DNA of 64,000 bases from an uncultured Dehalococcoidales bacterium (GTDB taxonomy: Bacteria; Chloroflexota; Dehalococcoidia; GIF9; UBA5629): positions 86,864-150,863 of the forward strand of contig CAYTIC010000001.1 in NCBI GenBank assembly GCA_964437795.1, in the 5' to 3' direction. Positions 1-64,000 of this stretch are shown one piece after another. Made by a program: the position numbers and the translations under genes. Numbering within the stretch: the first letter of the stretch is position 1; each line of letters begins with the position of its first letter. The notes below the pieces were generated by a model. That model did not search any database, was not told the DNA's origin, and was given only the letters and a program-made list of their open reading frames with translations.

Positions 1-318
1 TTCTTGAATATCCCCTTCCAACCCCAGCCAGAAGACACGTGCCCGTTGAGGACCGGGGAAGAAGCCCGTACCCCCGGTAGATAGATGCATGGGGCTGTAT
101 GTTCTTACAACACCGGCGGCAGCTTCTTTGACCGCTTCAAGACGTCCATGATCGACATTGCCTAGAAATTTAAGAGTCAAATGGATGGCGCCGGGATCAA
201 CCCATTTAACGCACCTCAACCGGGCTGCGCCCAACCCGGACTGGTAGTCCTTCAATCTTTCAATCAGTTCAGCGGGCAGCTCTACGGCTATAAACGACCT
301 GACGGGCTCTCCGTTCAT
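1..318 (-). CDS. thpR: RNA 2',3'-cyclic phosphodiesterase (ThpR/LigT, 2'-5' RNA ligase family). Partial: the C-terminus lies beyond the window start.
   Basis: Manual reverse translation from an ATG at 318. The reading frame is open to position 1 and gives MNGEPVRSFIAVELPAELIERLKDYQ...HLTLKFLGNVD. It has the LigT-type HxT motif and the N-terminal FFAIDLP-like motif. It is not in the supplied ORF track because it is truncated by the window edge. Confidence 0.6.
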   Translation of the reverse strand, partial: MNGEPVRSFIAVELPAELIERLKDYQSGLGAARLRCVKWVDPGAIHLTLKFLGNVDHGRLEAVKEAAAGVVRTYSPMHLSTGGTGFFPGPQRARVFWLGLEGDIQE

Positions 319-326
319 TTGTATCT

Positions 327-1175
327 CTATTTATCCTCCAGGTTAAACAGCCGTCCCGCATTACCGCCCAGCATATCATTCACCTCGGCCGGGCCAAGCC
401 CCGACTCCCTGATATGGTTTATCACGCGCTGCTGGCTCAGCAGCGGCCAGTCGCTGCCGAAGAGGATCCTCTCAGTGCCGCCCACAACGGCTATTGACCT
501 GTAAACCTCAGGCCTGTACAGGAAGGGTACGGCCGCGGTGTCATACCAGGTGTTTGAAAGCGCTGCCCTGACCTCGGGCATGAGCCCGTAAAAAGGCAGC
601 CCGCCTCCGAGATGAGCCAGAATGATCTTCAATTTTTTAAAAGCTACAATGAACCTGTAGACGATATCAGGCGTATTGCTGCCCTTTCCCGGATACTCGT
701 GCCCCACGGGTTCGGAGACATGCAGTGACAGCACCATATCCAACTCTGTCAGACGATCCATCAGGGGCCTCATAAGTTTTTCATCGCACAGGTCGAATCC
801 CTGAACATCGGGGCGCAGCTCGCCCACACCCTTCATTCCTCCCCTGCTGCATCGTTCCAACTCTTCAAGAGCCTTCTCACCCTCACAAGGTTGAACGGCA
901 CAGAGACCGATAAGCCTGCCGGGGTACTTACCGAGCGATTCCATTATGTAATCGTTGCTGCGCACACACATATCCTGGCCGGACCAGCCTATGTTCTGAA
1001 CAACCGATATGCCTATACCCTGCTCATCCATGCTGCGGATGAGCTCCCCGGCCGTGCATAACCTGGCCTTTGGATTATCATAGAGAAGGCCGAAACAGCG
1101 GTCGGACGAGCAGTACTGGTCTCGCCCCTCTATTACGGCCGGGCTGAAGATATGCGTGTGAGAATCTAGTATCAC
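327..1175 (-). CDS. amidohydrolase-family metal-dependent hydrolase (TIM barrel, amidohydrolase-2 type)
   Basis: 282 aa. The N-terminal MILDSHTHIF motif (metal-binding HxH) and overall composition are typical of the amidohydrolase_2 family. Confidence 0.65.
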   Translation of the reverse strand: MILDSHTHIFSPAVIEGRDQYCSSDRCFGLLYDNPKARLCTAGELIRSMDEQGIGISVVQNIGWSGQDMCVRSNDYIMESLGKYPGRLIGLCAVQPCEGEKALEELERCSRGGMKGVGELRPDVQGFDLCDEKLMRPLMDRLTELDMVLSLHVSEPVGHEYPGKGSNTPDIVYRFIVAFKKLKIILAHLGGGLPFYGLMPEVRAALSNTWYDTAAVPFLYRPEVYRSIAVVGGTERILFGSDWPLLSQQRVINHIRESGLGPAEVNDMLGGNAGRLFNLEDK

Positions 1176-1355
1176 GTCCAGAATTATAGATTAGCCGGCC
1201 CGTATTAACAATGCGTGGCGCCGGTGGGGCCGGTCAGGTCAACAAAATGGACATGCAAATCTCAGTAGCCTATAATAAATCAATTTCAAGCTGAATAGCC
1301 GGGGCATCACAGATTCCGATATATTACGTGAGTCCCGGGGCGCCTGCCGCTTCCT

Positions 1356-2174
1356 ATGACCGATTATAGTATTGAAGACCTCGAGGCCATTGCCCGCAAA
1401 CTGCGACGGCATGTTATTACCATGATCTCCACGGCAGGCAGCGGTCATCCCGGCGGATCGCTGTCGGCGGCTGACATAGTCACAGCATTGTATTTCCGTG
1501 TTATGCGGCACGATCCCGCCAACCCACACTGGCCCGACCGCGACCGTTTCATCCTCAGCAAAGGCCATGCCGCCCCCGTTCTATATGCCGCGTTAGCGGA
1601 ATGCGGTTACTTTCCGATAGATTGGTTGACTACTCTCAGGAAAACAGGAACCTGCCTGCAGGGGCATACCGACAGCACACTTACGCCGGGAGTCGACATG
1701 TCAGCTGGCTCGCTGGGCCAGGGCCTTTCCGTGGGCATCGGCATGGCGCTGGCAGCCAGGCTGGACAAAAGGGTCTACCGCACCTACGTTTTACTGGGCG
1801 ACGGCGAATGCCAGGAGGGGCAGGTCTGGGAAGCGGCCATGTTCGCCCCCAATTACAAATTGGACAATCTCACTGCCATCGTCGATTACAACGGCCTCCA
1901 GCTTGACGGCTTTACCCGGCAGATTATGGACCTCGAGCCTTTTGTTGAGAAGTGGCGCTCCTTCAAGTGGGAGGTGCTGCAAATCGACGGTCACGATATG
2001 AAGCAGTTGATTGAAGCCCTGCAAAAGGCGGGGCAGGTTAAGGGCAAGCCCGTGGTCATTGTGGCAAAAACCATCAAGGGCAAGGGTGTGTCATTCATGG
2101 AAAACAATGTCGATTATCATGGCAAGGCCCCGAATAAGACTGAGATTGAAACTGCGCTGAGGGAGCTGGCATGA
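1356..2174 (+). CDS. tktA: transketolase, N-terminal (TPP-binding) subunit
   Basis: 272 aa with the SGHPGGSLSAADI and GDGECQEG motifs. Overlaps the next ORF by 4 nt (ATGA), the typical arrangement of a split transketolase. Confidence 0.9.
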   Translation: MTDYSIEDLEAIARKLRRHVITMISTAGSGHPGGSLSAADIVTALYFRVMRHDPANPHWPDRDRFILSKGHAAPVLYAALAECGYFPIDWLTTLRKTGTCLQGHTDSTLTPGVDMSAGSLGQGLSVGIGMALAARLDKRVYRTYVLLGDGECQEGQVWEAAMFAPNYKLDNLTAIVDYNGLQLDGFTRQIMDLEPFVEKWRSFKWEVLQIDGHDMKQLIEALQKAGQVKGKPVVIVAKTIKGKGVSFMENNVDYHGKAPNKTEIETALRELA

Positions 2175-3118
2175 ACGGCTATTCCGAGCTCACAACACGC
2201 GAAGCATTCGGCAAAGCGATAACCGAACTCGGGGGCCAGGACCAGCGCATTGTAGTGCTGGATGCAGACCTGTCGCGCTCTACCATGACAAAATACTTTG
2301 CCCAGGCCTTTCCCGAACGCTTCATCCAGTGTGGCCTGGCGGAACAGAACATGATAAGCATAGCCTCGGGCCTGGCGACCTGCGGAAAAATTCCTTTTGC
2401 CAGCACGTTCGCTGTTTTTGCCTCCAGCAGGTGTTTCGACCAGGTGCGCATGTGCGTGGCTCAGCCGCGGACAAATGTGAAGGTAGTCTCCACACACGGC
2501 GGCATCACGGTGGGTGAGGACGGCTCCTCCCACCAGGCCATAGAGGATATCTCGCTCTACTGTTCACTGCCCAATTTTAATGTCGTGGTCCCTGCTGACT
2601 CCATAGAGACCGTCGAGGCCATCAGGTTGGCAGCGGCCACTGAAGGACCATTCTATGTCAGGCTGGGCCGCTCGAAAACCCCCGTGGTATACACATCCGG
2701 TTGCAGCTTTGTTTTAGGTAAAGCCGATGTTCTTCGCGAGGGAATGGACGCGACCATCATAGCGATCGGCATCATGGTGTACAAGGCCATGGAGGCGGCT
2801 GACACGTTGGAAAAATCGGGTATCAAATGCCGTGTGCTTAACATGTCCAGCATCAAGCCTGTAGACCGCCAGGCTATTGACGACGCAGCCGCCGAGACTG
2901 GAGCGATCGTAACGGCCGAGGAGCATTTGCTGCACGGGGGCCTTGGCAGCATTGTAGCCCAGGTTTTAGCAGCGGGCATTCCGACGCCGCTTGCGTCACT
3001 GGGCATAAAAGATACATACTGTAAGTCGGGCAAGCCCGAGGATCTGCTCGAGGCCAACGGGCTGACGGCAGGAGATATCGTTAACGCCGTTAAAAGCGTA
3101 TTGGCCCGTAAGAGGTAG
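2171..3118 (+). CDS. tktB: transketolase, C-terminal (pyrimidine-binding) subunit
   Basis: 315 aa with transketolase C-terminal motifs (HGGITVGEDGSSHQAIED). Translationally coupled to the preceding ORF. Confidence 0.9.
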   Translation: MNGYSELTTREAFGKAITELGGQDQRIVVLDADLSRSTMTKYFAQAFPERFIQCGLAEQNMISIASGLATCGKIPFASTFAVFASSRCFDQVRMCVAQPRTNVKVVSTHGGITVGEDGSSHQAIEDISLYCSLPNFNVVVPADSIETVEAIRLAAATEGPFYVRLGRSKTPVVYTSGCSFVLGKADVLREGMDATIIAIGIMVYKAMEAADTLEKSGIKCRVLNMSSIKPVDRQAIDDAAAETGAIVTAEEHLLHGGLGSIVAQVLAAGIPTPLASLGIKDTYCKSGKPEDLLEANGLTAGDIVNAVKSVLARKR

Positions 3119-3168
3119 TGGCGATATAATAATCGGACCGGCTGATAGTCGGCACAGCCGTTCAGCCA

Positions 3169-3996
3169 GTGGCAAATAATATGGAAAATGATCTTCGAAC
3201 GGCGTTTTTAAACAAGGAGAGGGCAGAGCTCTTTCTCAGCAACCTGGAGAAGCTGCGCAACGATAAAGCGATAAACGAGCTATCTTACACAGCGCTCAAG
3301 ACCGAGTACTCGGTTAACCTGCAACACGCGCAGATAAAGATCGACCAGGTCAAGCAGGAGTTTAGCAAGAGACTATTATTGCGGTCGCGCCAGCTCGGCG
3401 TATTCAAGCAGGAGATAGCCAATCTTGATGCCCGCTTCAAGGTAGGGCAAATGCCGGCCGATGCCTATTTGAAGCTGATTAAAAATCCGCAGAAGAAGGC
3501 CGGCGATCTGGAGGAACAGATCGCTCACCTTAACTCGTTGATTGATGCCAAGGGTTCCGCCGAGGTATCGGTGCCGGAATCAACGGGCCTGGCATCCCTG
3601 TTATCATCCCGTTTGCGCCGGGGCGGCAGTCAGCCTGATGCCATGCCCGCCCACCTGGCGTGGACACCGCCGTCAGCCCCCGAGCAGCCGGTGGAAGTGC
3701 CTCCGGCGGACGTCCCGGATACCACCAGCATCTCAAGCCTTCACATTTTGCCGGACCGGGCCTATCCGGGCAGTTCCATCGGCATAATTGCCACGGTTAC
3801 CAATTCCGGCCGCGAGAAAGTCCAGCACAGGGCGGAGTTCAAGATCAACGGCAGGATAGAGGCCATTAATGATGTCAGCATCGATCCGGGTAATAGCCAT
3901 GAGGTCACTTTCATGACCGTGGGTGGGATCCCCGGAGATTATGTAATATCAGTCGACAATGCGACGGGCATGCTCAGAATCATGCCCCCGGCTTGA
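3169..3996 (+). CDS. hypothetical protein: N-terminal coiled coil, Pro-rich linker, C-terminal CARDB-like beta domain
   Basis: 275 aa ORF. The architecture was read from the sequence. There is no family-specific motif. Confidence 0.4.
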   Translation: MANNMENDLRTAFLNKERAELFLSNLEKLRNDKAINELSYTALKTEYSVNLQHAQIKIDQVKQEFSKRLLLRSRQLGVFKQEIANLDARFKVGQMPADAYLKLIKNPQKKAGDLEEQIAHLNSLIDAKGSAEVSVPESTGLASLLSSRLRRGGSQPDAMPAHLAWTPPSAPEQPVEVPPADVPDTTSISSLHILPDRAYPGSSIGIIATVTNSGREKVQHRAEFKINGRIEAINDVSIDPGNSHEVTFMTVGGIPGDYVISVDNATGMLRIMPPA

Positions 3997-4012
3997 CCGC
4001 TGCTCACCTGAG

Positions 4013-4744
4013 ATGAAAACACGCATAGTAGCCCTGCTTATTGCCTTCGCCGTGCTCGGCAGCCTGATTGCCGTAGCGCTCTACAGCAACCTGGCCATAT
4101 ATATTTCCATTATAGCCATCGGGCTGGCCCTGGCGCTGCAGAAATACGTGGCCAGCTATTTCGGCTACTTCATCATCGTCTTCTCCAACATGCTGCACGA
4201 AGGGGACCGCATCAGGATCGACAGTTATAAAGGCGACGTCAGGCATATAGGCGTATTCTTCCTGACGCTGGACGAGGTGGGTGAGGACGAGAAATTGGGA
4301 GGGGAACTTACGGGCAAAATACTGAGCATACCCAACCTGATTGTGCTGGACAAGCCGGTGCTCAATTTCTCCAAGAGCTACGAGAAGAAGGGCAGGACAT
4401 TGCAGTGCGACTACATCTTTGATGAGATCAGGATCCCCATATCATCCGACAGCGATATCGCCCGCTCGGCCATCCTGCTGGAGGAGATCATCAACGAGGA
4501 GGACGCCGAGCACCTGGTTCAGTCCAAGGAAGTATTCCGGGAGAATTACCCTGCATTCCTGCATGAGGCTGAGAATAACATGCGGGTACTGATACACGTG
4601 GATGAGCAAAGGATCTGGCTGAAGGGCAAGTTCGTCGTGCCTTACAAGATTAGGAACGAGCTGCGCACCAAAATGTATCTTCTTTTCCTGGAGCGCGCGG
4701 CACAGGAATCCAACATCAAGCTGGCCTCAACTCTACTTTCATAA
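4013..4744 (+). CDS. small-conductance mechanosensitive channel (MscS) family protein
   Basis: The track ORF begins at 3959, but the hydrophobic N-terminus starts at the ATG at 4013 (MKTRIVALLIAF...). The downstream motif GDRIRIDSYKGDVRHIGVFFLTLDEVGEDEKLGGELTGKILSIPN matches the MscS beta-domain signature. Confidence 0.6.
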   Translation: MKTRIVALLIAFAVLGSLIAVALYSNLAIYISIIAIGLALALQKYVASYFGYFIIVFSNMLHEGDRIRIDSYKGDVRHIGVFFLTLDEVGEDEKLGGELTGKILSIPNLIVLDKPVLNFSKSYEKKGRTLQCDYIFDEIRIPISSDSDIARSAILLEEIINEEDAEHLVQSKEVFRENYPAFLHEAENNMRVLIHVDEQRIWLKGKFVVPYKIRNELRTKMYLLFLERAAQESNIKLASTLLS

Positions 4745-4808
4745 AAGGGGGAAAGTGCCGAGGGAGGGACTTGAACCCACACTCCCGTGAGGGAAGCGGA
4801 TTTTAAGT
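4745..4808. repeat. att-type direct repeat: duplicated 3' half of tRNA-Leu(TAA) (partner at 6934..6996)
   Basis: A 63-64 bp stretch is identical, apart from one extra G, between 4745-4808 and 6934-6996. It spans the tRNA from the anticodon loop to the 3' end plus about 10 nt of flank. Confidence 0.75.
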
Positions 4809-5236
4809 AGTTACAGCTAATCTCGTTGTTAACAAGCTTCATCTGTATCTTACTCTTCAATTCTTCAGTAATTTTCCTCTTACCATTACCCAGCATAGTA
4901 ATATAAGCTCTTGAAACTCCAAGTTTTTCCGCTCACGATGCAAAGTTTTTATCTTTCAGCTATGAGCGAGTGCAATTTTGTGCAAAAAGGCTACAAGTGA
5001 GAGTGCTGGGAGTATTCCCCGAACTCTTATTTGAGAGTAAAAAGTTAATTCCAACTATACAGCAGTTGATGGTCAGAGGTTAATGCAGCTTCGGCTTCAA
5101 CGATGGATAATGGAGGACTCTAAGTCAGAGTGCTGCTGTTACTGGGGGTAAGATCACCCTAATCTAAGAATAATAGCTCAACAAAATACACATTAAGAAA
5201 ATGGGATAGAGTCAAATTCTAGGTATCTGGTTGCAG

Positions 5237-6337
5237 CTATTTGCTAATCAGTTTTTTACGAACAAAACTAGTCATGGGCTTTTCCACGACTAAATACGCA
5301 ATATAACCTGCGAATATTGAACATATAACGAGGGCAAGAATCAGCAAGTCAATATGTATAAATCTATCGAGACCTGCAAATTTAAAAATATAAGCAAAAC
5401 CTGGTAATGCAAAAAGCTGAAATAAATATATTGAGTAAGAAGCATCTCCAGCCTGCTCCATAGATCTAACTAGCCAATTATCCGGTAAGCTACGAAACAG
5501 GGAAACGATAGCAGCGAATATTAATGCTAAAGGTATACCCCATAACAATAGCCTTTGTGAGTACAGACCAAATCCGAAACTCAGACTTTCCGGGAAGTAT
5601 ATTATTGTCAACATGAGCACTAATCCACCTACAGAAAGAAGGACATAAGAAACAGATTTTGATAACCAATGGCTCCGGCGGAAAAAATAGCCGATCCATA
5701 TGCCAAAGACAAATTCAAGAAGTATCCAGCTGGTGTTCTGAATCAACAATGGAAAGGTGAAGGAATAGAGGCTTCCAATAACAGAGCTAAGTAGGAAGAA
5801 AATAGTAATACTTATAATTGCGATATGAATTCTGAAAGATAATAGAATGGCAAATATAATATAGAAATACATTTCGTAATTTAAAGTCCAGCCTACGAAT
5901 AATAGAGGCAATTGTCTACCCAGCGGATCAATTGCTGGAATAAAAATGTAAGAACAAATAATCCATTTCCAGTCAAGATATGGAGCATTATTAAATAAAC
6001 TGGGTGCAAACACAAGAATAATTAATGCTAGCGATGTATATACCCAATAAGGTGGGACAATTCTGATCAACCGGTGCTTCATGAATTGCAGGGGTGAACC
6101 AGCTATCTTGAACTTGTCAAAAGAGACCCATACCATAATAAAACCCGATATTATGAAAAATAGGTCAACACCACAAAATCCAAGCTGCCTTAAATGCTGG
6201 AAGGAGAAAATCACGCGGTTCTGATAAATGTCGGAGAATGCTATAGCCGCTCTTTGATCTGCGTGAGCTGCAATTACAGCGGAAGCCGCAAAGAAACGCA
6301 TAATTTGAACTACAGGTAATTTTCTACTTCCAATCAT
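5237..6337 (-). CDS. acyltransferase family 3 (OafA/Oac-like integral membrane O-acyltransferase)
   Basis: 366 aa, multi-TM, with an N-terminal RFFAASAVIAAHAD motif typical of acyltransferase_3. AT-rich codon usage differs from the flanking genes. Confidence 0.75.
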   Translation of the reverse strand: MIGSRKLPVVQIMRFFAASAVIAAHADQRAAIAFSDIYQNRVIFSFQHLRQLGFCGVDLFFIISGFIMVWVSFDKFKIAGSPLQFMKHRLIRIVPPYWVYTSLALIILVFAPSLFNNAPYLDWKWIICSYIFIPAIDPLGRQLPLLFVGWTLNYEMYFYIIFAILLSFRIHIAIISITIFFLLSSVIGSLYSFTFPLLIQNTSWILLEFVFGIWIGYFFRRSHWLSKSVSYVLLSVGGLVLMLTIIYFPESLSFGFGLYSQRLLLWGIPLALIFAAIVSLFRSLPDNWLVRSMEQAGDASYSIYLFQLFALPGFAYIFKFAGLDRFIHIDLLILALVICSIFAGYIAYLVVEKPMTSFVRKKLISK

Positions 6338-6613
6338 TATTGTTCTAATTTACCTTATATTGGAAAGATTAAAGCACATTCCTGAATTTAAAGTCCAGTA
6401 AAAAGCCACAAATCAGATGGTCTATGCTCATATCTGGCTTTGAGAACATTGACTTGAAAAATATTTTCTGCGAGAGCAGATGATACGTTCAATTTCTATA
6501 GTAGAGCAAAGCTGTGTAGAGTACCCCTACTGGATTCTACTCTACTGTAGACGAGTCTAATTGGAAGAGTATAGTTCCGATCTACTCTACTCAATAGAAA
6601 CTCAGGACAGCTA

Positions 6614-6930
6614 TTAAGCAGATATTAACAACAGAGCAGGATTATCATCGATGTAGTCATATCTTACCAGCCAGTTTACAAAAGCTCTGATAGCTCTGTA
6701 GTAGGCGTGCTTCCCACCTAATCCACAGCTACGAATAGATATGAAGTAGTTGATACTTTCCGGAGTGAGAACGCGGTTGTTAACAAAGGGTATCAGGTAG
6801 GTTTTGTAGAAATCAATGGTATTGGGAGACAGACCTTGTCTTCTGGAATCCAGAAACTTTGTTAACAAGTCGAAGCTAAGTTTGTTAACAACTTTGTTAA
6901 CACAGATATGATTTGTAGCTGTAGATTGTA
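6614..6930 (-). pseudogene. tyrosine integrase remnant (N-terminal SAM-like core-binding domain only; no start codon, no catalytic domain)
   Basis: Translation downstream of the tRNA gives ...FLDSRRQGLSPNTIDFYKTYLIPFV...GGKHAYYRAIRAFVNWLVRYDYIDDNPALL, typical of the XerC/D-like integrase N-domain. It stops after about 105 aa with no catalytic R..HxxR..Y region. The M reported in the track lies inside the tRNA. Confidence 0.55.
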
Positions 6931-6943
6931 GAGAAGGGGAAAG

Positions 6944-7026
6944 TGCCGAGGGAGGGACTTGAACCCACACTCCCGTGAGGGAAGCGGATTTTAAGTCCGC
7001 CGCGTCTGCCATTCCGCCACCTCGGC
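6944..7026 (-). tRNA. tRNA-Leu(TAA), class II with long variable arm, CCA not encoded
   Basis: Manual fold: acceptor GCCGAGG/CCTCGGC, anticodon loop cuTAAaa, long variable arm, T-loop GTTCAAGTC. Confidence 0.85.
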
Positions 7027-7033
7027 ATTTTCT

Positions 7034-7109
7034 TGGAGGCGGCGAGCGGAGTCGAACCGCTGTATAGGGGTTTTGCAGACCCCCGCCTTAACCACTTGGC
7101 TACGCCGCC
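7034..7109 (-). tRNA. tRNA-Cys(GCA), CCA encoded
   Basis: Acceptor GGCGGCG/CGCCGCC, anticodon stem GGGGT/ACCCC with loop CTGCAAA, T-loop GTTCGACTC, 3' CCA present. Confidence 0.85.
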
Positions 7110-7123
7110 ACGTAAATAAAAAA

Positions 7124-7198
7124 TGGAGCGGAAGACGGGGCTCGAACCCGCGACATCCTCCTTGGCAAGGAGGCATTCTACCACTGAATTACTTCCGC
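7124..7198 (-). tRNA. tRNA-Gly(GCC), CCA encoded
   Basis: Acceptor GCGGAAG/CTTCCGC, anticodon stem CCTCC/GGAGG with loop TTGCCAA, T-loop GTTCGAGCC. Confidence 0.85.
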
Positions 7199-7226
7199 TC
7201 GCTCAACTATTAGTATATATTCAATT

Positions 7227-7314
7227 TGGTGCCGAGGAGGAGATTTGAACTCCTACGGGCTTACGCCCACCACCCCCTCAAGATGGCGTGTCTACCAGAT
7301 TCCACCACCTCGGC
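7227..7314 (-). tRNA. tRNA-Leu(GAG), class II, CCA encoded
   Basis: Acceptor GCCGAGG/CCTCGGC, anticodon stem CCATC/GGTGG with loop TTGAGGG, long variable arm, 3' ACCA. Confidence 0.8.
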
Positions 7315-7391
7315 TGGCAGGGGTGGCAGGATTCGAACCCACGACACGCGGTTTTGGAGACCGCTGCTCTACCAGGCTGAGCTACACCCCT
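7315..7391 (-). tRNA. tRNA-Trp(CCA), CCA encoded
   Basis: Anticodon stem GCGGT/ACCGC with loop CTCCAAA, T-loop GTTCGAATC, 3' ...GCCA. Confidence 0.8.
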
Positions 7392-7672
7392 AAATTATAC
7401 TAAAAATATAAACTTTTTAAAGTGCAGTAAATCTTACAATAGCAGGTGAATATTGGCAAATGCCCGATGCCCTATCTCTGTAAAATTTTTCATGGCACTA
7501 TTTGAACAGATCAGTCACCTGCACTTTCATATAATTATTTCTCAAACTTCATGTTATATTCATAATTGTTCATTATAATCTCGGCGTTATACATTGGATT
7601 TTACGTATAGCATTTACCTGCGAACAGGATTACGTTATATTCTTCTTCGTTGGGATCATCAGGAGGATCAAA

Positions 7673-8938
7673 TTGAGAAAAACACTTCTATTAAGCCTTG
7701 CTGTAGTCATGTTGTTAGCTGGCGCCTGCACCTCTTCAACTGCACGACCGACACCGGCGGAAACACAGATTCCATCCCAACCCCCGCCGGCCACTGTTCC
7801 AGACCAGACGGTAACTCCCGCTTCCGGACAGGAACGGCTCCCCGAGCCAATAATTACCAATAACTCGGTAGAAATTTGTCTGAACAGCAGATATTCTGAG
7901 CATGGCCTCACCGGCACTGCCAGCGACCGGCAAATGTCTAATATTTTATGGGCCGCGGGTAAGGCACCGGTCACCGGGACATATCGCAATATCTATATAG
8001 CTACACCAAAAGGGGAATACTCATACAACCCCGGCACACACTCGCTGAATCAATATTCCGACCAGAAAGTGACTGACTATAATAATATTTTCACCAGTTT
8101 GAACGACAGGGCTTTTGTGATCAACTGCGATAGTAATCTACCCTTCGATACCGGCGTTGCCTATCAGCTAGCTATTCTGTCGTCTGTGTCATTGGGTAAA
8201 AGCAGCGAACCGGCCGTGGCAAACTGCCCGGTGATGACAAGCCTGCACTTTGGCGTACAGGGGGTGAGGGAGTTGACCCCCGAGCTGGTGGCACATTCCT
8301 CCGTGCCGCAAAGCGATCCCGGATGGCTGCCGGACCCATCAACAAATGGCCTGAATAAACTTGAAGATGTACTGGCTAATTTGAAGTATGTCACCAGGTT
8401 TTCCTCGGAAAACTTAACTCTGCAGCAGACATCTCAACTACTGTGGGCGGGCTACGGCTGCACTCCCCATCTGGCATTTGCAGGTCAGAGAGGTTTAACG
8501 GTACCTTCAGCCTCGGCCAGATATTATCTGACAGGTGAAATCTATCTGGTTAACGAAAAGGGAGTCTACCGCTACCAGAACAGGAATCCTAAAACAGACC
8601 TGACAACCGTAGACCATCGAATCGTGCCCATAAATACCACCGACGTAAGGGAACAACTGCGAGCTGCTGTCAGCAGTCTGCCACAGGCGCCGTGCTACAT
8701 AGTACTCTGCCTCCCCAAAACCGGTTGGCGTATCGCGGCAGAGCAAGAGTTTGCACTCGAAGAGGCGGGGTTTGTTGCCGGTAATGTTCTTCTCCAGGCA
8801 TCCGCTATCGGTTTGGGATGCAACTTCGAGACCACCTTGACCTCTGATGAGCAAACGGGCATTCAGAAATTGACCGGTATACCTTCTTCAGACACGCCAC
8901 AGGTCATCATCAGCATAGGCGGATTAGCCACTAAATAG
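7673..8938 (+). CDS. secreted (lipoprotein-like signal) protein with a C-terminal nitroreductase/SagB-like domain
   Basis: N-terminal MRKTLLLSLAVVMLLAGAC signal/lipobox-like segment. The C-terminal motif GNVLLQASAIGLGCNF resembles the nitroreductase-fold signature. Overall 421 aa. Confidence 0.45.
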   Translation: MRKTLLLSLAVVMLLAGACTSSTARPTPAETQIPSQPPPATVPDQTVTPASGQERLPEPIITNNSVEICLNSRYSEHGLTGTASDRQMSNILWAAGKAPVTGTYRNIYIATPKGEYSYNPGTHSLNQYSDQKVTDYNNIFTSLNDRAFVINCDSNLPFDTGVAYQLAILSSVSLGKSSEPAVANCPVMTSLHFGVQGVRELTPELVAHSSVPQSDPGWLPDPSTNGLNKLEDVLANLKYVTRFSSENLTLQQTSQLLWAGYGCTPHLAFAGQRGLTVPSASARYYLTGEIYLVNEKGVYRYQNRNPKTDLTTVDHRIVPINTTDVREQLRAAVSSLPQAPCYIVLCLPKTGWRIAAEQEFALEEAGFVAGNVLLQASAIGLGCNFETTLTSDEQTGIQKLTGIPSSDTPQVIISIGGLATK

Positions 8939-9025
8939 AACCATCTATGGAATCGTCGTCTCATGCCCCTCTCAACCTCCCGCCGGCTGAACAGATTCCG
9001 GTTTGCCGCAATTATTAAAAATTTG

Positions 9026-9101
9026 TGGTACCCCTGGTGCGAGTCGAACGCACGACACGCGGTTTAGGAAACCGCTGCTCTATCCACTGAGCTACAGGGG
9101 C
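9026..9101 (-). tRNA. tRNA-Arg(CCT), CCA encoded
   Basis: Anticodon stem GCGGT/ACCGC with loop TTCCTAA, T-loop GTTCGACTC, 3' ACCA. Confidence 0.85.
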
Positions 9102-9110
9102 ACGTCTCCG

Positions 9111-9767
9111 TTAACGCATACGCCGGACCCGGAAACCTTCAGGCGTTATATAACTGCCTTTGCCGGGCTCTTCAGCTGAAGGCTCCTTGCCCTCTCTGCG
9201 AACCGCGACTTCCTTGCCGCCCGTCGGCAACTCGGCTTTGGCCCTGGGTTTTCCGCTGTCCCGGGCTAACAAAACACCCTGTGGTGTCCTGGCCGGACCC
9301 TCGACTGTCTCCTCTTCTTCGGATGGCTTCTCAAGACGTCTCAAGGGCACCCTGCCGTCATCAGCCCTTAACTCGGACCTGGGCAGTTCCCTGGGCCTGA
9401 GCACCCTGCCGGTGCGGCCATAGCCGCGCAGCATCCTATCCTCGGTCACAGCAGGCTCTTCAATAGCAGCAACGGGGGCAGGGGCAGAAGGAGGCGGAAG
9501 CGCGCCGGTTTGGCGCATATCATTTAAGGTGGACTCCAGATCCTTGATCAGGTCGGTCAGCTCGATGGTATCGGCCTCCTCTTCCTCGGAGGCCCAGCTC
9601 TCGATCTCGGTGGCGTAATGCTGTAGTTTGAAGCTGTGTTGCTCAAGCTGTTTGATCCAGTCAGCCAGTTCCTTGGAAGCGTTCTGGATGTCGGGAATCT
9701 CAGTTTCAAGCAAATTCTTGATTAAATTCTGAACCGCGCTTTTTCTCGGCTTTGCAGCCATTTTCAA
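9111..9767 (-). CDS. hypothetical protein (highly charged, low complexity, coiled coil at the N-terminus)
   Basis: 218 aa ORF with no recognisable domain. Consistent codon usage. Confidence 0.35.
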   Translation of the reverse strand: MKMAAKPRKSAVQNLIKNLLETEIPDIQNASKELADWIKQLEQHSFKLQHYATEIESWASEEEEADTIELTDLIKDLESTLNDMRQTGALPPPSAPAPVAAIEEPAVTEDRMLRGYGRTGRVLRPRELPRSELRADDGRVPLRRLEKPSEEEETVEGPARTPQGVLLARDSGKPRAKAELPTGGKEVAVRREGKEPSAEEPGKGSYITPEGFRVRRMR

Positions 9768-9860
9768 CCTCGCTTTAACGGCCCGTACAATGATTCACAA
9801 TATCGTGACCGTAAGAAATTATAACAACGCACATGTACCAATGCAATGCGGGGAGGCAGA

Positions 9861-10118
9861 TCAGGCCTTGCGGACAAACACGTGATACTTGCCCGCAACC
9901 TCCTCAATGCCCAGGAACTCGTTGCCGGTCATCTTGGACCAGTTCGGCATGTCCTGCTTGATACCCTCATCATCAGCCACCACTTCCAGCACCTGACCCG
10001 GCTGCATGATCTTAATCTGTTTCGAAGTATTGACGATCGGCATGGGACAGTATAGCCCGATACAGTCGATGGTTATATCAGGTTTAAGGTTCTGCTTGAC
10101 ATTCTCTATCTCAGGCAT
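9861..10118 (-). CDS. tusA: TusA-family sulfurtransferase
   Basis: 85 aa with the CPMP (CPxP) active-site motif in DCIGLYCPMPIV. Confidence 0.8.
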   Translation of the reverse strand: MPEIENVKQNLKPDITIDCIGLYCPMPIVNTSKQIKIMQPGQVLEVVADDEGIKQDMPNWSKMTGNEFLGIEEVAGKYHVFVRKA

Positions 10119-10132
10119 AAGGTCCCTCCCCT

Positions 10133-10339
10133 TTATTTAAGGGGCTTACCGCAACTGTGGCAGACAACCAGCGTTTCCTCCATAATGAGTGCGCCGCAGT
10201 TATTGCAGCGGCCGAAGCTCACCTTGCAGACCTCGCAGAACGGATTTTCGGCCAAAACGAGCTCCACGTCGCAGTATGGGCAGGTGCAGCGGCAGATCAG
10301 GGGTTTCTTTTCTTTATCATGTTTCGCAGGCATGTTCAT
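10133..10339 (-). CDS. small zinc-ribbon protein (4 x CxxC)
   Basis: 68 aa with CPYC, CEVC, CNNC and CHSC pairs. Overlaps the upstream NifU-like gene by 23 nt, suggesting translational coupling. Confidence 0.5.
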   Translation of the reverse strand: MNMPAKHDKEKKPLICRCTCPYCDVELVLAENPFCEVCKVSFGRCNNCGALIMEETLVVCHSCGKPLK

Positions 10340-10763
10340 CCTCCTCCGGTTCTTCTTTATCCGTAAGTCCGGGAATATCGATCTTGTTCTTTATGGCATA
10401 GTCTTTTATGGCCTTGTGCAGAGCCTGTGCACCCAGGTTGGAACAGTGCATCTTGTTCTTGGGCAAGCCCTCCAGCTCCTTGGCCACCAGCGCAGGGGTC
10501 ACGGTCAGCGCCTCCTGCAGTGTCTTGCCCTTGACCAGGTCGCTGACCATGCTGGAGACGGCGATGGCTGCCCCGCAGCCGAAGGTCTTGTATTTCACAT
10601 CCTCGATCCGATTGTCCTTAACTTTTATGTAAAACGTCATCATGTCACCGCACACCGGGTTCCCAATCTCACCTACACCGTCTGCGTCGGCAATCTCACC
10701 CACATTGTGCGGGCTCATAAAATGCTGCATTACTTTCTCGCTGTATACAGGCATAGCTATCAC
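10317..10763 (-). CDS. nifU: Fe-S cluster assembly scaffold, NifU/IscU N-terminal type
   Basis: NPVCGDMMTF motif and conserved Cys positions. Overlaps nifS by 4 nt. Confidence 0.85.
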   Translation of the reverse strand: MIAMPVYSEKVMQHFMSPHNVGEIADADGVGEIGNPVCGDMMTFYIKVKDNRIEDVKYKTFGCGAAIAVSSMVSDLVKGKTLQEALTVTPALVAKELEGLPKNKMHCSNLGAQALHKAIKDYAIKNKIDIPGLTDKEEPEEDEHACET

Positions 10764-11944
10764 CCCTTCTGTTCTTTGAGATATTTGGAATACAGTGGAG
10801 ACATCTGTCTCAGGCGGTCTACCACCTGCGGAAGTTTTTCCAGTACGTAGCTAACATCTTCTTCGTTGTTGTCAGGCCCCATGGTAAACAGCATGGACCC
10901 CTGGGCCAACTCGTGGTTGATCCCCATGGCCAACAGCACGTGCGAGGCTTTGAGCGCACGTGAGGTACAGGCCGAACCGCTGGCGGCCGCAATGCCGTGG
11001 CTGTTTAGCAGCATGAGTATGGCCTCGCCTTCGATAAAACGCAGGCAGAAGCTGGCATATCCCGGCAGCCTGTTAATCGGATGCCCCGTAAGGGTTGAAT
11101 GTTCGATCCTGCTCAGTACCCCCTCGATCAACATGTCGCGCAATCCGGACAATCGCTTCATTCTTCCCTCGAGGTCGCGTTTGGCTATTTCTGCAGCTTT
11201 GCCCAGTCCTGCGATAGCCGGAACGTCCTCGGTCCCCGGCCTTCGCCCGCCTTCCTGTATGCCCCCATCAAGCAGAGGCAACAACCTGACCCCGCGCTTG
11301 ATCCATAGAGCGGCACTGCCGCGAGGTCCGTTGAACTGATTGCCCGCCAGGCTGAGCGCATGCACGCCGAGCTCTTTGACATTAACCGGTATGTTTCCGG
11401 CGCTGGCCACGGCATCGGTATGGAATACTGGGCCGTCCTTTGACAGACCGGCGGCTATCTCTGCGATAGGCTCGATGGTACCGACCTCGCCGCTGGCGTG
11501 CATAACCGACACCAGGATAGTGTCGGGCCGGACAAGCTTCATAACCTCGGCAGGGTTGACCACACCGTTAGAATCAACGGGCGCCAGGCTGACCTCGAAT
11601 CCTTCTTTCTGCAGCGTGCGCGTGGAGTTCAACACTGAGAAGTGCTCGATGGCGGACACGACTATGTGCTTTCCCTTTTCGGCCCTGGCCCGGGCGATGC
11701 CTTTGATCGCCATATTGTTGGCCTCCGTGCCGCTGGATGTGAAAACGACCTCTTCGGGAACGCCCCCGATCAGCGCGGCGACCTGCTCCCGGGCGCCCTC
11801 AACAGCTTCCCTGGCCCCATCTCCCCAGTCGTGTAAAGACTGCGGATTGCCGAAAACTTCGCCCAGGTATGGCAGCATGGCCTCCCTGACCTCGGGCAAT
11901 AAAGGCGAGGCGGCAACATTGTCCATATAAACCTTTCTCATCAT
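10760..11944 (-). CDS. nifS: cysteine desulfurase (NifS/IscS, class V aminotransferase)
   Basis: 394 aa with PLP-lysine region (SGHKFNGPRG-like SLAGNQFNGPRGSAAL) and a C-terminal active-site Cys loop. Confidence 0.9.
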   Translation of the reverse strand: MMRKVYMDNVAASPLLPEVREAMLPYLGEVFGNPQSLHDWGDGAREAVEGAREQVAALIGGVPEEVVFTSSGTEANNMAIKGIARARAEKGKHIVVSAIEHFSVLNSTRTLQKEGFEVSLAPVDSNGVVNPAEVMKLVRPDTILVSVMHASGEVGTIEPIAEIAAGLSKDGPVFHTDAVASAGNIPVNVKELGVHALSLAGNQFNGPRGSAALWIKRGVRLLPLLDGGIQEGGRRPGTEDVPAIAGLGKAAEIAKRDLEGRMKRLSGLRDMLIEGVLSRIEHSTLTGHPINRLPGYASFCLRFIEGEAILMLLNSHGIAAASGSACTSRALKASHVLLAMGINHELAQGSMLFTMGPDNNEEDVSYVLEKLPQVVDRLRQMSPLYSKYLKEQKG

Positions 11945-11989
11945 TCACCACTACAATAAATAATAATGTAACTTCGGTCTATCTGAAAA

Positions 11990-12901
11990 TCAAAGGGCCA
12001 GCATTTTATCAACGGCCGAGAGCGCACGCTCCCGCACATCGGCCGGCACCTTCACTTCCGGCTTCATATCCTCCAACGCCCAGAGCACCTTCTCCAATGT
12101 TATCTTCTTCATGTTGGGACAGACCGCCTTCAACGTTGCCGGGACGAAAGTCTTGCCCGGGTTCTCTTTTTTAAGCCTGTGCAGTATGCCTGTCTCAGTT
12201 CCGATTATCATGACTTTAGCACCTGAAGTGGGCGCATAACGCAGCATACCACCGGTGCTGAGTACCTCGTCTGCGACTTCGGTCACTTCCGGCCGGCATT
12301 CGGGGTGAACCAGGGCCACAGCACCCGGGTACTTCTTTTTCTGATCGATGATATCCTGCGCCTGTATCTTGACATGGGTAGGGCAGAAGCCCGGCCACAG
12401 GACCATGGGCCTGTTGAGCCTGGTCGCTACGTAATGCCCGAGATACTGGTCGGGTATGAAAAGTATTTCCCCTTCACCCATGCTCCGGACCACGTTGACC
12501 GCGTTGGCCGAGGTGCAGCAAATGTCGGACTCGGCCTTAACCGCCGCCGACGAGTTGACGTAGCATACGACGCGTGCCCCCGGCAGCTCCTTTTTTCGGG
12601 CGACCAGTTGTTCCTCCGTAATCATATCGGCCATGGGACAGCCGGACTGCGCATCGGGCAGCAGCACCAGGCTATTGGGAGACAGGATGGAGGCCGTCTC
12701 AGCCATGAAATGCACGCCGCAGAAGACAATTACCTCAGCCTTCACCTCGGCCGCTTTGCGGCTCAACTCAAGCGAATCACCGACGAAGTCGCCGATGTCC
12801 TGTACCTCCGGGCGCTGGTAGTTGTGCGCAAGGATGACAGCACCGCGTTTTTTCTTCAATTCGAGTATCCTGTCGATCAGTTCCTTGTTTTTGTTATCCA
12901 T
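11990..12901 (-). CDS. nadA: quinolinate synthase A
   Basis: 303 aa with the ILAHNYQ signature and conserved Cys residues. Confidence 0.85.
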   Translation of the reverse strand: MDNKNKELIDRILELKKKRGAVILAHNYQRPEVQDIGDFVGDSLELSRKAAEVKAEVIVFCGVHFMAETASILSPNSLVLLPDAQSGCPMADMITEEQLVARKKELPGARVVCYVNSSAAVKAESDICCTSANAVNVVRSMGEGEILFIPDQYLGHYVATRLNRPMVLWPGFCPTHVKIQAQDIIDQKKKYPGAVALVHPECRPEVTEVADEVLSTGGMLRYAPTSGAKVMIIGTETGILHRLKKENPGKTFVPATLKAVCPNMKKITLEKVLWALEDMKPEVKVPADVRERALSAVDKMLAL

Positions 12902-13487
12902 TTCCTTCTCGTACGTACAGGCGAGCTATCTCGATGGCCGTCCTGACCACGCTCACAGCATCGTTTCCCAATGCCACGAAAAGCGGCTCCTTGCCCCAGC
13001 CATCACCCTCGTAAAAAAGGTCCGGCACCCTGCCGCTGCGGCCGGCAAGCTGCTTTATCTTCCAGGGCATGGACTTGCCATCGGCTTTTGACACTTCGCC
13101 CGGCTCCCTGGTACGGTCGATCCAACCGAATGCCAGCTTCTTCGCGCGGGCGTATTTCTTCACGACCTTTATGATATCGTCGTTGCATTTAAAATTTATA
13201 CCTGCATTGACTTCCGGATTGTACTTCCTGGCCTCCATGATCAATCGCGCCATGTGGTCCGAGGCACCCCACTTTGGCAACCCCGAAGCCCTGGGAAATC
13301 CATTTACCACCGTTATCCTGCCGTCAATAGCGGCTGCTTCTGTAGATTTGCCGGCGCCGGGCAGGGCGTACACTATATTGACGCGCACCTCGGGCATGAG
13401 CATAGAGAACTCCCTGCAGCGCTGAAGCCTTTCCACCGCCAGGCAGAGATTGCCTATAACAATTTCAGCTGCATTTTTCTTCTTCAT
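12894..13487 (-). CDS. putative ThiN-like thiamine-phosphate synthase domain protein
   Basis: 197 aa. Weak resemblance to archaeal-type ThiN. The neighbouring gene is a PurM-fold (ThiL-like) protein. Low confidence. Confidence 0.3.
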   Translation of the reverse strand: MKKKNAAEIVIGNLCLAVERLQRCREFSMLMPEVRVNIVYALPGAGKSTEAAAIDGRITVVNGFPRASGLPKWGASDHMARLIMEARKYNPEVNAGINFKCNDDIIKVVKKYARAKKLAFGWIDRTREPGEVSKADGKSMPWKIKQLAGRSGRVPDLFYEGDGWGKEPLFVALGNDAVSVVRTAIEIARLYVREGNG

Positions 13488-13490
13488 AGG

Positions 13491-14552
13491 TCAGCCCTCG
13501 ACCGCGCTGAAATAGGCCGGCCAGAACGGGTCTGCCAGTACCGGCATCAGCTTCTGTTTTTTCCCCGACTTCCTGATGAACAACCTGTCGCGCGCAGTGA
13601 TCTCCCCGATGTCCCAGGCGGCTATATTCTTCTTTTTCAACCTGGCGATGATCTTGCTGCTATTTGCAGGGGAAGCGGTGATTATCAGAGTGCCTTCGCT
13701 GATGGAGATCAGCGGGTCGATCTTAAACGCCCTGCAAACGGCATCCACTTCATCCGGCACCACGATCCTGTCCTCATATAATGTCACGCCCAGCTTCGAG
13801 GCTGCTGCAATCTCGTAGACGCCGTTTAGCAGCCCTCCTTCCGTGGCATCATGCATGGCGTGCGCCAGCGGCGCCGCCGTGAGCGCATCCTCCACCACAG
13901 TCATCTGCATCAAATATTTCTTGGCCTTTGTCACGGTGCTCCTTCCCAGCTTTTTTGTCAGTGATTTGGCTGCCTGCCATACCAGCAGTCCGGTCGCTTC
14001 GATGGCCGGCCCCTTGGTCATGATCACGCGATCACCCACCCTGGCATTACAGGCCGGCGTAATCTGCTCCCTCTTGCCTATGCCCATCACCGTGCAGCCA
14101 CCGTTCAGCGGATAGGCAATGCCCGGGTAGATGCAGGTATGGCCGCCGATAATGGCGATGTCCAGTTTCTTGCATTCCTCATCCACCTGCCCCCATACCA
14201 TATCCATAACGTCTTCGTCCGTGCCCGGCGGGAACATCAGGCAGATGGTCATATACCTGGGTTTGACGCCCAGAACAGCTACATCGCTGGCGCAGATGTG
14301 CACTATTGCCCAGCCGAAATAGGGCATTATCACGGGCATTGCGAATGTCGGGTCCTCGGCAATAACCATGACATCGCCGCCGGGCAGGTCGATGACCGCC
14401 GCGTCCACGCCGTGCTGAGGGCCTATGAATACCGATTTGTCTTTCTTGCCCAGCCTCGACAGGATCATCCGGTCGAAAGTGGCCCGGTCCAGCTTGCCTA
14501 CTTCAGGTAGCATTACAATCTCCTCACGCGATTTAATGAGATTATAATACAT
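13491..14552 (-). CDS. AIR synthase-related (PurM superfamily) protein, possibly thiamine-monophosphate kinase-like
   Basis: 353 aa with PurM-like N- and C-domains (VFIGPQHGVDAAVIDLPGGDVMVIAEDP). Confidence 0.5.
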   Translation of the reverse strand: MYYNLIKSREEIVMLPEVGKLDRATFDRMILSRLGKKDKSVFIGPQHGVDAAVIDLPGGDVMVIAEDPTFAMPVIMPYFGWAIVHICASDVAVLGVKPRYMTICLMFPPGTDEDVMDMVWGQVDEECKKLDIAIIGGHTCIYPGIAYPLNGGCTVMGIGKREQITPACNARVGDRVIMTKGPAIEATGLLVWQAAKSLTKKLGRSTVTKAKKYLMQMTVVEDALTAAPLAHAMHDATEGGLLNGVYEIAAASKLGVTLYEDRIVVPDEVDAVCRAFKIDPLISISEGTLIITASPANSSKIIARLKKKNIAAWDIGEITARDRLFIRKSGKKQKLMPVLADPFWPAYFSAVEG

Positions 14553-14584
14553 TCGGCGGATCGTTTAATCAACCTGGTTGGTAT

Positions 14585-15301
14585 TCAATTGTTGAGGATT
14601 TCGCCGTCCCTCAGCCGGACCATCCTGTCAGCCCTGCCCGCCAGATCCATATTATGGGTAACTACGATCAGCGACAAACCTTTGGCATTCAATGTTTTAA
14701 ATAGTCCATATATCTTCTCGGATGTTACCGAATCGAGGTTTCCGGTCGGTTCATCGGCCATGATGATGCGGGGCTCGTTGACCAGCGCCCTGCCGATGCT
14801 CACCCGCTGCATTTCACCGCCGCTGAGCTGATGCGGTAAATGGCGCGCACGGTGCGACAGCTCCAGCATGTCCATGATCCCATTAATCCTGTCCTTATTA
14901 ACGGGTTTCCTGCTAAAAAGCAGAGGCAGCTCTATGTTCTCCTCGACAGTGAGAGTAGGCAACAGAAGGAACTGCTGGAACACGAAGCCGATGCTGCCGC
15001 GCCGCACCCTCACCAGGTCGCGTTCTTTCAACCCGGCTGTATCCCTGCCTTCCAGGGAGATACTGCCGGAACTGGGAGTCTCCAGCAATCCTAGCAGGTG
15101 CAGCAGGGTGGACTTGCCCGACCCCGAGGGGCCGACGATCGACACAAACTCGCCCTTGCCAACCGAGAAATCGACGGCCTTGAGTGCGTGCACCTGCTCG
15201 CTTCCCCTGCTGTAGCTCTTGGCCAAACTTTTTGCAGAAATTATTACGTTATTCATTCCAGGTCGCTCCTCATGGCTTCCATAGGCGTCAGGCGGGCGCA
15301 C
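14585..15301 (-). CDS. ABC transporter ATP-binding protein (LolD/MacB-type)
   Basis: Walker A GPSGSGKST, signature LSGGEMQR and Walker B IIMADEPTGNLD motifs. Confidence 0.9.
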   Translation of the reverse strand: MRPPDAYGSHEERPGMNNVIISAKSLAKSYSRGSEQVHALKAVDFSVGKGEFVSIVGPSGSGKSTLLHLLGLLETPSSGSISLEGRDTAGLKERDLVRVRRGSIGFVFQQFLLLPTLTVEENIELPLLFSRKPVNKDRINGIMDMLELSHRARHLPHQLSGGEMQRVSIGRALVNEPRIIMADEPTGNLDSVTSEKIYGLFKTLNAKGLSLIVVTHNMDLAGRADRMVRLRDGEILNN

Positions 15302-16422
15302 TTAACCGCAGGATAGATGGCGCACAAAAGGCCGATCGCCAGGGCGAAGCCGATGCAAACTAATACCAGCATGGGATCAACGCTGATCAGCTCACCTCCG
15401 GGGGAATAGGGGATCACTCCCCGTACGAAGCTCTCCACCAGCTTCGATCCACCCACCGCTACAACCAGTCCCACAGCACAGCCGGCCAGCGTGATAATTA
15501 GCGTCTCGATAACGATCAGCCGTGACACGTCCCAACCGGAGGCCCCTACAGCTTTCATCATGCCGAACTCCCTGGTCCTCTCGTTAACTGACATTATCAA
15601 CGTGTTGATGATGCCGACGGCGCTGATGAAAAGGGCTATGATAATCACTGAGAAGAGCAGTGCCTGTGCCGAGCCAACCAGGTTCATGATCGTGCCCATT
15701 ACCTGCGTCATCGTGACCACCTGTATATCGGGTATCTCCTCGAGCTTCTTCGATATCTCACTTATTCTGGAGATGTCCTTGACCTTGATGGCTATGGTGG
15801 TAAGCTGGCCTTCCTTGCCGAAGATGCGCTGTGCCTGATTGAGCGGCAGGAAATGGAACTCATCGTCCTGGTTGCCCGTGCGCTCCAGTATGCCGACAAT
15901 GGTGGTAGGCTCCTTGTTGGGCCCGAAGTCGAGCACCTGACCGATCTTGAGGTTTTCCTTTTCGGCCAGGCTGCGGCCCACAATCATGACGCCCGTTTCA
16001 TCGTCTTTAAAATACCGCCCTTCCACCTTCCACCAGGGCTTTAAAGCCTTTTGCTCCTCAATATTGATGCCATAGACTATGTGCGGCTTGTCGTCCTTGA
16101 AGAACTGGTGCAGCAGCATGGGGCTGGCTACTTCGATACCGTCTATTTTGCTTACCTGGTCGAGGTCTGCATACGACAGGTACTTCGGTATTACACCGCC
16201 GTGGATGATAAGAGAGGCCGCCTCGTAAGGACAGCCCTTGGGCACGGCCAGCATGTGTATACCCAAACTGCCGAGTTCCCCACCAAGCTGGCGTTCGTAA
16301 CCGGCATTAAATGAGAGCAGGCTGAAAAGGACGGCGATGGCGATGGCCACGCCGGCCACTGTGAGCCCGGTCCGCACATGCCTGCGCATAAGGTTTTTGG
16401 CTGCCAGACTGAATATATTCAA
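15253..16422 (-). CDS. ABC transporter permease, FtsX-like (MacB/LolCE family)
   Basis: 389 aa with an N-terminal TM, a large periplasmic domain and a C-terminal FtsX 3-TM bundle. Overlaps the ATPase gene. Confidence 0.8.
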   Translation of the reverse strand: MNIFSLAAKNLMRRHVRTGLTVAGVAIAIAVLFSLLSFNAGYERQLGGELGSLGIHMLAVPKGCPYEAASLIIHGGVIPKYLSYADLDQVSKIDGIEVASPMLLHQFFKDDKPHIVYGINIEEQKALKPWWKVEGRYFKDDETGVMIVGRSLAEKENLKIGQVLDFGPNKEPTTIVGILERTGNQDDEFHFLPLNQAQRIFGKEGQLTTIAIKVKDISRISEISKKLEEIPDIQVVTMTQVMGTIMNLVGSAQALLFSVIIIALFISAVGIINTLIMSVNERTREFGMMKAVGASGWDVSRLIVIETLIITLAGCAVGLVVAVGGSKLVESFVRGVIPYSPGGELISVDPMLVLVCIGFALAIGLLCAIYPAVKCARLTPMEAMRSDLE

Positions 16423-16434
16423 ATAACCACCTTC

Positions 16435-16926
16435 CTAAAAATCAACTTTTGTACCGATCAGGTACACATCGCTGCCCTCGGTGATTACCCTGGCAGTGAC
16501 CTTGGCGTAAGACCCCTTTCTCTGGGGAATTACCAGGTTGCTGGGATTCAAATCGATATAAATGACGGCGTTGCCGTCCTTAAGAGTAAACCAGCACCCC
16601 GACGGGCATTCGCTGGCTATTTTGCCATCCACCACCACGGTCTTTCCGCCGAATCCTTTGGGATCCTGCAGGATGTCCGCGATACGAACGGCCTGCGTTG
16701 AGACTATTGATGGAGGCGCCCCGGTCGATGAAGTGCCATTATCGGCCGCACCGCCGGTGACTGGATTCCCTGCATTACCGGTCGGTGAGGTAGACGTGGT
16801 CTTCGATGGGACCTGCGTGGCGGGCTGCTGCTGGACGGGAGGGCTGATAGCCGGCTGGGAACACCCAATTAACAACGTTGCAGCCAGCAATACCAGCAAC
16901 ATCCCCGCGAATATTTTCATTTTCAT
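16435..16926 (-). CDS. lipoprotein, hypothetical (likely periplasmic partner of the ABC system)
   Basis: Signal peptide with lipobox LLIGC, a Thr/Pro/Gly-rich linker and a C-terminal beta-rich domain. Confidence 0.5.
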   Translation of the reverse strand: MKMKIFAGMLLVLLAATLLIGCSQPAISPPVQQQPATQVPSKTTSTSPTGNAGNPVTGGAADNGTSSTGAPPSIVSTQAVRIADILQDPKGFGGKTVVVDGKIASECPSGCWFTLKDGNAVIYIDLNPSNLVIPQRKGSYAKVTARVITEGSDVYLIGTKVDF

Positions 16927-17127
16927 ACATACATCTCCTTGGTCTACGTTAAAGTGAGAACTGCCTATTTAAACAGGCGGCTTGCATAGATATTAAATGG
17001 CCTTAAGGCCTTCGTCAATTAAGGTAATGATATATGGCGATTATGAATTCCGTATGAAAATCGGCCCAATTATTGGTGAAGCCGGAGACATTAAATAAAA
17101 CCCTGTTTTCCTGTATAATCGGTTCGT

Positions 17128-17994
17128 ATGGACGCCATTAGCATCGCGACAAAGCTTATCGGCCTTTACAGCAAAAAGGCCCTCTCAGGCAGCGGTCAGA
17201 AAATCAAGGTAATCAGCCTGGAGGACAGCCGTACTGTTGCTTTGCGCAGCGGCCTTATACCTCTGCAAACTGAAATAGTCTGCTTCGAAAACAGTGTTAT
17301 CCCTATGCGCTACCTGCGCAACATGGGCACTATCGGCATCGAAGGGCAATTGAAGCTACTGCGCTCTACTGTGGCGGTCTGCGGCGCCGGCGGCCTGGGA
17401 GGCACCGTTATCGAGCTGCTGGCCAGGCTTGGTGTCGGACACTTAGTGATAATCGATAACGGCAGGTTCGTGGAAAACAACCTTAACCGCCAGATCATGT
17501 CGGAGGAGAATGTCCTGCGCAGATCAAAGGTGAAGGTAGCCGCCGAACGCGTCAGGCGCATTAACTCCGCGGTGGTTGTAACGGAGCGCCCGGCCTATAT
17601 CGATGATCCCAGCGTGGACAGGCTGCTGAAGCAGGTGGATGTCGTAGTGGATGCACTCGATAGCCTGGCCACGCGGCTGGTAGTTGAGGCAGCCTGCCGG
17701 AGGCTCGGGGTTCCTTTTGTACACGGCGCCATCGCAGGCTTCAACGGCCAGGTGATGACGGTGCTGCCGGGCGACAAAGGTCTTGCCGCCATTTACGGCC
17801 CCGGACGTGACAGCAGCGGCCTTGAGGCCATCACGGGCAACCCGCCCGCCACCGCTGCCGGCATCGCCGCCTGGGAGGTACAGGAGGTAATCAAACTGGT
17901 CACCGGTACCGGGACCCCCGTGCGCAACCGGCTGCTCTTTTTGGATTTCACCGACGGCAGCATGGACGAGATACCACTGGCGCAGGATATTTGA
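17128..17994 (+). CDS. ThiF/MoeB/HesA-family E1-like adenylyltransferase
   Basis: GAGGLGG nucleotide-binding motif and a Rossmann-like domain. 288 aa. Confidence 0.8.
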   Translation: MDAISIATKLIGLYSKKALSGSGQKIKVISLEDSRTVALRSGLIPLQTEIVCFENSVIPMRYLRNMGTIGIEGQLKLLRSTVAVCGAGGLGGTVIELLARLGVGHLVIIDNGRFVENNLNRQIMSEENVLRRSKVKVAAERVRRINSAVVVTERPAYIDDPSVDRLLKQVDVVVDALDSLATRLVVEAACRRLGVPFVHGAIAGFNGQVMTVLPGDKGLAAIYGPGRDSSGLEAITGNPPATAAGIAAWEVQEVIKLVTGTGTPVRNRLLFLDFTDGSMDEIPLAQDI

Positions 17995-18281
17995 GCATGG
18001 CAACAGTCAATATGAGGTTTGTCGGCCCATGGCGCCTTTATATGGGCGTGGAGAGGTTCACTCTCCAGGCCGACACAGTCGAGGACGCCCTCGAACAGGT
18101 TGAGGCGGCCTACGGCCACAAGTACCATGAGCGATTGCTGAAGGGAGGCATCACGGACAAGCGCAAGATAGGCGGTGACAGCAATATCCTGGTCAACCGC
18201 GTCCATATCAGGCAGCTGGCCGACCACAGCCTCAAGGACGGGGACAGCATCGACATCATACCGCGCTTCGTCGGAGGCTGA
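17991..18281 (+). CDS. MoaD/ThiS-family ubiquitin-like sulfur carrier (C-terminal Gly-Gly)
   Basis: 96 aa ending ...IPRFVGG. Overlaps the ThiF-like gene by 4 nt. Confidence 0.6.
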   Translation: MSMATVNMRFVGPWRLYMGVERFTLQADTVEDALEQVEAAYGHKYHERLLKGGITDKRKIGGDSNILVNRVHIRQLADHSLKDGDSIDIIPRFVGG

Positions 18282-18369
18282 CGAAGATCAACGTACGCTG
18301 CGGCCATGTAGTAACCCGATTTCTTTAGTGATAGAATAGGCGGAACCAGAGATTTGCAGGGAGTGTACT

Positions 18370-19872
18370 ATGTCTGCCAGAGAATACATCCTCTCCATAG
18401 ACCAGGGCACCACAGGCAGCGCGGCCATCCTTTTCGACCGTGATGGCAAGCCGGTTGCCGATGCAGACGTCGAGACCAGGCAGATATTCCCCAACCCCGG
18501 CTGGGTTGAGCACGACCCCAACGAGATCTATCAAACCTCGCTCAATGTAGCGCGCCAGGCCCTGGCAAAGGCCGGGGTCAAGCCATCCTCCATAGCGGGC
18601 ATCGGCATAACCAATCAGCGCGAGACCACCATAATCTGGGACAAGAAAACGGGCGAGCCTATCAGCAACGCCATAGTGTGGCAATGCCGTCGTACGGCCG
18701 GCCTGGTGGAAGACCTGAAAAACCGGGGGGTCGGGCAGACCATCTGCGATAAGACGGGGCTCATCCCCGATGCCTATTTCTCGGCCACCAAGGTACGCTG
18801 GATCCTCGATCATGCAAAGGACGGTCAGAAACGGGCCGAATCAGGCGACCTGCTCTTCGGTACGGTCGACTGCTGGCTGGCCTGGAAATTAAGCGGGGGC
18901 AAAGCGCATGTGACGGACTATGGCAACGCCTCGCGCACCATGCTTTTCAACATCAATACCCTTCAGTGGGACAAGGACATCCTATCGACGCTCAATATCC
19001 CGGCGGCCATCCTTCCCCGCGTCATCCCATCCAGCTTCAGTTATGGAGAAACGGCGGAGGGTATTTTCGAAGGGGCCCGCGTGCCGCTCTGCGCCATAGC
19101 CGGCGACCAGCAGGCGGCGCTCTTCGGGCAGGCCTGCTACAACCCGGGCATGTCCAAAAACACCTACGGCACGGGTTCATTCATCCTCATGAACAGCGGC
19201 GAGAATCCGATCATCTCCAAACGGGGACTTCTTACCAGCCTGGCCTGGGGGCTGGACAATAAAGTCAATTACGCGCTGGAGGGCAGCATATTCATCACAG
19301 GGGCTGCCATACAGTGGCTGCGCGACGGGCTCAAGATTATTCAAAACGCATCCGAGAGCGAGGCTCTGGCCCGCTCGGTGGACGATAACGGCGGCGTCTA
19401 TTTCGTGCCCGCCTTCGTCGGCCTGGGTGCGCCCTACTGGGACATGTATGCGCGAGGTACCATGATGGGGATCACGCGCGGCACCACCAGGGGGCACCTG
19501 GCCAGAGCTACGCTGGAGGCCATCGCCTTCCAGGTCAGGGATGTTATAGACACCATGAGGTCCGAGACCGGCATCGGCATACCGGTGCTGCGCGTGGACG
19601 GGGGAGGTACTTCCAACTCCTTCCTCATGCAGTTCCAGGCCGACGTCATGAATGTTCCCATCCAGGTGGCCGCCATACCTGAAACAACGGCGCTGGGCGT
19701 GGCCTACCTGGCGGGTCTGGCCGCGGGCCTATGGAAGAACAAGGAGGAGATAGCTGGAAAATGGCGGTCATCGGCCACATTTGAACCGGGCATGTCGGCC
19801 GACCGGCGTGAGAACCTTTATGCCAATTGGAAGCGTGCGGTGGAAAGGGCAAGGGGCTGGGCAATAAATTAG
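18370..19872 (+). CDS. glpK: glycerol kinase
   Basis: 500 aa with FGGY kinase motifs ([14 protein letters not shown]). Confidence 0.95.
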
Positions 19873-19886
19873 ACTGAAGGTGCAAT

Positions 19887-21488
19887 ATGAAAAGGGATTT
19901 TAAAGCGATTGCAGGAAAAACTTTCGATGTCATCGTGATAGGCGGCGGTATAGTCGGCGCAGGCGTAGCGCGGGATACCACCTTGCGCGGCCTGGATACA
20001 CTGCTGTTGGAGAAGGATGATTTCGGCTCGGGTACCACCTCGCGCTCCACCAGGCTGATTCACGGCGGGCTGCGCTACCTCCGTCAACTCGAGTTCGGCC
20101 TGGTAAGGCAGGACCTCAGCGAGAGGGAGGTGCTGCTGCGCATAGCGCCTCACCTGGTCTACCCGCTGTCCTTCTTCATCCCCATACCCAACCTCAGCCT
20201 CAACGTGGCTATGTTTCTGGGCACTACGCTCTACGATGTCATTTCCTTCGATAAGACACTGCCCAATCATAAATATTTAAATAAAGCCAAAACGCTGGCC
20301 CAGGAACCCGGATTGCAGGTCGAGGGACTGCAGGGCTCGTACGTTTACTCTGACTGCGCCATACCGCTGACGGAACGGCTCAACTGGGAGAACGCGCTGT
20401 CCGCTGCCGAATACGGGGCCACCGTGGTAAACCACGCAAAGGTCACGGCCGTCCTGCGTGAGGGCGACCGTATAACCGGCGTGGAAGTAAAGGATGAGAT
20501 CAGCGGGGAAGTGCTGCAGGCCAGGGGTAAGCTGGTAGTCAACGCAGCAGGCCAGTGGGTAGACATCATCAAAGAGATGCTGTTCAAAGACAAACCGCCT
20601 TTCCTGCGGCGCACCAAGGGAGCGCATATTGTAATACCACAGGTGTCGAAGCATGCTCTGGTGCTCTTTTCACCTCGTGACGGCCGTCTCTTTTTCGTAA
20701 TCCCCTGGGAGGGCTTCTCGCTTGTGGGCACCACGGATACGGACTATAAAGACGATCTAGATGCAGTCTATGCCACCAGGCAGGACGTCGAATATATACT
20801 TGAAGGGCTTCACCTTGCCTATCCCGATGTCGGGATCGACGACGTTCACTATGCCTATGCCGGATTGAGATCATTGGCGCTCAAGCCTGGAAAGTCAGCC
20901 TCGGATACTTCGCGCAGCCACGAGATCATCGACCACACCAAACGCGATCATCTTGAAGGCCTGGTGAGCATACTGGGCGGTAAGATCACGGCCTACCGCG
21001 CGGTGGCTAAGGACGCCGCCGACATGGTCTGCCGCAAGCTGGGCAACAAGTCGCGCTGCCTCACCAGCGAGAGGAGCCTGCCGGGAGCGCCGGCGCTGAA
21101 GCCCGCTGAGATAACCGATCTGGCTGGAAGAGAGAGCCTGTCAAACCTGACAGCCACGCACCTGTCCCGCATCTACGGTTGCAGGAGCGGGGAGGTCCTG
21201 GCCATGGCCGGTGACGATAAGTCCGGCCTGCGGCCGCTCAGCCCGGGAGGGCCCGATATCCTGGCGCAGGTCAGGTACGCTGTACAGAACGAGACCTGCA
21301 TGACGGTCGACGATTTCATGGTCAGGCGCAGCGCGGTCGGCTTTCGCAAAGATTTGGGTTATGATGCGGTAACCGCGGTTGCCGATGAGATGCAGAAGCT
21401 GTTGGGCTGGAGCGACGGGGAAAAGAGCCGGCAGGCGCAGGCCCACAACGATAAGGCGGCGCTGACAAGACGCTTCAGGAATCCCTGA
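19887..21488 (+). CDS. glpA: FAD-dependent glycerol-3-phosphate dehydrogenase (GlpA/GlpD family)
   Basis: Has an N-terminal FAD-binding GGGIVGAG motif, is 533 aa long and sits directly downstream of glpK. Confidence 0.85.
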   Translation: MKRDFKAIAGKTFDVIVIGGGIVGAGVARDTTLRGLDTLLLEKDDFGSGTTSRSTRLIHGGLRYLRQLEFGLVRQDLSEREVLLRIAPHLVYPLSFFIPIPNLSLNVAMFLGTTLYDVISFDKTLPNHKYLNKAKTLAQEPGLQVEGLQGSYVYSDCAIPLTERLNWENALSAAEYGATVVNHAKVTAVLREGDRITGVEVKDEISGEVLQARGKLVVNAAGQWVDIIKEMLFKDKPPFLRRTKGAHIVIPQVSKHALVLFSPRDGRLFFVIPWEGFSLVGTTDTDYKDDLDAVYATRQDVEYILEGLHLAYPDVGIDDVHYAYAGLRSLALKPGKSASDTSRSHEIIDHTKRDHLEGLVSILGGKITAYRAVAKDAADMVCRKLGNKSRCLTSERSLPGAPALKPAEITDLAGRESLSNLTATHLSRIYGCRSGEVLAMAGDDKSGLRPLSPGGPDILAQVRYAVQNETCMTVDDFMVRRSAVGFRKDLGYDAVTAVADEMQKLLGWSDGEKSRQAQAHNDKAALTRRFRNP

Positions 21489-21534
21489 GTGTGAACGTAT
21501 CTACCCGCATATGTATGACCGCTGAGGCCGGGAT

Positions 21535-23070
21535 GTGAGCAACAATATAGCGCAATTCCTGGACAATAACGTCCTTCAGTTCGGCGAATACAAACAGCTC
21601 ATATACCTGGGAGAAGGCCATGAACAGTCCTTTTCCAACAGGCAAATACTGGAAAACGCGCGCTCCCTGGCCACCGGGCTTCGCAGCAACGGCCTCAAAA
21701 AGGGAGATATCGTAGGTTCAGTCCTGAGCAACATCCCGCAGATACCCGAGATAATCAACGGCGTGCACAGAATGGGCGGCGTGTATATGCCCATCATCTT
21801 CATGCTCACCCCCCAGGAGATAGGTTACATCCTTAAGGATTCCCACTGCAGTGTGATCATCACCGAGGACAAGCTGCTGGATAAGGTGATCGAAGCCAGC
21901 CGGGATATCGACACGTTAAAAACCATTATCCTGATCGGCAAAGGGTCCGGCAGCCGCATTGTGGATTATAACAAGTATCTGCACGCCGGTGATGCCGACG
22001 GTGACTTAACTGATGTGGATAATAACGACCTGGCCATCCTGATGTATACCTCTGGGACCACGGGCTATCCCAAGGGAGTCATGCTTAGCCACCATAACAT
22101 GTACAGCCAGATGAAGGCCGGCATCGCGGTGTGGGGCAGCGACAAAGGAGAGGCATTGCTGACAACGGTGCCCATGAACACCATTTACGGGGTGATAAGC
22201 TGCCTTGAGGGATACCTCAGCGGTTTTGTTAACATCCTCATGCCTCCCTTCGATCCGCGCAGGGTGATCGACGCCGTGGGCAAATACAGCGCCAGCGCAC
22301 TGCCGGTGGTGCCGGCCATGCTCAATTTCATGCTGCTGGTGTGGGACCCCATCACCGATGATTTTTCCTCGCTGGACCTTCTGATATGCTCGGGCTCACA
22401 GCTTCCCCTCGATACTCTCGACAAGGCTCAGCAAACTTTCGGAGTGGAGATCACGCAGGGTTACGGATGCACCGAGGTCGGAGGAGCCATCTCCCGGCAA
22501 CGGCTGGACTGGCCGCGCAAGCCCGGCAGTTGCGGATTCCCCATACCGGGCCTGACTGTGAAAATCATCGACGATGACGGCCGGGAGGTAAGCCGCGGGC
22601 AAAGCGGGGAGATTATCTGTAAAGGCCCGATGGTAACATCGGGATATTTAAACAAGCCGAGGGAGACTTCCGAGGCGATCAGGGGAGGCTGGTTCCACAC
22701 GGGCGACCTGGGACGGCTTGACGATGACGGCGAGATATATGTAACAGGGCGTAAAAAGGACATCATCATCAAGGGTGGACAAAATATAGATCCCGGCGTG
22801 GCAGAGAACTGGCTCTACCAGCATCCCGCGGTGCTGGAGTGCGCCGTGATCGCCATTAAGGACGACAAGTACGGAGAGGAAGTGGCTGCCGCAGTGGTGC
22901 TGAAGCCCGGGTGCCGGGCCAGCGAAGGCGAGATCACGGACTATTTATTAAAGCATATGCATCATTTCTACGCGCCCAAAAAAATATTTTTCATGGAGAC
23001 GCTGCCCAAAACAGGCATCGGCAAGATCAGAAAGAAGGATATCAGGCGAATAGTCGACCGGGCCCATTGA
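21535..23070 (+). CDS. AMP-dependent acyl-CoA synthetase/ligase
   Basis: GTG start. AMP-binding motifs YTSGTTGYPKGV and GYGCTE. Confidence 0.85.
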   Translation: MSNNIAQFLDNNVLQFGEYKQLIYLGEGHEQSFSNRQILENARSLATGLRSNGLKKGDIVGSVLSNIPQIPEIINGVHRMGGVYMPIIFMLTPQEIGYILKDSHCSVIITEDKLLDKVIEASRDIDTLKTIILIGKGSGSRIVDYNKYLHAGDADGDLTDVDNNDLAILMYTSGTTGYPKGVMLSHHNMYSQMKAGIAVWGSDKGEALLTTVPMNTIYGVISCLEGYLSGFVNILMPPFDPRRVIDAVGKYSASALPVVPAMLNFMLLVWDPITDDFSSLDLLICSGSQLPLDTLDKAQQTFGVEITQGYGCTEVGGAISRQRLDWPRKPGSCGFPIPGLTVKIIDDDGREVSRGQSGEIICKGPMVTSGYLNKPRETSEAIRGGWFHTGDLGRLDDDGEIYVTGRKKDIIIKGGQNIDPGVAENWLYQHPAVLECAVIAIKDDKYGEEVAAAVVLKPGCRASEGEITDYLLKHMHHFYAPKKIFFMETLPKTGIGKIRKKDIRRIVDRAH

Positions 23071-23102
23071 GCATATCGACGCGGTATAGCGGCAGGGCAT
23101 AT

Positions 23103-23132
23103 CCCGGCCATCTATCAATTGCCGGGCTTTTT
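23103..23132 (+). terminator. putative rho-independent terminator (hairpin CCCGGC...GCCGGG plus T5)
   Basis: 6-bp GC stem with a 12-nt loop followed by CTTTTT, directly after the ligase stop. The next gene's RBS AAGGAGGT follows. Confidence 0.4.
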
Positions 23133-23161
23133 CGATATTATTTATATAAGGAGGTACGGAT

Positions 23162-24928
23162 ATGAGAAAAAAGGTGCTGGCGATCACCGCCCTTTTAACC
23201 ATTGTCCTCAGCCTTGTGCCCGCCGGCGTGGCTATGGCGGCAAGCATGAGCTCCACCATGGGTACCAGCGGGGTTGAAGTGACCATTATCGGTCTCACCG
23301 ATGGAAATTCATACAAGATCAAGTGGGACGCGGAGACATACAAGCAGGGGGTGGTGGGAAGCGACGATAGCGTATTTTTCGTGGCGCCACAATCGTACGG
23401 AGGCCAGCACACGGTTACCGTGGAAAGCCCCACCGGCAGCCAGGTGTTCACGGGCTACTTCGTCATCATACCCAGCTTAGCCGTCGACCCCAGTTCGGGG
23501 TCCGCCGGCACCAGTATCAATGTAGTCGGCCACGGCTTTGGCGTGAGCGAGAAAAACATCGCGGTAACCTATGACGGAACGATAGTAAAAAGCGGCATCT
23601 CAGCCGATGAGGACGGGAACTGGAGCACCACTATCACAACTCCACCCTCCTCCAGGGGAGCCCGCAGCGTAGACGCATCAGGTGATTTCACCAAGGGTTC
23701 CGACGTAGCCGACAAGAGTTTCAGCATCAGCCCCGTGGTCAAGATGGATCCCTTAGCCGGCGGCGTTGGAACGCAGGTAACCATCACGGCCACCGGGTTT
23801 GCCACGGCCGAGGGCGGAATCAAAGTGCTCTACTCCGGCAAAGAAGTGAGGTCTAATATAACCGCCGAGGTCAACGGGTCCTGGAGCACATCGTTTGCCG
23901 TTCCTCCTTCCACCAGGGGCAGCCATATAGTCAACGTTCTGGGCAATACCACTACAGCCCAGGACATACCCGATATGATCTTCACGGTGTCCCCGGCTGT
24001 AACCATCAGCCCATCCAGCGGCGCTGTAGAGGACAGCATCAAGGTCGTCGGCAGCGGCTTTGCCAACAACGAAACCTCCATCGAGGTCACTTTCGACGGC
24101 ACATCCATCGAGAGGAGCATACTGGCAGACAATGACGGCAACTGGACTGTAAACGCCAAGGTGCCCCCCTGCGGCAGCGGGCCGCACACGATCACAGCCT
24201 ACGGCAGGATCACCCCCGCTTCTGATGTAACTCCAGCCACCTTTACCACGCAGTCGGTGCTCACCATTGTCCCCAAGAGCGGCAATGTCAAAGACGAATT
24301 GAGGGTAACAGGGTCCGGCTTCAACGCCGGCAAGGATTTCTCCATTTCCTACGACGGCAATCCCATTGCCAGCGGATCGGTTAACGAGTCGGGCAGCTTC
24401 CAGGCCATCTTCAAGGCGCCGGGCGGCAAAAGCGGTTCGCTGGTCCTCACAGCTACCGACACAAAGGGATCAACGGCCTCCACCACATTCACCATGGAGA
24501 CTAACGCGCCCGAAATCCCACAGATCGCGTCACCCAAGGACGGCGCTACGGTCGGCTTCATGGGCGACACCAAGATTGGTTTCAAGTGGAGCGATGTGAG
24601 CGATCCCAGCGGAGTTACTTACGACATAGAGGTGAGCGAGGGGTCCAATTTCGCCAAGAACCTTGTCTCCCACACCAAGCTGGTCGATGCCAAGTACACG
24701 CTGACCGAGGCCGAGGCGCTGCCCAACGGGGAATACTACTGGCGCGTGAGAGCCGTGGACGGCGCCGGCAATGCCAGCGACTGGACCGCTGCCACCGCGG
24801 TGAAGGTTGGTTTCGTGACCACCAATACCCTGGTATTCCTGGGAATCGGCATTGTGGTGTTGTTGATACTCATCATAGTTTTGCCCAGGGCACTCAAGAA
24901 GAAGCGCCCCAAGGGCGAATGGGATTAA
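23162..24928 (+). CDS. cell-surface protein with 4-5 tandem Ig-like repeats, an FN3-like domain and a C-terminal TM anchor
   Basis: Signal peptide. About 90-aa repeats (VxGxGF...DG...NWST...PPS.RG). The C-terminal hydrophobic segment is followed by KKKRPKGEWD. Confidence 0.6.
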   Translation: MRKKVLAITALLTIVLSLVPAGVAMAASMSSTMGTSGVEVTIIGLTDGNSYKIKWDAETYKQGVVGSDDSVFFVAPQSYGGQHTVTVESPTGSQVFTGYFVIIPSLAVDPSSGSAGTSINVVGHGFGVSEKNIAVTYDGTIVKSGISADEDGNWSTTITTPPSSRGARSVDASGDFTKGSDVADKSFSISPVVKMDPLAGGVGTQVTITATGFATAEGGIKVLYSGKEVRSNITAEVNGSWSTSFAVPPSTRGSHIVNVLGNTTTAQDIPDMIFTVSPAVTISPSSGAVEDSIKVVGSGFANNETSIEVTFDGTSIERSILADNDGNWTVNAKVPPCGSGPHTITAYGRITPASDVTPATFTTQSVLTIVPKSGNVKDELRVTGSGFNAGKDFSISYDGNPIASGSVNESGSFQAIFKAPGGKSGSLVLTATDTKGSTASTTFTMETNAPEIPQIASPKDGATVGFMGDTKIGFKWSDVSDPSGVTYDIEVSEGSNFAKNLVSHTKLVDAKYTLTEAEALPNGEYYWRVRAVDGAGNASDWTAATAVKVGFVTTNTLVFLGIGIVVLLILIIVLPRALKKKRPKGEWD

Positions 24929-24970
24929 AGAATAACAGGTCTTTTCTTTAGAAGCATTAATAGCAATAGA

Positions 24971-25004
24971 AAAGGATGGATTGTCTTGTGACAATCCATC
25001 CTTT
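24971..25004. terminator. bidirectional rho-independent terminator between convergent genes
   Basis: Perfect 15-bp inverted repeat AAAGGATGGATTGTC / GACAATCCATCCTTT with a TTGT loop, flanked by T-runs on both sides. Confidence 0.6.
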
Positions 25005-25080
25005 TCTTTATATCTACTAGTGGGATAGGTCAACAACGTTCCAGGGATCAGTATTTCCCGTAAAGGTACGCTTCCAATTA

Positions 25081-26184
25081 TTAACCCTTAGTTAGTTCGC
25101 TCAAAGCTGAAAGAAGGCTGGTATTCAACTGCCGCCAATCGCGTGGCGGTACCGGGGCGTTATTCCTTGCTACCAGCCTCAACGATCCCGTCGGGCAGGT
25201 AGAGTTGCATAGCCCGCAGCCGATGCACTTGCTATTATCGAATAATAATTCGTCGTCGACGACCGTCAAAGCTTCCATGGGGCATCGCTCCACGCAATCG
25301 CCGCAGGTGATGCAGCTTTCTGCGTCAAACGAGGTAATAAACCCGGAAACGGCCGCGGAGCCTTTCATGTTATATTTCTTCATGCTCTGCAGTATGCCGC
25401 AGTGGCAGGAGCAGCAGTTACAAACGAACTGAACATATTTACTCATGTTGCTGGAACAGTGAACCAGGCCGGCCTCCTCAGTACGGCGCAGGATTGCCCT
25501 CGCCTCCTCTTTGCTGATCAGCCTGCCGAACTTCCTCTCGGCCATAAACCTGGCATCGGGTCCGAACCCCATGCAAACGTCCTTAGGCTTGGTGCAGGGG
25601 CGCCCCAATAGTTCGCCGTGGTGACGGCAGTAGCAGGTGCCCACGGCGATATACTCCGCTTTGTCTATGTATTCAGAGACCTTGTCATAGGTATGTATTT
25701 CAAAAGTCGCGGGTATCTCTTTTTCTACTGTTATCACGCGCGCAACGGGGAAGGGGATGGGTGTCACATCAGGGTCGGAACTCACTCTATCCAGGGCATG
25801 AAAATAGTCTTCGAAGAGGTACGCCAGCTTAACGGCCCGTTCGCTCACGTCGCCGCTGAGAAACTGCATCTCAAAAACGCCGGGCAACAGCGGCAACAGG
25901 CTGTAATAGCGGACGTCGTTTTTATCAAAGGTGTATACGAGGCCCTTGTCAGCCATCCTCTCAAGATGCGCTTGCACAGGAGCGGGAGCTTTACCCGCCT
26001 TCTCAGCGATTTCGGCAGCGGAAGCGGGAGTAATAGGCATGACCACCGCCAGATCTGCCTCTTCCTGTGAGAATAAATAATCGATAAGCGCAAAAAGTTC
26101 AGGGCTCTTGATAGCAGGCATCGATCCGCCCCGCATCTGAATGGCCACCCTGAGATTCTCATATTTATGATCCGGCATCGTCAT
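25081..26184 (-). CDS. winged-helix plus 4Fe-4S dicluster ferredoxin-domain protein (putative redox-sensing regulator)
   Basis: 367 aa with an N-terminal wHTH-like region and C-terminal CITCGDCVERCP and CIGCGLCNSTCP motifs plus an extra CNCCSCHC cluster. Confidence 0.45.
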   Translation of the reverse strand: MTMPDHKYENLRVAIQMRGGSMPAIKSPELFALIDYLFSQEEADLAVVMPITPASAAEIAEKAGKAPAPVQAHLERMADKGLVYTFDKNDVRYYSLLPLLPGVFEMQFLSGDVSERAVKLAYLFEDYFHALDRVSSDPDVTPIPFPVARVITVEKEIPATFEIHTYDKVSEYIDKAEYIAVGTCYCRHHGELLGRPCTKPKDVCMGFGPDARFMAERKFGRLISKEEARAILRRTEEAGLVHCSSNMSKYVQFVCNCCSCHCGILQSMKKYNMKGSAAVSGFITSFDAESCITCGDCVERCPMEALTVVDDELLFDNSKCIGCGLCNSTCPTGSLRLVARNNAPVPPRDWRQLNTSLLSALSELTKG

Positions 26185-26215
26185 ACCTCAACATTATTGA
26201 TTATCGGGAAATGGA

Positions 26216-26292
<77 letters not shown>

Positions 26293-26360
26293 GGACCACA
26301 TGGCATTTTATCAACGGTAATATCGATAGTCAAGAACAGAGAGTCTGCCACGGCGGGCGT

Positions 26361-26591
26361 CTATGTTTTGGTCGACAGCTTGGCGTTGCCCGTCAGCGAA
26401 ACGTGGACGTTGCTGCCGCACTTGGGGCAGGTCACTTCGATTGTGATGACCGGCTGGCGCATGACCCTTTCTATGAGCGTGGATACCATAGTATCGAGCT
26501 GGTCGATGCGCTTATACATCATCTCGAGGCGTTTTTCCATTTGAGCCAGCTTATCAAGCTGGTGCTCGGCTTCTTCGAATTTCTTATCCAT
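26361..26591 (-). CDS. small coiled-coil protein with a C-terminal CPxCG zinc-ribbon-like motif
   Basis: 76 aa ORF. Low information. Confidence 0.3.
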   Translation of the reverse strand: MDKKFEEAEHQLDKLAQMEKRLEMMYKRIDQLDTMVSTLIERVMRQPVITIEVTCPKCGSNVHVSLTGNAKLSTKT

Positions 26592-26679
26592 CTCCCGCTA
26601 TCCGCTCTTTTACTCTACTAAAGAAATAGAGAGGAGAAATCGCGGATTCCTCCTCTCGGCAATTCCCTTTATCCCGCGT

Positions 26680-27003
26680 TCACAGGCTCTTTTCCTGGAC
26701 CCCCATGGAATTGAGCTCGTCCCGGTCTTCCTTGATCTGTGTGTCAAGCAGGCCGGTCATCTTGGATTCCAACCACTTCTTGTAGGCTTCCTTGGCCTGC
26801 GGTGAATTTCTAACTGCGATCTTGGCGGTCTCCCATTCCTCCACGAAGAGCTTCCCCAGCGTTTCGTCCTTAAGAGGGAACTCTACGTCCATCAACGCCT
26901 CTGCCCGCTCGATTATCCTGTTCATAACCGCCCTCTTGAGGCGGTCGATCGAAAGCAGCTCCTGATCTTCGTAAGGCCGTGAAACAAATTGCTCAGTTGC
27001 CAT
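26680..27003 (-). CDS. hypothetical protein
   Basis: 107 aa ORF with charged helical composition. Confidence 0.3.
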   Translation of the reverse strand: MATEQFVSRPYEDQELLSIDRLKRAVMNRIIERAEALMDVEFPLKDETLGKLFVEEWETAKIAVRNSPQAKEAYKKWLESKMTGLLDTQIKEDRDELNSMGVQEKSL

Positions 27004-27159
27004 CAGTACGACCTCCGTTCATGCTTTTACTCACCTTATAATATTCTGCTGATTATGCAATGTCAAGCCATATAAATATCTCGTCGTTGTGAAGGCATCG
27101 AAGCAATCCCAGAATGCTTTGACATCCCTATGGCTGCGGGCTACAATGAGTCACTGTTC

Positions 27160-27234
27160 GCGGGAGTAACTCAGCGGAAGAGTTCCTGCCTTCCAAGCAG
27201 GGTGTCGCGGGTTCGAATCCCGTCTCCCGCTCCA
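27160..27234 (+). tRNA. tRNA-Gly(TCC), CCA encoded
   Basis: Acceptor GCGGGAG/CTCCCGC, anticodon stem CCTGC/GCAGG with loop CTTCCAA, T-loop GTTCGAATC. Confidence 0.85.
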
Positions 27235-27683
27235 TAGATTGCGTTATAGAGTTCCGGTAAATGGGACGCCAGGTTATTATATTCCATCAGGCCCTGCAGG
27301 CAATTGTTACGCGCCAGGTCAATCATCTTATACGACAAGGACAATTTCATTCTCGCCGGTTGGTCGTCCTTCATCGTATACCCGAGCCAATAACGACTTC
27401 GGAACTCCGCGCCACCTGCGACGCGGCGGAGTATAAACTCTATGACGGCTTATTTTGCCGCCATGGTTTTATCTCTTAATTCCCGTGACTTGCTGTAAGG
27501 ACAAACTCCCTGTTTTCGTGAGGGTAGTGCCAGTCAACCATCTCACCAGATCCCTCATGTAGAACTTCCCTGGAAAAGCAACTCTTTTTCCGGTAGAACT
27601 TTTTTATTCGGGTAGAGATTGAAATCGATATTAACCGAATACTTTGATGCGGCTACGCATAGGAAATAGCCCAACCCTATTTT

Positions 27684-28472
27684 TCAATAAAAGACCGAAC
27701 CGGCGCATACATTAATTGCCTGTCCCGTTATGCCTTTCGCCTGATCAGACGCCAAATAAACCGCCGTATCGGCAATTTCTTCCGGCTCAATCAGCCGTCT
27801 CTGAATGGACATCGAAAGAACTTTTTCAGTAAGAACAGCTTCTCTCGTCAAGCCGGTGAGTCTTACAACCTCATCCAGGATCATTCCTTCCCCTGTCAAC
27901 ATATCTGTGTTTACAACACCCGGGCATATGGCATTAACAGTTATCCCGGATAAACCCAGAACTCCCAGTTCTGCTGCGAGTGTTCGCGTTAGGCCGATTA
28001 CCCCATGTTTGGATGCACAATAGGCAGAGTTTGTCACACTGGCCTGTTTGCCGGAAATCGAAGCTATATTAATAACTCTACCTTTACCAGCTTTGATTAT
28101 GTGCGGCATCACAGCCTTGGTAACGTTATATGTACCAAACAAATTTACTTCTATGGTATTACGCCAGATAAAGTCTTCTGATTCCCATAGAAAATAGCGC
28201 TTTCCTACAACGCCGGCGTTATTTATCAGGATTTCGATTTTCCCGTATTTGTCGATGATCTGTTGAATGCAGGACTGTATCTGCTCCGGTCGGGTAACGT
28301 CTAAAACGAGACCAAGTGTATTGTGCCCGATCTCAGTAGCGGTCTTTTGAATATCTTTGTTAACGTCGCCGATAACAACGGTTGCCCCTTCCCTTGCAAG
28401 TGCCGAAGCTATCTCCTTTCCAATGCCTCGATAGGCGCCGGTAACGAGCGCTACCTTACTGCTTAACATCAT
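27684..28472 (-). CDS. short-chain dehydrogenase/reductase (SDR)
   Basis: TGAYRGIG nucleotide-binding motif and the catalytic YxxxK (YCASK). Confidence 0.85.
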   Translation of the reverse strand: MMLSSKVALVTGAYRGIGKEIASALAREGATVVIGDVNKDIQKTATEIGHNTLGLVLDVTRPEQIQSCIQQIIDKYGKIEILINNAGVVGKRYFLWESEDFIWRNTIEVNLFGTYNVTKAVMPHIIKAGKGRVINIASISGKQASVTNSAYCASKHGVIGLTRTLAAELGVLGLSGITVNAICPGVVNTDMLTGEGMILDEVVRLTGLTREAVLTEKVLSMSIQRRLIEPEEIADTAVYLASDQAKGITGQAINVCAGSVFY

Positions 28473-28495
28473 TCGATATCCACCTCGATTATTGA

Positions 28496-29602
28496 TTATT
28501 TCACTTTGATCCTTCGTTTGGCATCAATCCCCATCAGTTTGGCCAGGTTAAGGCCGAATATCTTCCGGCGGTCTTCCTCAGTAATCGCCGGATAGCCGTA
28601 ATCCTTCTGCATGTCTTCAGGAATTTGAAATTCTCTCAATCCTTTAACCGCCACGCCCATTTGAACTGAAAATCCAGCGTAATCCGTGCCCCAAATAATC
28701 TTGTCGGGGCCAACCCAGCGCAACGCCTCACCGATAATCCTGGCGAATTTCCGCGGCTGTACTATGGCCCATGGTATTAAGAGCGAAAGGCAAGGATACA
28801 CGTTGGGATGCCCCATGGCCACCATGTTTAAGTCATCACAATACGGATAGCCCATATGGAACGCAACGATCTTCAGATTCGTGAAATCACGTGCCACGTC
28901 ATCGAGTTGGATGGGTAGGGCATACTTGCTCTTGCCAGGCGGGACCCAGCAAAAGCCCGTATGGATATCGAGCACAATGCCAAGTTCCTCAGCTTTCTGA
29001 TAGAACGGCCACAAATCTGGATCATTGATATAAGTGTCCTCAGGAGGATAAAACTTGAAAATCTTGGCGCCTTTTTCCTTAACCCAGTATTCGAGGTCCC
29101 AGATGGCGTTTTTAACTCCCCTGTGCTTTATTGGAGAAACATTTGGCTGGTACATGAACCTGTCAGGGTTAGATTCAACCACCTTGGCCATATCGCCGTT
29201 GGTCATCCAGCGGCTGCTGTACCCCGTCGTATCCATCATCGCCTCCGGCAGTAAACAGCCTATGTCCACGCCATACTTGTCCATCGAACGCAGCAGACTG
29301 GCAGGATCGGCGTTCTTTTCAATTTCCCATGGCTCGATCTCCTGAACTATTTCCGCAGGAGCTCCAGACATCAGAGGTCGGCCGATGCTCTCGATGGCTT
29401 TCCACCACATTTTCACGCCGGGATAATGATTGATTGGCCCCATATCGCCAATCAGATGTGATTCCGGATCAATTTTAAAATAATTGTCTTTTTCTACCTG
29501 TTTTGCTGCCACGTGTTCCTCCTTATAATTGCTTGATTTATTTAGCAATTGTTCGGCATAATTTCCCGTTGACACACCGGCATTTCTATACCGGTGTGTC
29601 AA
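28496..29602 (-). CDS. amidohydrolase-family (TIM-barrel metal hydrolase) protein
   Basis: 368 aa with amidohydrolase_2-like composition (HTGF...D motifs). Confidence 0.6.
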   Translation of the reverse strand: MTHRYRNAGVSTGNYAEQLLNKSSNYKEEHVAAKQVEKDNYFKIDPESHLIGDMGPINHYPGVKMWWKAIESIGRPLMSGAPAEIVQEIEPWEIEKNADPASLLRSMDKYGVDIGCLLPEAMMDTTGYSSRWMTNGDMAKVVESNPDRFMYQPNVSPIKHRGVKNAIWDLEYWVKEKGAKIFKFYPPEDTYINDPDLWPFYQKAEELGIVLDIHTGFCWVPPGKSKYALPIQLDDVARDFTNLKIVAFHMGYPYCDDLNMVAMGHPNVYPCLSLLIPWAIVQPRKFARIIGEALRWVGPDKIIWGTDYAGFSVQMGVAVKGLREFQIPEDMQKDYGYPAITEEDRRKIFGLNLAKLMGIDAKRRIKVK

Positions 29603-29611
29603 GCGGATAGG

Positions 29612-30886
29612 CTACATATGGAAAGGTGGGGGTGGGGGAGGTAATTTAGCATAAGTATGAGGCACTACAGGTCCGACCCTCCTCTTGGGGAACAATTCCG
29701 GGTCATATTGTTCGTAGCCAAGTTCGGGATTGACCGAGCATCTCGGGGGATTGCCTACAACCGTGATCAGACACATGCAGTCTCTTTTACACTCAGCTAC
29801 TTTCTTGCCCGCTTTAACTTTATTCGGCCAATCTGGATCGGCCAGTGCCTGTCTGCCCAGCGATATCATGTCGCAAGCACCTTCGGACAAGGCTTTTTCG
29901 GCAACGTCCAGATTATTGACACCGGGGACAATGACCGGTATTTTAAGTACTGATTTAATTTCCTTTGCTTCCTTGAGAAGATGTTCTTCTACATGCTTGA
30001 TTGAACCCGGGGCGAAATAGTCGAGCGCCTCGTATGATCCGTCTGACAAATGGAGATAGGCAACGCCCAATTCTTCCACTTTCTTGGCCACGATTTTGAC
30101 TTCGTCTATCGTGATACCATCGGGCATGTGTTCCTGTGCGCTCATCCGTATGCCAACCGGCACGGCATCGCCCACGGCCGTGATCGCAGCTTGAGTGACC
30201 TCCAGCAGGAACCTCATCCGGTTTTCCAGGGAACCGCCGTACATATCGGTCCTCTTGTTGGAGCGGGGAGACAGGAATTGGTGTTCCAGGTAACCGTGGG
30301 GCGCATGGATCTCGATGCCGTCAAAACCAGCATAGACGGCCCTTCTGCAGGCCATGCCATACTCGTACACTTCTCTCTTGATCTCCTCGATCGTCATTTC
30401 CCTGGGGACCGGATTGTGTTGAGATATCTCCGCAACAACGCCAGGCATAGTTAGCAGGAAATCCACCATTTTCTTAGGCATTCTCTCTGGTGTCATTTCC
30501 ATAGGTATACGGGAAGGTGCCGGTGACGGCGATTTATCCAGTGCATGCCCCTGCCTGCCGAACCCGATGCTCAACTGGCAAAATATCTTGGCTCCAAAGT
30601 TGTGAACGGCCTGCGTCATCATGTACAGGCCGGGAACGAAGGACTCGTCATATAATAAAAGATTACGGTGATATACGTAGGGGGCCGCCAGCTTTGTTGC
30701 AATCACTGCGCCCGTAATAATCAGGCCAAAGCCGCCCTTCGCCCTGCGCGCAAGGTGCGCCATATCCTGCTGTGTGGCATACCCATCCTGCGTGGAATAT
30801 GTCATGTTCATAGGGGCCAGTGCAATCCGGTTGGGAATTTCCACATGCCTGATATGGATTGGATCAAAAAGTCCTTTCTCTGCCAT
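29612..30886 (-). CDS. Old Yellow Enzyme-family NADH:flavin oxidoreductase / ene-reductase (2,4-dienoyl-CoA reductase-like N-domain)
   Basis: The start was moved to the internal ATG at 30886, which has a GAGAGG RBS 6 nt upstream. OYE motifs are present (HAAHGYL-like HAPHGYLEHQF, PMNMTY). Confidence 0.75.
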   Translation of the reverse strand: MAEKGLFDPIHIRHVEIPNRIALAPMNMTYSTQDGYATQQDMAHLARRAKGGFGLIITGAVIATKLAAPYVYHRNLLLYDESFVPGLYMMTQAVHNFGAKIFCQLSIGFGRQGHALDKSPSPAPSRIPMEMTPERMPKKMVDFLLTMPGVVAEISQHNPVPREMTIEEIKREVYEYGMACRRAVYAGFDGIEIHAPHGYLEHQFLSPRSNKRTDMYGGSLENRMRFLLEVTQAAITAVGDAVPVGIRMSAQEHMPDGITIDEVKIVAKKVEELGVAYLHLSDGSYEALDYFAPGSIKHVEEHLLKEAKEIKSVLKIPVIVPGVNNLDVAEKALSEGACDMISLGRQALADPDWPNKVKAGKKVAECKRDCMCLITVVGNPPRCSVNPELGYEQYDPELFPKRRVGPVVPHTYAKLPPPPPPFHM

Positions 30887-30950
30887 TTGTAACCTCTCAA
30901 AATTTCTTAATATTATTGATATAGATAAATTTAGCACCGATTGCGATATA

Positions 30951-31367
30951 CTATGCGCTTGTTTGCGGCTTGAAAACGGGCAGGCTGATTAAATCAGTGC
31001 AATCCCTGAAAGTTACCTCCACATCCATGCCTATTTTTACGTCTTCCGGCTTGCACTCAACTATGTTGGTCATCATATGAATGCCTTCTTTCAGTTCAAC
31101 TATAGCCAATACATAGGGAAGATCAGGTGCAAAGACCGGCTCAACGCCACCCATCGTAACCGTCATTGCATGGACCTTGCCCCTTCCGCTGACTTCTTCC
31201 CAATCAAGGTTGCTGGACCAGCAGTAAGGACACACCTTGCGAGGATAAAAGATCAGCTTGCCGCAGTCACTGCATTTCTGCATGACCAGTCTGTGCTGTT
31301 TGGTTGCTTCCCAGAACTTCTTGCTCCATGGAGTAATCTCCGGAAGCGGCTTGGTATATGTATTCAT
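30951..31367 (-). CDS. DUF35-type Zn-ribbon/OB-fold protein (thiolase partner)
   Basis: 138 aa with a CxxC...CxxC ribbon (CSDCGKLIFYPRKVCPYC) plus an OB fold. Overlaps the thiolase gene by 4 nt. Confidence 0.75.
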   Translation of the reverse strand: MNTYTKPLPEITPWSKKFWEATKQHRLVMQKCSDCGKLIFYPRKVCPYCWSSNLDWEEVSGRGKVHAMTVTMGGVEPVFAPDLPYVLAIVELKEGIHMMTNIVECKPEDVKIGMDVEVTFRDCTDLISLPVFKPQTSA

Positions 31368-32545
31368 TTAAGGTCCCTCCCAAATATCTCAATAATCATA
31401 TTCATGCCTGATCCGCCAGAACAGTTCATCAGTACGTGTTTGCAGTTCTTAACCTGCCGTTCACCGGCCTTACCCATCAGCTGGCGCGCAGTTTCCACCA
31501 GGTAGGCAAAACCTACGCCAGAACCCGTGTGACCGCGGGACAGGGCGTCACCGATGGTAGAGCACGGCAGCTTCCCTCCCGGCCAGGTATTGCCTTCCGC
31601 AATGAAACGCACGGCTTCCTTGCCATCCTTGCACACGCCAAGAGCCTCCAGTAGAACGGGCATAAGGATCGGATACGCGCAGTAAAGTTCCAGTATGTTC
31701 ATATCCTTGATCGTAAGCCCAGCCTGTTTGAATGCATCCTGGGCAGCCTGCTTAGACTGCATTAACATCGTGTCATCGGTTCGCTGGGTCATTGTTGCCT
31801 GTAAATAGCGGGCGCCTTCTCCAAGTTTATACACAGGTGTCTTGCAGATCCTTTTCGCTATCTCGGGTGAAGTTACAATCAGTGCCCCACCGCCGTCAGC
31901 CAGCATATTGCACTCCATAGAATGCAATGGTGTGCTGATCATCTTGGTTGACAGCACCTTCTCCACGGTCAGTGGTTTGCGGTACATGGCATTGGGGTCG
32001 AGCTCTGCCCACTTCCTGAAGGCCACAGGAATTGAGGCCATCTCTTCGGCTGTTATGCCATAGTGTTGCATAAAACGGGCCGTATTCATGGCCACCATGC
32101 CGTTATATGTGGTGCCAAAGGGATATTCCCATTCCATGGACATCCCGGCTGTGGCAAAGGTATGGATAGTCACGTTGGGGTCAATGCTGGTGTACTTTGA
32201 AGCATGCATGATCAGAACAATCCTGGCGATGCCGTTGGTTATCCAGTGTTCCGCCATTCTGAGCAGGTTGGCGGATGTTGAACCTCCCCCATTCACTGTT
32301 ACCATGTCCCGGCATCCTTTAAACCCCAGCTCCTCCGGCAGCTTGCCAAAGACCAGTTCGGAGTCAAGCTTGGGCTGGCCTACTGCCGGTGAACAGATGA
32401 CTCCTTCTATCTCATTTTTATTAATTCCGGCGTCATTGACAGCTTGCATGCACGAGTCATAGATAATGTCCCATTCATGCCGCTCGGGATACCACCCCGT
32501 AGGAACCTCACCTATGCCTACAATTGCTATTTTGCCTTTACTCAT
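31364..32545 (-). CDS. SCP-x/nonspecific-lipid-transfer-type thiolase
   Basis: 393 aa thiolase fold with the typical DUF35 partner downstream. Confidence 0.7.
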   Translation of the reverse strand: MSKGKIAIVGIGEVPTGWYPERHEWDIIYDSCMQAVNDAGINKNEIEGVICSPAVGQPKLDSELVFGKLPEELGFKGCRDMVTVNGGGSTSANLLRMAEHWITNGIARIVLIMHASKYTSIDPNVTIHTFATAGMSMEWEYPFGTTYNGMVAMNTARFMQHYGITAEEMASIPVAFRKWAELDPNAMYRKPLTVEKVLSTKMISTPLHSMECNMLADGGGALIVTSPEIAKRICKTPVYKLGEGARYLQATMTQRTDDTMLMQSKQAAQDAFKQAGLTIKDMNILELYCAYPILMPVLLEALGVCKDGKEAVRFIAEGNTWPGGKLPCSTIGDALSRGHTGSGVGFAYLVETARQLMGKAGERQVKNCKHVLMNCSGGSGMNMIIEIFGRDLK

Positions 32546-32611
32546 AAATCACGATCCTCCATTTAATAATCTATTGCATGATTACTTCGTTAGCCTGCTG
32601 AAATTACCTCA

Positions 32612-33430
32612 CTATTTGGCCTTCCATACCGGCTGTCTTTTCTCCATGAAGGCTATAGGGCCCTCAACAGCGTCCTCGGTCCCCGCGACAAGACTGCCAG
32701 CCGACCTTTCCAGCGCTAATGCAGCATCGATGTCGGCAATTTCAATACAATTGTTAAAAACCATCTTTGCCATCCTGACCGCCACCGGCGATTCGCCGGC
32801 TATCTTTTTGGCTATTTCCATTACGGTCTTTTCCAGTTCACTGAAGGGTACAACCTTGTTTACAATCCCCAGTTCAAGCGCCTCGTGCGCTGTAATGCGC
32901 CCGGCAGTGAGCAGAAGCTCCTTGGCCTTACGCACCGGCATCGACCGGGCAAAACGCACGATTCCACCCGACCCCGGCAGGATACCCAGGCCCACCTCGG
33001 TGATGCCAAACATGGCATTCTCTGAAGCTATGATGAAGTCACATGCCAACGCATATTCGAGGCCGCCGGCATAGCAGTAACCGTTTACAGCCGCGATGAT
33101 CGGTTTTTCCATCCTCTCCATCAGTCGGTGCGATTCATAACACACGTTGCGCAGATAATTGTAAGTGCCTAAAGATGTACCTATTCCCTCAAATGGAATA
33201 GAAAAATCCTGCCCCGAGGAGAACGCTTTGTCACCACTGCCCGTCAAAATGACGACCCTCGTCCCGCTATCGGCCTGGGCGTCAAGCAGGCATTCACGCA
33301 ACTCGATAAGCATCGGCGCATGCATAGCATTACGCCTTTGCGGGTTGTTGAAAACAATGCGGGCGATGAAATCCTTCTTCTCATAGATTATGTACTTGTA
33401 ATTAGCTTCAGCCATTTTGACCTCCATCAA
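32612..33430 (-). CDS. enoyl-CoA hydratase/isomerase (crotonase family)
   Basis: Crotonase motifs (AAVNGYCYAGGLEYALACDF). Confidence 0.85.
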   Translation of the reverse strand: MMEVKMAEANYKYIIYEKKDFIARIVFNNPQRRNAMHAPMLIELRECLLDAQADSGTRVVILTGSGDKAFSSGQDFSIPFEGIGTSLGTYNYLRNVCYESHRLMERMEKPIIAAVNGYCYAGGLEYALACDFIIASENAMFGITEVGLGILPGSGGIVRFARSMPVRKAKELLLTAGRITAHEALELGIVNKVVPFSELEKTVMEIAKKIAGESPVAVRMAKMVFNNCIEIADIDAALALERSAGSLVAGTEDAVEGPIAFMEKRQPVWKAK

Positions 33431-33442
33431 TGTAACTAATAC

Positions 33443-34606
33443 TTAAAAGGATCTCGGCAGCCCCATCAGTTCACCGATGAAATTGCGGGCCATCTCGTTG
33501 CTGATCGGTGCGAAGGTGAACTGACGGGCGTCACGGAAGTAGCGTTGTATATCGCTCTCCGCCATCACGCCGGCGCCCGCGAAAATCTCCATGGCATTGG
33601 TCGTAGTCTTAACAGCGGCCTCAGACGCGCACACCTTGGCGGCTGCAGCTTCGAAATAGCATGGCTGATCCTTTGCAAACAACCATGCCGCTTTGTAGGT
33701 CATCAGCCTGGCAAGCTCGATCTCGATCGACATGTCGGCAAGCCAGTGCTGCAACACCTGGAATTGTCCGATAGGCTTGCCGAAGGCAGTCCTGGTCTTG
33801 GCATAATCCAGGGCAAGTTCAAACGCACCCTGGGCAAGGCCCACTGTCGTGGCCGCACAGACGATCCGTTCGGGATTTAGCAGTGTAATCAACTGGAAGA
33901 ACCCGTTGTTGAGTTGCCCCAGCAGGTTCTCTTTAGGCACCCTGACATCTGTGAAAAATACTTCATTGGCGCCTGAACCCCGCATACTGATTTTATGCAG
34001 CGGACGAATCTCGACACCCGGGCTCTTGAGATCTATGATCAGAAGTGACATTGCGCGATGCCGTTTGGCAGCATCTTTATTTGTGATCACCAGGGTCATA
34101 ATATAAGGTGCCACATGTGCTCCTGTGATGTATATCTTTTGACCATTTACTACAAAGTTATCACTGTCTTCTACGGCCGTGGTCCTTAAAGCGCCCAGCA
34201 AATCTGTCCCACCGCCCGGCTCGGTGAGACCGATGCAGAAACCTGTTTCAGCTTTGGCCATCTTTGGCAGGTATTCTTTCTTCTGCTTTTCATTTCCGTG
34301 GGCCTCAATCAGCCGGACGAACATGCCGCCGCCCAGGCCAAATGCTGCGGCCGGAGAACGGCGGCTCACCTCTTCGATGATGATAATCTCATCGACGAAA
34401 TCCCCCCCGGTCCCGCCATACTCGCCTGGGAGCTGGCAAGAGGTAAGGCCTAATTCAGCAGCCTTGAGGTGTATTTGATACGGCATCCAGGACATGCTTT
34501 CATCGGCATCCCACTTGCGGACAAATTCGATTGGCAGCTCACGATCGACGAACTCGCGCACGGTTGCGCGCAACATCTTTTGGGCTTCACTGAATTCAAA
34601 ATCCAT
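33443..34606 (-). CDS. acyl-CoA dehydrogenase
   Basis: 387 aa ACAD fold with the C-terminal catalytic region (QIFAGAGVMAE...). Confidence 0.9.
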   Translation of the reverse strand: MDFEFSEAQKMLRATVREFVDRELPIEFVRKWDADESMSWMPYQIHLKAAELGLTSCQLPGEYGGTGGDFVDEIIIIEEVSRRSPAAAFGLGGGMFVRLIEAHGNEKQKKEYLPKMAKAETGFCIGLTEPGGGTDLLGALRTTAVEDSDNFVVNGQKIYITGAHVAPYIMTLVITNKDAAKRHRAMSLLIIDLKSPGVEIRPLHKISMRGSGANEVFFTDVRVPKENLLGQLNNGFFQLITLLNPERIVCAATTVGLAQGAFELALDYAKTRTAFGKPIGQFQVLQHWLADMSIEIELARLMTYKAAWLFAKDQPCYFEAAAAKVCASEAAVKTTTNAMEIFAGAGVMAESDIQRYFRDARQFTFAPISNEMARNFIGELMGLPRSF

Positions 34607-34654
34607 TTTTCTCCTTTATACAACTATAAATGTGAGCAACTAAAAAGGGCCGCA

Positions 34655-36253
34655 TTATTGTTTGACTGGCTTGGCCTTGTATTTCTCCCTCACATCTTTG
34701 CGCAGCAATTTGCCCACCGCGGTCTTGGGGAGAGGATCCGGACTGAACTCGATGATTTTGGGACATTTATAGCCGGCCAGGTGCCTCCTGGTAAAATCAA
34801 TAATCTCTTTTTTTAATTCCAGCTCTTTGCCTTTGTATTTATTACTATAGTCTGTCTTCAGATAGATTTCTGCCAATACCTTTTCACCCCACTCCAGGTC
34901 CGGCACCCCGATCACGATTGCTTCTGAAACCGCGGGGTGCTTGTACAAAACATCCTCCACCTCAAACGGGTAAACCTTTTCCCCGCCGCTTTTTATCATA
35001 TCCGAAGCCCGGTCGGCCAGATATATAAACCCGTCCTCGTCAAAACTGCCTATATCTCCTGTATAATACCAGTCTCCTTTTTTTACTTTCCTGGTTTTAG
35101 CTTGATCTTTCCAGTATTCCTTCATGGTTGACTTGCTTTTAACTATGACTTCGCCGATCTCTCCCGTTTTGCATTCATTGCCCTTGTCATCCACGATCTT
35201 TATCTCGCTGACGAGGGAAGGCCTGCCAACCGATTTAAGCCTGCGTAACTCTTTTTCTGTCCCCTCAATCACGTGATCCTTAGCCAGAAAGGTAGTCCAG
35301 GGTCCACCCTCGGTTGCACCATAACCCTGCGCAAGGATTCTTCCAAATTTCCGAATACACTGCTTGAGTACTTCGGAAGGCATGGGGGCACCGGCATAAG
35401 AGAAGGACGTAATACTGCTGAGATCATATTTATCAATGTCGGGGTCGTTGACAAGCCAAAAATACACGGTGAGCACAGCATTCATATGGGTAATCTTTTC
35501 CTTTTGGATCGCTTCAAAAATCTTCTTAAGATCAGGACGGTTGACCATAACGACCTTATCACCGGTGAAGTGGAGAGTCAGTATTGGCCATAACGAAATA
35601 TGGAAAGCAGGTAAAATAAAAAGGGTAGCGTCATCATCGCTTGTAGCTATGCCGGTTTTCAGGTTACTGAGGACGCATCCCAATGTATAGGTCATAAGAC
35701 TACGATGCGTTAAAACTGCCCCCTTGGGTAATCCGGTGGTTCCCCCGGTATACATGAGCATGGCAGTATCGCTTTCTTTTATAGCAACCTTGGGTTCTTC
35801 GGGTGATCCCTTTTCAACCAGGTCCTCATAGGAAATCATGCCCGGGACCTTGTCAACGGCGCTGATGTAATATTTGATATTGTTCAAAGCCGGCTTTAGA
35901 GCCTCTACCGTATCTTTGTACTCAGGGCCGATAATCAGGCCGACGGAATCGGAATGGAGGATGATGTGTTGAAGCTCGCTGGGATGCAATCTGAAATTTA
36001 AAGGTACAGGAATTATGCCTGTCTTTGCCATGGCATAGTAGAGCTCTACAAACCTGTGGCAGTTCTCCATCAATATGGCAACGTGGTCACCCTTATTCAG
36101 TCCCATACCTTTCAAAGAGTTCGCAAGCCGGTTAATCCTCTCGTTAAATTGTTTCCAGGTATACCTTACTTCACCATAACCGGAGCACACCATGCAGATT
36201 TTATTCGGGTCTAGCCTGGACCACCTGGTTGGGATGTCACCAAGTATTTCCAT
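34655..36253 (-). CDS. AMP-dependent acyl-CoA synthetase/ligase
   Basis: Motifs YTGGTTGLPKG and GYGATE. 532 aa. Confidence 0.85.
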   Translation of the reverse strand: MEILGDIPTRWSRLDPNKICMVCSGYGEVRYTWKQFNERINRLANSLKGMGLNKGDHVAILMENCHRFVELYYAMAKTGIIPVPLNFRLHPSELQHIILHSDSVGLIIGPEYKDTVEALKPALNNIKYYISAVDKVPGMISYEDLVEKGSPEEPKVAIKESDTAMLMYTGGTTGLPKGAVLTHRSLMTYTLGCVLSNLKTGIATSDDDATLFILPAFHISLWPILTLHFTGDKVVMVNRPDLKKIFEAIQKEKITHMNAVLTVYFWLVNDPDIDKYDLSSITSFSYAGAPMPSEVLKQCIRKFGRILAQGYGATEGGPWTTFLAKDHVIEGTEKELRRLKSVGRPSLVSEIKIVDDKGNECKTGEIGEVIVKSKSTMKEYWKDQAKTRKVKKGDWYYTGDIGSFDEDGFIYLADRASDMIKSGGEKVYPFEVEDVLYKHPAVSEAIVIGVPDLEWGEKVLAEIYLKTDYSNKYKGKELELKKEIIDFTRRHLAGYKCPKIIEFSPDPLPKTAVGKLLRKDVREKYKAKPVKQ

Positions 36254-36404
36254 TACATTACCTCCACATTATTCATTGCTATTTGATCTGGCCGCCTCAG
36301 TTAAATGTATCTATACCGTTACCCGATTCAATATGACAATTTTCCGCTTCCACATATATAACAACAAGCCACCCAAAGCTTGAGTTAAACCTGATTTTAG
36401 TTTC

Positions 36405-36965
36405 TTATTTTTTCGGCCTGATAGATCTGTGAGGTTCCTTAAAACCTGATATCTGCCGCATAGCCTCTTCCGCCCATTCCAGGAAAAGCTTATCCTGCTT
36501 TATCGCCAGATCACCGATAAGCAGCCAATAGAGTACGTCCAATTCGCTGCCTTTCAAGTTTTTCTCTATCGCAATGGTAGCTTCTGTCTCATAATATTGA
36601 ACTTCATTTTTAATCTGTGCAGCATAGGATCTTATGTTCGCAATCATATATTTTTTGTCGACACGACTTGCATACCACATTTGCATCAAATGGGGTTCAC
36701 GACTTGCCTCCACCTTCATAGGGGTTTTCAACCACTTCTCCAGTACACTACGTCCCGACTTTGTAATATGAAAAACATTTTTATCTGGATATTTCTTTTG
36801 ATTAACCCGCTTGTACTCCACCAACCCGTCCTCTGCCATCCCATTAAGTTGCCTGTATACAATACTTAACGTAGGCCTGACTGTTTTAAAAAACATCTTG
36901 TGAAGCTGATATCCTGATTTTGGCCCATAGCTCAGAAACCCCAGTAATCCATGTTTCAACGACAT
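36405..36965 (-). CDS. PadR-family transcriptional regulator
   Basis: 186 aa with an N-terminal PadR wHTH (GLLGFLSYGPKSGYQL). Confidence 0.75.
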   Translation of the reverse strand: MSLKHGLLGFLSYGPKSGYQLHKMFFKTVRPTLSIVYRQLNGMAEDGLVEYKRVNQKKYPDKNVFHITKSGRSVLEKWLKTPMKVEASREPHLMQMWYASRVDKKYMIANIRSYAAQIKNEVQYYETEATIAIEKNLKGSELDVLYWLLIGDLAIKQDKLFLEWAEEAMRQISGFKEPHRSIRPKK

Positions 36966-36992
36966 ATTAATCTCTCACCAGTTAAATTCTTA

Positions 36993-37022
36993 GTTCAGTA
37001 CTGTACTAGTACAGTACTGAAC
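36993..37022. promoter_or_regulatory. 30-bp perfect palindrome GTTCAGTACTGTACTAGTACAGTACTGAAC, 28 bp upstream of the PadR start. Candidate PadR operator.
   Basis: The inverted repeat was read directly from the sequence. It sits in the promoter region of the PadR/acyl-CoA ligase transcription unit. Confidence 0.5.
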
Positions 37023-37327
37023 ATATACTACTACTGTTAAATTTTGTTGTCAAGTCCATTCATTATGTTTATTAGGCGGGTACGGGGGTACTTCTTGACG
37101 CTGTTTTTCAGCTTTGATATATTGGCGAGTTTTACGGTTGTTCCACTTCTGGGGGATGCTTCATTTCCATGCAAAATAAAGCCAAATACTTGCCCCACAG
37201 GCAAGTGTGCTAAAATTAGGCAAGTAAAGTGATGGGAGGGCTGAAAACAGCGACAACCTGCCTGCTTGAATTTTCAGGCGTTTTTTTCGGATTATTACGA
37301 TCAAAATCGGTTTAAAATCGGGTTATT

Positions 37328-37373
37328 CCTTCCAAGCAGTGTGTCGCGGGTTCGAATCCCGTCTCCCGCTCCA
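37328..37373 (+). repeat. partial tRNA-Gly(TCC) 3' half (attR-type direct repeat of 27189-27234)
   Basis: 45/46 nt identical to the 3' half of the intact tRNA-Gly(TCC). Unrelated sequence lies upstream. Confidence 0.7.
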
Positions 37374-37457
37374 ACAGTTTCTAAATCTGCCCTGTGCGAC
37401 AGATAATTTATGTCTGAACACCCTGACCGAAAAGCTTCCTCCAATATTTTCAATATA

Positions 37458-38549
37458 CTAACCATAGAATCCGAAATCACTAATAGCCTTTGTCAGCATG
37501 TAGAAATTGTACGGCGGCGTTGACGGCGGCGTCTCACAGGCCGTCATGAGGATATACCCATTGGGAGCATCTTTGCCGGCCTGGATACATCCTTTAGCGG
37601 CCTGATAGACCTCATCGGCAGTCCCGCCGGCAACAAGTGACGTGCTGAGATTGCCGGCAATAATATGGTTTGAACCGAAGTATTTTATTCCATCCTCAAG
37701 GCTGACCTGCTGCCCCAGGCTGACGATACCGGGATCGCCCATAGGCACCTGGCTCCATAACGGCAGGTTCTTGTTCTGCTCTCCACATATATGGCATAAA
37801 ATATACTTAACGCCCAATCCCAGTATCTCCTTGTGCAGTTTATGCTGGTCGGGCAACACGAATTCTTCGAAATGTCGTGGCGATATAATGGAGTTGGCGG
37901 CAAGGGGTTCCCATATTTGCACCAGCAGTCGCTTTGTGCCGAAAACCTTGACCCATAGCCTGGCCGCGCTCAAGATATGATCGGCCGCCAGTTGCACAAC
38001 CCTGTGAACCGCTTCCGGCTCCTTGATGATCCACTTGCACAGATTTGTTACACCACAGATGTTGCCTGCCGTGGTAAATGCGCCGCCCACTACCAGGCTG
38101 ATAAGACAGCCCTGGCTTTCCTGTATTCTGGAAAACTCCAGCGCCTTTGGAAGACAGCCTGCTGTCTGCGGATCCGGAAGCCTGAGCTTATCTATGTCAT
38201 CAAGCGACTGTACAGGGTAGCGTTTACTTCGGGGCGATTGGACCGAATCGCTGTTCGGGAACTCAACTTCCCCGCCGAACTCGCTCGTCCCATAGACAGC
38301 ACTGCCGAAAAATGGATCCTGGTCGTATCCGTACATTTGCTGCGTCCAAAGCTGGGCATCGAAACTCCGCACAGGTTCGCTGTACACCGTACCTATAGGA
38401 TACCCGACGTTTTTAGCGCTGAAACCCAGTGAAAAGGGGAAAAAAGGCACACGGTCGATTTGTTTCCCGTTCAAAAGAGAGTTTACCCGTTCGATGGATG
38501 TCATTTTATCCCTGTTATTCATTAAATTCAGGCTAGTATCCATCAACAC
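37458..38549 (-). CDS. uroporphyrinogen-decarboxylase-fold (URO-D/MtaA-like) methyltransferase family protein
   Basis: 363 aa with URO-D-like composition (DRVPFFPF N-terminal motif). Function not assignable. Confidence 0.55.
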   Translation of the reverse strand: MLMDTSLNLMNNRDKMTSIERVNSLLNGKQIDRVPFFPFSLGFSAKNVGYPIGTVYSEPVRSFDAQLWTQQMYGYDQDPFFGSAVYGTSEFGGEVEFPNSDSVQSPRSKRYPVQSLDDIDKLRLPDPQTAGCLPKALEFSRIQESQGCLISLVVGGAFTTAGNICGVTNLCKWIIKEPEAVHRVVQLAADHILSAARLWVKVFGTKRLLVQIWEPLAANSIISPRHFEEFVLPDQHKLHKEILGLGVKYILCHICGEQNKNLPLWSQVPMGDPGIVSLGQQVSLEDGIKYFGSNHIIAGNLSTSLVAGGTADEVYQAAKGCIQAGKDAPNGYILMTACETPPSTPPYNFYMLTKAISDFGFYG

Positions 38550-38923
38550 CTCGCACTTGCTAATCTTATCTCAGCTTTATCCAATACATATTCTCTCAAA
38601 TGGGGCATTTTCTATCAATACTTAGGCCTATAAACTGCAGGAATAAACACTCTGCCCAACCAGCGATCAACCTTAATTTTATAGCTAACAAACCCGAGAC
38701 TATAACAGCTTTAAATGAATCCCGCATAAAACCCGGTAATCCTTGCTGCGCAAGGACTCTAATATTAGATACTGTCGGGTACACTGACTCTTTTGTGATT
38801 GCTGTATTCCAAGCGTATAATTCTAAATATCCGTTGATGACCCTGATTGATGCGGTTGGCGAAGTGCAAAACGAAGACAAAATATTCCCCTGAAATACAG
38901 TCTATATAGGAGGTTCAAAAACT

Positions 38924-39424
38924 ATGAACACCCCTGAAGAAAAACAGAAACGCGAAAAGCCAGTACTTGACTTGCCGGACATAAACGAAGTGGCGGACAA
39001 GTTATTAGAACAGGGTAAAATATCGAATATGCAGGCTGCCCAGCTTAAAATGTGGTATTCAGCCATGCCTGATATAAATTCCGGCAGCGCAAAATTTGAA
39101 GCCTGGAAGAAAGCGCGGCCCGATATAGATGTACCGGGACTATTCACCCCCGGAGAAGGATCAAAGCCAATACTTGATTTGCCGAGCTTGAGTGAAATGG
39201 CGGAAAAGATGGCCAAAGATGGTGTAAAGCCTATCCTTGATATGCCGGACATGAACGAAGTGGCGGATAAGCTGTTTGAACAGGGCAAAATATCCAATAT
39301 GCAGGCTGCCCAGATCAAAATGTGGTATTCAGTCAAGCCGGATAAGAATGCGGGCCTGGCGAAATTTGAAGCCTGGAAGAAAGCGCATCCTGCTATAGAT
39401 ATTCCCGGCCTGTTCCCGGAGTAG
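38924..39424 (+). CDS. hypothetical protein built from two about 74-aa tandem repeats
   Basis: Strong RBS TAGGAGGT 7 nt upstream of the ATG. Repeat units KP[VI]LD[LM]PD[IM]NEVADKL.EQGKISNMQAAQ.KMWYS..PD.N.G.AKFEAWKKA.P.ID.PGLF. Confidence 0.5.
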   Translation: MNTPEEKQKREKPVLDLPDINEVADKLLEQGKISNMQAAQLKMWYSAMPDINSGSAKFEAWKKARPDIDVPGLFTPGEGSKPILDLPSLSEMAEKMAKDGVKPILDMPDMNEVADKLFEQGKISNMQAAQIKMWYSVKPDKNAGLAKFEAWKKAHPAIDIPGLFPE

Positions 39425-39504
39425 GCAAACTGACCCGGCAACTGTAGCGAAAATTAAGTCCACTGGATAGCCCAGCCATGGTTAATAATGGCCGGTTGCG
39501 AAAT

Positions 39505-39807
39505 TCATTCTCCCAGTGGTTTGCCGCTGATAAGGTAGAAAATCAGCGACGCAATCGTAAATAATACCGGTACACTCAGGACCGCAGCAATCACTATTAA
39601 AGCCACCAACCAAAAGCCCTTCGGTTTAAATCTCAGTATTACCCCTATTATGCCGAGGACGAGGCCTGCGATAAAGATAAGCAGGCCTATGATGTCCGTA
39701 TCTATACCAAAGTAATGATAGAGCGGAATGACCAGCAGGAATGTGACTATCCCTGCCGCCATTATTATCAGGGCCGCGGTTATCAGCTTTCCAAATCGCT
39801 TCACCAT
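39505..39807 (-). CDS. small membrane protein (3 predicted TM helices)
   Basis: 100 aa hydrophobic ORF. Confidence 0.4.
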   Translation of the reverse strand: MVKRFGKLITAALIIMAAGIVTFLLVIPLYHYFGIDTDIIGLLIFIAGLVLGIIGVILRFKPKGFWLVALIVIAAVLSVPVLFTIASLIFYLISGKPLGE

Positions 39808-39868
39808 ATCATCCTTCCTGTTATCTTTCTAATTACCTTCTTCCGCCTGTAACACGAAAACGGTATAT

Positions 39869-40489
39869 CTAATCAGGACGCAGCCCTTTCATGATAACGA
39901 TAAAGGCTTTTTCAGTTTCTTTGATCAGATCAAACCGGCCTTTGACCAGGCACCAATCGTAGATCACGCCACGAACACAACGGAGCATAATGCGCGTGAT
40001 ATCGTCCCTGCTCAAATCCGTACGCAGTTCTCCCCTGTCCTGCCCTTCCTCAACCAGCTTCTGAAGTATCTTGAATAAGGCCCTTTTTTCTGAGGCGATG
40101 GAGGCGGTTTTTTTATTCAGGTTTATCTGAGCACGATAGCTCACCTGGATAATGTCGATTCCCATGCCGTTGCTGTAATCGACGGCCTTCCTTCCCAACA
40201 GAAACAGCTTCTCCACTACGCTTTTGTGCGGGCCCAACTCAGCCGTCGCGTATTTGTCATATATTTGGTCAGCGACCAAAAAGAGATCTATTATGACCTG
40301 GTCTTTGGACTTGAAATGATCGTAGAAAGCGCCTTTGGAGACACCGGCCTTCTCGCAGATGTCATCCACGGTAACTTTATCGTATCCCTTCGAATAGAAA
40401 AGCTTCAACGCCGTGTTGTAGATCTTCTGGTGAGTGGCAATTGCCTGCTTCTTGCGGCTGTTTATCTCATTTCTAGTCATTACAAGCAA
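39869..40489 (-). CDS. TetR/AcrR-family transcriptional regulator
   Basis: N-terminal HTH (FYSKGYDKVTVDDICEKAGVSKGAFYDHF). Confidence 0.85.
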   Translation of the reverse strand: MLVMTRNEINSRKKQAIATHQKIYNTALKLFYSKGYDKVTVDDICEKAGVSKGAFYDHFKSKDQVIIDLFLVADQIYDKYATAELGPHKSVVEKLFLLGRKAVDYSNGMGIDIIQVSYRAQINLNKKTASIASEKRALFKILQKLVEEGQDRGELRTDLSRDDITRIMLRCVRGVIYDWCLVKGRFDLIKETEKAFIVIMKGLRPD

Positions 40490-40589
40490 TTCCCCGATAA
40501 CGTGTGTTTCAACGTGATTATTCTATCTATATACCTGCTATAGTTCAACTCCTTAAATGAGCCCTTCTATCGATTAAACACGTCAACCG

Positions 40590-41351
40590 TTAATATACGA
40601 ATAAGCTGAAACCTCCGTCTGCGATAATGTTAGCCCCGGTAATGAACCTGGCCCTTTCGGACGCGAGGAAAGCCACGATATCCGCTACATCCTGCGGCTC
40701 ACCGAATCTGCGCTGAGGAGTCCTTTTGATCAAGCGTTCCCTCATATCGGTGCGTATCAGGTCGCTCATATCTGTGTCAATCACGCCCAGAGTCAACGCA
40801 TTTGCGGTTATATTGAAGCGCGCCCCTTCCAATGCCGCGGTTTTGGCCAGCGATACAAGCGCACCCTTGCTGCAGGAATAACTGCACTGGCCGAAGCCGC
40901 CTAACTCACCCGTGAGCGATGAGATATTTATGATCCTGCCCCAATTACGCTCGATCATTGATCCCATGCACTCCCTGATCCAGTAATATGGTCCCGACAG
41001 GTCGACACTGATCACGTTCTCCCAGGGGGTGAACTGCTCCTGGTGCAACAACCCCAGAGTGACGATGGCCGCGTTGTTGACCAGGATGTCCACCGGGCCG
41101 AGCTCTTTGCGTATTCTTGAAGCGGCGGACCTGACCGCTTCAGAATTGCCCTGGTCAACACCCACAGCGATGGCCCTTCTGCCCAGGTCCTTTAACTCCT
41201 TTGCAACCGATTCCGCCAGCGCCAGGTCGATATCGACACAGGCTACATCGGCGCCTTCCTGCGCCAGGGCAAGCGCGATCGCCCTTCCGTTACCGCGTTT
41301 CCTGGCGGTACCCGTCACCAGCGCTATTTTGCCTTTCAACTCAAGGTCCAT
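40590..41351 (-). CDS. short-chain dehydrogenase/reductase (SDR)
   Basis: TGTARKRGNG Rossmann motif and the catalytic YSCSK. Confidence 0.85.
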   Translation of the reverse strand: MDLELKGKIALVTGTARKRGNGRAIALALAQEGADVACVDIDLALAESVAKELKDLGRRAIAVGVDQGNSEAVRSAASRIRKELGPVDILVNNAAIVTLGLLHQEQFTPWENVISVDLSGPYYWIRECMGSMIERNWGRIINISSLTGELGGFGQCSYSCSKGALVSLAKTAALEGARFNITANALTLGVIDTDMSDLIRTDMRERLIKRTPQRRFGEPQDVADIVAFLASERARFITGANIIADGGFSLFVY

Positions 41352-41385
41352 GTTGTTAACTCCGATAATTTAGACTGAACGACGG

Positions 41386-42633
41386 CTATTTTTTTAGTCT
41401 CTCGAGAATATGGACGCACATGGCGGCCTCCTCGATACCGATATTGCCGCCGCCGTTCTCCGCCAGCCCGATGCGCGCACCCTCTACCTGTCTCTTTCCC
41501 GCATCACCCCGAAGCTGGGTGACCAGTTCGTAGATCTGCGCCAGGCCCGATGCACCGATCGGATGTCCGCGGCATTCGAGTCCTCCGCTGGTATTGATGG
41601 GCTTACCTCCCCCGATCATGGTAGCGCCCGATTCCGCAAACGGCCCGCCTTCTCCCTCAGGACAAAAGCCCATTACCTCGGTCTGATGCAATTCGGCCCA
41701 GGCCGTAGCGTCGTGCAGTTCGGCCAGGTCGATATCTTTTGGCCCTAAACCTGCCGCCTTGTACGCCTGTTTGGACAGCCGCTCGCCGATGTCTTCACCG
41801 TTCAAATCCCGGTCGCTGCCCTGCCCGAGCACCGAAGCGCGGATTTTGACCGGACGCGCATCTTTCAATTTCTTCAGGAATTTCTCCGAACAAACGATGG
41901 CGGCGGCCGCTCCGTCACCGACAGGCGCGCACATGGCACGTGTCAAAGGATAGGTAACCGGCTTATCCGCCAGCACCTCTTCCACAGTCATCTCGCTCTG
42001 ATACTGCGCCAGCGGGTTGAGCGACCCGTGGCGGTGGTTTTTCGAACAGACCACGGCAAGCTGTCGCTGGGTGGAATGGTATTTATCCATATGCCACCTG
42101 GCGCCCATGGCGTAGGCGTCCATAAAAACGCTTCTGCCCTCACCGGGTTTACTGCCGTCCTCGGGGATGGTGATTTTAAAGGTCTTGCCGATCTGCTGGA
42201 GCTCGTCCATGTGCTTCTGGAAGTTCTCTACGTCCATGGCGGCGGCGTACGCGCTCAACGACAGCAACTTATCCGGGCTGGTGATCTTCTCCGATCCGAC
42301 GACCAGGATAAGGTCATGTGCACCCGCCTGGATATCCATATGCGCGAGATAAAGCGCCGTGGATGCTCCGGCACAGGCATTTTCGACGTTTACCACAGGT
42401 ATCTTATCCATGCCGATCCCGCGTACGATTACCTGTCCGCGTATCGAATGCTGGTTGGCGAACATGCCCCAGAAGGAATTTGAGAAGTATACGGCCTCCA
42501 CGTCTCTGGCAGCCAGGTTCGCGTCTTCAAGTACAAGCTTAATAGTCTCTTCCGCCATGTCCCTGACCGTCCTGTCAGGGTACTTGGCAAAACGGATCAT
42601 CCCGACGCCGGCGATATACACGTTTGGCATCAA
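41386..42633 (-). CDS. thiolase-like protein (SCP-x type)
   Basis: 415 aa thiolase fold with N-terminal MPNVYIAGVGM. Confidence 0.7.
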   Translation of the reverse strand: MMPNVYIAGVGMIRFAKYPDRTVRDMAEETIKLVLEDANLAARDVEAVYFSNSFWGMFANQHSIRGQVIVRGIGMDKIPVVNVENACAGASTALYLAHMDIQAGAHDLILVVGSEKITSPDKLLSLSAYAAAMDVENFQKHMDELQQIGKTFKITIPEDGSKPGEGRSVFMDAYAMGARWHMDKYHSTQRQLAVVCSKNHRHGSLNPLAQYQSEMTVEEVLADKPVTYPLTRAMCAPVGDGAAAAIVCSEKFLKKLKDARPVKIRASVLGQGSDRDLNGEDIGERLSKQAYKAAGLGPKDIDLAELHDATAWAELHQTEVMGFCPEGEGGPFAESGATMIGGGKPINTSGGLECRGHPIGASGLAQIYELVTQLRGDAGKRQVEGARIGLAENGGGNIGIEEAAMCVHILERLKK

Positions 42634-42654
42634 TTCAGCCCCCCCGATATGAAA

Positions 42655-44211
42655 TTAATTAACCCCTCTGTCCGAACCCTTCCAGTATGGCGCTCTCAAG
42701 GTCTTTTTATCAACCTTTCCAATAATTGTCAAAGGCAGGCTGTCTTGAATGACGACCTTTTTAGGCTGCGCGAATTTGGCCAGCTTGCCCCGGCAGTACT
42801 CTTTGATTTCCGCCTCGTCCAACGTCCCGTTTGGCACGACGACGGCGGTGACGGTCTCACCCCACTTGTCGTCAGGTACACCGATAACCGAGACCTGTTT
42901 CACCCCGGGATGCTGGCTGATTACAGCCTCCACCTCGGCGGGATACACATTCATGCCGCCACTGATGATCATGTCCTTTTTTCTGTCCATTATGTAAACA
43001 TAACCATCTTCATCCATGCGGCCCATATCCCCCGTATGCAGCCAGCCGCCTCTCAGGGTCTCGGCTGTCACATCCGGCTGATTGAGATACTCCTTCATCA
43101 AATAGGGGGAACTGACCAGTATCTCTCCCAGTTCACCCCTGGGCAATTCCCGGTCCTTGTCGTCGGCAATTTTTACCGTCACCATGATGTCGGCCTTGCC
43201 GCAACTCTTAAGCAGCTCGGGATTCTTTTTCGCCTCCAGATGATCCGCTACTGAAAGGGCGGTGATCATGTTGGGACATTCGACCAGCCCGTATTTCTGG
43301 ATGAGTATCGGGCCGAATGCCTGCAGAGCCTCTTCCAGCCGGTTGGCCTGTATCGGAGAGGCGCCGTAAAAGAGCGATTTAAGCGAGCTCATATCATATT
43401 TTTGCTGTTTCAGGATGTCCAGCATGACATAGATAATGGTAGGTACCAGGAACAGTTTGGTGACTTTCTCTTTTCCCACCAGCTCCATCAGCTTGAAAGG
43501 ATCGAACTGGCTCTCGATGATGAATTTAGCCCCCATACAGGCGCCGCTGTATAGTTGCCATCCTGCAGAATGCGACAAGGGGGTCATCAACAGGAAAACG
43601 TCATCCGATTCCATGAAACCCAGCGCGCAATGCGCCAGTATATTGAGCGCCAGCGTAAATTGAGTGTGGACAACTCCCTTCGACCTGCCCGTCGTCCCAC
43701 CGGTATATACGATCAGACATTCGCTGTCGGCGACCACATTCTTTTCAGGATCCTTGTCGGATTTTCCCTTGATGAACTCCTCGAATGTAACATTCTCTTT
43801 TTCCCCGGGTGAATTGATGACAACTATCTTTTTAACGCCGGTCATGCTGCTCTTGAGCTTCATAATCCTCTCTTTCAAGGACGCGTCCACAAATATCACT
43901 TTTATGCTGGCATCGCTGATGATATAAGCGATATCCGTATCACCCACCATCATATTAAGCGGGCTGTAGGTAGCCCCCGACTTATAGATACCGAAGGCCA
44001 GGATCAGCAGCTCGAAAGAATTGGGCAGCATGGTGGCCATCCTGTCGCCCGGTCCGAAACCGGCCTCATTAATAGCGTTGGCGACACGGTTGGATGCCAG
44101 ATCGATCTCCTTGTAGGTATACTGCTTGTCTCCGAACTTAGCCAGAACCCGCTTGCTGTGCTTTTTTAATGCTGTTTTCAACAGTGCCTGGAACGTCAGG
44201 TCTTCCCTCAT
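42655..44211 (-). CDS. AMP-dependent acyl-CoA synthetase/ligase
   Basis: Motifs YTGGTTGRSKG and GLVECP... Confidence 0.85.
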   Translation of the reverse strand: MREDLTFQALLKTALKKHSKRVLAKFGDKQYTYKEIDLASNRVANAINEAGFGPGDRMATMLPNSFELLILAFGIYKSGATYSPLNMMVGDTDIAYIISDASIKVIFVDASLKERIMKLKSSMTGVKKIVVINSPGEKENVTFEEFIKGKSDKDPEKNVVADSECLIVYTGGTTGRSKGVVHTQFTLALNILAHCALGFMESDDVFLLMTPLSHSAGWQLYSGACMGAKFIIESQFDPFKLMELVGKEKVTKLFLVPTIIYVMLDILKQQKYDMSSLKSLFYGASPIQANRLEEALQAFGPILIQKYGLVECPNMITALSVADHLEAKKNPELLKSCGKADIMVTVKIADDKDRELPRGELGEILVSSPYLMKEYLNQPDVTAETLRGGWLHTGDMGRMDEDGYVYIMDRKKDMIISGGMNVYPAEVEAVISQHPGVKQVSVIGVPDDKWGETVTAVVVPNGTLDEAEIKEYCRGKLAKFAQPKKVVIQDSLPLTIIGKVDKKTLRAPYWKGSDRGVN

Positions 44212-44459
44212 TTACATACCTCCATAAATTATTGCATACTATAGTCGCCGACTACAGTTGCTTTATTTGCGAATATAATAAATGCTTTTAACCGATTTGT
44301 CAATGGGACAATATCGAAGGGGCGCCGCAGGTTCGCATCACGTCTTTTGTTCTATTTGGGTATAATATCAGCCGGCGCCATCGGTTTAGCCTTGCTGCCG
44401 AAGATTTCGCGATATACTGCGTACTATTCAACTGTATTTAAACTGGAGGAGAATCAACT

Positions 44460-45110
44460 ATGGAATCACCTATCGTAAAGGTCAAGATCCTGGGTATCTC
44501 GGGAACGCCGATAAAAGACGGCAACTGCGATAAGCTGGTGCAGACAGCTTTAAAGGCGGCGGCGGGTATACCGGGTGTTGAAACCGAGTTCGTGACGCTG
44601 GCGGACAAGAAGATTGCGGAGTGCAAACACTGCCAGTGGTGCGTAAAAAACAAGGCCAGGTGCAATATCAAGGACGATGTCCATGCCGTGCATGACAAGA
44701 TGTTCGCCGCTGACGGTATCATCATGGGAGGCCCGACCTATTGCCAGGTCTTAAGCACCCAGCTTCAGAATGTCTTTTTCAGGGGCAGGGAGGAGATATT
44801 TTTCGGGCACCGCTGTACCGGTAAGATAGGCGGCGCATTAACGCTCGGCTGGTTCGGCGTCGGCATGGAGTTTGCCCTGAAGGTCATCGAACAGATGATG
44901 ATGAGCTGGCAGATTGTCCCGGTAGCCAGGGGAAGCGCCATAGTTAGCACGTTCTGGCAGGGGGAGAAGGTCAGATACCAGGAGGGCGGCGTGCTGGCCC
45001 ATCCGGCAGGGGTATTCAGCGCCATGGGAGTCGGCACGTCTGTAGCTAAATACGCGCAAATGATGAAGTACGCTAAAGACGCGGGCGTGGGCCTGCCGAC
45101 TAAACCGTAG
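44460..45110 (+). CDS. iron-sulfur flavoprotein (Isf-like, NADPH-dependent FMN reductase fold)
   Basis: Flavodoxin-like N-terminus (KILGISGTP) plus the compact Cys motif CKHCQWCVKNKARC (Cx2Cx2Cx5C) typical of the Isf family. Confidence 0.6.
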   Translation: MESPIVKVKILGISGTPIKDGNCDKLVQTALKAAAGIPGVETEFVTLADKKIAECKHCQWCVKNKARCNIKDDVHAVHDKMFAADGIIMGGPTYCQVLSTQLQNVFFRGREEIFFGHRCTGKIGGALTLGWFGVGMEFALKVIEQMMMSWQIVPVARGSAIVSTFWQGEKVRYQEGGVLAHPAGVFSAMGVGTSVAKYAQMMKYAKDAGVGLPTKP

Positions 45111-45138
45111 CCGGCATCCGGGTCCCGCTGAATTTTTG

Positions 45139-46284
45139 TCAGCCGGATGCGTTATCGACGATTTCAACTACATCCAGTATTTGAATTGAATCGCTCGCGC
45201 CCAGGGTGAGCACGGCGTCTTCAAACATCGTCATGCAATAGGGGCATGAAACGGCCAATACCTGTGCCCCGCTTTCCATCGCCTGCCTGACGCGCAGTTC
45301 GGCGAACCGCTCCTCTTTCTTCGATTCCAACCAGAGGCCGCCGGCGCAACCGCCGCAGCATAATGAATCTGCGTGATGGTCGGACATTTCTACCAGGTCC
45401 ACCCCCGGGATGCTGTGCAAAACATTGCGGGGCTCATCATAAATGCCCTGATACCTGCCCAGGCAGCAGGAATCGTGATAGGCAACCTTCTTTTGCGGGC
45501 CCTTGCCCAATTTAACGCTGCCCGCTTTTATCAGCTCATCCAAATACCGGACTATATGGATTACCTCGAAACCGCCGCCGAGCTCAGGGTATTCGTCCTT
45601 TAAAGTGTTGTAACAGTGCGGCGACCCTACCAATATCCTCTTGACGCCCGCAGACTTCAGTGTCTCTATGTTATTCGATGCCAGGCTGGTAAAAAGGCCC
45701 TCCTTGCCCGCCTTCCGTATGCTTTCCCCGCAGCAGGACAGGCCTTTATCGATTATGCCGAAATCCACGTTGGCCCTGCGCAGGACATTTATCATTGACA
45801 CGGCTGTTCTTCGGCACCTGACGTCATAAGCCTGATAGCAGCAAACATACATCAGCATGTCGGTATTTGTTGAATACGCAGCGACATTCAGGCCCCTTAA
45901 CCATTCAGTGCGCGCTTCGTCCGGCTCGCCCAGCGGATTGCCCACACCGGCCAGGTTGGAGGCCACCGTGCGCAGGGAGCGGGGTATCGCGCCCGCGCCT
46001 ACTTCAGAGATGACCCTTCTGAGCGACCTGATCATGCGGGGTATGTCCACGCCGCGCGGACAGGCCTGTGCGCACGATCTGCACCCCACACACTTCCATA
46101 TCTCCTCGTTACCGAAATCGATCAATCCCAGCTGGGCCTGATGCAGCAGGCTGCGAACACCCAGATGCCCGCCTATGTTCCACGGACATACAGCTGTGCA
46201 CAACCCGCACTGAAAACAGTGATCGAGGTCTGCGCCGCCCTGCTCCTTTATGGCATCAGTGATTTCCGGTGATATATCCACCAT
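45139..46284 (-). CDS. HdrD-like fused HdrC/HdrB protein (two 4Fe-4S ferredoxin motifs plus two CCG domains)
   Basis: The CFQCGLCTAVCP and CVGCRSCAQACP motifs are followed by CCG-domain Cys patterns (CCYQ, CCGE, CCLG, CCGGCAGG). Confidence 0.8.
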   Translation of the reverse strand: MVDISPEITDAIKEQGGADLDHCFQCGLCTAVCPWNIGGHLGVRSLLHQAQLGLIDFGNEEIWKCVGCRSCAQACPRGVDIPRMIRSLRRVISEVGAGAIPRSLRTVASNLAGVGNPLGEPDEARTEWLRGLNVAAYSTNTDMLMYVCCYQAYDVRCRRTAVSMINVLRRANVDFGIIDKGLSCCGESIRKAGKEGLFTSLASNNIETLKSAGVKRILVGSPHCYNTLKDEYPELGGGFEVIHIVRYLDELIKAGSVKLGKGPQKKVAYHDSCCLGRYQGIYDEPRNVLHSIPGVDLVEMSDHHADSLCCGGCAGGLWLESKKEERFAELRVRQAMESGAQVLAVSCPYCMTMFEDAVLTLGASDSIQILDVVEIVDNASG

Positions 46285-46314
46285 CTACGCTGTATTCCTT
46301 GCGATCATCTGCAT

Positions 46315-48444
46315 TTACAGATCCTTATACGGGTTCGGCCCGATCTTCTCAATCCCGGTTAGAAACTCATCCAGAATGCCCGGCAGTGTGCCGTATTCCT
46401 CCACGGAAAGCTGCACTACACGCAGCCGCTCCGGCTCCAGCGCCAGCTTGTTAAGGGTATCCTGCATCTTTTGAATCCTGTCGTCGGCCAGCTCGCTGCC
46501 GGTTATGTTATGGCACTGATAGTCTCCACCGTATTTGCAGCCCACCATGATGATGCCGTCGAAACCGCTGGAGAGCGCATCGACGATCCAGACCATATTT
46601 ATCGATCCCAGGCACCTCACGGGTATGACCCTGATAAAGGGATTGAAGGCCATGCGCCCGGTACAGGCCATGTCCAGGGCGGGGTAAGCATCGTTTTCGC
46701 ACAAAAATGCTAGTATGCGCGGCTTGTCCTCTTCCGCCCCCGGCATCTGAATTGACTTGATCATTGATCCTATAATGTCAACCGAATAGTCGGCAAACGA
46801 AATAATCCTCTCAGGACACGCGCCCATACAGATGCCGCACCTCCTGCACCGCGTGGGATTGGGCAGCGGATTATACTTATCGTCCTCGTCATACATGCCG
46901 AAAGGGCACTCTTCAGTGCATCTCTTGCACTGGGTGCACCTGGCCATATAGAGGTCGGGGTAACTGGTATCGCCGGCCCTGGGATGCACTGACTCTCCCC
47001 TGGCAACCATTTCCACACATTGAATGGCCTTGACCACGGCGCCGTTTGCATCTTCACAGCTTGACAGGCTGTCTAAGGGTTGCCTGGCACAGCCGGCTGA
47101 GTAGACGCCTGTACGGCGTGTCTCATAGGGAAAACAGATAAAATGCGAATCCGGGAACCCGTATTTAAGCTCCGGCAATTCCGCGCCCTGCCTGTAGGCC
47201 AGGCTGAGCGCCGGCGGGGGTGACGGTTCAATGCCCGCAGCCAGGACCACCAGGTCGGCCTGTACAGTCACCTTCTCGCCCAAGAGAAGGTCCTGCATTT
47301 CAACCATAATGCCGTTTTCAGCGGCGGCCACTCCGGTTATCTCCGCCCTGGCCAGGTAAACAGACCCCGACTCCTGCGTATTTCGATAGAACTCCTCGTA
47401 CAGGGAAGGCGCGCGCATGTCCTTGTAGAAAATATAGGCCTTTGAATCGGCATTGCTCTTCGTTACGTAAACCGCCTGCTTGAGGGAGGTCAGGCAGCAG
47501 AAGGACGAGCAATACGGCAGATGGCTGTCGTCACGCTGCCCGGCGCACTGAATAAACGCCACGCTTTTTACAGGCTTGCCGTCCGACGGCCTTTTGATCA
47601 CGCCGTCGAAGGCCAATTGCTCCATTTGTACGTTGGTGATGATATCCGGGTGACTGCCGAAACCCAGGTGCGCCAGGCGTTCGGCATTATACGGCTGAAA
47701 TCCGGTGGCTTGAATAATGGAGCCCACCCTCAAAGATACGGCGCCGCTCGGACTCCTGAGAGAAACATCGAACATACCCGGCGAACCCTCGATCTTCTCG
47801 ACCTCCGCCGACTTGAATACCCTGATCAGCGGGTCGTTTTCCAGGGCGGCGGCCAGCGCTACAATCCCGGTGTCCTCCGGTTCCCGGTACGGGGGATGCT
47901 TTGGATATCCACGATATAGTTTCGTCATCCACCCGCCTAAAGAAGGGCTCTTTTCCACCAGGCACACCTCGTATCCGGCCCCGGCGGCGCCCAGCGCGGC
48001 GGTGATCCCAGTTATACCGCCCCCTATGACCAAAATAGTCTTGCTGATCTCGGGCAAATACGGTACCGCAGGAGATGTTTTGGCGATCCCGGCGAGGCCC
48101 ATCCTCAGGCAATCTTCCGCCATCATCTGCGTATCCGGATCGCCAGGCAGGTGGGACCAGGCCACCTGCTCCCTTAAATTCACCCTTTCCAGGATCACAG
48201 AACTATCGAAGGTGAAACATCCCTGTTTAACACGTGGCGAGCAGGCGCCTATCACCAGCCTGCAAGGACTGCCGGCAATGTCATCATCTATCGATAGCCG
48301 CCCATCTGCGCTGCACAGTGACGGATGGATCCGGCAAATGTCGGCTTTATATTCATTGACCGCCACTTCGCTCAATTTCTCGAGTGAAAGGGCCTCCCCG
48401 ATGCCGCACCCGCTGCACAAATATACGGCCAGTTTATTTGCCAT
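46315..48444 (-). CDS. qmoB: QmoB-like protein: HdrA-like flavoprotein with a C-terminal MvhD/FlpD-like domain
   Basis: The start was moved to the ATG at 48444 (MANKLAVYLCSGCGIG). FAD-binding GGGITGITAA motif, ferredoxin Cys clusters and an MvhD-like C-terminal domain. Confidence 0.8.
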   Translation of the reverse strand: MANKLAVYLCSGCGIGEALSLEKLSEVAVNEYKADICRIHPSLCSADGRLSIDDDIAGSPCRLVIGACSPRVKQGCFTFDSSVILERVNLREQVAWSHLPGDPDTQMMAEDCLRMGLAGIAKTSPAVPYLPEISKTILVIGGGITGITAALGAAGAGYEVCLVEKSPSLGGWMTKLYRGYPKHPPYREPEDTGIVALAAALENDPLIRVFKSAEVEKIEGSPGMFDVSLRSPSGAVSLRVGSIIQATGFQPYNAERLAHLGFGSHPDIITNVQMEQLAFDGVIKRPSDGKPVKSVAFIQCAGQRDDSHLPYCSSFCCLTSLKQAVYVTKSNADSKAYIFYKDMRAPSLYEEFYRNTQESGSVYLARAEITGVAAAENGIMVEMQDLLLGEKVTVQADLVVLAAGIEPSPPPALSLAYRQGAELPELKYGFPDSHFICFPYETRRTGVYSAGCARQPLDSLSSCEDANGAVVKAIQCVEMVARGESVHPRAGDTSYPDLYMARCTQCKRCTEECPFGMYDEDDKYNPLPNPTRCRRCGICMGACPERIISFADYSVDIIGSMIKSIQMPGAEEDKPRILAFLCENDAYPALDMACTGRMAFNPFIRVIPVRCLGSINMVWIVDALSSGFDGIIMVGCKYGGDYQCHNITGSELADDRIQKMQDTLNKLALEPERLRVVQLSVEEYGTLPGILDEFLTGIEKIGPNPYKDL

Positions 48445-49705
48445 TTGACCGCCCTTTCCTGACCGACCCAATAGCCTTCAAAACTGCGCCCGTCGCGTCT
48501 CTGACCGACGATCCCACGTCCATCGGCCTTTTCACGCATCCCGCGGCGTAAATACCCGCCAGGTCGGAGACCATAAATCCGCAGGAGTCTTTGCCGGGTC
48601 CGGCGGGCAGCCAGTCCGTCGCTGCAGGGACCATTCCCGTGGCCAGCACCACCATGTCCACCCTTTGCCTGACCATTTTTCCCTGCTCTGTATCCTCAGC
48701 TTCGACGAAAAGGTCGTTTGTTGCGGGGTCCTGCTTTATGCGTGATACCTTCCCGCGAAGGAACGACACCCCTTGCATATCCTGAATCCGACGGTAAAAA
48801 TCCTCCTGCGTACCCTGGGCCCGCAAGTCGATGTAATAGATGGCCACCCGGGCATCCGGATTGTGCTCCTTAATATAAGTTGCCTGCTTAAGCGAAGCCA
48901 TGCAGCAGACGCCCGAACAGTAGGACAGGTGGTTTACGTCCCGGGAGCCCGCACACTGCACGAATGCGATTGAGGATACCTCTTTTCCGTCCGACGGACG
49001 CACCAGGCGCCCGTCACGCAGCCCGGCGCCTGATGCCAGCCTCTCCATCATCATATTGGTGATTACATTGGGATAAACGCCGAAGCCGAGCCGGTTCAGC
49101 CGGGCTGCATCATAAGATTCCCAACCCGTGGTCACTATAATCGATCTGCAATTGACCGTGACCACCTGCTCTTCCATCTGCAGGTCGATAGCCCCGTAAC
49201 GGCAGGCGGAAACGCATTTTGCGCAATCGCTGCCCGTACAGGCATCTTTATCCACGGTATATGTCGGAGGATATGCCTGCACATGCGGCAGGTAAATAGC
49301 TTTAGTGTTGTCCCACCCGTAGTTGAAATCGTTCGGCCTTTGGACCGGGCAAACCGTTTCACATTCGCCGCAGGCCGTGCAATTATCGTTCACCATGCGC
49401 GGCAGCAGCCGGACCGATACCTTGAAGTCTCCCTCACTTCCCTCAACAGCCTCCACCATAGCCATGGTGAAAACCCTGATTCCCCGATTAACCTTGATCC
49501 GCTTGAAATTGAGCTCGAGGCCGCAGGCCGGGGGACATAGTTTGGGGAAATAGCGGCTCATCCTGACGGCCTTCCCTCCCAGGAAAGGCTCCTTCTCAAG
49601 CAGGATGATCTTGTAACCTATCTCGACCGCCTCAACCGCCGCGGCTATCCCGCTTACACCGCCGCCCACTACCAGGATATCGGTTGAAACAGCAGTCTGT
49701 TGCAT
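48434..49705 (-). CDS. qmoA: QmoA-like HdrA-type flavoprotein
   Basis: 423 aa with an N-terminal GGGVSGIAAA FAD motif. HdrA-like with no extra domains. Immediately downstream of aprA. Confidence 0.8.
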   Translation of the reverse strand: MQQTAVSTDILVVGGGVSGIAAAVEAVEIGYKIILLEKEPFLGGKAVRMSRYFPKLCPPACGLELNFKRIKVNRGIRVFTMAMVEAVEGSEGDFKVSVRLLPRMVNDNCTACGECETVCPVQRPNDFNYGWDNTKAIYLPHVQAYPPTYTVDKDACTGSDCAKCVSACRYGAIDLQMEEQVVTVNCRSIIVTTGWESYDAARLNRLGFGVYPNVITNMMMERLASGAGLRDGRLVRPSDGKEVSSIAFVQCAGSRDVNHLSYCSGVCCMASLKQATYIKEHNPDARVAIYYIDLRAQGTQEDFYRRIQDMQGVSFLRGKVSRIKQDPATNDLFVEAEDTEQGKMVRQRVDMVVLATGMVPAATDWLPAGPGKDSCGFMVSDLAGIYAAGCVKRPMDVGSSVRDATGAVLKAIGSVRKGRSNGK

Positions 49706-49720
49706 AGAGCGCCAGCGTTA

Positions 49721-51610
49721 TCAGCCGACCAATGGGATAACGTCCTTCTTAAATACCGACCATTTGCCGGAAGCGGGGTCCCACCTGCAATTGACGAAAC
49801 ACTTCCAGTTGCTGTCGTCCAGCCGGGGTACATCCGCCCGGAAATAGTAGCCGGGCCACCTGGTCTCTTCCCTGAAGAGCACCGAACGGATATGTGATTC
49901 GGCCTGCCACAGCCGGTGCTGGTTTTCCCAGCAGCGCATGAGCTCGTGGAGGTTTTCGGCCGCCAGTTTTTCCGCATCTTCGCGCAGGAAATCCAGCAAT
50001 TCAAGGCCCTTCTCCAACGAGAGCTTATTGGTCGTAAACTGGGTAGTTGCGCCCCCTGCGTACTCATCCATGATCTTCTGCAGCCGTACCATGAACTGCT
50101 TCGGCTTGAGATAATTTTCGCTGACATCCGGATTGTCGGTAAGTTTGCCGTACTGGTCAAACAGTTCAAGCGGTTTGAAAAGGCGTTTCTTAAGCGCTTC
50201 AACCTGCGCAGTATCGATGTTCGGCTGCTCCGGATGATCGACTATATAGGCGATGGATGCTTTAGCAGCGATCCTGCCTTCGCAATGCGAGCCGTCGGAG
50301 AACTTATGGCTGGATGCGCCGGACGCGTCGCCTGCGCAGAATATCCCTTTCACGGTGGCCATACGGTTATAACCCCAAAAATACTCTTTGGGTGACAGGT
50401 CTTCCGGTCCGCTGACCCATGCGCCCGAAGCGCCTGAATGCGAACCTATGAAATATGGTTCGCAGGCCTGTATTTCTGAGGGCTTTTCCTCGGGCTGCGT
50501 ATTGGTCCCCGCCCAGAGAATGGCCTGCGATATTGTCATATCCAGAAAATCTTCCCACGCTTCCGATTCGACCTCTTTCATGCGTTTTCGCCGTTCTTTT
50601 TCATCGCTGATGGCGGAGAGCATCCTGGCAATTGCTTCATCAGTTCGCATGTACATAGGGCCCTTGCCTTCATTTTGGTCCAGCATCATCAGGTAATTTC
50701 GCAGGTTGGCGGGGATGGGCTTGGACGATCCGTACGGCCCCCAGTTCTCCAGGTCTTTCTTGCGCTCCGACATGTAATCCTGGCCGAGCGCATTGGTAGC
50801 TATAGACTTGAAAAGAAGGAACCATGCGCCGACGGGCCCATAGGCGTCTTTGAAACGAACCGGGATAAAACGCACTTCCTGGCACGTCATCTCGCAGCCG
50901 CTCTTCAAAGTAAAATAGGCGCTTGAACCGCTGTTGAAGGGGGGATACCAGCTCCTTCCCTGCCCTTCACCTACCGAGCGGGGCCGGAATATGTGCACTG
51001 CACCGCCCATGGCCACCAGGACCGCTTTAGCCTTGAATATGTAGAACTTGTTCTCGCGTGTGCTGAAGCCGACAGCTCCTGCAACCCTGTCTCCATCGAT
51101 AAGCGGCTCTACTATGAATACCCGCTCATAGATATTATTTTCGCCAATAGTTGCCAGCGCGTTGCGGGCCGCCTCTGCAACAATGTTTTTATACGATTCA
51201 CCGTTGATCATGACCTGCCAGCCGCCCTCGAATACATAGTCGCCTTTATCGTCTTTCCAGATGGGAAGGCCCCACTTCTCGAAGAGGTGCACCGTGCTGT
51301 CCACGTGCCGCGCGATATCGTATACAAGGTCCTCGCGGGAGATGCCCATCAGGTCGTTCCTGACATAGCGCACGTAGTCTTCCGGGGTCTTGTCCCTGCT
51401 CTTCATGCCGACATACATATTGAGAGCGGAAAGCCCCTGTGCGACCGCGCCGCTGCGCTCGATGGCAGCCTTGTCGACCAGCGTCACCTTCAGGTTGTGC
51501 CTCTTCGCCCAGTAAGCGGCTTCGACCGCGGCGCCGCAGGCCGCCATGCCGCCGCCGATGATAAGCAGGTCGGTGTTTACTTCTACCGTCTGTATTTCTG
51601 ACATGAACAA
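49721..51610 (-). CDS. aprA: adenylylsulfate (APS) reductase alpha subunit
   Basis: 629 aa fumarate-reductase-type flavoprotein with an N-terminal IIGGGMAACGAA motif. Has the tight gene order aprB-aprA. Confidence 0.9.
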   Translation of the reverse strand: MFMSEIQTVEVNTDLLIIGGGMAACGAAVEAAYWAKRHNLKVTLVDKAAIERSGAVAQGLSALNMYVGMKSRDKTPEDYVRYVRNDLMGISREDLVYDIARHVDSTVHLFEKWGLPIWKDDKGDYVFEGGWQVMINGESYKNIVAEAARNALATIGENNIYERVFIVEPLIDGDRVAGAVGFSTRENKFYIFKAKAVLVAMGGAVHIFRPRSVGEGQGRSWYPPFNSGSSAYFTLKSGCEMTCQEVRFIPVRFKDAYGPVGAWFLLFKSIATNALGQDYMSERKKDLENWGPYGSSKPIPANLRNYLMMLDQNEGKGPMYMRTDEAIARMLSAISDEKERRKRMKEVESEAWEDFLDMTISQAILWAGTNTQPEEKPSEIQACEPYFIGSHSGASGAWVSGPEDLSPKEYFWGYNRMATVKGIFCAGDASGASSHKFSDGSHCEGRIAAKASIAYIVDHPEQPNIDTAQVEALKKRLFKPLELFDQYGKLTDNPDVSENYLKPKQFMVRLQKIMDEYAGGATTQFTTNKLSLEKGLELLDFLREDAEKLAAENLHELMRCWENQHRLWQAESHIRSVLFREETRWPGYYFRADVPRLDDSNWKCFVNCRWDPASGKWSVFKKDVIPLVG

Positions 51611-51623
51611 TATCCCCCGGATT

Positions 51624-52076
51624 TCAGTCCTTTTTTAACGTCGGTAATTTTTCGATGCCCAGTGATTCTGGCTCAGTGAACAACAGCGGGCTTTTCAATT
51701 CGTCAGCCTCAGGCGCTGTATTAAAGCCCCCGTCCGGAACCGCCGAGCCCTCGGGAGTGGTGCGGGTGCGAAACTTAAAGCGCTTGATGGCGCCGTTTCT
51801 GAATTTCACGGTCCAGATGATGCTGTCGCTGCCTCTCAGAGGTGTAACACTCGCTCCAAGGGGCACGAAATCCGCGTATCCCCTGACGGCTATAGCCTGC
51901 TGAGGGCATATCTTTACGCAGCTATAGCATTCCCAGCACATGGAAGGGTCGCGGTTGAATGCCTTCTGCGTCTCTCCATTCAGGGCCATCAGGTCGTTGG
52001 GACAAATGTACTGGCAGGCTGTCTTATCCTTGCCTTTGCAGCCGTCACATTTACTGATGATTACAAAACTCGGCAT
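51624..52076 (-). CDS. aprB: adenylylsulfate (APS) reductase beta subunit
   Basis: 150 aa starting MPSFVIISKCDGCKG, with CWECYSCVKICPQ. Two 4Fe-4S motifs and the C-terminal tail typical of AprB. Confidence 0.9.
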   Translation of the reverse strand: MPSFVIISKCDGCKGKDKTACQYICPNDLMALNGETQKAFNRDPSMCWECYSCVKICPQQAIAVRGYADFVPLGASVTPLRGSDSIIWTVKFRNGAIKRFKFRTRTTPEGSAVPDGGFNTAPEADELKSPLLFTEPESLGIEKLPTLKKD

Positions 52077-52091
52077 ATCCTTATTCCTTAT

Positions 52092-52916
52092 TTACATATA
52101 GCCCAGGCCGCGCAAGCGTTTCATCATCTTTTCCTTGTCCTGCCGCCGGCCCGCTCTCTCCGTCGTGTGTTCAAGGTCCTGCTCCCAGGCAGGAACGCCC
52201 GGGGCCGCTATGGCGCTGGTGGTCTTTGCTCCCAGCGATCGATAGCCTTTTTCGTACAGTATGCAATAGGGTATTTTAAATACCTGATACGTGTTCCATA
52301 GCTCTCTCTCCGAGAAGTGCAGTATGGGCTTAATGCGCGTATGCTGGGGGATCAGGTAGGCCGCTTCTTTTACCTCGAAATAGTCGTCCTCGGCACGGGC
52401 GTTCTGCTCGTCCCTCCGCAAACCCTGGAAGATCGCCTTGACCCCGTTCTGTTCGATATACACGTTGAACATGACCGTTTTCATCAGGTGATTGCCGGTA
52501 TATGATTCAGCCTCGAAGGGAAATGTATCTTCCTTGTAGTCTATGCGCTTGAGTTCAGCCTGGTTTCTCTCGTTTAAATCCTTGACCTTGACGATGTTAT
52601 TCAGCTTGCCGCCGGCGGCCTTGATAACATCATCGTTGCGCATCCATGTCAGATCCAGCTTCCATTCCGCCGCATAGCGGTCCATGAAATCGTGTATCTC
52701 GTCGAAGGTATCGAACTCGTCTATCGTCATGACTTTGGGGACCTTTATTTTGTCCTCCTGGCAGACCTGGCGAATAATCCACAGCGCAAGCGTGCTGTCC
52801 TTGCCACCCGTCCAGGTGATAGCAAGATCATCCAGCTTAAACTTGCCGAATGACTCCCTGACTATTGCCTTCGACTTGTCGATCAGTCCCGCGCATTCTT
52901 TTTCCATACTGGCCAT
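52092..52916 (-). CDS. CysD-like protein (sulfate adenylyltransferase small subunit / PAPS-reductase fold). No adjacent CysN.
   Basis: PP-loop motif TWTGGKDST, central RRDEQNARAED (compare CysD ARRDEEKSRAKE), and a C-terminus TTERAGRR...KMMKRLRGLGY resembling the CysD C-terminus TTSERQGR...MELKKRQGYF. Confidence 0.65.
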   Translation of the reverse strand: MASMEKECAGLIDKSKAIVRESFGKFKLDDLAITWTGGKDSTLALWIIRQVCQEDKIKVPKVMTIDEFDTFDEIHDFMDRYAAEWKLDLTWMRNDDVIKAAGGKLNNIVKVKDLNERNQAELKRIDYKEDTFPFEAESYTGNHLMKTVMFNVYIEQNGVKAIFQGLRRDEQNARAEDDYFEVKEAAYLIPQHTRIKPILHFSERELWNTYQVFKIPYCILYEKGYRSLGAKTTSAIAAPGVPAWEQDLEHTTERAGRRQDKEKMMKRLRGLGYM

Positions 52917-52932
52917 TATCGGTCCCCCTTTT

Positions 52933-54138
52933 TTACTTTATCCATCTTTTTATCCTTGGTTTGAGCCTGGATTGCAGCCTTACTGTCTCCTTTGAAGACT
53001 GTGCAATATCGTGCAACTCACCCGGGTCGTCCTTGAGGTCATACAGCTCCCAGCGGTCCGGTTCCGCCCTGTAGATCAGCTTCATGTCGCCTTCCCGGCA
53101 GAAATACACATCCTTATTGATGTCGCCGCCTTTGACGCTTTTATTGTCGATGGCCTCACCGAAGGCGCCCTTTTCAACATATGCCCCCACGGGCAGCAGT
53201 GATTGTCCCTGGAAAGACGCCGCCGGATCGATACCGAAAAGGTGGAGAATAGTGGGCGGAATGTCTATGCTGCTGACCAGGCTGGAGCATACACCGCTTG
53301 AATCCGCCCCGTATATCAGCAACGGGACATCGATCAATTCCGCATACAGCTTGTCGTCGTGCGACAGCCCGCCGTGCTCGTTAAACTCATCCCCGTGGTC
53401 GCTGGTCATGATGACGGTGGTGGAATCGAGTATATGCAAATCCTCAAGCGATTTAAATAACGACTGTACGTAAGAATCCACCTCGCGGACGTGCACGTCA
53501 TACAGCCGTTTCAGCAGTGTTACCCTGGCGGGATCCGAGACGTCCCTCTTGAGCAGAGTATCCTCAAACAGCGCATACATCTCGTCCTGGCTGATCTTAA
53601 TTTCGGGGTCTACCATGTCTACATAGCTTCTTTCCGGCATATAAGGCTCATGCACGTCCATGTAATGAAGCCATAAAAAGAACGGAGCATGGTCTTTCTT
53701 CTTTACATAGGACGAAAGCCACTGCACTACCTTGTCATTGATCGTGTAACCCCGCACATATGACAGGCGTTCATCTTCGAGATCGTCGTCCAGGGAGTCA
53801 TAGAACACGTCCCATCCCCGGTCCCAGCCCAGCACGGAGCTGCAATAGGGATTGGAATGGAACCCGGCGGTGTATATGCCGGCTTTTTGCAGTACCTCCG
53901 ATACTATGGAGCGCCGGGGCGCCAAACCTTCGGGCTTACCGTAATCCAGGTAGTACCCCGAGCACAATATGGCGGGAAACGACGCCTGGGTATAAGGACC
54001 GGCGCTCTGGCTCCCGGTAAATACTATGCTGCGGTCTTTGAGGGAGTCGACGAACGGGGTTAATCCCCTGGTATTACCATACAGCCCGAATACATCCTTC
54101 CGGGTTGCATCCAGTGTAATCAAGACAACGTTTTTCAT
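52933..54138 (-). CDS. sulfatase-family (alkaline-phosphatase superfamily) protein, cytoplasmic, lacking the C/S-x-P-x-R formylglycine motif
   Basis: N-terminal VVLITLDATRKDVFGLYGN metal-binding motif. No signal peptide. The expected CxPxR position reads FTGSQSAGPYTQASF. Confidence 0.65.
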   Translation of the reverse strand: MKNVVLITLDATRKDVFGLYGNTRGLTPFVDSLKDRSIVFTGSQSAGPYTQASFPAILCSGYYLDYGKPEGLAPRRSIVSEVLQKAGIYTAGFHSNPYCSSVLGWDRGWDVFYDSLDDDLEDERLSYVRGYTINDKVVQWLSSYVKKKDHAPFFLWLHYMDVHEPYMPERSYVDMVDPEIKISQDEMYALFEDTLLKRDVSDPARVTLLKRLYDVHVREVDSYVQSLFKSLEDLHILDSTTVIMTSDHGDEFNEHGGLSHDDKLYAELIDVPLLIYGADSSGVCSSLVSSIDIPPTILHLFGIDPAASFQGQSLLPVGAYVEKGAFGEAIDNKSVKGGDINKDVYFCREGDMKLIYRAEPDRWELYDLKDDPGELHDIAQSSKETVRLQSRLKPRIKRWIK

Positions 54139-54168
54139 AGTGATAATTGATTGAAAAAGGGGCCGGAC

Positions 54169-55497
54169 TTAATATCCCAGCCGTTTCATCCTTGTTTCCA
54201 TCTTCTTCTTTTTATCGGCGCTGCTTGCTGCCGGACGTGCTGCCTGTGTTGCAGGGGCAGACTGGTCGGTGGCTATTTCGCTGGAGGCCTTGCCCTTCAC
54301 CAGCGTCCCGGCCGTGCTGCCGGAAATCGGCCTTGCCTGGGGGTTGAACGCCTCCGGCCCGTACAGCCTGTTCCACATGTCGAGTTTTTCCGAGTCAAGC
54401 TTTCTGCCCTGCAGTCCCGGGTAGTCCGGATCATAGCGGTGGCAGCGGAATGTGCAGTTGCTCAGGCCGTAAGGTGAAAGGGTATCCCTGTGGTTATAGA
54501 AAGGCACTATATATTCCCAGACGATTTCGCCTGTGGTGGTAACTTCGAAGAAACGCCCCATCCCGCCTTCGCACACCAGCGTATTGCCGTTGGGCAGCCG
54601 TTCACAGCCGCCGATATAGGTCGTATTGAAATCTACGGGGTTCTCTTCCCTGAACTCCCACTCGACCTCGTTGGTTTTGGGGTTCACTTCAACGACGCGG
54701 CTGCCGTCCGGCGGGAAGTAATCAACGTTGTACCTGTTGTTATTGAGCACCAGTATGTTGCCGTTATCCAGCAGCGTGGGGTTGTGCGGCATAGAGAGGA
54801 AGCCTTTTCCCCAGCGCCACTTGAAATCGCCGGAACTCCTGTCGATGATAAAAAGGTTGTCGCAGCCGAAAGAACATAACATGATGTCGCCGTTGGGCAA
54901 TTCCTCGAGTGAATTGAGGCCCACCCATGCCAGGCGCATCTGCAGCGGCGCGAAACAATCGAGCTCGAGGTCGAAGTGCTGATAACCCAGCCATTCCCAG
55001 GCTATTTTGCCCTGCGGGGTGATCTCCTGTATTACGTTGCCGTGAAGAGGTATGTCAATGCCGAGGATGCCTTTAGGAGACACGCCGCCCTGCACTTTGG
55101 CGGCTATTTCTTCCGGAATCGGGACGTACTTCATGATAAGCGTATTGCCGTTCTTGCTGCGCTTGCGATCATGGGCGTCCATGTTTTCATCCTCGTATTT
55201 CCAGACCACATTGCCGTCCCAGTCCAGTTCAACGACGCGTTTTGCCACAGTCGGTATCGATGAAGGAGGCGCTCCCACGTCATCCAGGGCACACAGGATA
55301 TTCCCGTTGGGAAGCAGGTCCGCATGCAGGCGCACCCACCCCGGCAGTTTCCAGCGGTGAACGAAACGTCCCTGCATATCGATCAGCCAGGTATTGCCCG
55401 GTACCTGTGTCATTGGGCTGAACAACGTGAAGCCGGGATATGCTTTGTGTGGTTTATACTCGGTAACCGATTGTAATGCTCTTCTTGCGGATGGCAT
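54169..55497 (-). CDS. arylsulfotransferase (ASST)-like beta-propeller protein with a CysD-like C-terminal tail
   Basis: Repeated NGN[IT]L / DxDGN blade motifs (LPNGNILC, DWDGNVVW, KNGNTLIM, LDNGNILV, LPNGNTLV). A low-complexity linker precedes the terminal ...KKKKMETRMKRLGY. Confidence 0.5.
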   Translation of the reverse strand: MPSARRALQSVTEYKPHKAYPGFTLFSPMTQVPGNTWLIDMQGRFVHRWKLPGWVRLHADLLPNGNILCALDDVGAPPSSIPTVAKRVVELDWDGNVVWKYEDENMDAHDRKRSKNGNTLIMKYVPIPEEIAAKVQGGVSPKGILGIDIPLHGNVIQEITPQGKIAWEWLGYQHFDLELDCFAPLQMRLAWVGLNSLEELPNGDIMLCSFGCDNLFIIDRSSGDFKWRWGKGFLSMPHNPTLLDNGNILVLNNNRYNVDYFPPDGSRVVEVNPKTNEVEWEFREENPVDFNTTYIGGCERLPNGNTLVCEGGMGRFFEVTTTGEIVWEYIVPFYNHRDTLSPYGLSNCTFRCHRYDPDYPGLQGRKLDSEKLDMWNRLYGPEAFNPQARPISGSTAGTLVKGKASSEIATDQSAPATQAARPAASSADKKKKMETRMKRLGY

Positions 55498-55563
55498 ATG
55501 ACATATCCTCCTCTCAGTATTAAAAATCGTTATTGCTGAACTTAAATCTATTACTTTAAATGA

Positions 55564-55576
55564 GGATTGGCAATAC
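55564..55576 (-). promoter_or_regulatory. 13-bp motif GTATTGCCAATCC (copy A), 67 bp upstream of the ASST-like start. Shared with the MFS promoter region.
   Basis: Exact 13/13 match to 56469-56481, in the same orientation relative to the downstream gene. Both copies are followed by CATT(T)AA. Confidence 0.45.
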
Positions 55577-55693
55577 TCAGGCCGTGGTATTTTAGAAAAC
55601 GGTTGTGGCGTGGACCGGCATCACTATGTAGCGGGAAACGGGCTGCCGGAACACTGATTCAACTACTATCGGAGTATTATGCGGGGGAACAGG

Positions 55694-56335
55694 TCAATAA
55701 TGAGCTATCAGCCAGGCCGCCGCTTCACCGCGTGTGTGCAGACACACCTTCTTCATCACGTTTCGCATATGCACTTTGACCGTATTCTCCGATATCGAGA
55801 GCGTCGCAGCTATATCCTTATTGACATGGCCTTTGCCGACCAGCGCGAGGACTTCCCTCTCCCTGTTAGTCAATAACGGCACACGGACATGCACCTTTTT
55901 CTGCAGGCTGTCGAACGTATGCAGTACGCTGTTTGCCATTTGCGGGGAAAGCACCAGCTCACCGTCGGCGATCAGGGTAACGGCCTTCACCAGGTTTTCA
56001 AGGGTTATGTCCCGGGTTACATAACCGGACGCTTCGTGATGAATAATCGTGCCCAGGTCCTGTTGCTCTTTGGGCCATCCGAACACGAGTATTTTCACAT
56101 CGGGCATGTCACGGTGGATAAGCGATATCACCTCGTCATAGGTACAGGCCCTTATCTCGGAGTCGATCAGCACCACATCCGGCTTTTCGCGCTGGGCAAT
56201 TTTGACCACCTCGAATCCCGTGCTGCATACTCCCACGACGCGGATGGCCGTGTCGGATTCCAGCAGTTTCGGCAACGCTTTACAAATAATGTCCATAGTA
56301 TCGGCAACTATGAGCTTTACCGCTGTGCTAACCAA
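55694..56335 (-). CDS. LuxR/NarL-family response regulator (REC domain plus LuxR-type HTH)
   Basis: The C-terminal LTNREREVLALVGKGHVNKDIAATLSISENTVKVHM is a LuxR HTH. The track ORF starts at a TTG at 56395. A better start is the TTG at 56335, which has an AGGAGG RBS 8 nt upstream and gives MVSTAVKLIVAD... Confidence 0.7.
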   Translation of the reverse strand: MVSTAVKLIVADTMDIICKALPKLLESDTAIRVVGVCSTGFEVVKIAQREKPDVVLIDSEIRACTYDEVISLIHRDMPDVKILVFGWPKEQQDLGTIIHHEASGYVTRDITLENLVKAVTLIADGELVLSPQMANSVLHTFDSLQKKVHVRVPLLTNREREVLALVGKGHVNKDIAATLSISENTVKVHMRNVMKKVCLHTRGEAAAWLIAHY

Positions 56336-56468
56336 TCTGCTTTCCTCCTGCCGTTCAACGACAGCATAATACCATGGTATTAGTGGCGTAAACAATATGT
56401 CAAGTAATATGTATGACGTTACAGGTTATATTGACTTACATTCAAATTCTCAATCTAACCCCCTATTG

Positions 56469-56481
56469 GTATTGCCAATCC
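56469..56481 (+). promoter_or_regulatory. 13-bp motif GTATTGCCAATCC (copy B), about 51 bp upstream of the MFS transporter start
   Basis: Exact 13/13 match to the reverse complement of 55564-55576. Confidence 0.45.
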
Positions 56482-56531
56482 CGCCATTAAGGTTTAGATT
56501 TTATTGTAAATCGGGGAGACAGGAGGGACAT

Positions 56532-57821
56532 TTGAGCGAAATAAAGCAGAAGTATAAAGTGGGCGGCAGTGGAGCGGTCTTCGTACTCATCATTCTATTC
56601 CTCCTTTATATCCTGAACTTCGCCGACCGGGCCATAGTGGCAATCGTGCTGCAGCCGATGAAGGAAGCGCTGCAGTTGACCGATGCCCAGGCGGGGGCGA
56701 TGCAATCCATTTTCCTGCTGGGGGCAGGTCTGCTGATGATTCCCGGCGCCATCTTTGTAGAAAGGTGGAGCCGCCGCAAGATGCTGGGCATTATGGCCCT
56801 TATCTGGAGCGTGGCCACGTTTGCCACCGGCCTGGGCACAAAATTCTGGCATATCATGTCGGCCCGGTTCGTGGTCGGCATCGGTGAAGCGGGCTATAAC
56901 CCCGGCGGCACCGCCTGGCTGTCCCTGGCTTTTTCCAAGAAGGTCCGGGGCAGGATACTTGGTTTATTCCAATCGGCGGCCCAGGTCGGTATGGCTGTAG
57001 GACTGATAATAGGAGGCCTGATAGTCACGCAGACCGGCGATTGGCGCATGCCGTTTTACATTTTTGCCATACCTGGAATTATATTGGGCATAATCACCTT
57101 CTTTCTGCCCGACTATGCAACGGTAAGGGAAAAAGGCGAAGCCGTTTTCAACAAGAAGTTTTTCTCCGAGGTGCTCGGCCTCTTCAAGATTAAGACGTAT
57201 TCCCTGAACATCATAGCCCAGTGCCTGTTTGCCTTTATCAGCATGACCATTCTGGGCTGGCTGCCCGCCCTGCTCATGAGGGCCTACAATATAGACGCGT
57301 TTCAGGCAGGCACAATTAACGGCCTGACAAGCCTGATAGTCCTGATCGGCGCGCCCCTGGGCGGCTTCCTGGGTGACAGGTGGCAGGCAAAGAAACACGG
57401 GGGCAGAGCTTACTTTATGGTAGTCGCCATGCTTGCTTATGCGATTGCGGCGACACTCATGATACTGTCTACTAATTATTCCCTGACAATCTACATCGTT
57501 ATGGCTTCGCTCGCTTCGTTTTGCTCTGCGCTGGCATTGCCGGGCCTTTTCGCCATCTGGACGGATGTACTGTCGCCCAAACACCGCACCACCGGTATCG
57601 GCATGGGCACCATGATTTCACTTGTCCTGGGCGCTGTGCCGGGACCGTTGTTTGTCGGTGCGGTATCCGATGCCCTGGGCGGAGGGGTCTTCGGCCTGAG
57701 AAGCGCATTCCTGCTGATGATGCCTGCGGCGTTTATAGCCACGATAATGTACTTCGTTATGTCCAGGTACTATCCCGCAGACAGTGCTAACATAAGCGAC
57801 GACGTCCTGGCAGAAAAGTAA
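56532..57821 (+). CDS. MFS transporter
   Basis: Start placed at the TTG at 56532 (AGGAGG RBS 5 nt upstream). The track's ATG at 56397 adds about 45 non-hydrophobic residues. 12-TM MFS architecture with LNFADRAIV motif A. Confidence 0.75.
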   Translation: MSEIKQKYKVGGSGAVFVLIILFLLYILNFADRAIVAIVLQPMKEALQLTDAQAGAMQSIFLLGAGLLMIPGAIFVERWSRRKMLGIMALIWSVATFATGLGTKFWHIMSARFVVGIGEAGYNPGGTAWLSLAFSKKVRGRILGLFQSAAQVGMAVGLIIGGLIVTQTGDWRMPFYIFAIPGIILGIITFFLPDYATVREKGEAVFNKKFFSEVLGLFKIKTYSLNIIAQCLFAFISMTILGWLPALLMRAYNIDAFQAGTINGLTSLIVLIGAPLGGFLGDRWQAKKHGGRAYFMVVAMLAYAIAATLMILSTNYSLTIYIVMASLASFCSALALPGLFAIWTDVLSPKHRTTGIGMGTMISLVLGAVPGPLFVGAVSDALGGGVFGLRSAFLLMMPAAFIATIMYFVMSRYYPADSANISDDVLAEK

Positions 57822-57858
57822 CGGACAGCGGTACCGATGCGGCCCGGGTGAATAACCC

Positions 57859-59520
57859 TTAGCCGGACTTCAACATCTCCCGCAGTTCACGTTTCAATAT
57901 CTTGCCGATGGCGCTGGTGGGCAGCGCATCCATAAATACGATTATCTTGGGCACCTTGTAAGGGGCTTCGCGCTGCCTGATGTAATCGCGTATCCTCTCC
58001 TTTTCAGACTCGGACTTCTCGATGCCCTCCTTGAGCACGATGGCGGAGGCCACCATCTCGTTGCCCGGCCGGTTGGGATCGGGAACGCCGATGGAGGCAG
58101 CCAGCGAGATATCGGGGTGCTCGATGATTATGTCATCAAGCTCGCGGGTGAATACCTTGTAGCCCGAGACGATTACCATGTCCTTGAGGCGGTCGACGAT
58201 ATAGATATAGCCTTCCTCGTCCATACGGCAGACGTCGCCGGTGTAGAACCACCCGTCTTTGAGGGCATTGGCCGTCTCCTCCGGCTTATTATGGTAACCC
58301 TTCATCACCTGCGGACCGCGCACCACCAGCTCGCCGGGCTCTCCCACGGGTACCGGCTCTTTGGTGGCGGGATCGACGATCTTGACCTCGGTATCGCCGA
58401 CGGGTAAACCGACCGAGCCGAACTTTCGCTTGCCGTAGCGGGGGTTGGCCGCGATGAGGGGACAGGTCTCGGTCATGCCGTAAACCTCGCTGAACTTGTC
58501 CTTGCCCACGATGTCCTCGAATCCCTTGAGATACTCAACGGGGAAGGGCGCCGCCCCGGCGATGCAGCCCCAGATGCCCGAGAAATCCAGCTCGCGGAAC
58601 TCAGGCTTCTTCATAAGTTCGAGATATATGGTAGGCACGGCCGTGAGCACGGTGGGCTTGTATTCCTTGATGCTCTTGATGATAAAGTCGTAATCGCGCG
58701 GGTTGGGCAGGGCAACCTGCGGCGTAGCCCACACCAGGCAGAACAGCCCGAGGAACAGGCCTGCCTGGTGAAAGAGCGGGAAGGGGCACAGTATGCGCTC
58801 CTGTCCCTTGACTGCGTCAACGTAGTTGCCCCACTGGATCATGTGGCGGACCACGTTGTTGTGCGTCAGCACAGCCCCCTTGGAGGGCCCGGTCGTGCCG
58901 CCGGTGTATTGCATCAGGAACGGCTCTTCGCCTTTGACCCTGATATTCACGGGATCGGCCGGGTACTCCTGCATGAGGTCGGTGAACCGGAATACCGGGA
59001 TGGGGGATTCGGGCAATTTGAGCGGCTGCGCATTGGGCAGAAAATCGCTGAAGCCCGTCAGCGCCATGCCCTTCAGTTTGACCTTGTCGATGACCTGGCT
59101 GATATTGCCCCAGAACACATCGAGCGCCAGCAGGAACTTGGCGCCCGAATCGTTGAGCTGGTATTCAAGCTCCCTGGGCGTCAGCAGCGGGCTGATGCCG
59201 GTAAGCACACAGCCTGCCCTGGAGATGGCCGGTATGGCGATATAGTAAGCGGGCAGGTTGAGCGAATACACCCCCACCACATCGCCCGGTTTCAATCCCT
59301 GCCTGATTAGAAAAGCGGCAAAACGGTTGGACAGCTCGTCGACCTGCCTGAAAGTTATCTCTTTCCCCATGTAATTCACCGCGGTGATATCCGGCACCTC
59401 GTTAACAGCTTCCAGGAAAAGGTCTGTGAACATCTTGTTCTCGGGGTAGTCGAAGTGGGCTTTCACGTGCGGGTCGAAGGACTTCTGCCAGAATTTACCG
59501 GCATAAGGATCACTCACCAT
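57859..59520 (-). CDS. AMP-dependent acyl-CoA synthetase (long-chain fatty acid-CoA ligase-like)
   Basis: Motifs YTGGTTGPSKGA and GYGMTE. 553 aa. Confidence 0.85.
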   Translation of the reverse strand: MVSDPYAGKFWQKSFDPHVKAHFDYPENKMFTDLFLEAVNEVPDITAVNYMGKEITFRQVDELSNRFAAFLIRQGLKPGDVVGVYSLNLPAYYIAIPAISRAGCVLTGISPLLTPRELEYQLNDSGAKFLLALDVFWGNISQVIDKVKLKGMALTGFSDFLPNAQPLKLPESPIPVFRFTDLMQEYPADPVNIRVKGEEPFLMQYTGGTTGPSKGAVLTHNNVVRHMIQWGNYVDAVKGQERILCPFPLFHQAGLFLGLFCLVWATPQVALPNPRDYDFIIKSIKEYKPTVLTAVPTIYLELMKKPEFRELDFSGIWGCIAGAAPFPVEYLKGFEDIVGKDKFSEVYGMTETCPLIAANPRYGKRKFGSVGLPVGDTEVKIVDPATKEPVPVGEPGELVVRGPQVMKGYHNKPEETANALKDGWFYTGDVCRMDEEGYIYIVDRLKDMVIVSGYKVFTRELDDIIIEHPDISLAASIGVPDPNRPGNEMVASAIVLKEGIEKSESEKERIRDYIRQREAPYKVPKIIVFMDALPTSAIGKILKRELREMLKSG

Positions 59521-59668
59521 GCTGCAACCTCCTCAAACTATAAATCTGCCAGGATTTCTCTGTTTGTGCCCATCCAGTTTATCAAGGTTCTCTTATACAG
59601 TAAACATCAGCAGCCTTTGAAAAGGGGGTAAGGGTTTGCTATCATTCAAACCGCACTTGTAAAACCAT

Positions 59669-59899
59669 ATGGACCTGATAAAGACCCTCAGCAATGTCCT
59701 CGGCGTGATCTGCATCATTATCGGCGTTTTTCTGATACCGCTGAGCATCTGGTTTATTAAGCCGGCCATTAAAAACAAGGACAGGGTGTCCCTTGTCGTG
59801 GCGATCATTATCCTGGCCCTGTCAGCGGCCTGCTTCGTCGGGGCGTACATCATGTTTACAACCGGGCTGATTAAAATGGCCCCGACGCGGCTATACTGA
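59669..59899 (+). CDS. small membrane protein (2 TM)
   Basis: 76 aa hydrophobic ORF. Confidence 0.35.
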   Translation: MDLIKTLSNVLGVICIIIGVFLIPLSIWFIKPAIKNKDRVSLVVAIIILALSAACFVGAYIMFTTGLIKMAPTRLY

Positions 59900-59906
59900 A
59901 ACTTCT

Positions 59907-60665
59907 TTAATAGACTGCGCCGCCATCCAGGAATATGGGGTGCCCCGATATGTAGCCGCCTTCGTCGGAGCACAGGAAAACACAAAGGTTCCCCACGTCA
60001 GCCGGCTGACAGATCCGTCCGAACGGCAGATTCCTGGCCAGTTCTTTCACTTCCATCCCCATTACGCCTTTGATCAGTCGTGCGCCCATATCGGTCTCCA
60101 CCAGGCCGCAGGCGATGGTGTTCACCCTGATATTGTGGCTTACCTCTTCCTTGGCCAGGCAGGAGGACAAGGCGTTGAGCCCTGCCTTGGCTACCGCATA
60201 GGGAGAATGCCCCGCCATGCAGCTGAAAGGGCTCACCGAGGATATGTTGATGATATCGCCGCGCTTCTGTTTCCTCAGTGCGGGCAGGGCTTCTTTAATG
60301 AAATAGAAGGCGCCCATCACGTGAATTTTGAAAAGCCGCTCCATCTCCTCCACTTCGGTATCGGCCACAAACCTCCCGCGTGAAGCTATGCCTGCATTGT
60401 TGACCAGTATGTCGATCTTACCGAACGTGTCGATTGTTTTGGCCACAACGGCCTTAACCTGTGCATAGTCGGTTACGTCGGCCTGTATCGACAGCGCCCG
60501 CCGTCCCAGTGCAACGATCTCCCCGTCAGTCGCTTTTGCCGCATCGGCATCGCGCCGGTAGTTGTACGCAATATCAGCGCCTTCCCCGGCTAAAGCGAGC
60601 GCTATACCTTTACCGATACCCCTGCCGCCGCCGGTAACCAGGGCTACCTTTCCTGATAATTTCAA
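59907..60665 (-). CDS. SDR-family oxidoreductase (FabG-like)
   Basis: TGGGRGIGKG motif and catalytic YAVAK. Confidence 0.85.
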   Translation of the reverse strand: MKLSGKVALVTGGGRGIGKGIALALAGEGADIAYNYRRDADAAKATDGEIVALGRRALSIQADVTDYAQVKAVVAKTIDTFGKIDILVNNAGIASRGRFVADTEVEEMERLFKIHVMGAFYFIKEALPALRKQKRGDIINISSVSPFSCMAGHSPYAVAKAGLNALSSCLAKEEVSHNIRVNTIACGLVETDMGARLIKGVMGMEVKELARNLPFGRICQPADVGNLCVFLCSDEGGYISGHPIFLDGGAVY

Positions 60666-60678
60666 GACTGACCTCCTG

Positions 60679-63078
60679 TTAAGGCTGTAATATTAGAACC
60701 TGCGATAGTTCGCCTGTAGAAAGGAAATGTGTTGCCACCTGTTGTCCGTTTGCCCACATTTGCGCAAGGTCGCCGTAATACGGGCTTAAGAGCAACCCAG
60801 ATTGGCCGGGCGGACTCATGATAGTCGAGTTTTCCAGATCGGACATGTCCACTATAAGCCTGATGACGCCGCCGGAATCCATGGCATAGGGATTCTTGCT
60901 GTCCCACATGCCCGCATTGATAGTGAACCCATCACCGTTAGTCGGGATGGGGCTGAGGTTATAGAACCCAAGCTTACTGCCGAGGGGATGCTTGAATGTC
61001 ATCTGGTGGACCTTTCCCCATTGCCATTTTGAAGGATCCTGTCCCAGCCTGGCCGACAGCTCCGCTATGGCATCCTTCATGCTTTTCTTTATGATGTCAT
61101 CGCGGGTTTCCCTGATACCGGCCGTCGTGAGGTCATCGTAAAAGGGATTATTGTTATCGTTCACCATAGCGGTGAGCAGCCTGTCCGGAATATATATCTG
61201 GTAATCCTGAGTGATCTCTGCGTTCAATTTCGCACCGACCTTGTTTTCGAACGTATTCTGCACCATATACTTGTAGAACGCGTTGAAAAGCGTGGCCGCC
61301 GGGCTGTTAACGTCGGATGAATAGTTCCAGCCCTTAAACAGGCCCAGTGCCGGCTTCATATCGTCCATGCTGTCGCAGGCGGCCAGTACGAGCGGGACCC
61401 AGTATTGCGCCTCCACCGAGACGTTGTCCAACTGCATTTTCCTGATCTCATCAAAGGTGAACCTGTCCTTGCTCCCGACTATCTGCTGGAAGCGCAGGGC
61501 ACGCTCAATCATCCAGAAGTCAGTGATATGGTAGTCGACTTTTTTCGGGACGTTATTGAAAGACGCCACGTACCCCTGGCTCGGATTTAAATCGTATGGA
61601 AGTTTGTCGAAGGGGACATAGCCGGTCCAATCGTATTTGCCCTCGTCACCCGGCACAGGCAGAGTGCCATCGCCTGTCTTGCGCACGGGCGGGGATGCGA
61701 TATACTGGTAACCTATATTTCCATAAATATCGGCATAGCCGAAATTCAGCGTAGGTGTGCGCACCACGCTTAACGCACTGCGAAACTCATCGAAATTCCT
61801 GGCTTTATCCAACGCGATAAAACCTTCCATGATGCCGAGGTGAGGATGAAGGCCTACCCACATCATGGCGCAGTTGACAGGCGCCCTGGGCATTACATCG
61901 GATATGATAGGGCCATGCCGGGATATCCTGACCCGCAGTTTCTCTTCCCTGATCCCATCCTTACCCTTGACCCTGATGGTCTCATCAACTATCTTGAAAT
62001 TCTTATAACCGTCTTCGGTCAGGTATTGATCAGCGTCGGCGGGGTTTATCTTTTCGATGAAGAAGTCCATCTCGTCTCCCCTGCCGTTGGTGGTGCTCCA
62101 GGCGAAATAACGATTAAGCCCGAGCACGTTGATGGTAGGGGCGCCGGGTATGGAACCTCCCATCACGTCATAGTCGCCGCCCTTAAGGTGCACGAGGTAG
62201 AACAGCGCCGGTATGGTGGGAGCCAGGTCCGGGCTGCCTGTGAAAACGGCCTTCCCCGAAGCAGTACGTTTGCCGGAAAAGATCATCCAGTTGCTGGCGG
62301 CAGTATCCAGGGGGAAGGGACTATTGATATCACCGCTCCCGGTCACCGCGCCGGCAACCCCCGTCGCAGGACGATCAACACCGGATGTGGCAGGCGGAGG
62401 CGCGGCACCCGGACCGGATATCGTGGGCGCATCGGCGGGCACAATGGGGATGATCGTTTTCAGTATTTCGCTTCCGGCTGAGTTGCCGATTTGATTGAGA
62501 ATGAGCTCCGTATCCTTGGAACGGTTGAGGCTGTAGGCCATGAGTATCCCGCAGACCATGGTATCCTGGGGTTTCCATGTTTGAGGCTTAAACCCGAGGA
62601 TGGTGTATTCACTGGGAAGGTACCTGGCATTATCTATATAGGCATTGACCCCGCGGGCATAGGCATCCACTATGGATTTAGCGCCCGGTTCCAGTCCTGA
62701 ATATTCTTCTTCGGCGGCGCGGTAGAACCCGATCGTTCTGAAGTATTTATCCGTGTCAAGCATTATGTCGCCCAGCACCGACGAAAGCTCACCCCTTCCT
62801 GCCAGACGCGTCATATCCATCTGGAACATCCGCTCGCGGGCGGTGATATAACCCTGTGCGAAAAAGAGGTCCTCCTCGTTCTGAGCAAAGATATGTGGTA
62901 TGCCGTGCTCGTCGGTGCGTACTTCAACCCTGGCCGAAAGACCTTTTATGGTCTCGGTGCCGGAATATGCGGGCTGAGGAAGCCTGAATACTACCTGCAC
63001 GGCTATTGCTGCTATTATGACTAAAACAAGTATGACGCTCAGCGATATAATCAGTGCCTTGCCCTTTTTCGATTTCAC
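60679..63078 (-). CDS. penicillin acylase-family Ntn-hydrolase (penicillin amidase / AHL-acylase-like)
   Basis: 799 aa with an N-terminal signal/TM. The SNWMIFSGKRTASGKAV segment is the typical N-terminal nucleophile region of the beta subunit. Confidence 0.8.
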   Translation of the reverse strand: MKSKKGKALIISLSVILVLVIIAAIAVQVVFRLPQPAYSGTETIKGLSARVEVRTDEHGIPHIFAQNEEDLFFAQGYITARERMFQMDMTRLAGRGELSSVLGDIMLDTDKYFRTIGFYRAAEEEYSGLEPGAKSIVDAYARGVNAYIDNARYLPSEYTILGFKPQTWKPQDTMVCGILMAYSLNRSKDTELILNQIGNSAGSEILKTIIPIVPADAPTISGPGAAPPPATSGVDRPATGVAGAVTGSGDINSPFPLDTAASNWMIFSGKRTASGKAVFTGSPDLAPTIPALFYLVHLKGGDYDVMGGSIPGAPTINVLGLNRYFAWSTTNGRGDEMDFFIEKINPADADQYLTEDGYKNFKIVDETIRVKGKDGIREEKLRVRISRHGPIISDVMPRAPVNCAMMWVGLHPHLGIMEGFIALDKARNFDEFRSALSVVRTPTLNFGYADIYGNIGYQYIASPPVRKTGDGTLPVPGDEGKYDWTGYVPFDKLPYDLNPSQGYVASFNNVPKKVDYHITDFWMIERALRFQQIVGSKDRFTFDEIRKMQLDNVSVEAQYWVPLVLAACDSMDDMKPALGLFKGWNYSSDVNSPAATLFNAFYKYMVQNTFENKVGAKLNAEITQDYQIYIPDRLLTAMVNDNNNPFYDDLTTAGIRETRDDIIKKSMKDAIAELSARLGQDPSKWQWGKVHQMTFKHPLGSKLGFYNLSPIPTNGDGFTINAGMWDSKNPYAMDSGGVIRLIVDMSDLENSTIMSPPGQSGLLLSPYYGDLAQMWANGQQVATHFLSTGELSQVLILQP

Positions 63079-63131
63079 CTGATCACCTCCAGTCTATAAT
63101 TGCCTGAGCTAAAAACGTCCCTGCATGACAT

Positions 63132-64000
63132 CTATCTTACATCAATGCTTTTGTTCGCTGCCGGGAAAACGTCCAGCATCACGAAGACCTGCGTTTTTGC
63201 CGGCAATGTTGTCGCAGCAGGTATGGACAGCGTGACGGACTTGAGGTTCCCGTCCGCGCCGGCCTGCATAGCAGTATTGGCCAGGTAGTCCATATAGACG
63301 GCCTCGGTCTTCTGGGGGTCCACCAGCAGCAGCGCGGCCCGGTGGCCGGTTATGGGATAGGAGACGCCGGGATCTACGCTAAATTCAGCCGTCACCTGTC
63401 CGGCGGCTTTTCCGTCCGACGGCTTGAAGTCGATCCCGGCCACGTGTACACCCTGCGGCGCGCGGTTGGCCGTTCCATCGTAGGGACGCGTTACGTATGT
63501 GCCGGAGACCAGCAGCTTCTGGTACCAGTTGTTGGCCAGGCCGGCGATTACCATGTACGGCCCGAATGTGGGTATACCGAGCGTATCGGTGTCTGCGAAG
63601 GCGGCAGCGTAAGACGTACTGCCCTCGGCGTCAAGGCGGCCCCTCAACTCGAAAAGGTTGAAAGGTATCTTGATGCCCGTGATGGCCATGGGGAAGTTCT
63701 GGTCCTGTAATATGAGATCGGACCCCAGGTAACATCCGTTCAGAGGTATGGCGAAATCGCCGGCGGGGTCCGCCATCAGGTTGCCTTTGTCGTCATGCCT
63801 GGCGCCGATGGCCCAGAGAATTAATTTGCCGCGGCCGTCCGCATCCGGCGCCGCTATGGCCACCGGCCCGATCAGCCAGTCGATATAGTCGAAACCTATC
63901 TGGTTGAGGCTGGGCAGCATGGTGGGAATGGGCGCCGCCAGGCGCGTCCATTCCAGGCCGGTCACCTTATCTTCCGCAATGCTTAAAGGCAGTGTCCCGG
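63132..64000 (-). CDS. hypothetical protein, partial: the N-terminus lies beyond the window end
   Basis: The 'M' in the track at 63965 is a GTG. The frame stays open to 64000 (manual translation upstream gives ...GTLPLSIAEDK-VTG... with no stop). Confidence 0.4.
   Translation of the reverse strand, partial: GTLPLSIAEDKVTGLEWTRLAAPIPTMLPSLNQIGFDYIDWLIGPVAIAAPDADGRGKLILWAIGARHDDKGNLMADPAGDFAIPLNGCYLGSDLILQDQNFPMAITGIKIPFNLFELRGRLDAEGSTSYAAAFADTDTLGIPTFGPYMVIAGLANNWYQKLLVSGTYVTRPYDGTANRAPQGVHVAGIDFKPSDGKAAGQVTAEFSVDPGVSYPITGHRAALLLVDPQKTEAVYMDYLANTAMQAGADGNLKSVTLSIPAATTLPAKTQVFVMLDVFPAANKSIDVR

What the first reader, a model, noticed from the sequence alone, without database searches (positions are those of the whole stretch)
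45139..56335. APS reductase-Qmo module fused to sulfotransferase-like, sulfatase-family and stand-alone CysD-like genes: candidate undescribed organosulfate-linked APS pathway
Eight minus-strand genes are packed with gaps of 10-30 bp or overlaps. They are, in order, an ASST-like beta-propeller, a cytoplasmic sulfatase-family protein, a CysD-like protein, aprB, aprA, qmoA, qmoB and a fused HdrC/B protein. In described sulfate reducers and sulfur oxidisers the aprBA-qmo module is partnered with sat (homo-oligomeric ATP sulfurylase). Here the position upstream of aprB is taken by a CysD-type PP-loop protein with no CysN GTPase, plus two enzymes that normally handle sulfate esters. This suggests APS is supplied or consumed by a route other than the classical Sat route. 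One possibility is sulfuryl transfer from aryl/alkyl sulfate esters, making organosulfate respiration feed AprAB. Another is the reverse: sulfite to APS to sulfate-ester synthesis. The operon sits next to a LuxR-type response regulator and a divergent MFS transporter, a plausible substrate importer.
Basis: partly seen in the sequence, partly recalled or inferred. Interest (0 to 1): 0.85.

Follow-up and report, generated by a model that had tools for sequence, protein, structure and literature searches.

The report
Organosulfate cassette replacing sat before aprBA
In this Chloroflexota genome, the gene that normally activates sulfate for sulfate respiration (sat) is replaced by a widespread, uncharacterised three-enzyme cassette that probably feeds sulfate groups from organic sulfate esters into the APS pool.

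Summary
Eight tightly packed minus-strand genes (45139-55497) encode an ASST-like beta-propeller, a sulfatase-fold protein, a CysD-like PP-loop protein, AprB, AprA, QmoA, QmoB and a fused HdrC/B. A LuxR-type regulator and a divergent MFS transporter lie next to them. The same unit recurs in four other Chloroflexota genomes or contigs. In the nearest AprA relatives, sat sits where the trio sits here.

The trio is not special to apr. In 73 species-level genomes from many anaerobe phyla, the CysD-like gene lies beside the sulfatase-fold gene and ASST-like paralogs. It is usually joined by classical sat, a TauE exporter and organic-anion importers. Sat and AprBA-Qmo are therefore alternative partners, which points to APS as the shared intermediate.

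Two new points emerged:
- The "sulfatase" lacks the formylglycine motif and has an invariant Thr instead, which suggests a transferase rather than a hydrolase.
- A C-terminal tail, [DE]KExΦxxRLxxLGY, is shared by four unrelated enzyme families of the system, including both the ASST-like and CysD-like proteins here.

My preferred model (about 0.35) is a sulfuryl relay from aryl sulfates to APS, which AprBA then reduces. No description of this was found in the searchable literature. It is interesting but biochemically untested.

The parts
54169..55497 (-). ASST-like six-bladed beta-propeller (442 aa). It is cytoplasmic, with no signal peptide. A disordered linker of about 40 residues is followed by the C-terminal tail ...KKKKMETRMKRLGY.
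   Evidence: PF14269 scores 48 bits and PF05935 43 bits. The AF2 model has pLDDT 85, with the propeller above 90, the linker 392-432 below 50 and a tail helix at 428-439. The best Foldseek matches are Cpz4 (9kf4, 8.6e-19) and E. coli ASST (3ets, 3.3e-12). H109 and H238 are invariant, and Y442 is invariant in 60 homologs.
52933..54138 (-). Sulfatase-fold (alkaline-phosphatase superfamily) protein (401 aa) with Thr50 in place of formylglycine. It is cytoplasmic.
   Evidence: PF00884 scores 141 bits and SGSH_C is also hit. Thr50 aligns on the FGly position of sulfatase 5g2v. The motif GPYTQ[AS]SFP is invariant in 44 of 44 homologs. So are D10, D247-H248 (DHGDEF), H94, H158, H163 and K263.
52092..52916 (-). 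Stand-alone CysD-like PP-loop protein (274 aa). It has the PP-loop TWTGGKDS and the C-terminal tail ...ERAGRRQDKEKMMKRLRGLGYM.
   Evidence: PF01507 scores 85 bits; the CysD models score below their cutoffs. It is 22% identical to E. coli CysD and shares the HxxxMKT motif and the ...GY[FM] C-terminus. The fold matches FMN adenylyltransferase, APS reductase and CysD about equally well. The C-terminal 48 residues have pLDDT below 50. Identity across phyla is 58-92%.
51624..52076 (-). aprB, the APS reductase beta subunit.
   Evidence: TIGR02060 scores 200 bits against a cutoff of 136. PF12139 scores 120 bits.
49721..51610 (-). aprA, the APS reductase alpha subunit. The ORF starts at TTG. Homologs are 627 aa, so the true start may lie two codons downstream.
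   Evidence: TIGR02061 scores 909 bits against a cutoff of 642. It is 75-81% identical to Chloroflexota AprA and 75% identical to Desulfofundulus AprA.
48434..49705 (-). qmoA, an HdrA-like FAD/FeS protein.
   Evidence: HdrA2 model scores 375 bits over residues 2-361, with FAD and Fer4 domains. It sits after aprA, as in L077 and L080.
46315..48471 (-). qmoB, HdrA-like with a C-terminal MvhD/FlpD domain. The TTG start overlaps qmoA by 38 nt. The homolog in L077 is 709 aa, so the true start is probably slightly downstream.
   Evidence: PF02662 FlpD scores 128 bits and Pyr_redox_2 and Fer4 domains are also hit. Synteny is shown.
45139..46284 (-). Fused HdrC/HdrB-like protein (Fer4 dicluster plus 2x CCG). 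It takes the place of membrane-bound QmoC.
   Evidence: PF02754 CCG scores 102 bits in two stretches, with Fer4_8 and Fer4_10 hits. The qmoC model matches only the N-terminal ferredoxin part. QmoAB-HdrBC is a described variant (PMC10504309).
55694..56395 (-). NarL/LuxR-type response regulator. The gene call in the identical Logan contig is 213 aa, which puts the start near 56335.
   Evidence: Response_reg plus GerE; NarL model 127 bits. It is conserved upstream of the ASST gene in L004, L005 and L077.
56397..57821 (+). Divergent MFS organic-anion transporter, the likely substrate importer.
   Evidence: MFS_1 scores 212 bits. There are weaker hits to aromatic-acid, 4-hydroxyphenylacetate and MhpT transporter models. 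One or two copies are conserved in L004 and L077.

Best explanation
**What it is.** This is one inducible operon for respiring the sulfate group of imported organic (probably aryl) sulfate esters.

**Proposed steps.**
1. The MFS transporter imports a sulfated organic acid.
2. The ASST-like propeller takes the sulfuryl group from the ester. ASSTs are obligate phenol-to-phenol transferases that work through a sulfo-histidine.
3. The sulfuryl group passes along a protein relay: the Thr-type sulfatase-fold enzyme acts as a transferase, not a hydrolase, and hands it on to the CysD-like PP-loop protein.
4. The conserved C-terminal ...RLxxLGY tails on flexible linkers act as docking arms. Possibly they act as sulfotyrosine carriers.
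5. The sulfuryl group ends up as APS without going through classical Sat.
6. AprBA reduces APS to sulfite plus AMP. Electrons come from the soluble QmoAB-HdrCB complex.

In other phyla the same cassette hands APS to Sat instead (APS + PPi gives ATP + sulfate). A TauE-type exporter then removes the sulfate.

**Shown here:** gene content, synteny, the Thr substitution, the shared tails, and the alternative pairing with Sat or Apr.

**Inferred:** APS as the common intermediate, the catabolic direction, the order of the relay, and any role for the tail tyrosine.
For: - **Place of sat.** The trio sits where sat sits in the nearest AprA operons. L080 and L082 read RR, sat, aprBA, qmoAB, hdrCB next to dsrMK-like genes. 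L081 lies next to dsrC and dsrAB-like genes.
- **Conserved cassette.** In 73 species-level genomes the sulfatase-fold gene lies directly upstream of the PP-loop gene in about 45 loci. ASST-like genes are present in 51 loci (71 copies), sat in 40, TauE in 19, and TRAP or TTT importers in 17-20 and 16 loci respectively.
- **Sat and Apr are alternatives.** Apr-linked loci lack a cluster sat. Sat-linked loci lack apr. The nine flank-complete loci with neither include six from Desulfarculales, Desulfobacteraceae, Thermodesulfobacteriota or 'Deltaproteobacteria' MAGs, lineages that commonly reduce sulfate. This pattern fits APS as what the cassette hands over.
- **Thr instead of FGly.** This holds in 44 of 44 homologs, while the metal ligands and the Lys and His residues of sulfatases are retained. 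From established knowledge, FGly is what allows hydrolytic release of the covalent sulfate. Thr-type PF00884 enzymes (EptA, LtaS) are group transferases.
- **Gene fusions.** The sulfatase-fold and PP-loop proteins are fused in L052. Tandem ASST-ASST fusions also exist.
- **Shared tail.** The tail [DE]KExΦxxRLxxLGY is found in 64 of 66 PP-loop, 22 of 71 ASST-like, 10 of 11 NPP-type and 7 sulfatase-cluster ORFs (6 of a second Thr-type paralog, plus the PP-loop end of the L052 fusion). It is found in no other family among 987 ORFs. In the window it occurs only in these two genes out of 276 ORFs. It occurs in 0 of 120 AprA homologs.
- **Tethered tail.** AF2 shows a disordered linker followed by a short helix.
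- **Direction.** SBP-dependent importers, GntR or LuxR regulators and an exporter suggest catabolism. The window is also rich in CoA-ligase and beta-oxidation genes.
Against: - No biochemistry exists for any cassette member.
- The CysD-like protein keeps a canonical PP-loop (TGGKDS) and CysD-specific motifs. Plain ATP sulfurylase activity on free sulfate is therefore a simpler reading.
- Making APS from an ordinary aryl or alkyl sulfate plus AMP is uphill by roughly 9-10 kcal/mol. This is my estimate from textbook group-transfer potentials. It would need tight coupling or channelling.
- AF2 gives no confident docking of either tail.
- E. coli CysD has a similar ...GYF end with no known carrier role.
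- In a second cassette variant (Syntrophaceae and related) there is no sulfatase-fold gene, so that enzyme is not universally needed.
- The rest of this genome could not be searched, so it may encode sat and dsr elsewhere.
- Co-transcription is inferred from spacing only. The promoter and terminator scans were at background level.
Confidence: 0.35

Rival explanations
1. Conventional route through free sulfate. The ASST-like and sulfatase-fold enzymes simply strip sulfate from imported esters in the cytoplasm. The stand-alone CysD-like protein then acts as a GTPase-independent ATP sulfurylase (ATP + sulfate gives APS + PPi), replacing Sat. AprBA reduces the APS. The Thr-type enzyme might instead be a pyrophosphatase or phosphodiesterase that pulls the reaction.
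For: - The protein has a canonical PP-loop, the HxxxMKT motif and a CysD-type C-terminus. CysD is its best NCBIfam hit.
- It sits exactly where sat sits in sister operons.
- The window contains no sat.
- This reading needs only known chemistry.
Against: - Orthologs of the CysD-like protein (58-92% identity) share a cluster with a bona fide sat in 40 of 73 loci, often directly adjacent. Two ATP sulfurylases in one operon is odd. Those clusters carry a TauE exporter and no APS-consuming enzyme.
- ASSTs need a phenolic acceptor and hydrolyse poorly (established knowledge).
- The Thr-for-FGly change argues against hydrolysis (PMC5066984).
- This reading does not explain the tail shared by four enzyme families.
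Confidence: 0.25
2. Reverse, sulfating direction. APS is the donor. Sat makes it in most phyla. In this clade AprBA makes it by oxidising sulfite with AMP, passing electrons to Qmo-Hdr. The CysD-like protein takes the sulfuryl group from APS, analogous to the CysH half-reaction but onto its tail Tyr. The ASST-like enzymes pass it to imported phenolic acceptors for detoxification or activation, and TauE exports the products.
For: - The reaction runs downhill from APS.
- It resembles the two-step sulfation in caprazamycin biosynthesis, where the ASST-type enzyme Cpz4 (the best structural match) uses a phenolic sulfate carrier. That pathway detail is from memory.
- The tail position corresponds to the mobile catalytic tail of CysH-type enzymes. 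The C-terminus is disordered in the model.
- Sat and AprBA are both reversible.
Against: - It would cost two ATP equivalents per sulfate in energy-limited anaerobes.
- This AprA belongs to the reductive Gram-positive and Chloroflexota sulfate-reducer lineage. Its relatives sit beside dsrMK, dsrC and dsrAB-like genes.
- Cluster make-up (SBP-dependent importers, catabolic-type regulators, surrounding beta-oxidation genes) looks catabolic.
- No obvious electron acceptor for sulfite oxidation is encoded nearby.
Confidence: 0.12
3. The cassette does chemistry that is not centred on sulfate, and its adjacency to apr or sat is a secondary or regulatory association. The PP-loop enzyme and the Thr-type AP-superfamily enzymes would carry out adenylyl or phosphodiester transfer on an unknown metabolite. 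The propellers would be binding or lyase proteins.
For: - The PP-loop protein is as close to FMN adenylyltransferases as to CysD or CysH: FAD synthase 8rom at 1.8e-11 against CysD 1zun at 5.8e-9, and the Foldseek scores are similar.
- Thr-type PF00884 and NPP enzymes normally act on phosphodiesters.
- No curated NCBIfam model reaches its cutoff for any of the three proteins.
Against: - Three independent sulfur-specific partners recur: Sat in 40 loci, AprBA-Qmo in the window clade, and a TauE/SafE exporter in 19 loci.
- The propeller's two best structural matches are both sulfotransferases.
- The cassette replaces sat precisely within a dissimilatory operon.
Confidence: 0.12

Closest known systems
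sat-aprBA-qmoAB-hdrBC operon of Gram-positive and Chloroflexota sulfate reducers (dissimilatory sulfate reduction)
   Same: aprB, aprA, qmoA, qmoB and the fused hdrC/B are in the same order. AprA is 75-81% identical. A LuxR-type response regulator lies upstream. QmoAB-HdrBC in place of QmoABC is a described variant (PMC10504309).
   Different: Sat is absent and is replaced by three genes: ASST-like, Thr-type sulfatase-fold and CysD-like. A divergent MFS importer is attached. No dsr genes lie within 64 kb.
CysDN, the heterodimeric GTP-driven ATP sulfurylase
   Same: Both belong to the PAPS_reduct superfamily and have a canonical PP-loop, the HxxxMKT motif, RRDE and a C-terminal ...ER.GR..D..M....GY[FM].
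   Different: Identity is only 22% and the CysD models score below cutoff. The roughly 40-residue insertion of CysD between PLY and RTLG is missing. No CysN GTPase is present in the window or among the recurrent neighbours. The constant partner is instead a Thr-type sulfatase-fold protein, which is fused to it in L052.
PAPS-independent arylsulfate sulfotransferases (E. coli ASST; Cpz4 of caprazamycin biosynthesis)
   Same: They share the beta-propeller fold. Best Foldseek matches are 9kf4 (8.6e-19) and 3ets (3.3e-12), and the Pfam ASST models score above cutoff. Like Cpz4, the protein is cytoplasmic. The Cpz system also relays sulfate through a phenolic carrier (from memory).
   Different: There is no signal peptide, unlike E. 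coli ASST. The protein has a long disordered linker and a conserved RLxxLGY tail that is absent from actinomycete ASST-family proteins. It is embedded in an APS-linked operon rather than a biosynthetic cluster.
Formylglycine-dependent (S1) sulfatases
   Same: PF00884 fold plus SGSH_C. The metal-binding Asp and Asp-His are conserved, as are a Lys and several His residues at sulfatase active-site positions.
   Different: The [CS]-x-P-x-R motif is replaced by T-Q-[AS]-S-F, so no formylglycine can form. No maturase gene is seen nearby. By analogy with the Thr-type members of the fold (EptA, LtaS), it is more likely a transferase.
Sulfite-oxidising APS pathway (AprBA + Sat, with QmoAB-HdrBC or AprM) in sulfur oxidisers and organosulfonate degraders
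   Same: It uses AprBA with a Qmo-Hdr-type partner, and APS is the intermediate. A Sat plus TauE pairing, as in many cassette loci, also occurs in sulfonate degraders.
   Different: The AprA lineage here is the reductive Gram-positive and Chloroflexota type. The associated enzymes handle sulfate esters, not sulfonates. No sulfonate-cleaving enzymes are present.

Membership tests
Dissimilatory APS reductase AprBA | AprA and AprB equivalog models score above their curated cutoffs, and AprB carries the specific C-terminal domain. | tested here: met
   TIGR02061 scores 909.5 against 641.75. TIGR02060 scores 199.6 against 135.65. PF12139 scores 119.7 bits.
Dissimilatory APS reductase AprBA | Catalyses APS + 2e- to or from AMP + sulfite. 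| not testable with these tools
   Needs an enzyme assay.
QmoABC complex | Two HdrA-like flavoproteins encoded directly after aprBA, the second with an MvhD/FlpD domain. | tested here: met
   Synteny is conserved in L005, L006, L077 and L080.
QmoABC complex | Membrane-bound di-haem QmoC subunit. | tested here: not met
   The third gene is a soluble Fer4 plus 2x CCG (HdrC/B) fusion. The qmoC model matches only residues 9-93. This fits the described QmoAB-HdrBC variant (PMC10504309).
Formylglycine-dependent (S1) sulfatase | PF00884 fold with conserved metal ligands. | tested here: met
   PF00884 scores 140.7 bits. D10, D247 and H248 are invariant.
Formylglycine-dependent (S1) sulfatase | [CS]-x-P-x-R motif that directs formylglycine formation (PROSITE PS00523; PMC5066984). 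| tested here: not met
   Thr50-Q-A-S-F aligns on the motif of 5g2v. GPYTQ[AS]SFP is present in 44 of 44 homologs.
Formylglycine-dependent (S1) sulfatase | A sulfatase-maturing enzyme (anSME or FGE) is available. | tested here: inconclusive
   None was found among the annotated window ORFs or the recurrent neighbour families.
CysD (sulfate adenylyltransferase subunit 2) | PP-loop SGGxDS and PAPS_reduct fold. | tested here: met
   TWTGGKDS is invariant. PF01507 scores 85 bits. The fold match is shown.
CysD (sulfate adenylyltransferase subunit 2) | Scores above the curated CysD family cutoffs. | tested here: not met
   NF003587 scores 74.8 against 195. TIGR02039 scores 47.8 against 396.6. Identity to E. 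coli CysD is 22%.
CysD (sulfate adenylyltransferase subunit 2) | A partner CysN GTPase is encoded alongside. | tested here: not met
   No GTPase is present in the window annotation or among the recurrent neighbour families of the 73 loci.
CysD (sulfate adenylyltransferase subunit 2) | ATP + sulfate to APS + PPi activity. | not testable with these tools
   Needs an assay.
CysH-type APS/PAPS reductase | Catalytic Cys in the C-terminal ECGLH tail. | tested here: not met
   The tail is ...RLRGLGYM and contains no Cys. The only invariant Cys is C52.
PAPS-independent arylsulfate sulfotransferase (ASST) | ASST Pfam models score above cutoff and the fold is an ASST-type beta-propeller. | tested here: met
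   PF14269 scores 48.3 against 27. PF05935 scores 43.2 against 24.2. Foldseek top hits are Cpz4 and E. coli ASST.
PAPS-independent arylsulfate sulfotransferase (ASST) | Catalytic His that forms the sulfo-histidine intermediate. | tested here: inconclusive
   H109 and H238 are invariant, and H47 and H174 nearly so. H174 and H238 align with His residues of 9kf4. Which one is the nucleophile was not determined.
PAPS-independent arylsulfate sulfotransferase (ASST) | Periplasmic location (E. coli-type ASST). | tested here: not met
   The N-terminus MPSARRALQSVTEYKPHKAYPGF has no signal-like hydrophobic segment. This resembles cytoplasmic Cpz4.
Homo-oligomeric ATP sulfurylase Sat as operon partner | A PF01747 plus PUA_2 gene lies next to aprBA. 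| tested here: not met
   tblastn with a cassette-associated Sat finds nothing in the window. Sat is present in sister operons L080 and L082.

The most novel reading that the evidence does not exclude
The cassette is a protein-tethered sulfuryl relay that converts the energy-rich sulfate-ester bond directly into APS, with no ATP spent.

- Front-end enzymes (ASST-like, NPP-like and second sulfatase-like proteins) load the terminal tyrosine of their RLxxLGY tails as sulfotyrosine.
- The Thr-type sulfatase-fold enzyme shuttles the sulfuryl group to the tail tyrosine of the CysD-like protein.
- In the CysD-like active site the sulfuryl group is joined to AMP, giving APS.

Fermenters such as Atribacterota, Aerophobetes and Dehalococcoidia would then make ATP from APS + PPi through Sat. 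That would be substrate-level phosphorylation from organosulfates. This Chloroflexota clade would respire organosulfate through AprBA without paying the two-ATP activation cost of sulfate reduction.
Probability: 0.18. Interest if true: 0.95.

Novelty: new variant of a known kind. Interest (0 to 1): 0.8.

Why it matters
**The activation cost.** Every described dissimilatory sulfate reducer activates sulfate with Sat, at a cost of two ATP equivalents. An operon where Sat is replaced by organosulfate-handling enzymes suggests that some subsurface Chloroflexota respire sulfate esters directly. Organic sulfate esters are a large sulfur pool in sediments that is rarely counted in sulfur budgets.

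**Reach of the cassette.** The cassette occurs in many uncultivated anaerobe phyla and is usually paired with Sat and an exporter. If it interconverts sulfate esters and APS, it is a missing link between the organic and inorganic sulfur cycles. It may also be a new way of conserving energy.

**Value without the mechanism.** Two findings are concrete and testable whatever the mechanism:
- a conserved Thr-for-formylglycine sulfatase-fold family;
- a C-terminal peptide shared by four unrelated enzyme families, which looks like a docking or carrier system.

**Annotation.** The genes are currently annotated as "sulfatase", "PAPS reductase" and "hypothetical". The "sulfatase" label at least lacks support, because the formylglycine motif is absent.

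Tried and rejected
- **Canonical FGly sulfatase:** rejected. There is no C/S-x-P-x-R motif and Thr is invariant at that position.
- **CysD-like protein as a CysH-type reductase:** rejected. The tail has no Cys.
- **CysD-like protein as a plain Sat substitute:** weakened. It shares a cluster with sat in 40 of 73 loci.
- **Tail as an encapsulin or microcompartment targeting peptide:** considered, because the layout of linker plus short conserved C-terminal peptide is similar. No shell-protein family appears among the recurrent neighbours, so it is not favoured.
- **AF2 models, to see whether the tails dock in cis:**
  - The CysD-like C-terminus (227-274) has pLDDT below 50.
  - The ASST tail helix has pLDDT of about 60 and follows a disordered linker.
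  - There is no confident docking, and multimer modelling was not available.
- **Promoter and terminator scan of 44300-56700:** counts were at shuffle background and uninformative.
- **Literature:** seven full-text searches found no description of the cassette or of an apr operon with this front end. The library lacks most subscription journals.
- **Whole-genome check for sat, dsr and cysN:** not possible. Only the 64-kb window and stretches of up to 10 kb either side of the match in related loci could be read.
- **Exact-sequence lookup of the window protein:** it returned only one 8-kb Logan contig.

Full report
**1. Observation**

The region holds eight co-directional minus-strand ORFs between 45139 and 55497. 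The gaps between them are 13-30 bp, with one overlap. A response-regulator gene lies 196 bp upstream, and an MFS gene is divergent.

- AprA: TIGR02061, 909 bits against a cutoff of 642.
- AprB: TIGR02060, 200 bits against 136, with the APS-reductase_C domain.
- QmoA and QmoB: two HdrA-like flavoproteins. The second has a FlpD/MvhD domain.
- A Fer4 plus 2x CCG protein, i.e. a fused HdrC/B.
- A 274-aa PAPS_reduct protein whose best curated hit is CysD, but far below cutoff (75 against 195 bits).
- A 401-aa PF00884 "Sulfatase" protein (141 bits).
- A 442-aa protein that hits both ASST Pfam families above cutoff.

The window contains no sat, TauE, cysN or dsr genes. QmoAB with HdrBC instead of membrane-bound QmoC is a described variant in Gram-positive sulfate reducers and some other lineages (PMC10504309).

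**2. Is the arrangement real and conserved?**

An identical 8-kb contig exists in a public run.

A search with the CysD-like protein found 2537 metagenomic relatives. More than 100 of them are at least 77% identical.

A scan of one genome per species found 73 loci. The closest hit is 92% identical and comes from an uncultured Chloroflexia MAG. Most of the next hits are Dehalococcoidia.

The full arrangement (RR, ASST, sulfatase-fold, PP-loop, aprB, aprA, qmoA, qmoB, hdrCB) recurs in L005 and in the metagenome contigs L077/L078. In L077/L078 the flanks are different (rpoB and two MFS genes on one side; AAT and PAP2 on the other). It recurs in part in L006, which is cut at its 5' end, and in L004, where no AprA hit reached the coverage filter. 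It is therefore a conserved unit, not a chance juxtaposition.

AprA is 75-81% identical to AprA of other Chloroflexota, and 75% identical to that of the Gram-positive sulfate reducer Desulfofundulus.

In the nearest outgroup operons, the gene in front of aprB is classical sat. It is preceded by a similar LuxR-type regulator and lies next to dsrMK-like genes (L080, L082). In L081 the operon lies beside dsrC and dsrAB-like genes. The trio here therefore occupies the slot that sat holds in sister lineages.

**3. The trio is a widespread cassette, and apr is only one of its partners**

I mapped synteny by tblastn and clustered all ORFs of the 73 loci. The results were:
- The sulfatase-fold gene lies directly upstream of the CysD-like gene in about 45 loci.
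- ASST-like genes (one to three paralogs, 71 copies) are present in 51 loci.
- The most frequent further neighbour is a bona fide ATP sulfurylase (PF01747 plus PUA_2, 321 bits). It is present in 40 loci, usually directly flanking the pair.
- Other recurrent neighbours are a TauE/SafE-type anion exporter (19 loci), TRAP (17-20 loci) or TTT (16 loci) importers, an NPP-type phosphodiesterase (11 loci) and GntR regulators.

The hosts span Dehalococcoidia, Syntrophaceae, Desulfarculales, Desulfobacteraceae, Atribacterota, Aerophobetes, Actinomycetota, Clostridia, Acidobacteriota, Binatia and Latescibacteria. All are MAGs or SAGs.

aprBA-qmo is attached only in the window's clade, and there the cluster has no sat. 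Of the 27 loci with at least 5 kb on both sides, 18 have sat. The nine with neither sat nor apr include six MAGs of Desulfarculales, Desulfobacteraceae, Thermodesulfobacteriota or 'Deltaproteobacteria', lineages that commonly reduce sulfate.

The simplest reading is that the cassette produces or consumes APS, and that either Sat or AprBA then processes it. This argues against the CysD-like protein being merely a Sat replacement, because its orthologs normally sit next to Sat.

**4. What the three proteins are**

*Sulfatase-fold protein.* In the alignment to sulfatase 5g2v, Thr50 sits on the formylglycine position. The motif C/S-x-P-x-R is replaced by T-Q-A-S-F. Across 44 cassette homologs, GPYTQ[AS]SFP is invariant. 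So are the metal ligands (D10, D247, H248) and the Lys and His residues typical of sulfatase active sites.

SulfAtlas states that formylglycine is directed by [CS]-x-P-x-R. It also states that Thr-type PF00884 proteins cannot be assumed to be sulfatases (PMC5066984).

From established knowledge, formylglycine is what lets the covalent sulfate leave hydrolytically. Thr-type members of this fold (EptA, LtaS) are group transferases. I therefore read this protein as a transferase.

*CysD-like protein.* It has a canonical PP-loop (TWTGGKDS). It shares with E. coli CysD the HxxxMKT motif and the C-terminal signature: TTERAGRRQDKEKMMKRLRGLGYM here, against [26 protein letters not shown] in E. coli. 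Identity is only 22%. It lacks CysD's internal insertion and has no CysN partner. It also lacks the catalytic Cys tail of CysH.

By sequence and by fold it is about as close to FMN adenylyltransferases and APS reductases as it is to CysD. Its last 48 residues are modelled with pLDDT below 50, which indicates a mobile tail. In one complete MAG chromosome it is fused to the sulfatase-fold protein (L052).

*ASST-like protein.* The AF2 model has pLDDT 85. Its best structural matches are Cpz4, the cytoplasmic ASST-type sulfotransferase of caprazamycin biosynthesis (8.6e-19), and E. coli ASST (3.3e-12). It has no signal peptide. Several His residues are invariant.

**5. The shared tail**

The ASST-like protein ends in a disordered linker of about 40 residues, followed by ...KKKKMETRMKRLGY. 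The CysD-like protein ends in ...DKEKMMKRLRGLGYM.

Across the loci, the motif [DE]KExΦxxRLxxLGY occurs in:
- 64 of 66 CysD-like proteins;
- 22 of 71 ASST-like proteins;
- 10 of 11 NPP-type proteins;
- 7 ORFs of the sulfatase cluster: 6 copies of a second, also Thr-type, sulfatase-fold paralog, plus the L052 fusion, whose tail is its PP-loop end.

It occurs in no other family among 987 ORFs. In the window it occurs only in these two genes out of 276 ORFs. In the database hits it is present in 120 of 120 CysD-like, 58 of 120 ASST-like and 0 of 120 AprA proteins. Actinomycete ASST-family proteins lack it.

Where two ASST paralogs lie side by side, usually one has the tail and the other does not. 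Fused double-ASST proteins also exist.

A short conserved peptide on a flexible tether, shared by otherwise unrelated enzymes of one system, indicates docking to a common partner. Because ASSTs transfer sulfate between phenols, and the invariant last residue of the motif is Tyr, a sulfotyrosine carrier role is an attractive possibility. It is unproven, and AF2 did not dock the tails in cis.

**6. Mechanism**

My preferred model has confidence of about 0.35:
1. A sulfated organic acid is imported. The window is rich in CoA ligases, thiolases, hydratases and SDRs, which suits phenolic or alicyclic acids.
2. The ASST-like enzyme removes the sulfuryl group.
3. The Thr-type transferase and the CysD-like protein convert it to APS.
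4. AprBA reduces APS to sulfite, with electrons from QmoAB-HdrCB.

In other phyla Sat would convert the APS plus PPi to ATP and sulfate, and TauE would export the sulfate.

The weak points are these:
- The thermodynamics are unfavourable. APS lies about 9-10 kcal/mol above ordinary sulfate esters by my estimate.
- The canonical PP-loop is equally compatible with ordinary ATP sulfurylase activity.
- There is no biochemistry at all.

The main rival (0.25) is hydrolysis to free sulfate, followed by CysD-like ATP sulfurylase activity. The reverse, sulfating direction (0.12) and non-sulfur chemistry (0.12) remain possible.

**7. Novelty and verdict**

The apr-qmo-hdr module is known. The front end is not. 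No NCBIfam model reaches its cutoff for any of the three proteins. Seven full-text searches found no description of the cassette or of this operon type. The library does omit most subscription journals.

I class it as a new variant of the dissimilatory APS-reductase operon. It is built around an uncharacterised but widespread cassette. There is an 18% chance that it represents a categorically new sulfuryl-relay pathway. Interest is 0.8.

Noticed in passing
window 6943-7391 and 4001-8000: Five tRNA genes lie in a row on the minus strand (Leu-TAA, Cys, Gly-GCC, Leu-GAG, Trp). They sit inside a stretch with GC of 0.43-0.44, against about 0.55 elsewhere. A second low-GC stretch lies at 36001-40000. 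This may be island or insertion territory.
   Followed up: no
window 21535-23070, 27684-36253, 40590-44211, 57859-63078: The window has a dense set of acid-degradation genes. These are four AMP-binding CoA ligases, two thiolase-like proteins, an enoyl-CoA hydratase, an acyl-CoA dehydrogenase, an OYE flavoprotein, two Amidohydro_2 proteins, several SDRs, a URO-D-like protein (37458-38549) and a penicillin amidase. They suggest catabolism of aromatic or alicyclic acids, possibly the desulfated carbon skeletons.
   Followed up: partly
L052 8684-10807 (CP070673.1, Deltaproteobacteria MAG chromosome): The Thr-type sulfatase-fold and CysD-like proteins are encoded as one 707-aa ORF. It carries the GPYTEAAMPG motif, TGGKDS at residue 469 and an LGYM end. 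This is a Rosetta-stone-type fusion, although an assembly frameshift was not excluded.
   Followed up: partly
P0248-P0255 (about 760 aa): Some proteins consist of two tandem ASST-like propellers. Many loci also have adjacent paralog pairs in which only one copy carries the tail. Both observations suggest hetero-dimeric ASST-like enzymes.
   Followed up: no
L021, L022, L025, L028, L029, L032, L037, L038, L046, L050 and others: A second cassette variant occurs in Syntrophaceae and Thermodesulfobacteriota MAGs. Its order is TctCBA importer, GntR, a distant 447-aa propeller ending ...SGKVFVRNLMMN, the CysD-like gene, sat, TauE, DUF3047 and an SLT_2 transglycosylase. It has no sulfatase-fold gene.
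   Followed up: partly
L027, L034, L035, L044, L049, L060, L074; L010, L012, L015: Small unannotated ORFs recur between sat or the PP-loop gene and TauE. They are c16 (about 103 aa), c24 (about 142 aa, membrane-like) and c30 (about 95 aa). Their function is unknown.
   Followed up: no
window 54161-54182 (minus strand): A terminator-like hairpin with a T-run lies exactly at the stop codon of the ASST-like gene, in the 30-bp gap before the sulfatase-fold gene. Site counts in the region were at shuffle background, so it may mean nothing. It could allow differential expression of the front-end gene.
   Followed up: no
L002 (JGI Ga0401392_0000077, 346-kb contig) 4636-12458: An 80%-identical relative has a histidine kinase, a response regulator split into two ORFs, the tailed ASST-like gene, the sulfatase-fold gene, the CysD-like gene and an MFS gene. 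Neither sat nor apr lies within 10 kb. The cassette can therefore stand alone, even in a close relative.
   Followed up: partly

Follow-up and report, generated by a model that had tools for sequence, protein, structure and literature searches.

What does a short sequence repeated in front of two divergent transcription units tell us about the control of both? In the stretch of DNA analysed here, 64 kb in length and referred to as the window, the 13-mer GTATTGCCAATCC has two exact occurrences, at 55564-55576 on the minus strand (copy A) and at 56469-56481 on the plus strand (copy B). Copy A lies upstream of an operon for organic-sulfur use and copy B upstream of a gene for an MFS transporter. 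An earlier note on this DNA had reported the repeat at these places and in these orientations, flanking a gene for a LuxR-type regulator, and had proposed that the encoded LuxR/NarL-type protein co-regulates the transporter and the sulfur operon. The observation stands: both copies are where they were said to be, their orientation relative to their own genes is identical, and a gene for such a regulator, of 213 aa, sits between them. From the analysis below we propose that the two 13-mers mark sigma-70-type promoters furnished with NarL-type operators, which are probably bound by a dimer of the intervening regulator, most likely with activation of both promoters as the outcome.

Results

Recurrence of the 13-mer

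Copy A lies 66 nt upstream of the ATG at 55497 that opens the first operon gene, and copy B 50 nt upstream of the MFS start, which is the TTG at 56532 (not 56533); the earlier note had given 67 bp and about 51 bp. It had also been argued that an exact 13-mer is unlikely to recur by chance within 1 kb, which fails when the window is taken as a whole. Simulation at the composition of the window yields, for each 64 kb, approximately 1.3 inverted pairs of identical 13-mers within 1 kb and 0.9 direct ones, and the window itself contains 3 inverted and 9 direct pairs. If the comparison is limited to the two 196-nt intergenic regions, an exact 13-mer match is expected 7e-4 times, a figure that is fair only if these regions were picked in advance; the exact match is therefore a lead and not proof. 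The reality of the sites rests on their placement and conservation rather than on exact recurrence. A further copy with two mismatches, at 14110, is within chance expectation and was discarded.

Predicted promoters and the operators that abut them

A promoter scan of the minus strand upstream of the operon places a -35 hexamer TTGCCA at 55568-55573 and a -10 hexamer TAGATT at 55545-55550, and the plus strand upstream of the MFS gene carries the same pair of hexamers at 56472-56477 and 56495-56500. Both predicted promoters are of the sigma-70 type, TTGCCA-17 nt-TAGATT(T), with a spacing that falls within 16-18 nt. On the operon side the orthologs described below keep the -35 as TTG(C/T)(C/T)A and have TA(G/A)ATT as the -10 in 14/14 cases, and the MFS promoter is likewise backed by scan and orthologs together. 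The -35 hexamer matches the consensus at five of six positions, while the -10 is weak, with four of six.

Immediately upstream of each -35 hexamer, and abutting it, lies a 16-bp candidate operator composed of two inverted heptamers separated by 2 bp (the 7-2-7 form), recognized by alignment, dyad analysis and a 16-mer scan. The operon operator, TACCACG-GC-CTGAGTA, occupies 55574-55589 on the minus strand and has the top 16-mer score of the window (17.9); the MFS operator, TAACCCC-CT-ATTGGTA, is placed in the same way at 56456-56471 on the plus strand. At both promoters the centre of the operator is 31 bp from the predicted -10, which corresponds to about -43.5 by the convention of the NarL papers. 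Since both copies share the frame of TTGCCA, 17 nt and TAGATT, the 13-mer, in copy A as in copy B, resolves into the GTA at the operator's end, the -35 hexamer and the four spacer bases that come next (ATCC). The repeat is thus not the functional unit for which it had been taken: it joins 3 nt of operator to a -35 hexamer and 4 nt of poorly kept spacer, and the operator extends a further 13 nt upstream, where the copies differ. The CATTTAA and CATTAA that follow the two copies, to which the earlier note had drawn attention, are present in the window but fall within the promoter spacer and are not kept in orthologs.

The hexanucleotide GTATTG was counted 34 times in the window, against approximately 31 expected, and two of these occurrences stand in promoter context. 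It is not enriched, and GTA before a -35 hexamer is therefore not a general habit in this genome; a lineage-wide promoter habit of this kind was rejected on these counts and on the lack of any further match to the 30-nt matrix described below.

Other readings of the same sequence were tried and set aside. The GG-N10-GC spacing of a sigma-54 promoter is absent from the motif on both strands. A divergent promoter for the regulator gene, formed by TTGGCA opposite copy B and a conserved TATATT, would have a spacer of just 15 nt, and a better, conserved promoter, TTGACA-N18-TACCAT, lies nearer the regulator gene. A search of 55300-56700 against the Rfam families gave no match at E values up to 1. 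The conserved blocks sit upstream of the predicted -10.

Conservation across orthologous loci

Orthologous loci were collected from one genome scan, one metagenome scan and further look-ups, and 14 non-redundant loci, from uncultured or metagenomic sources, were used. The scan of the genome collection yielded one true ortholog, in a Dehalococcoidia MAG (L003); the other 79 loci are distant paralogs and served as negative controls. The clade of the regulator comprises approximately 43 cluster representatives at 68-98% identity, every one of metagenomic origin, and beyond it identity is 45% or less. The ortholog loci share descent, and the conservation counts that follow represent non-independent events.

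Two outcomes unfavourable to a regulatory role had been envisaged in the earlier note, namely that orthologous loci do not conserve the motif and that it is a common repeat unrelated to promoters. Both sites are kept in the 14 non-redundant loci, in which the flanks and spacers are randomised. Anchored alignments, with 14 sites from the operon side and 14 from the MFS side, carry much information between about -58 and -28 and again at the -10, and next to none in the flanks and in most of the spacer. The operon-side consensus reads AAAATAC.ACg.CcTGAGTATTGccAAtCc ... ttATAgATT and the MFS-side consensus AAATaTAAtCcCcg.T.gGTATTG..Aa ... GtATTAGAtTT. Operator and -35 hexamer adjoin directly in each of the 28 ortholog sites, and in the great majority TA(G/A)ATT falls in register, one site (in L089) having an 18-nt spacer; across the 14 loci the promoter hexamers are conserved while the sequence of the spacer varies. 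From the 13-mer, GTATTG(C/T)(C/T)AA alone is well kept, the ATCC portion being weakly kept on the operon side and not kept on the MFS side.

A 30-nt matrix was derived from the ortholog sites, with the window sites left out, and gives the two window sites scores of 37.0 and 28.5 bits; the next best score in the window is 8.6 and the maximum of 30 shuffles is 16.6. Applied to 656 kb of unrelated loci, the matrix gives no match above threshold, so that the two sites in the window are the only ones it finds in either set.

Dyad structure of the operators

With the proximal arm held fixed, dyad symmetry peaks at a 2-bp spacer in the operon-side and MFS-side sets independently, with 4.07 and 3.50 complementary pairs out of 7, compared to approximately 1.75 by chance and at most 2.8 in the other registers. 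All 56 half-sites start with TA, and 40 of them with TAC; their consensus is TA(C/A)(T/C)(C/A)(A/C)(G/C). The heptamer recognized by NarL has the consensus TACYYMT. Each half-site agrees with this heptamer at four to six of its seven positions (55/56 at five or six), and the departures are a G or C in place of T at position 7 and, in the distal arm of the MFS site, TAA in place of TAC. For a NarL-type site the palindrome TACCCCTAAAGGGGTA is quoted (PMC4549865). Judged by their sequence, the operators are of the 7-2-7 form that is bound by NarL-family dimers.

A NarL-like regulator with an atypical receiver

The gene between the two copies (55694-56335, minus strand) encodes 213 residues that match the Pfam families Response_reg (3.2e-12) and GerE (2.2e-18) and can be aligned over their full length with the structures of NarL, VraR and DevR. 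By its domains, a receiver and a LuxR/GerE-type HTH, the product is assigned as a NarL/FixJ-family response regulator. Among solved structures its best homolog is NarL (E 1.8e-26, with no gap between residues 10 and 209), VpsT being a weaker match (PDB 3KLN; E 1.1e-13), and the best NCBIfam model is again NarL (PRK10651 equivalog), at 127.7 bits versus a cut-off of 250; on these scores we classify the protein as NarL-like and not as an ortholog of NarL.

NarL reads bases through Lys188, Val189 and Lys192, and its His190 contacts the DNA backbone (PMC10853779). The residues that align with these are K187, V188, R191 and H189, all of them invariant in the clade. NarL contacts the alpha-CTD through Lys174, with which K173 of the regulator aligns; Arg178 of NarL is aligned with an alanine. 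In the receiver, the phospho-acceptor D58 aligns with D59 of NarL and is also clade-invariant. Alignment with NarL and VraR shows that three of the receiver's five signature residues are missing: the acidic pair reads D12-T13, G86 stands at the Ser/Thr position and R108 at that of Lys. These atypical residues are invariant in 20 members of the clade. The alignments thus portray a regulator whose DNA-reading half resembles NarL and whose signal-receiving half is atypical.

No partner histidine kinase is present among the 20 Pfam-annotated ORFs between 39.8 and 64 kb, and none adjoins the regulator gene in any of the ortholog loci fetched; a crude regular expression for histidine kinases gave no match over the window, which is weak negative evidence. 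With three receiver signature residues missing and no kinase found nearby, control by this protein may not depend on phosphorylation. The earlier remark was that the cognate kinase is not in the window, but the kinase may not simply lie outside it, given the state of the receiver and the ortholog neighbourhoods.

Further 7-2-7 sites around the regulator gene

A symmetric 16-mer model was built from the proximal sites. The model is low in information, so that no single match to it is significant when set against shuffles (maxima 11.5-17.1). Of the six top 16-mer scores in the window, four fall in the 1.1 kb around the regulator gene, and two of these four are outside the set from which the model was built. 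A perfect palindrome, TAATACC-AT-GGTATTA, at 56367-56382 overlies the -10 hexamer of the predicted promoter of the regulator (56374-56403, minus strand), which is composed of TTGACA at 56403-56398, N18 and TACCAT at 56379-56374, with 10/12 consensus matches and a TTGACA that is kept in orthologs. The palindrome scores 14.2, though absent from the matrix set, and the site scores at least 8 in 10/14 orthologs, including a locus that has no adjacent MFS gene (L161). The gap between palindrome and TTGACA is 15 nt in 13/14 orthologs, and the sequence of the gap is variable. Its placement over the regulator's own predicted -10 suggests negative autoregulation.

A distal site, TAATACT-CC-GATAGTA, lies at 55664-55679 on the minus strand, just past the stop codon of the regulator gene, with its centre 90 bp upstream of that of the operon operator; roughly half the orthologs have this site, at 76-90 bp. 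A 9-mer, GCATAATAC, shared approximately 105 nt upstream of each 13-mer copy, is accounted for by these two 7-2-7 sites and not by a duplicated segment. A 16-mer match within the sulfatase gene (54061-54076) is not kept at synonymous positions in orthologs and was put down to chance.

The conserved transcription units

The operon (45139-55497, minus strand) encodes, by Pfam and NCBIfam assignment, an arylsulfotransferase (ASST)-like protein of 442 aa, a sulfatase of 401 aa, a PAPS-reductase-fold protein of 274 aa that most resembles CysD/CysH, AprB and AprA, both above the NCBIfam equivalog cut-offs, QmoA-like and QmoB-like proteins, and an HdrBC-like CCG protein. The MFS transporter gene, identified by the same databases, extends from its TTG start to 57821 on the plus strand (56532-57821). 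The gene order of MFS, divergent regulator, ASST-like gene and sulfatase is kept down to 68% identity. Downstream of the sulfatase, aprBA is present in the window and in L001 and L158, while L159 and L160 have a gene for a phosphodiesterase-domain protein and L154 one for an 1103-aa sulfatase. As the genes after the sulfatase vary, the conserved unit consists of the transporter, regulator, ASST and sulfatase genes and not the apr genes, and the core of the predicted regulon is the MFS transporter, the ASST-like protein and the sulfatase. The earlier note had named the apr-containing operon as a target; the operon site is kept, and aprBA-qmo follows it in only some orthologs. Our literature search found nothing specific on this cluster or its regulation in Dehalococcoidia.

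The sites accompany the regulator gene in every ortholog locus, including L161. Beyond the clade, three loci encode regulators with 41% identity and the same recognition helix, TVKVHMRN, and here TACC(C/T)A(G/C)-TT-NGTGGTA abuts a TTGACA, with TA(G/A)ATT 17 nt further on; in these relatives the 7-2-7 architecture stands upstream of their own regulator gene. In L093 the relative is followed by a gene that is not ASST-like, and the link to the operon studied here therefore holds only within the 68-98% clade. With the architecture kept and the neighbours different, the arrangement follows the regulator family rather than the target genes, and we consider it the best available computational argument that this family binds 7-2-7 sites.

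Discussion

A model for the control of the locus

Our analysis leads to a model in which a dimer of the NarL-like regulator would bind the 16-bp operators in front of the operon and MFS promoters and, from about -43.5, would activate the two together in the manner of NarL at yeaR. When bound to the site over its own -10 hexamer the regulator would act in negative autoregulation, and some lineages have a fourth 7-2-7 site, 90 bp upstream of the one at the operon. The analysis shows the sequences, their placement relative to the predicted hexamers, their conservation, the dyad register and the likeness of the regulator to NarL; the binding of the regulator, the direction of control, the transcription starts and the signal are inferred. 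Joint control of operon and MFS gene by the adjacent regulator has good in silico support. The central proposal of the earlier note is in this respect supported, by the conserved sites, the 7-2-7 dyads, the NarL-like base contacts and the relatives at 41% identity, while its details are revised as regards the repeat unit, the CATT(T)AA, the chance estimate, the apr genes and the kinase.

The closest parallel is the yeaR promoter of E. coli, in which a single 7-2-7 site, TAACCAATAAATGGTA, is centred at -43.5, just upstream of the -35, and one NarL dimer activates via the alpha-CTD, as seen in a cryo-EM complex (PMC10853779). Here too a 16-bp site of inverted heptamers spaced by 2 bp directly precedes the -35 and is centred 31 bp from the -10, and the MFS site of the window, TAACCCCCTATTGGTA, is identical to the yeaR site at 11/16 positions. 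The recognition-helix residues K, V and K/R are common to both proteins, and Lys173 of the regulator matches Lys174 of NarL. The likeness has limits: the present regulator belongs to another phylum, falls below the NarL equivalog cut-off, has a receiver without three signature residues and an alanine in place of Arg178, and had no NarX/NarQ-type kinase near it in our searches; its targets are organosulfur genes and not nitrate-responsive ones. In addition, the -35 of yeaR is described as intrinsically weak, whereas the -35 here is strong.

The ogt and napF promoters provide a second comparison. In engineered derivatives of ogt, a single 7-2-7 site 32 bp from the -10 (-44.5) suffices for activation (PMC9314961). 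NarL acts at ogt from -44.5 and -77.5, and ogt and napF (PMC9314961; PMC4549865) share with the present promoters a proximal 7-2-7 site near -44, to which some of our loci add a second upstream site. The distance to this second site is 76-90 bp, not 33 bp, and only about half of the orthologs have it.

Activation or repression

We favour activation on account of the position of the operator and of a weak -10 that keeps a non-consensus G. The same regulator could instead use the same sites to repress both target promoters, sitting against the -35 hexamer and hindering RNA polymerase until a signal releases it. Near-consensus -35 hexamers such as TTGCCA (five of six) are unusual for activator-dependent promoters, count against our preferred explanation and would also suit repression, in that these promoters might be active without help. 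NarL, too, can act as a repressor from a 7-2-7 site, as it does near the transcription start at frdA (PMC4549865), and the palindrome of this locus, which covers the predicted -10 and start of the regulator promoter, has just such a polymerase-blocking placement, with the difference that it is a candidate for autoregulation on a predicted promoter. For the two target promoters we nevertheless hold repression to be unlikely: the operator abuts and does not cover the -35 or the -10, the location at -43.5 is that from which NarL activates yeaR, ogt and napF, and the weak TAGATT (four of six) retains its non-consensus G in 11/14 operon sites. Further points weigh against activation by the intervening regulator as the best explanation, among them that the distal half-site of the MFS operator begins TAA rather than TAC, and that the scan of the source genome covered 64 kb.

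The identity of the bound factor

The visible genome is confined to those 64 kb and the binding of the adjacent regulator is a prediction, which leaves some room for the operators to be real and to be read by another transcription factor encoded elsewhere. Such a factor would have to account for sites that travel with the regulator gene in all ortholog loci, L161 included, and that recur with the 41% relatives amid different neighbours; moreover, the half-sites agree with the type of heptamer that the K-V-(K/R) helix, common to this regulator and NarL, recognizes. We regard a separate factor as very unlikely. Still less credible is a reading without any dedicated regulator, in which the 13-mers agree because they are ordinary -35 regions and their extra identity is due to chance or to a promoter habit of the lineage. 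TTGCCA by itself makes a good -35, and the number of inverted pairs expected by chance, about 1.3 per window, does allow for such a repeat; what this reading leaves out is that 13 nt more upstream of the -35 are conserved with dyad symmetry at both promoters, that GTA precedes a -35 nowhere else in the window in promoter context, and that the control loci are without a matrix match. The notion that an alternative sigma factor uses these promoters, with the conserved blocks as its -35 and -10, can be dismissed almost outright. In its favour, the -10 TAGATT is unusual, an extended upstream block is common to both promoters, and sigma-70 region 4 models match the HTH of the regulator weakly. Against it, both hexamers and the 17 nt between them are of the housekeeping type, the dyad symmetry of the upstream block suits a dimeric factor rather than sigma, and the protein, which has a receiver domain, lacks sigma region 2.

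Significance and possible signal

On the preferred reading, activation of both promoters by the intervening regulator, the gene switch adds a new case, from uncultured Dehalococcoidia-like bacteria, to the well-known type in which a NarL-family regulator acts at 7-2-7 operators. It places the NarL 7-2-7 arrangement at -43.5 far outside the proteobacteria and joins it with a receiver domain that may work independently of any kinase. The analysis provides a concrete regulatory map, made up of four 16-bp sites, three predicted promoters and one candidate regulator, for a gene cluster from bacteria not yet amenable to cultivation. The conserved switch also indicates which genes may act together in the use of organic sulfur, namely those for the transporter, the arylsulfotransferase-like protein and the sulfatase, joined in some lineages by APS reductase and its electron-transfer partners, and it offers a handle for finding the inducing compound.

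A bolder extension of this model, which we offer as speculation and think doubtful, is that the protein is an orphan, phosphorylation-independent NarL-like regulator that directly senses an organosulfate or a sulfur intermediate and switches on both the route and the transporter. After their import, sulfate esters would be acted on by the ASST-like protein, the sulfatase and the CysD/CysH-fold protein, and the resulting APS or sulfite would enter AprBA-QmoAB to conserve energy. If true, this would constitute a so far undescribed route in uncultured Dehalococcoidia.

Atypical or orphan regulators of the NarL/FixJ type, such as VpsT, which binds c-di-GMP, are also among the closest known systems. 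Like the present protein, VpsT and similar orphans combine a receiver-like domain that has non-canonical residues with a LuxR-type HTH and have no partner kinase found; the regulator described here differs in retaining Asp58. The lux box, a 20-bp dyad centred near -42.5 and bound by a LuxR-type HTH dimer, is a further relative in form. The dyad site at this locus likewise abuts the -35, and the operon site with 2 nt added on each side makes a 20-bp dyad, AATACy-N8-rGTATT, although the regulator carries a receiver rather than an autoinducer-binding domain and its predicted half-sites are of the NarL type.

Operator architecture in orthologs and distant relatives

The recognition helix of the window regulator is the same as that of three regulators which share 41% identity with it (loci L093, L094 and L095), and upstream of its own gene each of these has a 7-2-7 site, two inverted heptamers 2 bp apart, abutting a TTGACA element that is followed after 17 nucleotides by TA(G/A)ATT (L093 473-570, L094 ~1322-1380 and L095 ~351-410). 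The opposite strand of L093 carries an additional divergent GTATTGTCA-type site, which has a matrix score of 19.7; the downstream gene of L093 encodes a membrane protein unrelated to the arylsulfotransferase-like (ASST-like) protein.

Both operators are directly preceded, in the window as in the ortholog sites, by a conserved A-rich block (AAAA or AAAT) at approximately -52 to -57; in the window it occupies 55590-55596 (-) upstream of the operon operator and 56449-56455 (+) upstream of the MFS operator. This block could serve as an UP-element-like contact for the alpha subunit of the polymerase, or could form part of the operator itself.

Three orthologous loci (L158, L159 and L160) contain a tandem pair of MFS genes. 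Each MFS gene of L160 has a separate copy of the MFS-type operator and promoter, at 3448 and 4898 (-). The matrix scan of L158 and L159 returned a site only before the MFS gene adjoining the regulator. The ortholog L161 has no adjacent MFS gene; its operon operator and promoter are intact and stand immediately beside the ASST-like gene. Short direct repeat families of 34-73 nt, with two to four copies each, fill the sequence on both sides of its regulator (L161 4400-6400).

A further good 7-2-7 match in the window, TAATCCC-CT-GGTATTA (54061-54076, plus strand, score 14.3 in the symmetric 7-2-7 model), falls within the coding sequence of the sulfatase and was rejected as a true site, being attributed to chance because orthologs alter it at synonymous positions.

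An atypical receiver domain

The regulator gene (55694-56335, -) encodes an atypical receiver, in which Asp58 is retained while the acidic pair is D-T, the conserved Ser/Thr is Gly and the conserved Lys is Arg; none of these residues varies within the clade. In none of the loci collected does a kinase gene adjoin the regulator. The solved homologs of the protein include VpsT, itself an atypical regulator.

The target operon and its surroundings

Within the target operon (45139-55497, -), the aprBA, qmoAB-like and HdrBC-like genes are directly preceded by those for the ASST-like protein, the sulfatase and a CysD/CysH-fold protein. Such an unusual combination may point to a pathway that converts sulfate esters to APS or sulfite. 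Other genes take the place of the apr-qmo part in orthologs, encoding a phosphodiesterase-domain protein in L159 and L160 and a sulfatase of 1103 aa in L154.

Genes of acyl-CoA-type metabolism flank the locus (39869-45110 and 57859-63965): two for AMP-binding ligases, three for short-chain dehydrogenases and one each for a thiolase-like protein, an FMN reductase and a TetR regulator. The flanks also include a penicillin-amidase-family gene (60679-63078). The TetR-family gene (39869-40489) lies a few hundred bases from a pair of direct repeats of 190 nt each (38956-39145 and 39226-39415), which are 82% identical and 270 nt apart.
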